A stretch of DNA of 59,947 nt, counting the filler, from Basidioascus undulatus (lineage: Eukaryota): assembly GCA_000826855.1 (NCBI GenBank). It is 6 parts of 6 records of this genome, joined end to end, with 100 filler letters (N's around TTAATTAATTAA, not from the genome) between each part and the next. Parts side by side here need not be neighbours in the genome. Positions count along the whole stretch, not along the records: positions 53,482 to 59,947 come from JTLS01001730.1; 5 more parts are not named here. The stretch is one strand, 5' to 3'. Within the stretch, counting starts at the first letter, position 1, and the number at the start of each line of letters is the position of its first letter. The position numbers and the translations under genes are program-made. Below are positions 1-59,947 of this stretch, in pieces. The notes beneath the pieces were generated by a model. That model saw only the letters and a list, made by a program, of their open reading frames with translations. It did no database searches and was not told where the DNA came from.

Positions 1-403
1 TATCCAGCGCAGCGAAACGCGGTTCGAACCGATCCCTGTTGCGCTGTGGCACAGCGGTACGTTTTCCTAAGTTTGTCCTAGCTGGGTGAGAGAGACATAA
101 ACCGAGTACTAAACGCTCAATCTGAACGTAGACTCAAAGTTTGAAGCAGGTCGGCCAGCTGTTGGCAAAGGACTGGATGTCTGTCTTCCGGTGCGACCGC
201 CTCCTCATGTCCTCAACGCATCATTCAATCAACCTGGTGCTCATGAAAGCTTCTGGGAACCTCACAGCGCCTTGATTCCCAATCTTGTCCAGGCCGGTCA
301 CTCGCAGGCCGAGCTGCAGGACCTGCAGATCAAGGTCCGCGAAGAGTATGAGACGCTGCACGCGAAGTTCTCGTTCGCCTTTGCCTACGCTATCAAGGCG
401 TGA
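1..403 (+). pseudogene. C-terminal half of a fungal class I SAM-dependent methyltransferase (LaeA/TAM-like), frameshifted
   Basis: Spliced reading gives IPVALWHSDSK/LKQVGQLLAKDWMSVFRALIPNLVQAGHSQAELQDLQIKVREEYETLHAKFSFAFAYAIKA* (stop 401-403). This matches the P-x-x-x-W...LK.VG...AYA.K C-terminus of this family. One extra T near 140 (aagtttgaag) shifts the frame. Confidence 0.65.
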
Positions 404-414
404 TAGGGAAGTAA

Positions 415-927
415 GCCAGATGCACCAGGTCCCTGATCCCGTCCCGACGTCCCTACAGCCCAAGCGTTCAAGTTAGGGACGTGAGGCCTGACGTTGCGAA
501 AGGATGAGCGGGCAACGCACAGAATCTTTGCTTTCTCTCCGCTCTCGGACCGCTTCGCGATGACTTCGTCGACGGGCCCAACATGCAACTTCCCCAGGAA
601 GATGGTGATGGCGCGGTGCTGTTTATGCAGAATACCCCGCATCGTCAGCACTCGCGCATCAGCGAGACTGAGTGGCGCGTTCGCACCTGGACGTCGAGCC
701 TCTCCATCTCCTCATCTGTTCATGTTGGTAGTCAGGGTGCTGATAACATAGTTCTGATTAATATGAGACTAGCCTTCAGCAGGCATGCGATACAGCTCGT
801 TCGTCGCTTGGAACTTGCGTCCTTTGGGTGACAATTTTAATGAGTCAGCATACGCTGTATAGTAAGATAACCCAGCTAGAGAAGACGCACCCTGCTCGAA
901 CTTGTAAATACCCTCTACGGCCGTCAT
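415..927 (-). pseudogene. N-terminal half of a fungal class I SAM-dependent methyltransferase (LaeA/TAM-like), ending abruptly after motif I
   Basis: Spliced: MTAVEGIYKFEQ|GRKFQATNELYRMPA..|DEEMERLDVQ|HRAITIFLGKLHVGPVDEVIAKRSESGEKAKIL|DVGTGSGTWCI. Contains the DE.E..RLD.QH signature and SAM motif I (ILDVGTGSG.W). Introns are GT-AG except one donor near 777 that is non-canonical. Confidence 0.85.
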
Positions 928-1670
928 AATGTCTCTGAGGTCTCTATGATTATGCGAGTGTAGGTATATGGGTGGGTGTTTGTGGAATAAGAACAAGGCG
1001 AAACGGAGCAGCTGCAGTGAAAGTGAGTGAGGGAAGTGCTGGCATTCACCCTTATGAAGGTAACAGCGGCAGCCAGCGGCCACCGAGGAAGTCGGGCCCG
1101 AACAGTGTACCCGAGGTGTAGCATTCTTGTCTTTACCTCATAATCCAGCTGGTTGGCGGTGAGGGGCAAATGAGGGCGACCCGTACATGTCGAACCAAGC
1201 TGCACTCGTGAGCTGCTAGCGTGAGTTGCAGCTTCCACGGCCGCCGATTCTATGCAGGCAATGCGTTGCCGTGTTACATGCAGATGGGAATTATTCTGTC
1301 ACCTCGATGCAGTAATTTCCCTTCAACAGTACAGCGAGACTGTGGGAGAGGCTTGGTCTTGCCTTGGCCCATGTAATGCTTCCGGTCAATGCATACGCGG
1401 TACGAGTTGAGGCTGACGGCCACCCCGGAGGATTTAATTCAAATAAGTCATAAGCAATATTTGTACAGGCACTACATGTCGAATTCAAAGCCCAATTGGC
1501 CTGATGTCGCCGAGTGTGTTTGGGTGTGCGATCCTCATTGCTGAAACTCATAACACCCAGTGGAAACGCAGAAAGCCTCACGACAATGACTTTCCGCAAC
1601 ACTCAAACAAGTTAATAATCTGACCCCTTAATGTATAGAGCGCCGAAGGTCGACAGCATTCGTCAAGATA

Positions 1671-3138
1671 CTACGCCCGCGACTGCAGCTTCTGCACAAC
1701 CGCCTCCGCCAACAGCTGGCCCGAGCGCTCAGACGGATGGAGCTCTGACAATGGGTGCAGGGTCAACTCTCGGTATAAACAAAGAAACAACTCTTCAATA
1801 TTTGAGGGTCCACTCACGGTCAAAGAGTAGGTAGTCCTGCGGGTTCTCGCAACGTGTGCAGTTGCCGTCCGAGCCCTCCGGACCGGGGCAGACGTTACAG
1901 AAGTCATGGACGTTGGCGTCGGGGCCGAAGGACCGTTGGGGGTTCGTAATGAGGTCCCAGTAGAAGTTGAAGGTGTCAAAGGTCTCGATGGAGGAGTCAG
2001 GAAGCGATGCTTGAAGAGCCGGCAGCTGAAGAGCCTGGAGGGCGTTGCTGGAGATGACGAGCTCCTCGATGAAGTTGGCGATGAGAGCGCCATTCTGCTG
2101 GATGCGGTAGCCTGTTCCCACCAGTTCAGTGTGAAATGCCACGATTTGAGGTAGAAGATGACACACCGTAGCCTTGCACGTCGTCCCACGAGAAGAGCTG
2201 CGTGTAGTGCAGCGGGATCTTGTTGAAGACGAGGAAGTGACGGACGCCGAGCCGGTAGAGGATGTTGACCTTGTTCAAAATGCAGCCGGTATGGTCGACG
2301 ACAGTGGTTCCGGGGATAGGGCGGGTGTCGTTGCTTCGGGAGTCCTGGAACTTGCCAACTGTAGCAAGCTGGCGTCAGCCAGGGTACCCGGGGCATCGAC
2401 ACTTAGCAAGCCTTACCGAAGAAGGTGAGATCGTTCGTGCCGATGAAAATCGCTGCCACAGCGGTGGAGACATCGAAGTCGAATGCCTCTCCTTGGCGAT
2501 GACCTAACACCATTTGGTCGATCTGGCTTCTACAGTCAGCCTCTACGCGCATTCAAGCTCATCTAAAATGGCGCACCTGCATGCCGACATCAGGATTCCA
2601 GACGGTCTGACCATCGGACGCTTCAAGGCCGCGGGGGAATAGGGTGTTGCTTTGCAAACGGATCATCTAATTATTAGCGCTTACACATCCCTGTGCAGTT
2701 GTGAAGTACAGTCTTACTTGCAAGTAGCGCCAGACGACGCGTAGTTGAAAACGTTCATGCCGGTGTTGTTACGGACGTATTCCTGCATTGTACCGTCAGC
2801 TTTGGCTCAATGAAGCAGGAAGCGCTTCAAATAGACATACCGGCCATTGATATCCTCCACTAGCCCTTCCCTCAGGTGCAGGCGGGCATTGGGGAAATGG
2901 GTATTGCGCCTGAACCTCGGGGGTCTGCTGGATGCGCCAGGCGTTGCATTCGTCGCTGTACGGCACCGAATCTGATAAGCTACTTCTATCACGCAGATAC
3001 TAAATGATACGGTGACTCTTCTTACGAGTAGGAATCACCGAACACAAGCAGTGTCTTGATCCCAGCGTCAGCTTGCCGCTCGATGACGGCTGCCGAAGTG
3101 AGCGAGACGAGAGCGAGTAGCGGTGCGGCGGCGAGCAT
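1671..3138 (-). CDS. Secreted GDSL/SGNH lipase-acylhydrolase (CE16-like esterase), multi-exon
   Basis: Signal peptide MLAAAPLLALVSLTSA. Block I LLVFGDSYS at 3026-3052, block II GRASGGYQWP near 2840-2870, and a C-terminal YLLFD..LHPS catalytic D/H motif ending ...KLQSRA* at 1671. Confidence 0.88.
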
Positions 3139-4633
3139 GGTGAATCACCAGGAGCAAGAAAGTGTAAAGGGAGAAGAGAGGCAGGAAGATATTCGTAGGC
3201 ACATCCATACTTTTATTGTCTTCAGTGAGCATCAGAGGAAGACGTTAGGTCCGGATAGAGGAGCTCGCCGAGTGGAGGGAAAGGTCAGGTGTGGGTGGCA
3301 CGACGGCTAATGGCGGCGGCATGAACCCGCAAGAAAGACGTTTTTGGTGCTTGAACGCGTGTGCATACTTGAGTTTTAATCACCAAGGTGCTCATTTCAG
3401 TGCCTGATCGGAGGCAGAGACGGCAAGCAAAAAAGGGAGACCTCCGACCGAGCGGAATACGATCGGACGATCACGCCCAGCCAGGTGGAGCGGAGTGCTT
3501 GCCTTCAACTCGTCTCGCCTTCGTGAAGCAAGTCGGTCATGCTTCACATGTCCTAAGAAACCTCTAGGTAGATCGTATTGCTATTTCTTTTAAGCGAATA
3601 CCAAGAGCGGCGCTCATCCTCTTCACGGTCCTTGCTCCTTCGTCGGAGCTCCGATGTCCGATTGCGCCCCGAGACATTCGAAGGTCGGCCAAGTCCATGC
3701 TAAAAGTGCGCTCCACTCTTGCCAACCGTGCCCCACAAAAGTCCAACACGCACTTTTGAGGCACTTCCACATCAAGCCATCCGTCGGTCGAGCCGCGAAT
3801 CAAAGCGATGCGTGAGTCGGCGCCAGGGCCTGCAAGCACCATCATATCGAGTCGTCCGAGTCGGCTGCCCCTGCCATGGGCTTTGCCTTACTTTGAATGC
3901 ATCAGCCTGCCTATGCGGGCAAGTTAATTAAGTAACAGACTTGGTAAGGAATTTAATGAAACAGATAGAGGAACGACAGCCGGTTTGCCTGCAGTGTTCC
4001 GCCAGCGCATAAAAGCCCCCTTCCCATTGCCCCAGCGCTACTCAAGCACACCGCGAACTCCCTCAGGAGCCCTTGTTAGCCAGATCACATCATATTCAAA
4101 ATCGTTCATGCGCAAACGTAAAATGCATACTGCGAACAGCACACGACGGCGACAAGAATCAAGCATCAAGAATCAAGAATCGAGAAGCGCCGAGTGAAGG
4201 AAACAAGAGCTCTTAACAGGTGTACGGTGTGTAAAAGGAGATGGATATCGCTGCAGACAGAAACTCAAACAAGAGCGAACAGATTCAATGACGAGAGAGA
4301 GACGGGCGTGCGTGCGAGTCCTTGACTAACCCAAACTCGAACTCAGGAGGAGGCAAAACCAAACTGGACCCAGGAGGAGGAGGAGCGAGAGAAGAGGAGA
4401 GGAGAGAGATGGTATGGCTTGGATGAACGATGAGATAAGGGACGGAAGGAAATGATGGAGGAGATACGTGTTGACGATGGCGTGGCGTGGCGATGAGAGC
4501 AAGGCAGTAGGCAGTAGCGAGAGCGGATGGATATCGAGCGAGCATGGTGGTGGATGACATTTCGAAAAACAAAACCGGAAAGCAAAATGAAAACAAGAGC
4601 GAGGAAGAGACGGGTCGACGATAGGCGTTGCGT

Positions 4634-6495
<1,862 letters not shown>

Positions 6496-6595
6496 NNNNN
6501 NNNNNNNNNNNNNNNNNNNNNNNNNNNNNNNNNNNNNNNTTAATTAATTAANNNNNNNNNNNNNNNNNNNNNNNNNNNNNNNNNNNNNNNNNNNN
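6496..6595. other. Artificial contig spacer (N44-TTAATTAATTAA-N44)
   Basis: 100-nt N run with a central six-frame stop linker. Confidence 0.99.
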
Positions 6596-6705
6596 CCAGC
6601 GCATCCCGCCCCTCCACCCCCTCACCCGCGTACATCTCCCCGCTCGCCCCTCATCCCCACTCCCAGGTCAACCGCTTATCCCGCCCTCCCCTCCCCGCTG
6701 CGCAG

Positions 6706-8764
6706 GAGGAGACCGAGCTCGACGGTAAGGACATCTACTTCTTCGACGACATCAACCTCCTCCGCCAGGAGTGGGCGTCCGCCAACAGGCAGAGCGTCGG
6801 CGAGCTCCTCTACGAGTTCTTCCGCTTCTACGCGAAGGACTTCAACTACCTCCACGACGTCATCTCGATCCGGACGGAGGGCGGCGTGCTCTCGAAGGAC
6901 GCGAAGGGATGGGTGTCGGATGTGCGTCTTCCGTCGTTAGGCTGTGCGGCGGGCGGCGGTCGACAGGCGGCGGGAAGCTTACGAGGGTGGGGGACGCGCA
7001 GTTGGAGGTCGACGGCGGGAACGAGTTCGCAAGAGATCGAAATCGACTCTGCATCGAGGACCCGTTCGACACGCATTACAACGTCGCGCGAACAGTCACG
7101 ACTGACGGCAAGTCCCACCCGTTTCCTTTCCGCACTGTCCGCTCTCGCGCTTATTCCAGTCGACACTTGCAGGACTCTACACGATCCGTGGCGAGTTCAT
7201 GCGCGCGTCTCGGATGCTGCAGGGCATCGGCCGACCGGACGTGGCGGCCTCGCAGGTGCTCATTGAGCTCTGCGAAGAGCGCGAAGACGCGCTCGTCCCC
7301 GCCCCGTTCCCGGGCAACCGGACACCCCGGTCCCTCCTCAACCCCGCCTATGCGACCAACCCGCCCGCGGGCGGGCCGTGGTCGCCCAACGTCGGCTCCG
7401 CGGCCGACCGCCTCTCGCCCCCGCGGCACGCATTCGAGCGCTCGATCGAGCAGGTCGACCACGGCGTTCCTACGCCATGGGAAGTGGAGGCCATGGCGTC
7501 CCGTCCGCAGCCCCCCGCTCACATGGCGCCGAGGAGGCAGGGATCCCGCGGCCACCGCACGCGCTCGCCACGGATGGCGGCCGGCGGCGCCGGCGGCGGT
7601 GGGATGAACGGGTTCGGCGTGCCCCACTCACCGCCGAAGCAGTCCCCCGCTCCGCTTCGTCACTCGCCTCGCCTGGCGCAGGCTATGCTCCCCCAGCTCT
7701 CGTCTTCCTCCGCCCGCTCAGAGGACGGTGCGGCCGCGGCAGCCACCACCGCAGCGGAACACTACGCCTCGACGTCCCATCCACCCCACACTAATGGTCG
7801 ACCAGCCGACCTCCGCGTGCGCGTCCCGACCGTCGTGACCAACGGCGCGGGACAGCAGATTCGAATAACGCCCTCGGCGGAGACGACGCCCGCGACGTCT
7901 CCGCCGCTTGCCTCCGCGCCGACGCTGAGCGTGCCCATGTTCGGCAGCTTCTCCAACAACTCGGAGCTCGACCCGCCGTCGCCGCAGCTGCGCGGGCGAC
8001 GAGGCTCGCCGGCTCGGCCCGGCGGCGGCGCGGGCGCTGCGAGTCCAGACGACGAAATGCTTGGGCTCGGGCTTGGGCACCCTTCCAAGCCGCCGCGGGC
8101 GTACGTCTTCGGGGGCGCGGACATCCCGCCCTTTGGTTCCCCGTCGGACAGCAAGCCCCCCTCGCCGATCACATCCGCCTCGTTCCTCTACGACGCGGAC
8201 TCGCCCATCCGGATACCCCCGCCGCCGCACGCGACGGGGCGCTCCACCCAGCGCCAGCAGCACTTCCGACATTCGCCTCGGGCGGAAGACCGCCGCGCGT
8301 CGTCGTCCTCGCACCGCATGTCCTCCGTGCAGTTCCGCACCGCCCCCGCCCCGCGCACCGCGACCCGCTCGCGCTCCCTCCCTAGCACACCGGCAACGCA
8401 CCACCCGGCGCTCGACCCGCCCGGCGCAGGCTCCCCAGCACTCTCCACCCGCTCCGCCGTCCCCGCGCAGACCTACTCGCGCGTCATCCCGACCGCCGCG
8501 GCCGGGAGGGCAGGAGGGATCGGCAGCCCAAACTTCCCAATACCGTTCAGGCCCCAGGCGTTCCCGCTATACCAGCAGACGGCGCGCCGGGCCGCTGCGG
8601 CGGGGGTAGGCGAGCGCCGCGAGCTCGAGGAGCGCGAGGAGCAGGAGCTCGTCGAGGGCCTGGAGCTCGTCGGCATCGGTCGCGCACCGAGGCAGGAGGG
8701 AAGCGTGTTCTCGCTTGAGCCGAGCGAGCGGAGTTTAGGAGGCAGCGAGCTGGGAGACGACTGA
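6706..8764 (+). CDS. Cid1-family non-canonical poly(A) polymerase / terminal uridylyltransferase, PAP-associated domain plus long disordered tail; 5' part missing
   Basis: IYFFDDINLLRQEWASANRQSVGELLYEFFRFYAKDFNYLHDVISIR...LCIEDPFDTHYNVARTV...GLYTIRGEFMRASRML, which includes the nucleotide-recognition motif IEDPF. Followed by about 500 aa of Pro/Ser-rich sequence. Confidence 0.88.
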
Positions 8765-9042
8765 CGGTTGGGATCGCGTTCATGTTACTTGCTATACTCG
8801 CTGTTGATTTCGCCAGCCAGCATAGTAATGAGCTGATCGATCGACCGTAGTAGTAACAGCTCGAGACTTCAAGATAGCAATGCACACTTTTATTACCCGC
8901 CATTTACACGCGCTCACACACTGCATTTCCTCTTCCACACCCCTATCCCTTCCCCATCTCCTCAGCTATCGTCTCGCTTCCTTGCTTGTTTTCAAACCAT
9001 CCTGCTCACATTCGCATCCTTCCCCTACGCCGGCGACGACGC

Positions 9043-10382
9043 TTATGTACAGTCGATTTCGCTTGGCTTTTGCACCGGCCCTTTGGCATGAGCATCAAAT
9101 ATCATCACATTCAATGTGCATCCCATCGAGTGCGGGTTGAGGCGGGACAGCCGGTCCCTCACGACTCGCAGCGCAGCACCATATCCCACTGCGCTACAGC
9201 TTTGGGAGCCAATGAGGCTTGGGTTGCCCTTCTCTACTGCATGGGAGCAACACCAAGTCCCCGTCTGTCGTATTTCGCTATCCGGTGCAGGGCAGGATGC
9301 TATCCAAAGCAGAGGATGTGGAAGTTCAGCTTTATGAACTGGAACGATACGTTTTGTCAAGTACAGATAGACACTGCGAAAGACTTCAGAGGCTCGGCAC
9401 ATGTATCAGTGCGCATAGTTGTCGAGATCTACCGGCCGCCCCTCGTCGTCCAAAAAAGCTACCCCGAGCCTTTGCGCACCCTCCGCGATACTCTTCACCC
9501 AGTCCCCCGTATGCTTATGGATCCTAGTGACCAATTCCATCACGATTCTCTACTTCGGTGGTCCATCGCGATCCAGCTCGACCAGCGCAACGACGTTTCG
9601 GTCGTTGACGTCGTCGAAGCAGTCCCACGAGAGACGGAGGGTTTCGAGCACGCGGTGTCGAAGAGCATGGGAGGCGAAATAGGCCAAGTCGCCTTGGTAG
9701 AGCTGAAGCTCGAGGAGTTGCGGGGAGCAGGTGGCAAGCGAGTTCCAGGCTTCGTCGGGCACATCGGAAACGAGAGGTTCAAATCGAGGCGTTTGAGGTT
9801 CCAGCCGACCCGATGGAGGACACGCACGAGGAACTGACCGTGGTCGCACATGAACGACCAGCTTGTCCCGAATCATCACCGAGGGGCAGGAGGTGCTTAG
9901 CACGGAGAACACGAAACCTACCACAGGTCTTACCACATAGCGGTCGGGAGTTTTCCAAGCATGTCAACATGTTAGAAGCAAGGCAGCAGTTAGTGAGTAG
10001 GTGTTCTTCGCCCGAAACGGATGAAAGCCTTTTCACAACACTACGGTACTGATCCCGGTATCCATGCATGTTAGATCTCGAGGATCTTCTAATAGCGAGT
10101 CTGGGAAGCTCATGTTGTGCACTTATCCCAAGAGTCCATGAAAAAGTATGTAGCGTTTATGAAAGACCAGTGCATGCTACCTTTGTCGACGGATGAGCGC
10201 GCACAGTCCCATAGAAGGGAAAACGCGTATGCGCAGGCCCGCACGCAATCATCTTCGGTACAATAGTAGATCCGGAAAGACCAGCCCGGCTGAATGGGTT
10301 GTCCCTTACGAACTGCGTCTCGAAGGTCAAGAGCGCAAAACACTTGAAAGACACGGCGATCATACATTGCCTCAAAGTCCAT
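9043..10382 (-). CDS. Hypothetical protein, possibly an F-box/LRR(RNI)-like family member; may be degenerate
   Basis: Exon-like segments LATCSPQLLELQLYQ...VLETLRLSW with an LxxLxL pattern. The model could not be resolved. Confidence 0.25.
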
Positions 10383-10504
10383 GAATGTGAATCAGAACAA
10401 CAATTGCCGACGCTAAACATTCAACACGGAAACAACACTGTCAAAAGAGATCCACGCTCGCGAACGTCCAAAAACGAAACCAGCCTCCTCCCGCCGCGTT
10501 TGCT

Positions 10505-13085
10505 TTACTCGCTCTCGCTGTCGCCCACCTCGTCCGCCTTCTGCACAGTCTTGAATTTCGCGTCCGGCTTCAGATCCTTGTAGGCAGGGTGGAGCTTCTG
10601 CCCGGCCTTGATCATGGTATCAAGCAGTCTGCTCGCGCGACCTCTGAGGTCGGTGCTGCAACCCAACCAATGTCAGTCTTCGAAGCGCCACCAGCAGAAA
10701 AGGGGAACGAACTTGTCACGCTGAGCGAGTATCTGACCGAAAGAACTGCTTAACACGTAGAGAAGAAACGCGCTAACAAGTCGAGTCGCACCTTGCTTTT
10801 CGAACCGGCGGGGCCGTGAAGGCCGTTGATGAGGACCCACGCCTTATAAGGGAGCTTGTGGTGATTCTCGCTCCAGAGGGTCTTGACGGCGTCTACGCAA
10901 CGGGCAGAGCAGGTTAGAACCCAGTCTGGCAGCTTTATAATGCGGAAAGGTGACGTACCCAACAAGCACCTGTCCTCCTTGTCCGTCCATTCCACGCGGA
11001 CTCTCCGCTTCTTGCCTGTGGCCTCGCGCTCGCGCGGGACGGTCGGTGCCCGAGCGGGTCCGAGAGCGCGCTCTGCGACCGACCTGCCACGCCGGCGCGC
11101 AAACTTGCGGTCGTACCGATCGTCCCCGTACGCCGAGTCCTCGTGCTCATCGCGCTCGCTGCCCAGCTCGTCCACCTCGTCCAGCTCGTCTTCTTCCTCC
11201 TCTTCCTCCACCTCCTCCTCCTCCCCCCGCTCTCGCTGCTCGGCGTGGTGCGGCGGACGCTGAGGACGCTGCGGCTCCTCGTCGCCGCTGTCGCGCGTGC
11301 GGCGCTTACGCTTCGACGCGCTGGACGGGGCGCTGCGGTCCTGCATCGGCGGGCGGTACTGCATGCCCTGAACTTCGGCAGTCGAGGGGTAGTCCCGCCA
11401 TACAGATCGAGACGAGCTTTGGGGCAGGTGGGGCGCCTCTACGTCTGGCTCCTCGCCGAGCGACGGCGAACGGCGCGAAGAGCCGGGCGATGGGCGCCGA
11501 CCCGCGTCCTGTGCACGTCCGAGAGAGGGCGAGCGCGCCGGCGACGCACGGGCGCGCTCCTTCCCTTGACCGCGCGGATTGCGAGGAGCATCGCGGCCGC
11601 GAGAGATCGACCGCCCGCGACCATGCGTCTCGTCGTCCTCGAACGTGTTCGGGCCATCGTCCATCAATCCCGTCAGGTCGAGCCCATCGAACGGTTCCTC
11701 GGGGTAGTCCTCGCCACCCATGCCCTGAGGCCAGTCGTCCTCCGACAGAGGTGGGGGCGGAGCCTGCGCGTTCTTGACGGGCGTCTTGGACGTCTTGCGC
11801 ACCCACTTCTCTGTTCGCGAGTGTTCGGGTTCGGGCTCCTCCTCCAGCTCGGGGATGACGGGCTCCCGCGCCCGGCTCTTGCCCTTGTCGCGTTTCGGGG
11901 GCGCGGGCTCAGAGGGCTCGGCGGAGGACGAGTGCTGGAGCGAGGACGCGCGAGTGACGCGCCGCGTGGGGGGAGGGGAGCATGCGGCTTGGCGACATTG
12001 TGAGCGCGTGCGGCGGGGAGGAGCAGGACTCCGAGCGGCTGGCGGCTGCGCCCGCTGGCGGGAGGTCGAGCGCGTACGACGGGGACGCGTTGGGCTGGGG
12101 CCGGCGGGCGGCACGGGCGCTGCCTGCGAGGGAGACGCCTGGGAGTCGAACTGCGACTCGCTCAGGCGAACGGCGTCATCTTGAGGGGCGTTCCACCTGC
12201 CGACATGTGGATGTTCAGTCCTCTTGTCCTGCACTTCAAAGGGCAGCATGAATAATTTACCTGAAGCCGCGCTCGGTCCTATTCGTCCTGTAAAGGCCCT
12301 TATAAGTCAGACTTCACCTTTCGCGCATCGCAAAGCAAGGAACCATCGCAAAGCAAGGAACCCCGAAGCCGACGCACCAAAACATCTTCCCATCCGCCAG
12401 CTTGAGTCTCTTCTGCGGAACGTTCTCGCTCGCCTCCTCCTCCACGATCGGTCGGTTCGGAGAAACGACCGCCTCGAAGCCTTGCGCCCTGATGACTGTT
12501 CCAGGCGGGAGGGTCTGGCGAGGCGGGCGCGCCGGGGGCGTTGGCTGGGGCACAGCGGCGGGCACGGGAGCTGAGGCGCGAGGCCCAGCGGGAGCTGGCG
12601 TCGGTTCCGGCTTGGGGGTGAGCTTAGCCAAGCGCAGGAGCGCCCGCCGCTTGGCGGCAGAGTCGATCTTGAATCTGCAAGGCCAGCTCAAAAGTCAGCA
12701 GCCCATCCGAAGGCCAGCCGAAAAATGCGGATGGACTCACGAAGTAGACGTGCTCGCGCCGCCCGCTTCGCTCTCGCGGTCGACACTGCACGAGACGCGC
12801 TGCCGCTCAGACCTGAGCGGCGCAGAAGGTCCAGAGCGCCTAGGCGACGGCGTCGGGACTTCCTCTGGGCCCGGCGCGGGCTCGCGCTGCGGCGTGGGCG
12901 GGGGTGGGACGTCGTGCTTCTCTGCTGCATGGGCGGCCTCGACGCGCGGGGCGGGCTCGAGCTTCGGGTCCGGCTCGTGCGCAGGGAGTGGCTGGTGCTT
13001 CTCGGCTGCGTGGGGGCGCTCGACGCGGGGAGAGGATGCTCAGAGGCATTGGCGGAGAGAGAGGATCAGGAGTAGGCGAGGGAGA
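10505..13085 (-). CDS. Large low-complexity protein with a C-terminal Myb/SANT (telobox/Tbf1-like) domain; 5' end in gap
   Basis: Long exon 10966-12198 is rich in R/S/P/E. It is followed by RVRVEWTDKEDRCLL|DAVKTLW...AWVLINGLHGPAGSKSK...TDLRGRASRLL, which resembles the WT.EE..L...W..IL.L.G.GG...LKDKARN pattern. Stop at 10505. Confidence 0.6.
12326..12361 (+). repeat. Perfect 18-bp tandem duplication (catcgcaaagcaaggaac x2), probably intronic
   Basis: Directly visible. Lies just inside a GTGCGT donor on the minus strand. Confidence 0.9.
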
Positions 13086-13185
13086 NNNNNNNNNNNNNNN
13101 NNNNNNNNNNNNNNNNNNNNNNNNNNNNNTTAATTAATTAANNNNNNNNNNNNNNNNNNNNNNNNNNNNNNNNNNNNNNNNNNNN
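13086..13185. other. Artificial contig spacer
   Basis: N44-TTAATTAATTAA-N44. Confidence 0.99.
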
Positions 13186-13386
13186 GCGATACCCGACCAT
13201 GTCGAACCCGTCCTCGGCGTCCTCGAGCCCCTCGAGCAGCTCCGAGTCGGAGATGTCCGACGAGGACGAGTCGGGCGAGGCGGAGCGGCGGGTGATGTAG
13301 GTGGACCTGGGGTGGGCGGATCAGAGGGGACCGGGTAGGGGTTTGTGGGGCGTTTGGGGAGCTTACTTGGGGTTCGGGTGCGACAT
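13186..13386 (-). CDS. 5' end of a gene truncated by the gap; possibly a phosducin-like/thioredoxin-fold protein (Plp1/TXNDC9-like)
   Basis: ATG at 13386, MSHPNPK, then a GTAAG..CAG intron, then STYITRRSASPDSSSSDISDSELLEGLEDAEDGFDMVGYR. This resembles the acidic 'L...LE.D.FD...YRE.R' N-terminus of phosducin-like proteins. Confidence 0.45.
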
Positions 13387-14781
13387 GGTGCTGGGAGGTG
13401 GTCGTAGAGAGAAGACCAGGACACGGACGCGACGAGGGCGCGCTCGCGCGTATCCGGGCCGTTCCGGCGGACAGCCAGCTGCAGCTGCTCGCAGAGGCTT
13501 TGAAGCAGAAGGCACAAGGTCGAACGGGCACGGTAGACACTGAAAATAAAATGCATGTTATTAAAATACCGTAATGGAAGGTTTTTATGGGCTCTCTTGC
13601 TACGTGCCGGACTCAGTCGGGCTCAGCAGAAGCTAGAAGGAGTGCAAAGTGATTTTCTTTGGGCCTTTAAGCCGAAACACCAGGAAAAGTCCATAGTCGA
13701 GTCTGGTTGACGGTACACAGCTCAAGACAAGACGGCCGCGTTGGGCAGGTGTGTCGGTCAACTGAAGTGCTGCTGTCGCAGCGTTCCAAGGGTCGTGGTA
13801 CTTCAAACACAAACCGTCACTATCTTTAGGACGTCTGCCCGTAAAAAGAAGTTCTTGCGGGCCACGCCTCGGTGCCTGCCATGAGGGGCTCGTTGTTGAC
13901 AAGGACTGCATAACACGCAGTGCAAGCTGGTCAGATGCAAAAAGAACCATAAAGTAACTGTTTCATCGGTGGGAGTTCAAGTCCAATTTACCCAGCGACA
14001 GTTCAGACCCATTCCCATCGTGCTCTTGTTGAAGTTGCCAGTCCCAGTGCGGCTTGCATATGAGATGAATAGGCCTGAAGGCTGGAGGCCACCATGCCAC
14101 CCAGCCTTCTGACCTTCCTCCACAAACGCTTTGTACACGGCTCCCTCGTGCTCAGGAGCTTTGAAGTGACAACGTCCCGGTGGAGCTACCTGTTTTTGAC
14201 CGTGCCCACCCGACCGGTCTGCCGTCTGCCTGTCCACATCCTGGTTCACCCGCGACGTCTAGTGCAATGCAGCTGCGATGTGGAAGCGCACGCAGCGCAG
14301 TGCGGCAGGGGTCGGGATGTCGGCCGGTTTCGGCCGTATTGACGCTAAAGTATAGAAGCTGCACTAGGGAGTTCACATGGAAACTGTAGCTTGGAGAATC
14401 GGACGTCGGAACATGAGACCGGACCTTGATTTTCCAGTTGCCGGATCTGAAACGCGTTGGTTTTGTAGATATGGGTGTCTTCGAGCCTCTGAGAGCTCGC
14501 TGGGAAGCCGTAGTTTCATGATAATTTGTGTATGCAAGCACGGTTTGTGCTCTTGAGCCCAACCGAGCCCGCCGGAGCAAAGCGAAAGAAAGGAAACCAG
14601 GCGGCGTGTGTGATCGGGCCGAATCCCCGTGGGTGAAGGCAGAGGCCGAGGGGCCGCCTGAGGTGCTCTGTAAGAACGACCTTCGCCCTCGTCCAACTTC
14701 TCTCGCTTTCTGGCTCTCTGACTCGGTCTCCTGCCTCTTGCTTTCTCAGCGCCATCTCTTCCCTTCCCCATACACTCTACA

Positions 14782-17003
<2,222 letters not shown>

Positions 17004-19602
17004 ACGCCAACCCTCCACCATATTATTCCTAATCCCTTTCATTCCTTTTCTTCCTTCGTTCGGTTTTGCGTGGTAGAGGAGGGCGTGAGATGATGGGAAA
17101 CCAAAAGACGCCCGGATCGATAGCAGGGCCGTAGAGGGACGGTCGGAAGGGACAACTTTACCCCAGGCTTCTCTTTTCTTTTCCTTTCTTTTTCTTCTTT
17201 AGGGAGGAGTTTGGGGAGGTGGAGTGGAGAGGAGAGGACTGTTGTGACGTTTCGCTGTGGATACGTTGATCCTGATGAAGAGAGATGCTAATGACCGCTG
17301 TTGAACGCGTACGCTTCGTTTAAGCAGCAAGCAAGAAGGACCATCTTTTGTGATATCAAGTTATTTGATCAATAGTGACCAGGTGGTGAAATGGAACGAC
17401 TCCAAGGGCATCGCAGTGTTGGAAAGCCACTGCGATGGGCCCGTTGTCTCGCCCTGAGCCGCAGCTTCATGAAGCGGTCGATGTTGTTAGGCCGGACTTG
17501 CTTGATTCTCTGCAGATTGTGTGATGGTGCTGTCGGGCTTTTCTATTGCGGCGCAGGCGACCACGGTCGAGCGGACGAGAGTCGCCAAGAAGAGCATAGC
17601 GGAGAGGTAGCCGGTAACGACGAACGAGTCGATTCTCATAAAGCATAGGGTCTACCAGCGCAGTGCAGCTTCACGTCAGGATACGGAATGCAGGCAATTA
17701 CGAACTCACGACCGTTAGCATGGCGGGCCACAGTTTGATGCCAGGCACGAAGGAGCTCTCCGAACAGTTGTGTAACATGAGGGTCTGATCGGTTGAGGTA
17801 TCATAGATGATAAGTGACACATTCCCATTCCCTAAAGCGACCAATCCACTCACCGCGATCGCCTGAATATCCCAGCAGAATAGTCAGGAGGCACCAAGTT
17901 GTCGAGCACCCAGTACGTAGTACACTTAGAGAGAAACAGGCAGAAAACCTTTGTATTGCTCATCTTCTTCGCCTCGGTGTTCCCCTGCTGACGTTGGTCA
18001 AGGCTATACGCTTGCTGGACGGCGAGCCAAGTGCGCAAGGATGAGTGCGCGGTGAGCGCCGCGCCGCACTGCGACGCAGAGAGCGATCCGGAGGACTAGG
18101 CCCAGGTTCGAAATATAGACGACTATTTTGAGAGGTTGAGCAGCGAGCGTGTCAGTGCGAGAGGCGGAAAGGCGAGCAGAAGGATGGTGACGGTCAATGG
18201 TCAAGGACGATCTCGGATTCATGGGTGCGTTTCGACGATCCGCGGGGCGGCACAGCCGGTGGCGGACGCCCAGACGGAAGGGCCGGAGAGTAAGATGAGC
18301 TCTTTACAATAAAATCATGGTAATACAAATCGTTTCATTCGCGACACGAGCAGATGCCACGGTAAAGGGTTCGGGACCAGCCATGCTGGTACAGGCTCTC
18401 AGATGTCAGAGGCGACTTGATCCATAGCGGAAAGAGTTCTACCAATGCCGTGCTTTTGTTTTTAGAGGCTGGGGTGACAGAGAAGGAATAAAGCGGGCGC
18501 GACGTTTGGGGGTGACCGGTGAGTTTTAACGCGAAGACCTGCTGTGGTCGTGTTCACACTGGTAGTACCGCACGCGCAAGCTGAAATGTACCAGTCCTTC
18601 TTGAGACACCTCAGCTCCCAGAGCGTGAAGGTTGAGCATACAGTAAAGTACCTACTTCCCTGCGCTGACGGCTCTCATCCGGCTTTTCCTCAGTCGAATG
18701 TGAGATCAGCTGCGAGCTATTGTAATATCGGACTCTTTTCAGAAGCTCAGTCATGTGCGGCGTCAACGTTGTTGCTCTCGATGCTTAAGGTCGGGACTGT
18801 GCTCAGGTGTGTCCCGCTGAGCAAGCCTGCCGCCATCTCGCCGACGCTGTGATCAGTTGCGGCGGCGAGGGGATTTTGGCCGACAAGTACAAGTGTGTTC
18901 CAATAGTTCTTACTTCACGCCCCCTAAAATTTCTACTGAATTGGCCGTATCCCTCTTTAGGGCCGTCGTGGACGGCGGCATGCAGTGCACTTTCATCCCT
19001 ATCTCTGCGACCCATCTGACCGTTTCGCTCACCTAGCCATCCCTCACATCCCGGGCAAGGTGCTCGAGGTCAGCCGACCATATCGGTGCCTCCTCCTTGA
19101 TTTTCTTCTAATACATGTGCATGTAGAACAACTTCGCCCGTTTCTATGGCGCAGACCACCCGTACGGCGGCAAGGAGAAGTCGAAGGAGTCCGAGATCGA
19201 AGGCGGACTGCTGACACACGTCGACACTCGTCCACAACTTAAACAGTACGCATAATTTTGGCGGCAAAGCATGTGCCTGAAGAACACGAGTTCGAGGAGC
19301 TGAAAATGAGCTATGACGAGTGCAAAAGGTTGACTACTTGAAAACCGATACGCGCTGTGAGAATGAATAAATGAGTACTTCAACTCACCAAATGCTTGTC
19401 TGTGAATGAGCGGAGAAGGTCATGCCTGCGGTTGGGAAGACGGCAGCAACCTTCAGACACAGGCCGATTGTACAGGCCGATGTACTGAGCCGGGCAGACT
19501 GGAGGTCAGCAAAACAAAAAAGGCAGAGCATGAGAGACGTTGCATTACTTCAAAGAGCCGGAGAGCAGTCGACTGCTGCAAGCGCGAGCAAAACGCACCA
19601 AA

Positions 19603-19674
19603 TGACCACTGCAGGGCTCGATCCTGCGACATTTTGCGTGTTAAGCAAACACTCTGCCAACTGAGTTAAGCGGC
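19603..19674 (-). tRNA. tRNA-Val (anticodon AAC), intronless; first nucleotide lost in the gap
   Basis: Cloverleaf: acceptor (N)GCCGCT/AGTGGTC plus A73, D stem ACTC/GAGT, anticodon arm TTTGC-TTAACAC-GCAAA, T arm GCAGG-ATCGAGC-CCTGC. A downstream TTTT could serve as a Pol III terminator. Confidence 0.9.
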
Positions 19675-19774
19675 NNNNNNNNNNNNNNNNNNNNNNNNNN
19701 NNNNNNNNNNNNNNNNNNTTAATTAATTAANNNNNNNNNNNNNNNNNNNNNNNNNNNNNNNNNNNNNNNNNNNN
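19675..19774. other. Artificial contig spacer
   Basis: N44-TTAATTAATTAA-N44. Confidence 0.99.
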
Positions 19775-20594
19775 GGGCGGGGGATTGCTGGATGGAGAGG
19801 AGAGGGGAGAAACTGAGGGGGGGAAAGATGGGGGAGGGAAGGGAACGCACCGAGCGAGAGAGAGAAAGCGGGGAGATCCACCCGTCGTCGGTGCCTTCCT
19901 CTGAGGAAGCGGACGACAAAGAGCGCACGCCCAGAAGGGACGACATGAGGCTATTACTCCGCTGCAGTGCGGGGGCTTTGACCGGGGTGGTCATGACGGA
20001 CGAGGCCGAGCTGGTCGACGCGAGGCGCGGGCGCCAGACGGCCGGCGGGCCGGAGAGCTTGCGTCTTCTCGAGGGGCCGGTGGTCGGTGAAGCGAGAAGC
20101 TGGGATGAGGTGGATGTAGTGGGTTGTGTGGCGATGGAGGTAGGGAGCGGCGCGGAGTGAGCAGAAACGCCGGAGGAGATTGTGGACAGCGCGTCGGGCG
20201 AGGCTGAAAGCGGCTGCGTCTTCTCCCTCTCCCTCTCCCTCGCAGGTTCCACCAGGACCCTCACAGCCCTCTCCACCCTCCCCTCCCCCTCCTCCTGCCA
20301 GTCCGTCTCCTCCTCCTCCTCATCCCACACCTCCGGCAGCTTCCCCCCTCCCACGCGCGCCAGTTCCTCACGTATCAAGCTCCCCGCCGTCCCCTCGCTC
20401 CCACTCGTGCTCGCGCTGGGGGACCTCGAAGCCGGCGGAGTGAGGGGGAGGGAGGAGCGGCGCGCGTCGGCGAGGGCCTGCCAGTCTGCTGCGGAGGAGC
20501 GGAGGACGGAGCGCGGGGTGGAGTCGGCGACGGCGTGCTTCGGCTGCTGCGCTTGTTTGCAGATCGGGCGCCCGGCGAGGGATTCGTAGCTCAT
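19775..20594 (-). CDS. Hypothetical Ser/Pro-rich protein, N-terminal exon; truncated by gap
   Basis: Long GC-rich open frame from MSYESLAGRPICK, with a probable GTGCGT donor near 19850. No recognisable domain. Confidence 0.5.
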
Positions 20595-23316
20595 TGCTTG
20601 GAGGACGCGGGAGTGTGTGCTCTCAGAGAAGAGGGTTAAGAGAAGAGGGTTGGTGGCGAAAGCAGCGGGAGGGGAGGAAGTCGAAGAACGCGGGGCAGTC
20701 GAGTCCCCCGTTGCCAACCACGGCCTGCCGTGCCAGACTCAAGTACTTGCGCTCGCGGTCTTCCTTATCGCGAGAGCCCCCGAAATTGCGCAAAGTTGTG
20801 CAGCGTCGTCAGGGTGGCGAAATGGGCGAAAGTGGCAAAGGGCTTTCGCGCAACGGGGTCAGACACGCCCCGTCATATTCACTCCACGGCGAGGGAGCCG
20901 CCTGTTTGGGACACCGCGAGGCAGGTGGCGGCGGAGCGGAACGTGAAGACGGATTGCGCGAAACGGAAGGACTGGGCGCGCGGTTTTGGTTGTTGCTCCG
21001 TTATGCTGTCTTGGGGAGTAAGTACAGTTAGGAGATAAGGATGGGAAGGTGTTCCGAGTTCCTGTTCTGGTGGATCCGAAGGCGTGTTGAGCGTGTTGAG
21101 CACCCGCTGATAGCAGCCGGTGCAGCATGCAGTGTGTACATGCGTCGCTTTGAACGGGAGCGTGCTCGGGGGGACGAGAAAGGAGAAGCATTCCGATGCT
21201 TTCAAGAATTACTGCCAGTGTGCGTCGAGGATAATCCCAAGCGGCTTAGCTCCCTCTCTCGTGTGTCGTTCCGACGGAGAACGCCGCCCACACCGGACTC
21301 GAGTCTCCCGTCCAATTTGCGTGGAACGGAAGAAGACAAGCTGAATGCCTAGATCCACTCTCAGACTTCCCATCCCCGCACTTCCATTAATCTGCCTATA
21401 ATGGCAAGACCCAAGGATTATCAAGGCCGCGACAGCCCAGCACCTTCTCGCATCAATGTCTGGCAGTCAAATCCTTCACTTGCGAGGGAGGTTTGAAGTC
21501 GACGTGCAGCTTACACCGCCCATAACCTCCATCGACACATACAAAACTTCCTCCCACTGTCCACAAACAGAACACTGCACAAACAACCTTTCTCATGATA
21601 CTCCCGAGCTCCGAGTTGCAACTCAGCCGGCAGGCGTAGATTCGAAGCTCGCAACGACGTACGTTCGACGCCGTCCGCGTCCGCGTGGGAGATCGAGGAG
21701 ATCAACCGACGCCGTGTACGGCATGCATGTCTCTCTATCCGGCCTACATGAAGCAGAGCTGGATCTCGACAGCGGTCAAATATCGCGCTCCTTCCGCGAG
21801 CGACACTGCGCAAGTTCGTTGCGCAACGGTACTGCATCACTTGTAGCATTTTCACCGCGAGCACTTAACGTTGTTGCATTTTGCGGGATTTAAATTCCTC
21901 ACGGATACTTAGTGACGAGCCAGTTTCTGGTATACTTCGGGTTGGAGGTACACTTACCCGCCGCTCGGAGCTTGAACCGAGTATTTTCAGAGCATTTTCA
22001 GTGTGGTAGATGCAACTGCTACCGACTCAGAATACCCGAGGGTGGCTCTATTCAGATTGAATTTCGTGCAAGTCTTGTTCAAAGGCATGATCAGAACAAG
22101 CCGGCAGTGCAGGAGTTGGCTGCAGTTCAGCATTCTCCCCCAGCGCCGAACTAGGAACCAGCTCGAAGGAACAAGCCTTGCCGCGTTGCGAGCCTCTCAA
22201 GCCGTTATCTATCGCGTTGTCCCCAATTGTAGTCATATTTTTTACCGCATCTCACCATTCCATTTCATTGCGTCTGCACTCGGCCGGGACGACCAAATAT
22301 GATGATCGGGTGTCGACTCACGCTGAACTCTTGCACACTGCTCGTGCCTTCGCAGTAGTCGCGCTTATTCTGACCCGCTAGGAACGGATTTCCAGCTGAC
22401 TGAGCAGAACCATGACTGTTCTGCAGGTGTGGCAGTTCTGCAGATGTGCCAGCCCCGGAAGGCCGGCCTGCAGCGAGCGGCAACCGTTCTTCCCGCCCAG
22501 CTCGTTCCATACAACGTGCAGTGCGTTCCACAACTCTTTAATGTACCACTTCCTTTCACCTTCTCATCGTTTCGCCCCGCTGAATGTCTTCGAGTTCTCG
22601 TCCGCAATGAGCGCCCCTACTTTCGCGAGCATGCTTCGCTTACGAGCCTGCCACAGAGCTCAGAGCTGCCCTGAAAGATCCCGAAGTTAAGGCTCTGCGG
22701 GAGGACGCGCTGCGAGGATGGCGAGGGAGGCACTGGCGGCACTTTGACCGGTTCCCAGGCTCGTAGAAAACGCAGTTCAATGCGCAAGGAATATGCGACT
22801 ATGCGATTCAGATGCCATGCTTGACACCGCCATCAAACAGCTCCCAAGCACTCACTACCGAACACGCGGTCAACCTGCGGCCAATCGAGCTACTTAGGAG
22901 TTGATCTTAAAGGTGCATGCGCAGAGTAAATTTACAAATTTAGGCTAACAGTATTACTCGCGTCGAAAGGAAGAGCGCTGGTCTGCGGGGGTGCCTCGGG
23001 TCAGCCAACAAGTTGCACCTCCGTGGCTGCCCGGATGCCGATATAGTGCACATTCCTTACCTGACACTGTTCAATGGTCCCTCAGTGGTCCTGTTGTTCC
23101 ACCCTCTCCCCCTGGCATTACATGGTACATCTCATGGTTCGGGAGTCCACGACGTCGACCCCTCCGGCAATCCACCGATGCGAACCAAAAGAGACTGAGA
23201 CACGGAAAAGGCCCTGGAAGCTTCGGTAACTGGGTACCTGTGAGGGTTCCGATCAAAAGCAATATCATGCAGGCATTGTCAACGCCACGCCGGTGCCAGT
23301 CAGCTTCGAGGCCTCT

Positions 23317-24100
23317 TTAAGCGTACCGCCCGACCGATAGCGCGTTGACCCCGACGCCCGCTGCTTTACAGGGGATCGCTCGCCCACACCTTTCTGAAAT
23401 GATTTTGAACAGGACTTCAAGTCCCTTCATATACCTCAGGCCAAACCACAGCAGCCCATTGCAAGCAGAAAGGTTTGCTGCCACCCTCACCAGCGTTTCC
23501 ACCACGCACCCACAGAGGAAGAAAACAACAATCCTACTCAGGCAGATGGTACAGAATTAGATCACATTTTTGTTGCTTCATTTAGATTCCAGCAACGGGT
23601 TGCCCAGCCGTGGGTGAGGGCGTGCTTGTCATCCCCCACCCCTTAGGCCGGTGATCTCGTCTAGCTGACTATGAAGGTCCGAGTCGGTTCTGGATCACCC
23701 AAACACCACAGGCTTTTCAATGCCCTCAGGAAGTGTTCATTGCCTTTCCTGCTGATGTAGGCATTGATATACTTCAGATTTGGCGCTCTGTGGACGATCA
23801 ACTCGATCAGCGGCGTGTTAAGGCTGCGGGTTCTAACGCAAGCCGAATCCCGAACGGAAGGCGGCCACGGCTTAAGGACCATTGGATCGTTATACAGGCG
23901 TAAGGAGCTATACATAACAAAACCGACACCGGTAGTAGAGGTGACGGTGAGTACCGAGCGTTCTTCCAGGGCCGCACTGCGTTGGCTCGCGTTCAAGGTG
24001 CACACTGTCTTGTTTGCGACGGCCAATTTGTTTCCAGGTGCCGGTCCGAGATCTTCACAGTGAGATGTCAAGAGAAGACGACAATGGAACGGCGACATTG
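23317..24100 (-). pseudogene. Possible degenerate F-box/LRR-like gene remnant
   Basis: Segments such as LIELIVHRAPNLKYINAYI and FLRALKSLW are LRR-like. No clean model could be built. Confidence 0.2.
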
Positions 24101-25361
24101 GGAAGCGTTGCCGGTGTCAGGGCGACTGCGAAGTGCAGGAACGGAACAAAGCTTGCGGGCTTGCAGTCGGGGGCATTGGCAGTACATATGATGTTCCGGC
24201 ATCGCAGAGCCTTCCCGCATTCAGATGATACACAGTTGAGGGTCACTGTTCGAAGGAGAGCGACCGAGGTAGAGCAGGTCAGACGGTGGACTTCAGCTTC
24301 CTTCGCGAACACCTATGCGGCGCCGATTGCCCTGCAACCAGACAGACTACGCGCAGGGCTGTTCATGCGAAGCTTACGAGATGCAATGCAGGGTGACCAG
24401 AACTACAACGACAGAATAGACCAGAACGAGAGACCCGGGGTGCGGCGCTCTACTTGGCGTAGTTCCAGACGTTGCGGAGGACTGCGAAGACCAGGGCGAG
24501 AAGTGTCAGTACCTGACTCGAGGTTGAGTGCGAGGGAGGTTTTTGCGCGGAGGGGCGGAGATGAGGTGGGAGGGGGAGGGGAGGAGGAGGGTGGGGCCTG
24601 ACACCCGCCGATCTCATGGAAGGAGACGGCGAGTTCTTATGCCCCGTCAAGGTCGCTCTTCGCCAACCAATTATCGCTTCAACCGTCCGTGGGAGCAAGG
24701 CGGAGAGCACTGTCTAGAAGGGGCGTGTAGGATTGTGTGTGGGGGAGGGGAAGGGAAGGAAAGGGGGGAGAGAGGAGAGGAGGACGTGGAAAAGGAGCCA
24801 AGCCGGGAGAGGGTCCCCAGACCGGCTCAGCCTGGTCCGTAATCCACGCCCTCTCGGTCTTCCCGTCTTTCACCCCGACCATAGCGCCAACCTCTACAGG
24901 GATGGAACGAAGACGAGGGCAAGATGGGCACGGGAGACGCACCCTTCCTCGGCCGGACCTTGAGCTTGTCCACCTTGTCTGTCCGCCCCACATCCCAGGT
25001 CAGATGCCCCGCAGCGCGTAACAGCTGGTATGATGTACTCACACAGCGCCTGGCGAGTGGGGAACATGGTTGGGCGATGGGGCGGGGACGATGGCGAGGA
25101 AGCAAGAAGGGACGGCGACGGGAGGCGAAGGGAGAAGGCCGACCGCGGATGAACGCCGAGGATGTCCGCGGTGTTTCCTTGGCCCAACCGGCCCAACGGT
25201 AATGATCCGCGCCGCAGCCGATCGCTCCTTGGTCCATATCCACCATTCCACGTCGACGGCCATCGCCAGCACCACCAGCACCATCATCAGTACCACCAGC
25301 ACAACACAACACCATCTCCTCAGACTCAGCCCATAAGCCCATCAACAACGGACCGCGCACG

Positions 25362-26260
25362 ATGGCCTCCTCGTCCGTCAAGCACAACTCAGGTGCGCAC
25401 TCCTCTCCTATCCGTGCACGCGACTCAATCGCCCACTCAACCCCTTCCTCCCTCCTCCGCACAGCGACCAAGCGCATCCTCTCCGAGCTGCGCGAGCTGC
25501 AGCGCAACCCGTCCTCGGACTTCCATGTCGAGCCGCTCGAGGTGTGTCCCTATCCCCTCCTCCCACTTCCGCCCACCTAGTCTGATTGATGTGGAACGCG
25601 AAGGACAACCTCTTCGAGTGGCACTTTACCCTCCGCGGGGCGAAGGACACACCGTTTGATGGAGGGCTCTTCCACGGGAAGATCCTCCTCCCCCCCGACT
25701 ACCCGTACAAGGCGCCGAGCGTGATGTTGTCCACCCCGAATGGGCGGTTTCAGACCAACACTAAGGTGCGCTCCCTTCTCCCTTCTCCCTTCTCCGTTCC
25801 CCGATCTGACTTCGGCCCTCCCCACCCAGCTCTGCATCTCCTTCACAGCCTGTGCGCATCCTCCATCCCCCTCCTTTGCCTACCCGCCTGGGAACTGAGC
25901 CCTCCGGACTGAGCAGTCCACGCAGAGCTCTGGCAGCCCGCCTGGGGCATCCGCACCATCCTCGTGGGCCTACAAGGGTTCTTCCCCGTCACGGGTGCGG
26001 AGGCCGCCGGCGTCGGCGGGATCGACACCCCGCCCGCCGAGCGCAGGCGGCTTGCGGCGCTGAGCAGGGCGTGGAAGTGCGAGGCTTGTGGCGGGAGGAG
26101 CAATGAGGAGCTGCTGGAGGATGAGGATGAGGGGGTGGGTGAGAAGGAGAAGGAGGAGAAGGCGGAGGAGAAGGCGGAGGAGAAGGAGAAGTATCCGTCA
26201 GCCAGCGACCCCTCTCCGCCCTCAGAAACAGCGGACCCCACCCCGTCCTCAGCCGCACCC
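25362..26260 (+). CDS. UBC6: Ubiquitin-conjugating enzyme E2, UBE2J/Ubc6 family (UBE2J1-like); 3' end in gap
   Basis: ATKRILSELRELQ, PLEDNLFEWHFTLRG, TPNGRFQTNTKLCISFT (TPNGRF replaces HPN and the catalytic Cys is present), WQPAWGIRTILVGLQGFF, SRAWKCEACG. Confidence 0.92.
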
Positions 26261-26360
26261 NNNNNNNNNNNNNNNNNNNNNNNNNNNNNNNNNNNNNNNN
26301 NNNNTTAATTAATTAANNNNNNNNNNNNNNNNNNNNNNNNNNNNNNNNNNNNNNNNNNNN
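26261..26360. other. Artificial contig spacer
   Basis: N44-TTAATTAATTAA-N44. Confidence 0.99.
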
Positions 26361-26417
26361 TCCTCCCCTACCCCTTCCCATCCCCCCTCCTCCCACTCAC
26401 CCCCTGCCCGCCGACAG

Positions 26418-29245
26418 ATCATTGTCCGCGCGCGGCAATCGCACCTCTACACGCTCTACCTCTCCCAGCACCCGACCCTCACGCCCGCCGTCCTCACCGA
26501 CCTCTCCTCCGCCCTCTCGCACTACACGGTCAAAGCCTCCTCCGCTTTCTCACTCCCCGCCCCCTCCTCCACCGCCGATGCGGACATCGAGTCCTACGCG
26601 CGCACCGTCCTCGAGCGTGCGCAGGACAAGGCGACGCTCGACGGCTGGGCCAAGGCCGAGCCGAAGGCGCCCATGTATGTTGCGGCGCTGAAAGCGACGG
26701 TGGGGGCGCTGGATGCTGCACGGAGCGGGCTGGAGAGCGGGAAGGTGGGGAAGGAGGAGACGGAGAGTGTGCTGGAGGGCGCGAAGGAGGCGCTCAGTCT
26801 GTGGCTGGACAAGCAGGTGCGTCGTTCTCCCTCTCCCTTGCCATCCCCATCCTCCTTGCCTCCTCTCCACACGCTGACACCCCCCCTTCCCCTCCAGTCC
26901 GGAGCGACCATCACCGACCCCGCGATCTTCCGCACCCTCGCCGCGCACTGGGAATCATCCTTCTTGGCGGACATGTCCGCCCTGAACGTCGAGCGGCCCG
27001 ACACGCTCACGCGTGTCTCCGAGTACGTCCCCGAGATCGTGTCCTTCGTCGAGCGCATCGTCGGCAACGGCTTCGCCTACGCCGCGCATGACGGGAGCGT
27101 GTATTTCGACACGCGCGCGTTTGACGGGGCCAAGGCTAGGGGCGGGGAGGAGTGGGTGCATGAATATGCGAGGCTCCAGCCGGGCAGTAAGGGGAATCGG
27201 GAGCTGATTGAGGAGGGGGAGGGTGAGTCGCGCTCCGCCACTTCACGTCCTTTCACCCGAGCCCTGACATCTTGCGCCTGTGAAAGGCTCCCTCACCTCC
27301 GGCCAGGGCAAGCGCTCCCCCGCGGACTTTGCGCTCTGGAAAGCGTCCAAACCCGGCGAGCCCGCATGGCCGTCGCCTTGGGGCGCGGGACGGCCGGGGT
27401 GGCATATCGAGTGCAGCGTGCGTCGTTTCGCTGTCCCTCTCTTTCCCTGTCCTCCTTCATCTTTGTGGTTCGAGAGAAGGAGGGGCAGGAGGATGACAGT
27501 GCTGATTCGTGGTTGGGATGGGGCACACGGAAACAGGTCATGGCGAGCGAGGTCCTCGGCAAGGGGATGGACATCCATTCGGGCGGCGTGGACTTGATGT
27601 TCCCGCATCACGATAATGAGCTTGCGCAGTCGGAGGTAAGTCCCTCTCCCGACCTTCCCCCTTCCCTCTCCACCCTCCCTTCGATCCGAAGGAGGAGGAA
27701 ACAGAGATGCGGGGACTGATGATGGACGGTTGTCTGTGCAGGCCTTCCACGGCTGCAGGCAGTGGGTGAACTACTTCTTGCATACGGGCCATCTCCACAT
27801 CGAGGGCCTCAAGATGTCCAAGAGCTTGAAGAACTTCATCACCATCGAGGTGCGTCTCCCATCCCGCTTTCCCTCTTCCTTCTCTCGCTGCGCCGCATTG
27901 CTGATCGGGAGGTGCGGGTGGTGGATGAACAGGAAGCGCTCGAGACCTACTCGGCCCGACAGCTCCGTCTCGCGTTCATGCTCCAGCTGTGGAATGCGCA
28001 GATGGACCTCAAGGAGAGCGCAATGCAGGAGGTGCGCACGCTGGAGACGTCGTTGAACGTAGGTGCTTCCCCTTTCTTCGCTTCTTTTCTTTGGCGGGAC
28101 GTTGAATACTGGGACTGATTGGTCTTGGTCGATGCGCACAGAACTTCTTCCGGAACGTCAGGGCGCTCGTTTGGGAGGAGCGCGCGAACGGCGCGCAGTG
28201 GGACGGGAAGCACCACTACGACGCGGCGGAGAAGGAGCTGACTGAGAAGTGCGTCCATCTCTCCCTCTCCCTTTCTCTACCTTCTTCCTTCCGGCATGTT
28301 CTGACCCCTCCTTCCCTCCTCTTCCGAATAGCTTCAACACCTCCCGCGCGTCCGTGCGCACGGCGCTGTGCGACTCATTCAACACCCCGGCCGCACTGCA
28401 GCACATCGCGGACCTCGTCGGCGCGACCAACGTGTACATCGCGCGCGGGCGCGCGGCCGTCAACGTCCACGTCGTCGAGAACGTTGCACGCTGGGTTACG
28501 CGCATGTTCAGGATCTTCGGCGTCATCCGCGACGACGAGCGCGCGGAGCTCGGCTGGGGGAGCGGGGAGGCGGGCGCCGGTGCAGTGGACGTGAGTAGCG
28601 TTCTGCTCCGGTCAGGAGGACAGAAACTGACGAGAGGGGTGGGATGGGATGGGCAGCGCGATGAGGTCCTCATGCCGTACCTCCGCGCGCTCTCAAACTT
28701 CCGTGACGAGGTCCGGAAGCTCGCGAAGGAGGGCGCGCCGGCGAAGGACATCCTTGCGCTCTGCGACCGGTTGAGGGACAACGACCTTGTCGAGCTCGGC
28801 GTCGCGCTGGATGACCAAGCTGGTACGGCATTTCTCCCCCTTCCCTATTTGCCATTACAGAACGTCGATTCTGACGATGCATGCTGTCCGCACAGATGGC
28901 AAGGCGCTCGTCAAGCTCGTCCCCGCCGCGGAGCTGATCGCCGCGCGCGACGCGAAGGCCGCAGCGGCAGCCGAGAAAGCCGCGAAGGCGGCCGCGCGGA
29001 AGGCGGAGGAGGAGCGCAAGCGGCTGGAGAAGCTCTCTCGCGCCAAGATCGCCCCGGCGGACATGTTCAAGCCGCCGTACGTCCCCGCGGGGACGTACGC
29101 CGAGTTTGACGAGCAGGGCGTGCCGACGAAGGACGCGGAGGGCGTGGAGCTCAGCAAGAAGCGGAGGAAGGGCTTACTCAAGGAGTGGGAGGTCCAGGGG
29201 AAGGCGCACCAGGAGTGGGTCGAGGCGGGGAGGCCGGAGGCATGA
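26418..29245 (+). CDS. CRS1: Cysteinyl-tRNA synthetase (eukaryotic type); 5' end with HIGH motif lost in gap
   Basis: [74 protein letters not shown] (KMSKS), ALCDSFNT and a eukaryotic C-terminal extension. Confidence 0.97.
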
Positions 29246-30257
29246 TGCGAGAGGGCGTGGTGCGGCTCGGTAGACTTTGCTGATGATCATGATTGATGCT
29301 CTTTTGGGTATTCTTCGATGTACGGGTGCCTTACTGTCCATTCATAGACGCGCTGCACAGTCAGGCGTCCGCGCATATGTGATCCGTGAAAATGTATGCC
29401 CGTCTAAGCTGAACGCGTGTGATGCTCGGCATGGGGTGGGGACATGCGCCTTGTTTCGTTGCATTGATCATGACTCTGTGAGTCCGATCTGCACACAGTC
29501 GTAAGAAAGGCCAAGCGCTTGAAAGCACATGGGATGTGTGGATTCGTGTATCAACTATCAACCTGCAAGCCTCCGCGACGCCAGGATCCCACCTCCGCCT
29601 GAAAAGAAATAGCTGCAACACTCATCATCTTCACAATCCACCAAGCCCCTCGATCTACCCCTTCGCTGCCAACCTGTGCTGCTTGCATCACTGTGTGACA
29701 GCTTCCGCGTGCTGCCGAATTCGAGCGTCGGGAAACGGCGTCCGGCTCACCTTGCGATGGTTCGGGAGCACGAAGGGCTCGGCGCCTGCCTAGCAACGAA
29801 ACTGTGATGTAGGTAGAGGCTGTCCTGATACCTGTAAAGCAACCCAACTCCCTTGTACGACACTCAAAGATCTGAGAGCCCGCTCTGTTCAGGTCCTAGA
29901 TATATACCCGCTAGGCAGGCTGCTGCTGAGCTGCCAGTACAAGCGAGGCTGCATTCTGCTCACATCTGGCAATGCAATCTGTTCTTCTCCATGACGATTC
30001 ATACACCTTCTCCTGTTTAAAGCAACACAGATTTTTTACTGGTCTAATACAGTACATGGCATGAGTGCTTCCCGGGCGTCCTTCTATTTACGGCGATGCG
30101 ACAGACATCGAGCGGTTTTGCTGCATGTTCCTGGATGCACCGCGAAGCTCTCGAGTCCTTGAACATGTAATCAGGTAAAACCTAATAGACCTCATAGGGG
30201 TGTACGATCGTACTTCAGCAGCCAGGCAGCGGTTTCGCTCCAATGCGGAACCATTGA

Positions 30258-30976
30258 TCATTCCGCCTTTTCCCTCTTCACACTCCCTAGAGATCTAAGC
30301 TTCTGAACAACCGACCAGAGCACGAAAAGGAAAGAGCCGAGGACGACGAGTGCGGTGCCTCGCTCGACGAGGGGGAGGTGCGAGAGGTGGCCGGCCGGGA
30401 CGCGGACGCGCGAGGTAGGCGAAGGTGAGGATGGTCCGACGAGGTGGATGTTGGAGGAGGGGAAAGAGTCGGAGAGAGGCGGAGGAAGCGCATGCGAGGG
30501 TTCTGAATCTGTAGTACCCAGGTAAGCTGCGTATGGGGTTTGGGGGGGGGAGAGGTCGTCTGCGCACCGGATGAGGCACAGGCGTAGAAGACAAGCGGCC
30601 ACGGCACGTCGATCGTGCGCGTCCCATCCGCCAACTCTTCCTCCACCTCAAAAGGCTCCAGGTACCGTGCATGCACAGGTACGTCTACACGACCGTCCAG
30701 CATCTCGACGAGCATGCCCGTCCCGTCCTGGGAGATGCTCATGACGGGCTTCTCGAGCTCGGTCTCGCCAAAGACGTGCACAGCGCCGCTGAGGCCGTCG
30801 TCTCGTCTTTGAGCGAGCTCGAAGGGGTCCGCGAAGAGCATTGGGGGGAGGGGCTGGAAGAGGTGCAGGGAGCACTCTGGGGGAAGAGAGGGCGAGACGG
30901 GCACGTCGAGCGAGACAGCTAGGTTGAAGTGCTGGCTCTGAGGCGGTGTGAGGGTCGAAGTGAATGATGAATTCAT
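30258..30976 (-). CDS. PIGX: PIG-X/PBN1 family GPI-mannosyltransferase I subunit
   Basis: CSLHLFQPLPPMLFADPFEL, GETELEKP, VPVHARYLEP, VPWPLVFYAC. One intron. C-terminal transmembrane segment (VERGTALVVLGSFLFVLW) and a basic tail. Confidence 0.85.
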
Positions 30977-31300
30977 GGCATATCGCCATGCTCCTGCGTT
31001 CAAGTTCTTTAAAACAGATTGAAACAGCATGGCGGCTGATGAAAAGGCAGAGGCTGGCAGTCGAAACGAGGGCAAGAGGGCAAGGTCAAGCGCGTCCAGA
31101 GCGCGATACTAGCCTTCGCTTTCAAGCGCCTTCAAATTGGCCTTGCGCCCGAAAATCGAGCCTCACCGTTGCCGCCTTCTTCGCTCGCACCGTCGTCTTC
31201 TTGCCGCCCATACGCCTCGGCTTGCTTCTCTGCCTCGCTTCTTGTCCCTCCACGCCCGCATTTTCGACGCCCAAAAAGCAGCAGACCGAGAACCGACACC

Positions 31301-34033
31301 ATGGCTGACACGCGCGCCTACTTCGATGTGACGGACGAGCTCGAGGAGGATATCGGCCAGGTCGACGTCCTCCCTGACTCGTACGGCCAGCAGGCCGAGT
31401 ACACCGAGGGTCCGTCGGCGCACTCGCTATTGCCGGCAGCGAGGACCGTGCTGATGATGGGAAGGGGGGTGGATACGGGGGACCTACAGAGCAGTTCCCG
31501 CGCCTGGACGAGACGCAGTTCGCCGCGCTCCAGCAGCAGCTGGCTCAGCAGCAGGCGTTTGCTGCCATTCCGGACCAGGTCAAGCGAGTGCGTACGAGGG
31601 AGGAAGCCGAGGAGGGGTGGAAAAATGCTGAGCAGGGTGGGGAGCACAGTTCATCGTCCGCTTCCACGAGTCCATCCTCTCCAACAACGTGCAGGAGATC
31701 CGCGCGGCGTACGAGAGCGGCTGGAACAAGCTGACCGACCAGTTCTACTCCAAGACTGAGTGGCCCGGTGCGTCCAGCTCCCGGAGGGTGGTCGTGTGAA
31801 ATGGGACCGGTACTGACGGGACGGGGCGCGTGCAGACGCCGAGGTCATCTCCCCCCTCGTCCGCGACGACCAGGTCTTCCTCGTTCTCTACCGCGAGCTC
31901 TGGTACCGCCACGTGTTCAGCAAGCTCTCCCCCAACATCGACGACCGCTTCCACTCGTACGAGAACTCGTGCGAGCTCTTCAGTGCGTCGGCTTCTTGCG
32001 TCTCGGGACCGGGAGGAGGGTCTGACATGCGCGCTGTGCAGATTACCTGTTGAACTCGGAGGGCCCCGTCGCTCTCAACCTGCCGGACTCGTGGCTGTGG
32101 GACATCATCGACGAGTTCCGTGAGTCGGGCTGCCTTGGTGGTGTGGTCGCTGTGGTGATGCTGAGCCGCGTTTTCGCGAGCGCAGTCTACCAGTTCCAGT
32201 CTCACGCAATCTGGCGGAGCAAGGTCAAGTCCAAGAACGAGGACGAGCTCAACATGCTCATGGACACCTCGGTGCGACCGGGCGATTCTGATGTGGGCAG
32301 TGACATTGTGCTGAAACCGACCTCATGTACGGGCAGGTCTGGAGCTCCTACTCCGTTCTCAACGTCCTCTACTCCCTCATCCAAAAATCCCGCATCAACG
32401 AGCAGCTGGCCGCCACCGCCCGTGGCGAGAACCCTGAGTGCGCATTTATGACGCAGTAGTATCTGTTGCATGTTGGGCTGACGAACGCGGGGCTGTGCAG
32501 GGATGTCGCTGGCGAGTACGGCTCGCTGCCGCTCTACCGGACCCTTGGTTACTTCAGCATCATCGGCCTGCTCCGCGTGCACGTCCTGCTCGGCGACTAG
32601 TACGTGTTGCTCTCTGGCCTCTCTCGTGCAGTCGTTTGACACTTTGCATGCACAGCACGCTCGCGCTCACGGTCATGGACCACATTGAGCTGAACAAGAA
32701 GGTGAGAATCGCATTCTCTGCTGCTCTGGGCGCGGGTGCTGAATAGGGATGTTGTACAGGCCTTCTTCACCAAGGTCACCGCCGCCCACGTTACCGTGTA
32801 CTACTACGTCGGGTTCTCTTACCTCATGCTTGGGTGCGTTTCCCACTCCATTCGCGGCATGCCTGCCAGGCTGACAGGCCCCTTTGTTCCGCAGTCGCTA
32901 CACCGACGCGATCAAAACCTTCTCAAACATCGTAAGACAATCCCGACAAACGCCTGTCCCTTGGTCCCGCGCTTAACGAGATTCCCGTGCAGCTCGTCTT
33001 CATCAGCCGTATCAAGAACTACACTCGCAGCTACCAGGTCGACGCTGTGCGTCGCACTCCTTGCCTGATTAGCCCTTCGCTGCTGATTCCCTGCATTTGT
33101 ATTACAGATCAACAAGCAGGCCGACCGGATGTACGCGCTCCTCGCCATCGCTGTCGCCCTCTGCCCCACTCGCCTGGACGAGAACATCCACTCCAACCTG
33201 CGCGAGCGGTACGGTGACCAGCTCGCGAAGATGTCGAAGGGGTTCGTCCTCTCCATAAATATCAAGCTACGATCTCCACGCTGACCGCGTTTGCCCAACT
33301 TGCAGTGAGGAGGGTCTCGCGGCGTTCGAGGAGCTCTTCCTCTACGCGTGCCCCAAGTTCATACTTGCGAACTCGCCGCCCTACCCGAACCCGGAGGAGC
33401 TCATCGCGTACATCGAGGAGCCGCCGCAGGAGCCCGCGCAGCGGCACCTCGCGCTCTTCATGACGTCCGTGCGCGCGCAGCTCTCGAACCCGACGCTGCG
33501 CTCCTTCCTCAAGCTCTACTCGTCCCTCGGCACGTCCAAGCTCGCGGCGTTCCTCGACAAGCAGGACGAGGATGAGGTCTTCCAGCAGCTGCTCGTCCAG
33601 AAGCAGAGCCTCCGCGCGCTCAAGCACAACGAGGGCGGCCTCCTCGAGGGCGACATCGTTTCCACTTCCGACCTCGACTTTGTCATTGACGATGTGCGTC
33701 CCCTACCTTGCTCGCTTGACCCTCTGTTCTCTCATTGATATGCTTCGGCCCAACGCACAGAACATGATCCAAGTCGCGGAGTCCAAGACCTCCCGGCGGT
33801 ACGGCACCTGGTTCCTCCGCTCCCTCGTCTCGCAGAACGAGGTCCTCGCGGGCATCCAGTCGAAGCCGCTGCCGGTGAAGCAGAAGGCGGCGGCTGGCGC
33901 ACAGGCGCAGGCGCAGGGCGGCGACGCGCAGCGGGCGCAGGCTACTGGTACTGGTGCGGGTGCGGGTGCGCAGCGGACTGGCGCGCCCCGGGCAGTGGGC
34001 GGGCCGGCGTGGGGCGCGCAGCGGAGGGCTTAG
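31301..34033 (+). CDS. EIF3L: Eukaryotic translation initiation factor 3 subunit L
   Basis: [94 protein letters not shown]. Confidence 0.96.
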
Positions 34034-34583
34034 AGGATAGGATAGATGGGGAGGTGGGTGGGGGCATGTTTCCGGGCTGTATTAGTGAATGTTCGGGAGG
34101 GGCGTGCTTTCGTTCGACACGGCTGCGTGTGCGCTTGGGACTTGCGGGTTGGCTGAGCAGAGCAGCATGATGGTCGTCAGGTTGCGGTAACGCTCATGCA
34201 GGAAAACTGAAAGAAACTTCGGACGTGGGGACGGGCCGTCTTCGGTACTTAGGATGTGGTGGGTAGACGTCGCCAACGTCTCCAACATCACAGATCTTCC
34301 TGATTCAATGCAGAATACACTGATGTGCTCGCAGATTATACCTGTTGACGGGCGGTTCGGGCAGTTTCGAGGACGCCGCAGTCCTGCCTGCGGTGAGTAG
34401 GTTGCGTGCATGCTAGTTCATGCGTGGATATGCGCAATGTATGAATCGGCGAGGCCCAAGATTTTGCCTTTGAACGATATATAAGAGCAAATGAGAGAAT
34501 ATTGAAGAAATACGGAAATTATGCAGACTAAGGGAAGGAAGAGAATGCGAAGGGTGTAGTAGTAGAGAGTAATTGGTTGTGGA

Positions 34584-36213
34584 TCAAATCTTGACGCAAG
34601 AGTTGCCGTTCGCGACCTTGAAGCCAGTCTTGCATTGATAGACTGTAGTCCACGAACGATTAATTTGAGTGTTTACTCGGGATCGAGATACGCGTTTACC
34701 TTCGCAACGCCCGCTGTTGCAGCCAACACGGCCCTTGACGATGTTGGGGATCTCGTTGCAGTCGTCGCCGTCACCCACTGCGAGGGCGCCTCAGTCTTCA
34801 CCCATGGTCCTGGGGTACAAGATCCATGAACTTACGGTTCGGGCAGCCGCCACAAGACTCGATGTCGTTTTCTGACATGCAGTCGAACTGTGCAGGCATA
34901 CCAGCGAAGCGTGCTCCGAACACGGGGCACGCCCGGCTGTTGGAGAGGCAGTCTACGGTCGTTCCTCGTAAATATCGCGTTGCAGCTGAGTATTGTCATG
35001 AAGACGCACTCTCATCGTCCCAGGCGTGGCGGGTCAGATCTACGGTGGGCTCGGTGAACGACTTGCGCGAGAGCCGGAAGGTGCTGGCGGGGGCGGGCGG
35101 GGAGACCAGGCTTTTGGTGGCACGGCTACAGAGGCGGTGGGAGTCGAGCCACTTGAAGCCGGTCTCGCATTTGGGCTTGCCTGATGTTTATAATAACTCT
35201 TCAGAGGATCTTATTTACGCTCGAAAGAGGATGTCGCTTACTGGGGCAGTCAGCGTTCTTGGGGACGCAGCTGTCGAGGTCAAGGCCGTCAGAACACCCA
35301 TCTCATGTGACAGATGAGCAAGAAGTTGTAACGCACTAACCAACCGCCTTGTTCAATCTGAAGAGCCTAATGAGTAGGTGCAAATTAAACCATATTGAGG
35401 AGCAGCGTACCCCGACTCATGCCAAACCCATTGGTCCGGGCATTTCTGAGGACGACCCGATGAGTGCGTTGGCCCTGAACCGGCAACCGCAGAAGCTTAC
35501 CTGGTCCTTAAAAGGGCACTCCCTCTCGGGGAGGTCTAGGTCGATACATTGCTTGAAGAGTGGGAAGAACCACCCATTCTTGCACTGGACGCCGCGCGGC
35601 GGCTGCGCAGGCTTGCAGCAGCGGTCGATGAGGTGCCACTCGTGGCCCGCCCCGCATTCGGCATCGGCGAGTTCGAAGGGAGGGACCTATGTAAGAGATG
35701 GTGCGTTCAAGGAAACAAGACCTCATTGGAAGGGTAAGGGTAAAGGGCTTACGCAAAGCTCAAGCTTGTCGTGCCAGTACCACTTGATGGGACTGAGAGG
35801 CAACCGTCAGTCTCCCAAGCAGCTCGTCAAAGACAATGAAGTTACCAGGTCCGCTTCTGTCTGTCGTTCTTGGGTGGCTGGTAGACAAAAGACTATTGAG
35901 ACAAAAGAACTTTGAAAAGGTAGATTGGCTAACCGACCTGCTTGCAGAAACCCGGAAGGTCGAGCCGGACATCAAGGCGAGGGATGTCGATGAGGTCGCC
36001 TTTGGGCGTGGAGTATGTGAAGAAACCGGCCTTCGTCGACTTGCAAGACTTGCCGTGAGGGCAGTTGGTAGCCCACTGTTTTCCAGTGCCTCAATGATTC
36101 AACTAGAGTCCAGGCAGGGATAGCGTGATACTCACGTTAAAGAAAGTGGCCTCTGCAGGGAGGGCGACGGAGAGCGCTGCGCCGACGACGGCGGCAATGG
36201 TGGCGGTGCGCAT
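34584..36213 (-). CDS. Secreted Cys-rich PriA/CPL1-like protein (multi-exon)
   Basis: Signal peptide MRTATIAAVVGAALSVALPAEA, internal Cys/Trp repeats, and a C-terminal ACPV...FDCM..NDIESCGGC...GDDCNEIP...VGCNSGRCEVYQCKTGFKV...SCV domain typical of PriA/CPL1. Confidence 0.85.
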
Positions 36214-37352
36214 GTCGACTGAAAAGGAGCGTGGATTGAAAAGAATGTGTTGTTCAAGTGAATGTAGCTTTATTCTTGTGAGAGAGGGGTCCTCGTTGAG
36301 AAGGAGAAAGAGGTGCAAGACTGCGAAGACAAAGTCGGCCACGAGGCCCTTTACTCCCCTTCAGGTCGAAAGGGGCTCCGAGCGGTGCGATGGGTCCGTG
36401 ACACACCATCAGGTACCGGGTGTGAAGGTGCCTGCAGGAAGGTATCACATGGAGTGAGCCTCGTGCACTTGCACGGGCCCTTGAGGAAGTACCTGCGATG
36501 ATTGGAAGCCCGAAGGCCGTATAATCTCCTGGATGTCTTAGGTTGATGAATAGTACTGTCCAGAAGCTGCCTGAAACTGGGGGTGCGTCGCGAAACTGGC
36601 GCTCGGCCCGCTTGAAAGCGCTCGTGCGAGCGAAAGTGGGACAGGTTCTTCTCACCTTCGCTCTGATCAACAACTCCCGGGTGCGGATTATTGCTTTGCC
36701 GGAGAGGGGATATTCCAATCAATGCGTTCGTTGTGGATGTTAGCCATCTTGAACAGCGAAGCAAGCGGCATTCTACATCGCTCATGGAACAAGTGCGGTT
36801 CAAGAACGGATTTTAGTTCTTTCTTGAAACATTACCCACTGTCAACCTTCCCAAGCCTTCCCATTCTTTGTTCTGAGAACGCAAGAAAGGCAAGAACGGT
36901 GCTCAAACTGTACCGCTCCGAAGCGCGACTTTCATGGCTTTTTGACAATGAACATAGACATCTTTCGAGAGTCATGTACGACAATGCATCGTTCAGCCTC
37001 CAAACAATTTTCAAGAACGCTTCCGGAACGCGACCCTCTCGATTTATCCTGTCTGCAGGCCTGTCCATGTTCCTCGTTATTGAAAAGGTTTTCAACACGC
37101 CTCTTGAATGTTTTCGACAACGTTCCCGAGTACGATTCTTGGGAACGTTTTCGAAAAAGGCGTTTGGGCCCTTCCTTCACATCGCTGATCATCACGAAGC
37201 GACTTTATACCTTCGCTGATTGGCTCTGCTCGCCGACCGATCACCGTTTTCTCACGCGGTCTTCGACGCTGCTGCTTTCACACTTACCCTTATCTGCTCG
37301 CCCTGTGCGTACTAACCAGCTTGCACTCTGCTCCTACTGACCATCATCGATC

Positions 37353-38220
37353 ATGCCCGTTTCGTCTCCTGAGGCCTACGCCAAGGCGCGTCAACTCGTC
37401 GACGCCGCTCACAATGCGGACCCGTCCGGGCAGGAGTTGGGCTACGCAGATGGGGTCGAGGCGAGCCTTCTTGTCTGCCTTGTGGGCCTAGTAAAGTGAT
37501 ATTAATGCTGCGATAACCAAAGTATAGAAATGGGTCAAGGAGCTTGTGCCTCATGCGGACGAGATTTTGCTACTCGCGGCGCGGTGCCAGCACCTCGAGC
37601 GATTCGCGACGCCGCGGTCGTCCTACCCCGAGGGCAAGGCAGGGTACTTGAAGTGGCGTATGTTTTATCCTGTACCTACGTTCGAAGACATTTTTCGGCT
37701 CATGATAACTCGCGTTGCTGTTGTTCAGGTCGTGACTTGTACACGATCCAGGCCAATCGAGCGAAGGAACTGCTACTCGAGGCCGGCGTGCTATCAGAGG
37801 AGGTATGCCATCGTTGTCCAGGGTTGCTTCACGTCCAATCCACCAGGCTAAACTCAGTCACTCTTTTACTAGGCTGAGAGTGTCTACCGCTGGGTGTCCA
37901 AGGACCAACTGTTGCGAAACCCCGAGGAAGGCACGCAAGCGCTCGAGGACGGCGCCGTGCTCGTCTTCCTTTCCGAGCAGCTTGGGTCGTTTGCAGCGCA
38001 GCATGACGAATACGCGCGCGAGAAGTTGGTCGACATTCTGAGAAAGTGAGTTGTTGTTCTGACGCTTAAATCTATGCAGAGATTGCGCCGCTGATGCGGG
38101 CAATCGGCTCGGCTCGACAGGACGTGGAGGAAGCTTTCCCCGAAGGGAAAGGAGGCGGCCAGGGGATTGGAGCTGCCTGATGGGCTGAGAGAGATAGTTG
38201 AGGAGGCGACTTCTGCTTGA
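37353..38220 (+). CDS. DUF4202 family protein (five exons)
   Basis: LVDAAHNADP...ELGYA...W...LLLAARCQHLERFATPRSSYPEGKAGYLKWR...QALEDGAVLVFL...KLVDILRKTWRKLSPKG, matching the DUF4202 signature. Confidence 0.88.
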
Positions 38221-38657
38221 GAATGAATAAATACCATCATGCGGACAAGTGCTTCATGGGCGGAAAGCTTGAGCCCCCGCACGCTCTCGACCCCGGGAAT
38301 GGGGTGTCCGAGCTAGGGAGGACCGCCACGCTGCCGAGCGTTCTACCATAGATGCAGCAGGGCGGTATGAGGAGTTGAGGCGACATCCACTTGTACAGCT
38401 ACTGCGCACGCGCTCCGTAGGTCTAGTCCATGCTGACTGAACCGATAGCACTGAGTCAAGTCGGACCGGACTGCCATAGCACGCGATCGGTCGAATGGCT
38501 TCGCAGTCCTTCGGAGAGCATCCTGTGGTACCCGCGGTTCTCGGGGAGGCTTGCGCGGCACGACGGACGTCAACAATCAAGCAATACAACACGATGAATC
38601 GTTCGACAGATGAACCCCACTTCGACCCGAGCCTCTCCCCTTCCTCCTCCCAGCAGC

Positions 38658-40402
38658 TCAGCGCACGCGCTTCCTCCTTGTCCCGCGACTGCGCTGGCGC
38701 CCGCTCTTGTTGCGCTTAGGCTTCTCGGTCGCCTTGAGCTTTGCCTCGCAGTCGCGACAGTACCAGTCGCCCTCGGGCGCCTTGTCGAGGCCCGTGCAGC
38801 CGAGGTGGAACTGTGCGCGGGCGGGCGACATGAGTCATCTAGATGTGAAGAGGGAAGAACGGAGGCGGTGCTGGAGAGGATGGAAACGCACCCATTCGCC
38901 TTGACAGTCAGGACCGTCGCAGCCGATCATCTCGCCGTAAGAGACCTGAGAGGGCAGATACGAAAGGCAGTTCAAACCAAGGTGAAGGATGGACCGGAAA
39001 GAGCGACGAACCTGCTGGCAGTAGCAGTACCGCGGCTCGTGCTCACCTACGGGCATGTCCAACCACGGCAACGGCGGAAGCTGTCCGGGTAGGACGACCT
39101 GCGGCATGGCCAACGCGGCCGCCTGCGGCGGCAGCTCCTCCGCCTTCGTCTCTCCCGCAGGGGTCGCAGGCAGGATGACGCCGTTCTCGACCTTCTTCTG
39201 CTGGGCCTTCCCGCGCCGGCGCGTGCGCTGTCGCCCGCTCGCCTGGTCCTCCGCGCCCTCCGCACCCGCCAGCCCGAGCATCATCTCCCCGCCGTCCGCG
39301 CCGTCGGGGGGCGGCACGGGCGGCTGCTGCAGACCGTCCGAGGACGGGTGCGCCTTCCCGCCTGCCCCGCCGGCGAGCGCGGCGGACGTGGATGGCAGAG
39401 TGCCGGAGCGCACGCCGATGGACAGCTCGGCGTGCTGCGCCGCGATCGCCGCGTCTAGGGAGCGGATGTGGCGGTCGATCTGGGAAGTGGCCTCGCGTGA
39501 GTATGGGAGGGGAAGAGTGCGGGGTGTGGCAAAGATGGAACGCACTGTGTCGTACACGCCTTGGGCAATATTCACCTTCTCGTCGCCGTGGCGGACAGCC
39601 TCCATCGTGGCGACCGCGAGATCCCTGAGGAGCTGGCGCGCGGTCTTCGGATGTGGAGGGGGTACGGGTGGAGGGGCAGGCGAGGCAGAGTGGGTGGGGT
39701 GCCCGTTCGGCATAGGTGAGGGACGAGAGGAGAGGGCTAGCTCGGCGGGGAGCTGGGAGGGGCCCTCGCCGGTGTCTGTGGGTGCGACTGCCTCGGAGTC
39801 GGCGGTGTCTGCTTGTGGGGCAGGTTCGGAGTCGGTGGTGGGTTCCGCATCGGCGATGGGAGGTTTGGGATCGGGGAGTGGGGGTATTGGTGATGGCGGT
39901 CTTGAAGGGGCGGGGTCGCGGAGCTCGAGGTAGGCGAGCCAGTTGGCATAGACTTGGTCGAGGCAAGCTGAGGCAGGGACGGCGTCAGCCTCACGCTTGG
40001 TACTCCTCCTCCTGCCTGACGCACCTTGTTGAAGATCCTCCATATCTCGAAGCAGATCGAAGCTCCTCCTCAGCTCCAGCGGCAGCTCCGTCACGACTGA
40101 CAGAGGCCCACCCCACGCGTTCAGCTCGCATAGACACGCCTCAAACAAGAGGGGCACGTACTCGAGAAATGACTCTCGGCAACTTCATCCCAAAGCTGCC
40201 TATTCCTCTCCTCTTCCTCCGCCTGCTCCTCCGTCTTGACTTCCCCCTCCCCGTCCGGCGGTTTGGACGCGTCCTCCTTGAGCGGCTCGCCTGCTGGTTG
40301 GGCGTCCGCTGGTGGCTCGGACGCAGGCTCGGGGTCAGGCTCTGGTTCGGTCGGAGGCGGCGCAGGGTTATCGCGCTTGCGCTTTCTTGATTTCGGCGGC
40401 AT
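38658..40402 (-). CDS. ING-family chromatin reader (N-terminal ING coiled coil plus PHD finger; Yng2/Pho23-like)
   Basis: [43 protein letters not shown], and the PHD finger [48 protein letters not shown]. Confidence 0.93.
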
Positions 40403-40620
40403 TGAAGTGTTGAAGGAGAGTGTGGTGATGGGCGAACGTAAGGTGTGAAGTTAACGAGGACGTGAATGGACGCGTCTTTGGGCTCTCGCGCTTTCCCACG
40501 CTCTCATCCGCGGACATCTGGCGGACAAGAGCACACTCGCGAGCTTCCACCGCCCTTCCACCGGCCGCCCTGCGCCTTCCTGCACAACCATCATCCTCAT
40601 CACCTAGGATATCCGTCATC

Positions 40621-43382
<2,762 letters not shown>

Positions 43383-44473
43383 TCGCGCTCGCTCCCGACG
43401 GATTGGGTTACTGGAAACTTGGTTGCTGTCGATCGGACTGCATTTATATTGTTGTATTTCAGTAGGGCCCGCAAAGGTCGAGTGTGGGTTGGAGAGTCTT
43501 CGAGTGCGAGAATCAACAGCCCGTCAAAGGTGGCGAAGGTTTTGGGGCTTGTACACACTGTGCTCGTTCTTGCACTTGTAGGGAAGACCAAGCGCTATAC
43601 TGTGGAAGCCATGGATTGGATACGATATGTCCTTTGAATCACCCTCTCCACTTAAACATGCAAGGCGCTAATGACTCACCTGCCTGCATGGTGAAGACGC
43701 GGGGAGTGGTCATGCATGGTGCAGGTGGGGGGGGAGAACCAGCAGTCGCCTCGCACGTGCCATTGAGACCACTGGACCTCCAATAACTTGTTCAGCGCCG
43801 CAGTTGGAAGCGCGACAGACATGCGCGCCAAGGTAGTCCCATGTCCCTCTTGGAGGAAGACCTTCACTGTATTATCCTCGCATGTTGATCGCATTCATCG
43901 CATTCCACCCCAATGCCACCTTCCGCAACTACAGGTTTGGCCTACTTGTATGAGAGACGACGGCTGCGTACCCGATTGCGAACAGGTTCGAGCAGGTTCG
44001 TGCAGTACCGCACTTTCGGTGCGAGGCGACAAACATCTTGGTATCAATTTATCCTCTCATAAACAGCACTAAGGCTTGATATTATATTGTTTAGGGTAAG
44101 GCTAAAAATTTGTCAGAGCCAGCCAATGATCCCTGAGGTGGCTTATGGTGGAGCCGATGCTACACAGCGCTCAGAGCGCGCAGAGGTTCGCTTGCTGCCC
44201 GCGCATCTGCACTGTCTGTAATGACCTACTAACTTCGAAAGTCTTGATGGATTTGAACTGTTTCTACAAGTAAAGGCCTGACGAGCGCACTCTGTGCGCG
44301 CTGGCACGATGCGCCCTGAGCAGCCAAAGACATGGGGAAACGAGCCCACTTCGATCAACACAACAAATCCCTATGTCATCAAATCCCAAAGCGACACAAA
44401 CAAATCGAACGAAGGGGTAGCGCGAAACTTGCTACAAGGCCCCACCGGAGGGAGGGACGAGGACGGCGATGGT

Positions 44474-46340
44474 TTATGTGCGCGCTACGTTGAGTCGACG
44501 GGTCATGAAATCGACGTAGTGCTCTGTTTAAAAATACAAACCAAGTGAGAAAGCGCACAAAATACAGAGAGGGAGTGCAGAGAAGGGATGGCACTCGACG
44601 TACCGACGTGCTCCTCCAGCGCTGCCCACGCCGCTGCGAGCGCCGCAGTAACCGCCTCCGCGTTTTTCTGGATCTCCCGGATCTATTCATAACAAATAGT
44701 GTCACTTCAGCTCCCTATCTCCCCTCAGACCTCCCCTTCCCCCAGGCATACCTGCGCGTCCAGCCTGGCATTCCGGTCCTTCTTCTCCTCCATCTCCCGA
44801 TTCCGCACATGGCGCTCGGCTGAGATGACCTCGTGCTCGGCCTTGAGCTCCTTCATCTGCGAGACGATCGCGGCGCGCTTTTCCTCTGCTTGGCGCGTCG
44901 TCCGCTCCAGCCGCTCGGCTGCGTGCTCGAGCTGCTTGGTCAGTTGCTGGCACACGCAGAGAAGTCAGCACGACGAAAGCGTAAGGGAGACGGGAAGTAC
45001 GGCAGGAGGGGACGCAACGGCACGTCGGACGTCGAGGTTCGACTTGTCCTTCGTCGAGTACTCGACCGAGTCCTTCAGCTGGGCGACCTTCTCGGCGGAC
45101 TCGCGGACCTTGCCCTGTTCCACATCGATCTCGTCGAGCAGCGCCGTGCAGACAAGGATGTCCTGTATCCAGCCCCATCCTCCATTCAATTTCCGTATTG
45201 TCCTCATTCGTCATCCTTGACTGAAAACGCACCTGCTTGAACGTGTCCATCATCGCAACCCGTGCCTGCAGATCGCGCGTCCGCCGTTCGCACTGCGCCT
45301 CCGTGCCTTTCTCTGTGCTCAGCTCGTCACTCATCGCCGAGATGGCGCGCTTCTGCCGCTCGGGCGACTGCACGAGGCGCGAGCGGGCGGAGTCGCCCCT
45401 TTGTTGCGCGCTCTGTAGGAAGGACTGGGTGTGGGTCTGCGATGAAGCATGCGTGTAAGATCGATGGTCAGTCTAGCTTGAACGACAGCGGGGAAAGGAA
45501 AGAAGCCTAGGACGGAAAGAAGGGAGGACGGGGACGGACGATTCGCTCGTTCAGCTCGGCCTTGCGCTTGCGCAGCACGTTGAGGTCTGTCGCCAGTGCG
45601 GTATGGTACTTCTTGAGTTGGGACAGTTCGACGAGGAGCGCGTCGCTTGCAGTCTTGGTCTTCCGAACTTCCGGCTCGTCTTTCGCCCGCTGCTTCCTAC
45701 CACACCAGAGCACCAAAACCGACCCACAACGCATCAGCCCACCTCCCCAACGGACGGGGAACAGATCCACTGACACAATCGCCTTCTTTTCGTCCCTCAT
45801 CTTCCTGATCTCCATGTCGAGCTTGTCCCGCTTCTCGCGAATCGCCTCGCTCTCGCACGTCACCTTGTCGATTTTGGCCTGCGCTTCGCGCTTGAACTTC
45901 GCGAAGTTGACGAGCGCCGAGAGGATGTGGTGCGTGCGGGTGGGGTCGGGGCGACTGAGGTCCTGCAGGGAGTAGGAGTCGAAGTGGGCGATTTTGCAGA
46001 GGTTCGAGATGTGCCAGCTGAAGATCATGATCGAGACCGCGTCGGAGTAGAGCTCCTTCGTGGGGAAGATGACGAGGATTAGGGCCCCGGGCGCATGCGG
46101 GAGGGACTAGGGGCCACACACGGGGTGTTCCCGCCGACTGAGCAAGGTCTGCTTGGGTCCCTCGACCATCTCAGGCCTGAGGCCCAAGAAGAAGTCTAAA
46201 AGAGTGGCGTAGATCTTGCCGACCGAGACGGGTGTCGGCTTGATGATGTGGTCCGCCGTGATACGGTCGTCGAGCTCGCGAAGGAAGGCCACAATGTGGG
46301 CCAGGTCGAAGATGGGAAGCTCGTACTTGGCATGGGCCAT
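44474..46340 (-). CDS. NUF2: Kinetochore protein Nuf2 (Ndc80 complex)
   Basis: N-terminal CH domain (PIFDLAHIVAFL, IIKPTP, SYSLQDLSRPDPTRTHHILSALVNFAKF), IVQSPERQKRAISAM and a long coiled coil. Confidence 0.9.
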
Positions 46341-47924
46341 ATTGGGGAAAGGAGTACGGCTAGAAGGTGAAATGAGACTGGAAAGTAGATTCTGTGGTGG
46401 TGGATGCGGGCTGTGAGAGACCAAGAAGCGGGGCAAACGGAGATTGGGCGACTAGGAAGAGGGCCTGAGAAACCAAGCCCGTGCCCCCAGTTGGCGGAAG
46501 AAAATTGCCATGAGGCAGCACGAGGCGGGGGCTACGGAGGCGGAAGGGGCAGCCGCATGCACACGCTGTTTCCGGTCCAGCTTTGCCATGCACTCCGTTG
46601 TGTCCTGCACTGCAAATAATACGCCGGCCATTGTCCCTAGACAAGTCGGACTAAATCACACTTTAATGCCTTGTATTTCTGGGTTTCTCGGTCTGTAAAG
46701 CGATGTGGGGTGCTCATTGCAAAGAAAGGTGCACATCTGCGTTTCTCCGTTGCTCTGGTCTGTCCTGTTCTGCTTCTGAATAACCAGGAATGAAAGTATC
46801 TATAGGGGAAGAAACAGGGCAATTAACTGCTGGAGAGTAGCAGAGGACGGCCTCCAGTCTGAACTTGCAGCACACTGCGAACCGTTGCAGCCCTTTTCTT
46901 GGCCTCATTGAGGCGGATAGCCGGAACAGGCGGGTTGTAAAAAGTTGAAAATTCCAGATACGCGTAAATATTTTTTTCCCCTTCTGTTTCTTGCGGATAA
47001 GGGGCCGAAGGAGTGCGTACCGCGAGGCAACAGGGATGGTCGAGGAATGGGGCGTTCCACGCTGTTCTCCGCAGAGCTTCAGGGATGTATGCCAACATGC
47101 TGTCCGGTGGAGACTTTTATTGCATAATTTCTACTGAATGCAGTATTAGATCAAAATATCGGCGAATCAGCCGTTCGAAATCTGCGGACGTGCCATCTTG
47201 CATGCGCGTAAGGGCGCAGCGAGGGCTTTAAAGGGGTCTCAAGGAGGTGGGTTGGCTTCAGGAGGAGCAGATCATAATCAGGTCCCGTAAAGGGCAGAGT
47301 CAAGACAGGTAAACTAACTTTCAAACCATGTTCCATCCCTGGACGTTCCCTCCCCGACACTGTGCTGGAAGCTCTCGCGACGGGCTGTATGAGGATCTGC
47401 GCACCCATGCCATAGTGTTGAAGGGTCCTGGAGACCCTTATAATTTATACCAGAACCTGTACAGAGGCGTGCGCCTACGGTACCGTGGAAGACGCCCAAC
47501 CATCACATCAATTCGAGTCTACGCAGCGTCCAGTCGGGCAGGAAACCCCCATCTTATCCTTACCATGTAAATATTTGAAGGGTCCCTACAGTTGCACTTT
47601 GCAGAAGTTCTGCAAGTCTGCGTACTCATGAAGAGATGATGGTGTGCCTGCGAGCGAGACCAGTTCATGCAAGTTAGTTATGTCGACCGCTTGTGCAACA
47701 GCCGGTTACAGCCCACGCTCTCACGAAATGCACTACAGCCCCATGCCAAAATGCTTGAGGATAACGAGGATTGTGAAGAGGGGAGTTACTTCGAGTCGAA
47801 TGAATGATCATGGTGCAGATGTTTACGCAATGTGCCCCAGCTGAGACGAGAACGGCTTTTCAAAGAGAAAAAAAAGGGGGGGGGGGATCAGATCGAAGCG
47901 GTAACCCTTGATTTGGACGGAAAG

Positions 47925-48980
47925 TCAACATACACGGCCTTGGGTAAGCACAGCCTCGAAGTCGGGCATCATGGCCGCGAGGGTAGTCAGCGCCTCGCCG
48001 TGCTGAGCAGCGTCGTACGAGGACGCGAGAGACGCGAGCTCGCGTCTGAGGGCGTAGAGGAGATCCAGCGTCTTGGACTCGTGCGAGTTGGCAATAATTG
48101 CGCAGATGAGGATGGGCAGCTGGTTGACGACGATGCCGCCGTACGCGCCGAGGTTGTACCAGAACGGGGTGAAGAACTGGATGCGCTTGGCCGTGTGCGA
48201 GGCCATCGACACGGAGAACGTCGCGCGGCCGGTGTGGAGCGAGTCCCAGCCCATGAGCCCTGATCAACAACTCGAAGAATGTAAGTTCGTGCTCTCCGGC
48301 GCTGCGCAGGACACAGACCCTTACAGACGAAAAAGTAGAGCGGAAACCAGATGAGGTCGCGCCACAGCATGACGCGATGGCCTCCCTTGCCGTCCCGGAG
48401 AGTGCCGATAAGAGTCTGAAGGTAGACGATCATGACTGAGGAAGGGAAACGGAGATTCAGAGCACTCTTATACGTAAGTGTTTATACCTTATAGAGAAAC
48501 TTACGGATGCCGTACTTCGGATCATGTTCTGGTGCATCAGCGGAAGGAAGGGACCATCGCTGCAAGCATCCTTCTAACGCTTACCAACAAGCTCTGCATG
48601 GGCCATAATAGAGCAGAGAACGGGACAACGTAGCCTTGCTTGACATTGAAAAGGCGAAAGCGACCTTGCTTGATTTTGTAGAGAAGGGCGAAAGCTGCGC
48701 CAGGTGCGAGGGAAATGAGCGGACTCGGATTCGCAGCTGCGGAACGAGCTGTGAGCTCGAACCCACCAGCAAGAGTAGCACTCAAAGCGGTGAGTGCGGT
48801 GAACGCTTGTAGTTGAGCAAAGAAAGATGGCCCGAAATGGTCGTGCGGTGGAGCGATGGGTGTGAAGGAGAGACTGATGAGTTCCGAGGCCCGTGTGAAA
48901 GGATTTGTGTCGCTGGGAAGGCTGCTTATTTCAACCTGAATAGCCGCAAGACGAGTGGCAACTACACTGCCTGCCGGCAT
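47925..48980 (-). CDS. Hypothetical multi-pass membrane protein (3' end uncertain)
   Basis: Several exons with hydrophobic segments: FFAQLQAFTALTALSATLA, YVVPFSALLWPMQSLL, LWRDLIWFPLYF, WYNLGAYGGIVVNQLPILICAII. Confidence 0.5.
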
Positions 48981-49741
48981 GGCAAAAAACTGCCGTCGAG
49001 GAGGGAGAGGATACGGGAAGGACGGAGGAGATGCAAGAGGGAGGAATTTAGCTGGCTGGTCTTGGATCGTCTGCGATTGCACCCTTAGCCTGAACGCGGA
49101 GGAGCGCACTTTTGGCTCTGTCCGTCACTAGACGATGGGCCTTGATGCTCCGCAATGACCGACAACCGGGAAGTGCCTGAAAACATCAATGATCAGCCAG
49201 CCGGCCAGGTGAGTAAGACAACGGAGGACAGTCAAGATTAAGCGAGCAAGGGTTTCGCCCCTTTGGTCATTTCTCCGTGCATGGCTACCCCGCGCCACCC
49301 CCTGTGCCGTCGGTCCGCCACCATAATCACTGACCGGGGTCAAACGAGGGTTTGACCCCTTCCTGTGCCGCATTCAGCGCTCCTTCACATGTCAGGCGAG
49401 TACCTAAGCTGCGCAACGGAAGCCATCGCAAAAGCTGCAGCAAAAAGACGCCCTGATTCCCTTTCTTTTGGTTCGGCCTGAATCCGCGCTTCGCACCCGC
49501 AGGTGGAAGGGAAACACTGTGCTGTGCTTTTTATTGCGCAACGTTAGTTGCCGGCTGCGCCGGCGCCTGTTTACATCGGCCCGTTCAGCAACCCTAAGTC
49601 CGTAAGGCGAGGGCAGCAGTGGAACCAATCAATTCGCGAGGACCAAATTCTGAGAGCAAGGAAGAGAAAGGGAGAAGGAGAAGATAGCCAGGTACAGTAC
49701 CGCATCGTACGAGAACGTCATGTCCATGAGGGTGGGCTCTC

Positions 49742-50110
49742 ATGTACACTGCGCGCAAGCTAACTAACCTTCAACCCAGCACTCCATCATCGCACCTGAA
49801 TGGAGAAAGGAGGCCGTCAACACATTTCTTGGCCAAAGCATCACTTCCGTCCCTCCGCACCTTGCAGTTGGACATTCCCTCTCTAGGTCCTCCCGCCGCG
49901 CTTGCCGCATTTCTCGCCACACGCGGCCGGGCCTGGACCTCCATCAGTCTGATGCGCCGGCAGGCGGTACCTGTTCACCGGCTTTTGGACGCGATGGAGA
50001 ACCTTCTCGAGCTCATTCTTGTCCCAGAATTGGATGAAATACCGCCTGACCTGGCCGCGTCGATCAGATAGCCGCTCAGGTCTCTTCGCATCTGCTCTCC
50101 TACATGCAGC
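49742..50110 (+). pseudogene. LRR/F-box-like fragment
   Basis: LPSLRTLQLDI...LLDAMENLLELIL repeats. Early stop and no clear model. Confidence 0.3.
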
Positions 50111-51489
50111 GCTCTTCCCCATTCACCCCTGCGCTCGCTACTCACCAATTGGTGCGCGAGCGCCCCGACAGCCTGAGGACAATTGAGGTTGCCTAACCAT
50201 CGCTAAACCATCAGAACATTGACTGGAGGGCCCCTTCATCCGGCCTGGAGCGTCCGTTCGAAATGATCCTGCCTCTTGTGGACAGTCGCATCTGGTCATG
50301 CTCGCTATTGTGAATTCCGATGTAGACCTTATCCGTAATTTTTTTACGCGGACATACTGGGGGAGGCAGCGCACTGCGGCGGGAGGTGCAACAGAGGTCT
50401 AGCGTCTGGGTCCATCATACACTTTTGTTGCCTCTGTCCAATCAATTTCCTCGCGCACGTCTCATATACTCGCCTGTTTCAATATCTCTGAGTCCGTCAG
50501 GGCTCCATAATGCCGTAAACCGTTCCAGCTTCATGTTCCGCGAAGGACGACCACCTTCACCGCGCGCGTGCGTCCATGCTGCTCTGCAGCGAGCACATGG
50601 AGAACGGGCCCGGGATGAGCGCCTTCCTATCTCGCTTCCTCCTTCCATAGCCATCCTTTTCGAGCTTGTATGCTGTAATTTATGCACCTCATATAAATTC
50701 CCCTGCCAGCCCGATGGGCGCTTGAGCGCGGCATTCAAGTGCAAGTTTCCCCCATTCAACACGACGGTCAGATTCATTCATCACTTCGGGCGTGAGTGGC
50801 CCTTGTACCCTTCCTCTTTTCCTACCCCTTCCCTTTGTACGTATGTCCAAGTCCGATGGAGGAGTATTGGAATGGTTAAGTGGTGGGGGAGGAGGATAGT
50901 ACCAGCTCTGGCGGTTCTCAATGGAACAGAGCGTGCGCGCGCTTGGGAAGTGTGATGGGATGAAATGGGTGGGGTAAGGCAATGGGACAGTCTGGAACTG
51001 AAGAGGTGGAAAGACATATATTTCTCATGCTGCTCAGCGACTGCCTGTGGCCTGAAAGCGAAAGCATGTCTGGCTTGGGACACCGAGCAAGCTGCGAGCA
51101 GGTGTGTAGCCGTGCACACCACATCTGATCTCCTCACAAGCGGCGCTCAAATATTTTCACCCTCCCTCAGATCAGCATTTTCAGCTCGTATAAACGCCGG
51201 ACTGCTGCGACTTCGTGCCGGCGGCGGCAAGGCTTTGGCGGTTGGCCGTATCGCTTGCACAGGGGGCTCGGTAGCCCTGCCAAACCATCCGATTTTAAGT
51301 GTAAAGAATATTAGTTTTGTCTGAAACTAGACGGTGCACATCAACGCTCATGTGCTGACATATGGAAACATCGCAACGCCTCATCGCGCATTGTGTTCCC
51401 CAAGCCCGCTCGGGTTTGCTTTGTCGCTTCGGCCGTAATTTTATCTGCATATATCGTCGTTTTAGGGGGAACGTTGATGATTTCCACTC

Positions 51490-52521
51490 AACTAGACTGG
51501 CATGATGTGAAGTCCGAGGGCGTCCAGTTCGCGTACGTTAAGGCCACGGAGGGAACTGGTGTCTTGGTCTTCGCTTGCCGTTCGCAAACTGACGAACATT
51601 GTTATAAATACAAGATTTCGTGAGGCTGCCGGGACCAACGGATTGAGGTATCTACTGACCTGTAACTTTTCCAGATATTCGATCAGGACAACAAGCAGTA
51701 CACAGGCGCCAGTACGTCAAAGCCTAAGCGGTAGGAGTACTTTGCAGCTTGTAAGGCCATGCATTCCCGAAATCATCGTAGCGAACGTCGGGATGTTCAG
51801 CGGTGCATACCACTTTGCGTGATAAATTCTCATACAATTTCATCCATCCACTTTCCAATGTACTCACGACTCCATCTTTCCGACATAGCCATCCGGGGGT
51901 GAGCTCCGGCTTTGCGCAGGCCGAATTCTTCCTGGCCCACGTTGGTACCTGGAGCGGTGAGTGAACCTCGGTTTGGCTCGGACTTAATTATATACTCATG
52001 TCTAAGCCACGTTACACCGACGGGATCACTCTCCCTGGCGCCCTGGACATCGGAACCCAACCTCGACGGCGCAGATTCGGCCACAGCCATGGTCGACTGG
52101 ATTTCGACAACGCCTACTTCTCCCAGACCGGTCGCCACCCCGTCATATTCACCACGACTGACTGGTGGACGTCCTGTACGAGCGGCAGCGAGGCGTTCGC
52201 TGTCAACAACCCGCTCTGGATCAACAATGTGAGTCTGGGTCGTTATGAACCGTTGCTCCCCCGTCAAATCACCCTGATGCCCCTTGTTGAATTGCTCGAA
52301 AGTATGCGGAATTGTTGGAACGCTTCCTTCGGGCTGGAAGGACTACACGTTGTGCGTCTCATCGATGCTCATGGATGTCGCAAAGTCGTAACGCATGATG
52401 ATCACAGCTGGCAGCACAGCGATAAGGGGGTTGTCGGGTATGGAATCTCAAGTGTAGATTTCATGTCCAGACGCTTTGTTCCGTGATCAATATGGAGGCG
52501 GACGTCTTCAACTGCGACATT
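51490..52521 (+). pseudogene. GH25 lysozyme (Chalaropsis-type N,O-diacetylmuramidase) pseudogene
   Basis: DWHDVKSEGVQFAYVKATEGT, QYTGA, GAYHFA, AQAEFFLAH, DGITLPGALDI(G), TGRHPVIFTTTDWWTSCT, NPLWI, WQHSDKG, DVFN. The catalytic DIE reads DIG (52046-52054) and there is a frameshift near 52102. Confidence 0.85.
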
Positions 52522-53381
52522 GTAAGTCTCTACCGACCGAGCATTGAATCTGCATGCGCTGACAAGCGTTTCTGTCAAGGACGCTCTGCGCGTATTTGCG
52601 AAGGGCTAGGGAGTTCAAAAATATAAAGAGCGCTACTTTCGTGGTTCATCATTTCGCTCCTGCCCGTTATAAGGCTGTGGGGCCTTGTGCGGAAGAAGGT
52701 TCGTTGGCGTAAAAGCGTGTGTTTCATCTTTGACATCCGCGCTTGATGCCTTTTTCGCGTCAAGTTGCGCGCAGCAACGATGCCAGTCGTCGGCGCAAGT
52801 AAGCGCAAGGATTGTGAAAAGACACCGAAGACTTCCCCCAGATGAGGAAGACACATGCCCGACGCCTCATGCAGACAGTCCGCCACAACGTAAACGCTGC
52901 GCAGGGCACCCTGACACCCTCTACTTAACACGTTTACTATTAACCCGCGCATTCATGAGGGTATAGCCAAAAGCCCAGTTGCAAAACGTCCATGAGCTCC
53001 AGATACAAGTCCGTGGATCAAGGTATCGCCCCTACTTCCTCTCTCATCACAGCGCGGTCGCCGCAACCACCACGCCCAGAACGACCCACACACCCATCTT
53101 CGTGCTCCCAAACATCCTGGCCTGCCCTCCCCCGTGATCAGCTCCCTCGTTTCCCACCAGAGCGAAGCATCGCGACGCACCGCCCCATTGCTTCCCCCTC
53201 CGCCCTCCTCCCCCGCGGCGCACGTCGTGTCCGCCCTGTCTAGCTCAGGCGCAGCGAGGAGGTGCGTGCGGAGGAGGTGGAGCGTCTCGGACTCGGCGCC
53301 GGCGACGGTGGTGTGCTAGTTTGAGTGGGTGCGGGGGATGAGCATGCTCTACGGGTTGAACGGAGTAAGCGTCAGCGGCCT

Positions 53382-53481
53382 NNNNNNNNNNNNNNNNNNN
53401 NNNNNNNNNNNNNNNNNNNNNNNNNTTAATTAATTAANNNNNNNNNNNNNNNNNNNNNNNNNNNNNNNNNNNNNNNNNNNN
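53382..53481. other. Artificial contig spacer
   Basis: N44-TTAATTAATTAA-N44. Confidence 0.99.
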
Positions 53482-53634
53482 GGAAAAAAAATAACCGATG
53501 AGTCTTCTGCCATGGAAAGCTACGGATATGCCTCGCTGGTTGTCCGCGGCCGTAGCGATAACATTAAAATCACTAGACCCGAAGATTTGCCGATTGCTGC
53601 TATGCTCATGCAACAACAGAATATAAGTGATTAG
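53482..53634 (+). CDS. ispD: Bacterial 2-C-methyl-D-erythritol 4-phosphate cytidylyltransferase, C-terminal fragment
   Basis: GKKITDESSAMESYGYASLVVRGRSDNIKITRPEDLPIAAMLMQQQNISD*, containing the IspD TDE.SA.E and NIKIT.PEDL motifs. AT-richer than the surrounding DNA and intronless. Confidence 0.93.
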   Translation, partial: GKKITDESSAMESYGYASLVVRGRSDNIKITRPEDLPIAAMLMQQQNISD

Positions 53635-53645
53635 GAGCAGGAAAG
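53633..53645 (+). promoter_or_regulatory. Shine-Dalgarno-like purine-rich site ahead of ispF
   Basis: AGGAGCAGGAAAG overlaps the ispD stop and lies directly upstream of ATG 53650. Confidence 0.6.
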
Positions 53646-53649
53646 ATTT

Positions 53650-53794
53650 ATGTCAATGCGAATAGGCAATGGTTACGACGTTCACGCGTTTGGTAAGGGC
53701 GATAAAATTGTTATTGGCGGTGTTGTTATTCCTCATCATCATGGTTTGATCGCCCATTCGGATGGTGATGTGCTCTTGCATGCCTTATCAGATG
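53650..53794 (+). CDS. ispF: Bacterial 2-C-methyl-D-erythritol 2,4-cyclodiphosphate synthase, N-terminal fragment
   Basis: [48 protein letters not shown], containing the RIG.G.DVH and HSDGDV..HA..D motifs. Homology stops at about 53794. Confidence 0.96.
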
Positions 53795-54383
53795 AGCGCT
53801 GGGTGCCGCGGAACTGGGCGCCCGGCTGAAGGCAGCCGCGACCGGAAGAGGGGATGCGTAGGCGGGTGATGTCGATGAGGGGGTCGGGTCGGGGGGCTAA
53901 GATGGAAGAGGAGGGAACGGAGGAAATGGAGGGTGGATCGGGTCGATGTTGTCGTGGTGGAGAGTCGGATAGTGAGAGGGCGCCTGCCGAGCCGGGGGAG
54001 GAGGTTGAGGAGTGTGGTGGGGAAGGGAGGGCGGTGTCTGGGGTATGAGGAGAAGACGCAGATGCAGATGGTCGAGGGGTCGGCCGGCCGCGCTGGTGGG
54101 TTGTGGACGAGGACGAGGCCGACTCTGGCGAGTGCGAGGAGCGAGGGGGCGACGGCAAGGGATGATCGACGGGAGCAGCAGCCGTGCGCCCGCCCTCGCC
54201 CTCGCCCTCGCGCTCCAATCCCACCAGTTCCCTTTCCTCCACATCCCTCGCCTGCGATATCTCTGTTGATTCGACGACAAGGGCAGGCATCGAGGGCGCG
54301 TCGTCAGGCTTGATCTCTGCTGGCTGCGGGCCTGGGGGCGGGAGGGGCGTGCGAGATGCCGCTACGGGCGAGGAGGACGGCAT
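53795..54383 (-). CDS. VID24: Vid24/GID4 family protein, 5' part, interrupted by bacterial DNA
   Basis: A disordered Ser/Pro N-terminus is followed by [29 protein letters not shown]. This matches the L.PG..F.G.Q.S start of the Vid24/GID4 beta-barrel. Confidence 0.75.
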
Positions 54384-56179
54384 CTCGATGGGCGCCAGGG
54401 TGGATCACAATGCGCGTAGGCGTCAGGTGAGCGCAGAGATGGTTTATTTTGAAAGCTAGTGTGTACAAGTGTGGATGTGTTAAAGCGAAGATGGGTGTTG
54501 AGAGCGACCTGCTCATTGTGATCGACCCCGCGACGGGATTGTCACGAGGAAGGCTTGCGAGCCTAGCATCGGTGCATGGAATCTGAACGACCGAAATGCA
54601 CGCCGCAATTACGTCAGTTTCCAGATTGCAACATGTTTCCCGGTCTTCCTTTTGCGACTCCTGCACTTTGGGCAGTCGAACAGTACCGATGACCAATTTT
54701 CATAGAATATCCTAACTGCAAGGATGCTGTTTCTATAAAGGTGAATGAAGGGGCATAATGTTGCTGCGTGGAGGCAGGTTCGGCTCGCCAGGTGCTGGCA
54801 GACGCCCTGTCCGCACAGTCGTCTGTCTCTGAGGCCCCCTAGGCTGTGCATTCTAACGAGGTATATCACAATAGGAAGACGCTTCGCGCGAACGTGGACC
54901 TTGGAGGTGCACGCAGAGCACCACAAACCCTTCCGAACGCTTGCTACACCAACAGTTTCAGCACTATCGCCAGGTTAGCTGCCTTCGAGAAAGGGTCTTG
55001 ATCTTTCGTATCGTTTGCTGAGTAGCATTTCACCCTTCAATAAAGCACATGGAAAGGATAAAGTGTTCCTATAACAATGACTGGCAGTCGCAAAGGAGCG
55101 ACGTACAACATTATGCCCGCGAGGCTCTCGCACAGCTGTGACAATTCCCGCTTTTGTCCTCGTTTATTTTACCAAGAGGCCCGACAACTATCTTCCTAAG
55201 TAATGGTTCCTCAACGGGTCCTGGATAGGTGTAGCCTATGAATGCCGGAACAGTCAAAGAAGCATCGCTCTGCAGGCTACCGGACCCGAGGACAGGACGG
55301 CGACACTCAACTGTTTACGGCAAGACTGCTCATGTCACCATCAAAGAGAACTACGATATAAATCCACAAGTTCAGTTGAATTCTGCCTTTACGAGCACAT
55401 GGACCTGTGGTCTTGAGCTCTCGCAGAAAGCCTCAGCGAAGACTACGGAGAAAGGTGGGTAGGCTGGAAACCCTCCATGTAGAATCGAGTTGTATCTCAC
55501 TTGAGTGGAAAACAGGGTTGGCCGTATGTGCTTTCAATGGCGGTAAGGGTGGATTCCCCTGAGCGCAAGGTTACAACGTCCAGCATTGACAGCATACTGC
55601 ACCCTCAAGCGCCATCAAGCAGCTGCTCCCAGCTACATTGTAACGATGACCACTACACAATGATTCAGGTCCAGGAACTTGTTTGAAAAGTACAGAACCT
55701 AAGAAGCTGCCCCTCTGGTTTGACACTTTCAGGCAAGCAAGCGCCTTCAAAGTGCGAAGGGGCGACGTGGCCAACGTGGTGCTCAACGAGTTTGACGGCA
55801 AAGAAGCTTTACGAAGCTGCTTTATGCCCATCTTAGGTCTCCCTTGGGGCCCTTGTTGAGGATACAGGGTGAAAAATATTGTTTCGGATGGGCAATGTTC
55901 AGCATTTTGCCAGCATTACTGAGCGAGCTGCCGAGGCTGACAGCCTGAGGACGCACATCGGGCTCGCAAACTACACGTGGTGCAGGCCGCACACGGTCGA
56001 TCGAAACAAGTTCCAGAGCAATTATGTACGATCGTGGTCCCCTCAGTCCTTCATCCAAACCGCCTCGCGAATGCCATTGACTCTTCTTCGCTTGCCTGAA
56101 TCGTGCATGGGCCGTGGCAGGCTGGGTCCGCGGAGAACCAGCGAGGGGTGGGCAAGTGTGTAGCTGCAAGAGCGGCCCA

Positions 56180-57330
56180 GGCTCGAATACGCTGCTCCTG
56201 GACAGGAGTGATATCGAGTGGCTCTCCGCGTGGATGGGGTCAGCCCTTCGGGCTGTAAAAGGGGAAATCAGTGTGCCAAAAGTCCTCGAGCTTTGGAAAG
56301 GCCTCGAGCTTTGTGAGCACGCTCATCTGTTGGAAGTTTTAGTGGTCGCTCAAAGGTGATCTTTTAAGGGGACGAAACATGGCTCACGTGGTCGGAGAGC
56401 AGCCGGAAGAAGTGGATTATATCCTCGTCGTGATGGAGGGCTAGTGACGAGATATTCGGAAACCAGTCGATCGGCGAGTCGATTTTATAGATAATGTAGT
56501 ATAGCAAGGTACGAAAAGGACTTCGACACCTTCTAAATGAGGCGCCCAGTCCCCAGTCTGCCATGTCCTCCCATACCTCCATGAGAGCACAGTGACGTAG
56601 CACCGGCGACAACCCCTGAGGACCGAAGAACTCGAGAAGTCCCGCGTCGCCGATAAGGCTGAAACACGCAGCTTGTGCTGCGAGAAAGTATCGTTCTCGA
56701 AGCTGGATTCTTGGAGATTGATCGCGTCAAGAGCAGGACATCGAGCGAGGAAGGCGACACACTCGGGTGGCAGATGGAACCCCGTCAGGGTGAGGAAAAG
56801 GAGTCTGGGCCAGAGGTGAACACCGTGCATTTCTGCACGAGCTAACAGGTCTTCAAACATATTGTTGTTGTTGGCCGAGCACCCTGAGCTGGTGATACGG
56901 ACGTCGGGCAGAGGCGCAATGGATGCGGATATCTTGAAGATACGTGAACGTGAAGGCGAGTTCCGTGGGGAGATCAATGATGTGAAGCTGGGTGAGCGAC
57001 GAGACGAGGGAGGAAGAGGAGGTCCGATCGCGGTGGATCGAACCGGGGAGAAGTCCAGCGGTTGATCCTTGTGTCTGGGCGGTATCTATCGTAGAACGAC
57101 AGCCGAAGCTTGCGCAACCGCGAGAGTGAGAGCAGCGAATGAAGGCTGTTGTACAAGTTCGAACGATGCTTCTCTCGCTTGATACACTTGATGTATAAGT
57201 TGAGAGAAGTTGTGTTTGGGACGAATCGAAGAGAGCGTTACGCTCGCCATAGCGCTACTCGATCGGTGAAAGGCAAAGAAGCTCCCCAGCTGACGATATA
57301 CTCGCCGAGTTGGGGTACCGACAAAAGTGT
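56180..57330 (-). pseudogene. F-box/LRR(RNI)-like gene, apparently degenerate
   Basis: LLSLSRLRKLRLSF, HLWPRLLFLTLTGF...FLARCPALDAINL, HLEGVEVL, with an in-frame stop near 56975. Confidence 0.4.
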
Positions 57331-59378
57331 CCGTTCGAGATAAGGTGTGTTATTCTGCGAATTAGGTGAGACGAAGCCTAAAGGTGCTTATTGACGACCA
57401 AGTAAAGTGGGCGTGAGGTCAGAGCAAGTGCGTGAAGTGACGCGGGCGGGACAGCCTGACCGATGCGACCGAGGAGCTCGACGGCGAGCGTAGAGAGTCG
57501 ATCCACTGGTGTATGTATCTCCGCTGTCACTCCCTGGCTGTTCGACCATGGCCAATAGAAGGAGCTCACGAGTAGAATCCCCCCTCTTCTTGCGCCAGAG
57601 AATGTTGATGATATCGATGTGTAGGATTCAAGAGTAGGAGGGAAGGCGCAATGACCGTCAACGGTAGAGGGGCAGCCGCCTGTTTGCTTAGGATGTGAAC
57701 GATGCACCGGGCTCCTATTTAACAAAGTAAGGTAAGTGTTACTGAGAACATGTGTCTTGCTTAATAAAGAAAGCAGCTGTAGCAATCAAGACCGGGACTG
57801 CTGCAGGACAGTCGAGGCGAAAGGCCGAGGCGAGAACGTCGCGAGACGGAGGTGTGATCGCTCACACCTCTCCCCCCTGCGGTTTCTGATAGCTAAGCCC
57901 AATTGAGTCGTTTTTGTCCACCTTTGAATGGAGATTATAATCTATATACAGTGCCCGAAATCCACCACACCCAGTGCGGCGACGTGAGTCTTGTGCTGAA
58001 AAGGAAGAAACTGACCTCGGCCTGCCCTTGGGACGAACACGCGCAGGCGGATAGGCGCGCAGGACGTCCTCGATGCACTCTTTCGCCGCCGCTCAGCCCC
58101 TCGAGCGGACGAGCTCGACGGTCGCGAGGCGGACCTCGTCGTCCTCGAGCACATGCTGCAGGAACAATCCCAGGCGTGTGTCCGCCAGGACGACTTGTAG
58201 CCGTGGCCGTGAACGCCTTTGTCAGGCATGCTGAGGAGGCGTGTGTCGTGCGGCATGATGCTGCTGGGGCGAGGCAAGGTGAAGGTCGGAGCTGCTTGCG
58301 AGGGCGCGCGTGGCATCGGAAGAGGGGGGAGCGGTGTCGCTGGTTTGAGCGGCTGTCGAAGCTGTGGATGTATAGGCGTGGGCGGCGGTAGCGTGTGCGG
58401 CCGCAGCGGAGGCGATGCGTGGCGCAACGGTGCGTGAAGACTCGGGGCGGCAGCGACACCCAGCAAATCGTTCAGATACCACTCAACGGATTAGAAGCTA
58501 GATTTACGCACCTAGAGTTATTTGGCATATTGTGGGGTTGGATGGGGCTCAAGGTCCCAGTCGTGGAGAAGGGGCCGCAGGTCAAGTCTGAGAAGGTCTG
58601 GTGAAAGACGGCGTGGGGCACCGGTTCAGCGGTTGCGAGTTTACGACGAACAGGGACGATGAAATGGTGCACGTACGGCTACATCAGCGGCGGCTCGTCG
58701 GTGGTGTAGTGCAGTCGAGACTGCGTATTAATACCTTCCAAACTAGTGTGACCGTAGTGGGCTGTGGGCGCTGCAGAGGCTAGTTGAATTACGATGGTTG
58801 GAGGAGGGGATGATTTTTGCGGGTTGAGTAATGGCAGCGGGCGGGTTGTGTCGCTGCGTCACGATGGCGGCCAGCTGCGAATCCCGTCTTTACGAAGTCG
58901 TCGGGTATCGGCATATTCTTGAAGCGACCTCCATATGCTGCGGGTGTTGTCTGCTTGAAAGCATACCATTGAGAGGTGGATCAGAAGTAAAAATTCCCAA
59001 CAGCGAAACGGACTGCAGTCTGGCGTTCAGCATCGTTCAGATCCCTTCACACATACGCGACAACTGCAACTACCGCCAGAACGGCAAGACGTGCAGTCGA
59101 TCTCAAATTGAACGAAGCGTGGATGTGAAAGCGCATGCGAAGCCAAGTGTGTGTGCTGCAAGGGTGTGTACAATGCACTGCAATTACGAACGAGTGAAGA
59201 ATGCGTGCGTTGCGAGTGTGAAAGGGGTGTGAACCTGAAATGCGAAAGCTACCAGAAGCGCAAGAAACGACTATTCGGCATGAACTCGAAAAAGAAGGAA
59301 GGAATGTGCAGTGAAGAGCTCGCAAGAACCAAGAAGATTAGCAAGAAACAAGAAGATCGCAACTGTGCCACGAAAGCC

Positions 59379-59885
59379 TCAAGCGTCCACCATCCCGACC
59401 TGTATCGCCGCCCCGACGCCCAGCATATTTACGACGCCCTCCATCAGCCCCAGCACGGCCCGCTCCGCCTGCAACGCGTCACTTTCAGCCCTCGCGCGCC
59501 TCGCAGCAGCCTCCCATGCCTCGTGTGCAGCGCGCGCCGAGTCCTGCACGCGTGCCTTGAAGGCTTGATCGCGCTCGCGCTCCATGCCCTCGAGCACGCG
59601 CGCGCGCGCCTCCGAAGCACCCAGGGCGGCTTCCAGCTCCGCGATGCGTGCGTGCGCGGCGGACAGGGAGGCTTGCTGGGCTGCTGCGGAGGCCTGGAGG
59701 TCCGCAAGCTGGGCTTCGAGGGAGGCGAGTGCGGCGGTGTGCGAGGATGTGAGGGACGAGAGGGTTGCGGCGTGTGCGGTGTCCGCTTCGAGCAAGTCTG
59801 CTGCGTGCGCGGCTTGCGCTTCGGCCAGTTCGGACGAGGCGGAGTGGGCGAACGCGAGGAGCTGGGCTTCGAGGGCCGCGATGCG
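59379..59885 (-). CDS. Coiled-coil protein, terminal exon; 5' part beyond window
   Basis: After a CTAAC...CAG acceptor: RIAALEAQLLAFAHSASSELAEAQAAH...LEAQLADLQ...RIAELEAAL, with Ala/Glu/Leu heptads and strong GC3 bias. Confidence 0.65.
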   Translation of the reverse strand, partial: RIAALEAQLLAFAHSASSELAEAQAAHAADLLEADTAHAATLSSLTSSHTAALASLEAQLADLQASAAAQQASLSAAHARIAELEAALGASEARARVLEGMERERDQAFKARVQDSARAAHEAWEAAARRARAESDALQAERAVLGLMEGVVNMLGVGAAIQVGMVDA

Positions 59886-59947
59886 CTGGGCGAGCGCGTC
59901 GGAGGGATGGGTGTATCAAGGTTAGTAGAGGCGAAGGAGAGGAAAAG

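Follow-up and report, generated by a model that had tools for sequence, protein, structure and literature searches.

The last contig of the analyzed stretch of Basidioascus undulatus DNA (JTLS01001730.1) opens with 312 bp of a bacterial ispD-ispF gene pair that passes without a gap into a fungal GID4/Vid24 gene, and we consider it very probable, at about 90%, that this contig end is an artefact, namely a chimera with contaminant or co-sequenced bacterial DNA; this figure also takes in the less likely case of an in-silico misjoin. We favor this reading, first, because the bacterial piece is terminal and has no second flank, and because it consists of two fragments which are cut in mid-domain and is identical at the protein level to IspF of the Cellvibrio type. 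Second, the reading is favored because the punctuation of a bacterial operon is kept, the differences from bacterial relatives are mostly synonymous, and the composition is unlike that of the adjoining GC-rich fungal DNA. The position at the tip, the near-identity to a free-living lineage and the distinct composition are those of a contaminant chimeric end; both the artificial nature of the join and the type of artefact behind it are inferred. No working biological unit is present here; neither bacterial gene is complete. As a biological feature, the fusion is most likely not real.

The window, by which we mean the whole stretch of DNA that was analyzed, is 59,947 bases long and is made up of six contigs (1-6495, 6596-13085, 13186-19674, 19775-26260, 26361-53381 and 53482-59947) connected by five identical linkers, each of the form N44-TTAATTAATTAA-N44. 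The artificial linker at 53382..53481 marks position 53482 as a contig end. The assembly is fragmented, and the last contig (53482-59947) has a length of 6466 bp, of which the first 312 bp are the bacterial piece. This contig begins in the middle of ispD, and a second fungal flank is absent beyond the bacterial piece. The GC content of the six contigs in the window ranges from 0.555 to 0.641. A domain scan was carried out with 105 ORF pieces of at least 45 residues, taken from the terminal 600 bp at all 12 contig ends, and a bacterial domain was detected at 1 of the 12; at the other 11 ends the same scan gave no bacterial domain. Further Cellvibrio-like sequence was not seen in the six contigs, and since only one of the 12 ends is bacterial, contamination is not visibly widespread in them.

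Several side observations were made in the other contigs. The sole domain at the other 11 ends is a eukaryotic one (PAP_assoc, 6598-7194), and ORFs with eukaryotic domains, including protein kinase, class I Cys-tRNA synthetase, PIG-X/PBN1 and DEAD helicase, are found in these contigs. For the Cys-tRNA synthetase ORF (26361-27719), the best named matches belong to Basidiomycota, with identities of 47% or less; the top named match is from Microbotryum lychnidis-dioicae (47% identity over 60% of the query), followed by matches from Rhodosporidiobolus, Phenoliferia, Rhodotorula and Sporobolomyces (42-46%). These matches identify the host as a basidiomycete-like fungus, and none of the named proteins obtained is from a close relative of it. 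In the whole window, Rfam gave only one tRNA.

The bacterial piece occupies positions 53482-53793. The preliminary description had rightly located it at the start of the contig, and had assigned it 313 bp instead of the actual 312 bp; the feature end that it gave, 53830, is already 36 nt into the fungal sequence. The 3' end of ispD (53482..53634, plus strand) comprises the last 50 codons and a TAG stop: positions 53482-53631 encode 50 residues in an open frame, and the stop codon follows at 53632-53634. The translated piece corresponds to profile positions 177-220 out of 221 in Pfam PF01128 (E 5.9e-10; 39.7 bits, with a cut-off of 27) and to positions 179-219 out of 219 in NCBIfam TIGR00453 (E 4e-10; 39.5 bits, with a full-length cut-off of 181.3). 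The catalytic domain of IspD is incomplete, with only the last 44 of the 221 profile positions, because the contig starts inside the gene. The spacer of 15 nt (53635..53649, plus strand), as read from the sequence, is accompanied by SD-like elements, AGGAG at 53633-53637 and AGGA at 53639-53642, which would serve in ribosome binding. The 5' end of ispF (53650..53793, plus strand) starts with an ATG at 53650 and comprises the first 48 codons, MSMRIG...HALSD. In Pfam, residues 3-48 correspond to positions 1-46 of the 155 in the YgbB profile (PF02542; E 1.6e-17; 64.7 bits vs a cut-off of 26.7), and the piece matches TIGR00151 at positions 1-45 of 155 (E 8e-18; 65 bits vs a full-length cut-off of 116.45). 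Both pieces score under the full-length cut-offs of NCBIfam because they are only fragments, and judged by their E-values the ispD and ispF family matches are far beyond chance. The homology to IspF stops at residue D48, at base 53793, and the protein is incomplete, the full length being about 155-159 residues.

The layout of a bacterial operon is therefore kept throughout, with open frames, a stop codon, a 15-nt spacer, an SD-like site and a start codon. The translations together with the Pfam and NCBIfam matches bear out what had been described before, that is, the end of IspD and the start of IspF in bacterial order and 15 nt apart, and the SD-like site was found again as AGGAG/AGGA around the spacer. 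The lower GC content that had been reported is also seen, with 0.442 in the bacterial piece (53482-53793) vs 0.67 in the next 312 bp and 0.567 in the rest of the contig. The presence of such genes in a fungal record is foreign to the known distribution of isoprenoid pathways: according to PMC11192765, eubacteria and plastids have the MEP pathway, and archaea and eukaryotes have the mevalonate pathway.

The source of the bacterial piece was examined at the levels of protein, DNA and gene order. A relatives search with the 48 IspF residues gave 7076 proteins at E<=0.001 among 7124 candidates, and PF02542 is present in all 120 of the IspF relatives listed out of these 7076 matches. The 48 residues are 100% identical to two database proteins, P0002 and P0003. 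P0003 is a full-length IspF of 159 residues, and P0002 is a partial IspF of 143 residues which is the same as P0003 throughout and lacks the last 16 residues; it might stem from another contig of the same bacterium in the dataset. The named relatives among the matches listed are Cellvibrio mixtus (98%; P0005 and P0041), a Cellvibrio sp. MAG (92%) and C. japonicus Ueda107 (90%). When loci were searched with P0003, using one genome per prokaryotic species, at least 538 stretches were obtained, and among the best 80, in which C. mixtus and C. japonicus are not represented, the 17 best bear the names Cellvibrio, Cellvibrionaceae or Gammaproteobacteria MAG in their titles. The 312 bp are colinear with the ispD-spacer-ispF region of the Cellvibrio-like loci at 74-76% DNA identity (for example, 76.3% of 334 nt for locus L002 and 73.7% of 342 nt for locus L003), and the best DNA identity of about 76% among the best 80 loci is a lower bound for the closest genome. 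In all six best-scoring loci (L001, L002, L003, L004, L006 and L009), IspD is encoded directly upstream of ispF, and the IspD C-terminus shares 72-83% amino-acid identity with them.

The pattern of substitutions is that of a maintained bacterial gene. Compared with seven Cellvibrio-like loci, the 48 ispF codons differ at 23-31 of 144 nucleotides and at 2-4 of 48 residues, and the codon differences comprise 15-23 synonymous and 2-4 non-synonymous ones. Such a pattern suggests that the ispF piece has been under purifying selection as a bacterial gene, with no decay apparent, and on sequence grounds the 312 bp are best regarded as a fragment of a normal, selectively maintained bacterial gene pair. 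The Gammaproteobacteria-like donor proposed earlier can be sharpened to a Cellvibrio-like one by the complete identity to P0002/P0003, the 98% identity to C. mixtus and the gene order. The donor is a Cellvibrio-like gammaproteobacterium, an assignment that stops above the species level. Compared with the ispD-ispF (ygbP-ygbB) region of Cellvibrio and other Gammaproteobacteria, the contig has the same gene order, a short spacer and the same kind of IspF start; in contrast to these loci, ispD is represented in the contig only by its last 50 codons and ispF by its first 48, and the DNA identity to the best of the 80 loci is about 76%.

On the other side of the junction, the N-terminal 197 codons of a fungal GID4/Vid24 are located on the minus strand (53793..54383), as indicated by the ORF, its relatives and tblastn. 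The ATG at 54383 is a putative start only. The fragment consists of a disordered Pro/Ser-rich region followed by a conserved stretch that ends in FRGTQRS. The minus-strand ORF as such is longer (53739-54383), with 214 codons from the ATG at 54383 and a stop at 53739-53741. Its last part (53739..53792, minus strand) is an accidental read-through tail of 17 codons plus the stop in reverse-complemented ispF; it is not a real CDS, and it has no similarity to the post-motif residues of the 80 relatives that carry the motif described below. When the 214-residue ORF was compared with Pfam, no family was obtained at E<=1, because only about 13 residues of the domain precede the breakpoint.

The identity of the fungal gene was instead obtained from its relatives. 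An exhaustive HMMER search using the last 68 fungal residues (53793-53996) gave 81 proteins at E<=0.001 (lowest E-value 1.6e-08), and in 80 of the 81 the matched stretch ends at the last residue of the query. The motif F.G.Q.S is present in 80 of the 81 relatives and is directly followed by G in 78 of these 80; beyond the motif and the G the sequence remains conserved, mostly as ..SY[DE]V and then.V.I. The Vac_ImportDeg family (PF09783) is above the cut-off in 26 of the 81 relatives, as a sub-threshold partial match in 7, and in none of the remaining 48. In the 26, the family match always begins with profile position 2, at a point inside or just past the stretch that the query matches. The 48 relatives with no PF09783 match are mostly short and end soon after the matched stretch, and they are read as first-exon gene models; many short models diverge about 13 residues past the motif, a pattern which suggests a conserved intron at about that distance. 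One full-length relative, P0138, matches the solved structures of human GID4 (E 4.4e-50) and yeast Vid24 (6swy_4, E 1.1e-20), and in this comparison the motif falls at the beginning of the GID4 domain. The earlier identification as Vid24 is thus upheld by the 81 relatives, by PF09783 in 26 of them and by the GID4/Vid24 match of P0138.

Similar to known GID4/Vid24 proteins, the substrate receptors of the GID/CTLH E3 ubiquitin ligase (PF09783; 6ccr, 7nsc, 6swy), the fragment carries a PDPL.DITRLR...CL.PGA.F.G.Q.S stretch, and in the relatives this stretch leads straight into the Vac_ImportDeg domain. Unlike them, the contig holds about 13 of some 162 domain positions, which alone is below the Pfam threshold. 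On the strength of this similarity, the fungal ORF is identified as GID4/Vid24, cut about 13 residues into the Vac_ImportDeg domain of about 162 positions. When 12 Vid24 relatives were compared with the window by tblastn, matches were located only at 53793-53897, and 11 of the 12 end exactly at 53793; for the rest of the Vid24 domain, no match at E<0.1 was obtained elsewhere in the six contigs of the window, the other matches having E-values of 0.13-0.9. A whole-ORF search with the 197-residue N-terminus, in which 8000 candidates were scored, gave none at E<=0.001, and low-complexity words probably crowded out the relatives there. No usable match to the Vid24 fragment was obtained in the ESM Atlas.

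The two sides meet at a sharp breakpoint, which is fixed by the end of IspF, the ends of the tblastn matches and a serine codon. The last IspF codon, GAT (D48), occupies 53791-53793, and the Ser codon of the Vid24 motif, TCA on the minus strand, occupies 53793-53795. Since base 53793 fits both sides and 53794 (G) also suits the first base of an Ala codon found in IspF relatives, the breakpoint is placed at 53793/53794 with at most 2 nt (the TG at 53793..53794) shared. The gapless switch near 53794 to Vid24 on the opposite strand, as reported in the preliminary description, therefore stands, and so do its truncation points, with ispF ending after HALSD and Vid24 after GTQRS. Both genes are cut inside conserved domains, IspF at position 46 of 155 and Vid24 about 13 residues into its domain of 162 positions.

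A chimeric contig end could have arisen as follows. Cellvibrio-like DNA would have been present in the sequenced material, either as a contaminant or from a bacterium living with the fungus, and it would have been joined to the GID4/Vid24 locus outside the cell. By one route, a chimeric library molecule or read would lengthen the fungal contig by an overhang shorter than read scale, and by another, the assembler would make a false join at the contig tip. The fungal gene would then only seem truncated at the point where the contig switches template. Draft genomes of eukaryotes are commonly contaminated with bacterial sequence: in a ContScout survey of 844 proteomes from eukaryotes, including 272 from fungi, contaminant proteins were found in 43% of the fungal species (bioRxiv 10.1101/2022.11.17.516887). 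In that preprint, its authors state that chimeric contigs exist and are likely rare, and therefore the present case is not trivially expected. Contaminated draft assemblies, as treated in PMC8862208 and in the ContScout preprint (10.1101/2022.11.17.516887), resemble our case in that foreign bacterial sequence stands in a eukaryote record, at a contig tip, with a distinct composition, near-identity in protein sequence to a free-living bacterial lineage and an HGT-like appearance. They differ from it in that here the foreign piece shares its contig with host DNA, a situation that ContScout calls rare, and is only 312 bp long. Among the titles and abstracts covered by our literature search, there was no report of Cellvibrio in a fungal assembly and no claim of MEP genes in fungi.

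The purely computational form of such an error, in which the tip of a low-coverage Cellvibrio contig was linked with the fungal one by way of a short sequence common to both and no chimeric molecule existed, appears improbable. This explanation can draw on two observations at the junction. The BLAST alignments to L001, L002 and L003 extend 15-17 nt beyond it, and exact runs shared with the ispF continuation of the relatives are present, when positions 53794-53833 are compared with that continuation and 2000 control pieces from the same contig are used as reference. The longest runs are 9 nt with L003 (GCTGGGTGC, from 53798) and 8 nt with L006, lengths that are reached by 10 and 21 of the 2000 controls, respectively. 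However, in five of the seven relatives the shared run is only 4-7 nt, which is at chance level (171-1978 of the 2000 controls reach it), and bases 53794-53797 are already fungal and encode the conserved R-S. The longer runs are located to the right of the breakpoint, in fungal sequence, so that they do not mark a crossover point, and they are probably coincidental. In addition, assemblers work with overlaps longer than 8-9 nt. Microhomology was also considered as the cause of the join more generally, and it is unsupported overall, given the chance level in five of the seven relatives and the position right of the breakpoint.

A real and very recent integration of Cellvibrio-like ispD-ispF DNA into the first coding exon of GID4/Vid24 is, in our estimation, very unlikely. 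According to this explanation, the substrate receptor (N-degron receptor) of the GID ubiquitin ligase would be knocked out, and the contig would break inside the insert; a basidiomycete-like fungus would be living with a cellulolytic Cellvibrio-like bacterium, and the transfer would have been caught before decay. The two sequences are indeed contiguous in the deposited assembly, the clean breakpoint with 0-2 nt shared is equally typical of real end-joining, and loss of GID4 is tolerated in yeast. The remaining Vid24 domain was not found in the window, which says little because the window holds six contigs only. Against these points, the insert ends at the contig tip with the second host flank absent, no gene is complete, and signs of residence in the host are missing. 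The fragment also shows neither amelioration nor decay, with 100% protein identity in IspF and a GC content of 0.44 vs 0.67, and no selectable function can be seen in two incomplete genes whose pathway is not used by fungi.

Real transfers from bacteria to fungi typically involve complete genes with host DNA on both sides, recur in related strains or species, and are adapted to expression in a eukaryote; no such trait is seen here. Kominek et al. (2019) are said to have described a bacterial operon acquired by yeasts, and our contig is comparable to that case in that genes of bacterial operon type adjoin fungal DNA. Moreover, bacterial HGT claims in draft eukaryote genomes have often proved to be contamination, the tardigrade case in PMC8862208 being an example. 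The preliminary description had already preferred a chimera or contaminant at a contig edge to an insertion, and we keep the same ranking, based on the terminal position, the pristine state, the mid-gene cuts and the foreign composition.

Contamination from a cloning host or vector (E. coli or a plasmid), the commonest bacterial source in older clone-based assemblies, has a negligible probability, as the best protein and DNA matches are Cellvibrio-like and a sensitive blastn search of 5,426 complete E. coli genomes and 72,556 plasmid records gave no match at E<=1e-5.

In conclusion, the bacterial ispD-ispF piece at the edge of this Basidioascus undulatus contig is best explained by a chimeric contig end, and its immediate importance lies in the quality of the data. 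We recommend trimming the contig at 53793/53794 and flagging the Vid24 model as partial rather than disrupted. The assembly should also be screened for Cellvibrio-like sequence, which avoids false HGT calls and the false assignment of an MEP pathway to a fungus. As biology, two functionless bacterial gene fragments at the tip of a fungal contig are probably unimportant; a junction that proved real would offer a rare view of bacterial DNA newly integrated into a fungus. By the preferred reading, that of a chimeric end, a Cellvibrio-like bacterium would have been present in the sequenced material, and its presence may reflect plain culture contamination or a natural association between a cellulolytic bacterium and the fungus or its substrate.

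The window consists of six separate contigs, as is evident from five identical copies of an artificial linker (N44 - TTAATTAATTAA - N44; 6496-6595, 13086-13185, 19675-19774, 26261-26360 and 53382-53481), and features that seem to cross these linkers are not real neighbours. Five of the contigs are about 6.5 kb in size and one is 27 kb. The second contig also opens within a gene that its end has cut: a Cid1-family poly(A) polymerase-associated domain (PAP_assoc; 6598-7194, plus strand, E 9.7e-14) begins there almost at the first base. The third contig ends (19674) directly at a tRNA-Val gene with anticodon AAC (19602-19676, minus strand), which was predicted by ARAGORN, whose coordinates extend 2 nt into the linker, and which scored 52.1 bits with Rfam; the contig may have broken at a repeated tRNA gene. 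Apart from the bacterial piece of the last contig, GC content below 0.46 in 300-bp stretches of the window was found only at 701-1000, 34401-34750 and 36801-37100, all of which are contig-internal.

Just past the junction in the last contig, the fungal sequence at 53796-53811 has exact runs of 8-9 nt in common with L006 and L003, two Cellvibrio-like loci, in the part where their ispF continues, and such runs were absent in the five other Cellvibrio-like relatives. These short matches are probably a coincidence in GC-rich sequence. On the bacterial side, the protein collection contained, under the source tag 'src', a C-terminally truncated IspF of 143 residues (P0002), which is identical to the longer IspF P0003 as well as to the 48 IspF residues of the window, and P0002 could originate from a separate contaminant contig in the same or a similar assembly.

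On the fungal side, among the 81 Vid24 relatives (P0122-P0202), many short gene models depart right after ...V.V.I(V/L), about 13 residues past the F.G.Q.S motif at which the Vid24 of the window is cut, while in the full-length relatives this segment is followed by DV.F..S.L.GYL. This pattern suggests a conserved Vid24 intron position, which would lie shortly downstream of the cut in the gene of the window. For a Cys-tRNA synthetase ORF (26361-27719, plus strand), the named proteins that matched best came from Basidiomycota (Microbotryomycetes and relatives); their identity to it is only 42-47%, and the matches cover about 60% of the query. Judging from these matches, the named proteins found seem to include none from a sequenced fungus closely related to the host.
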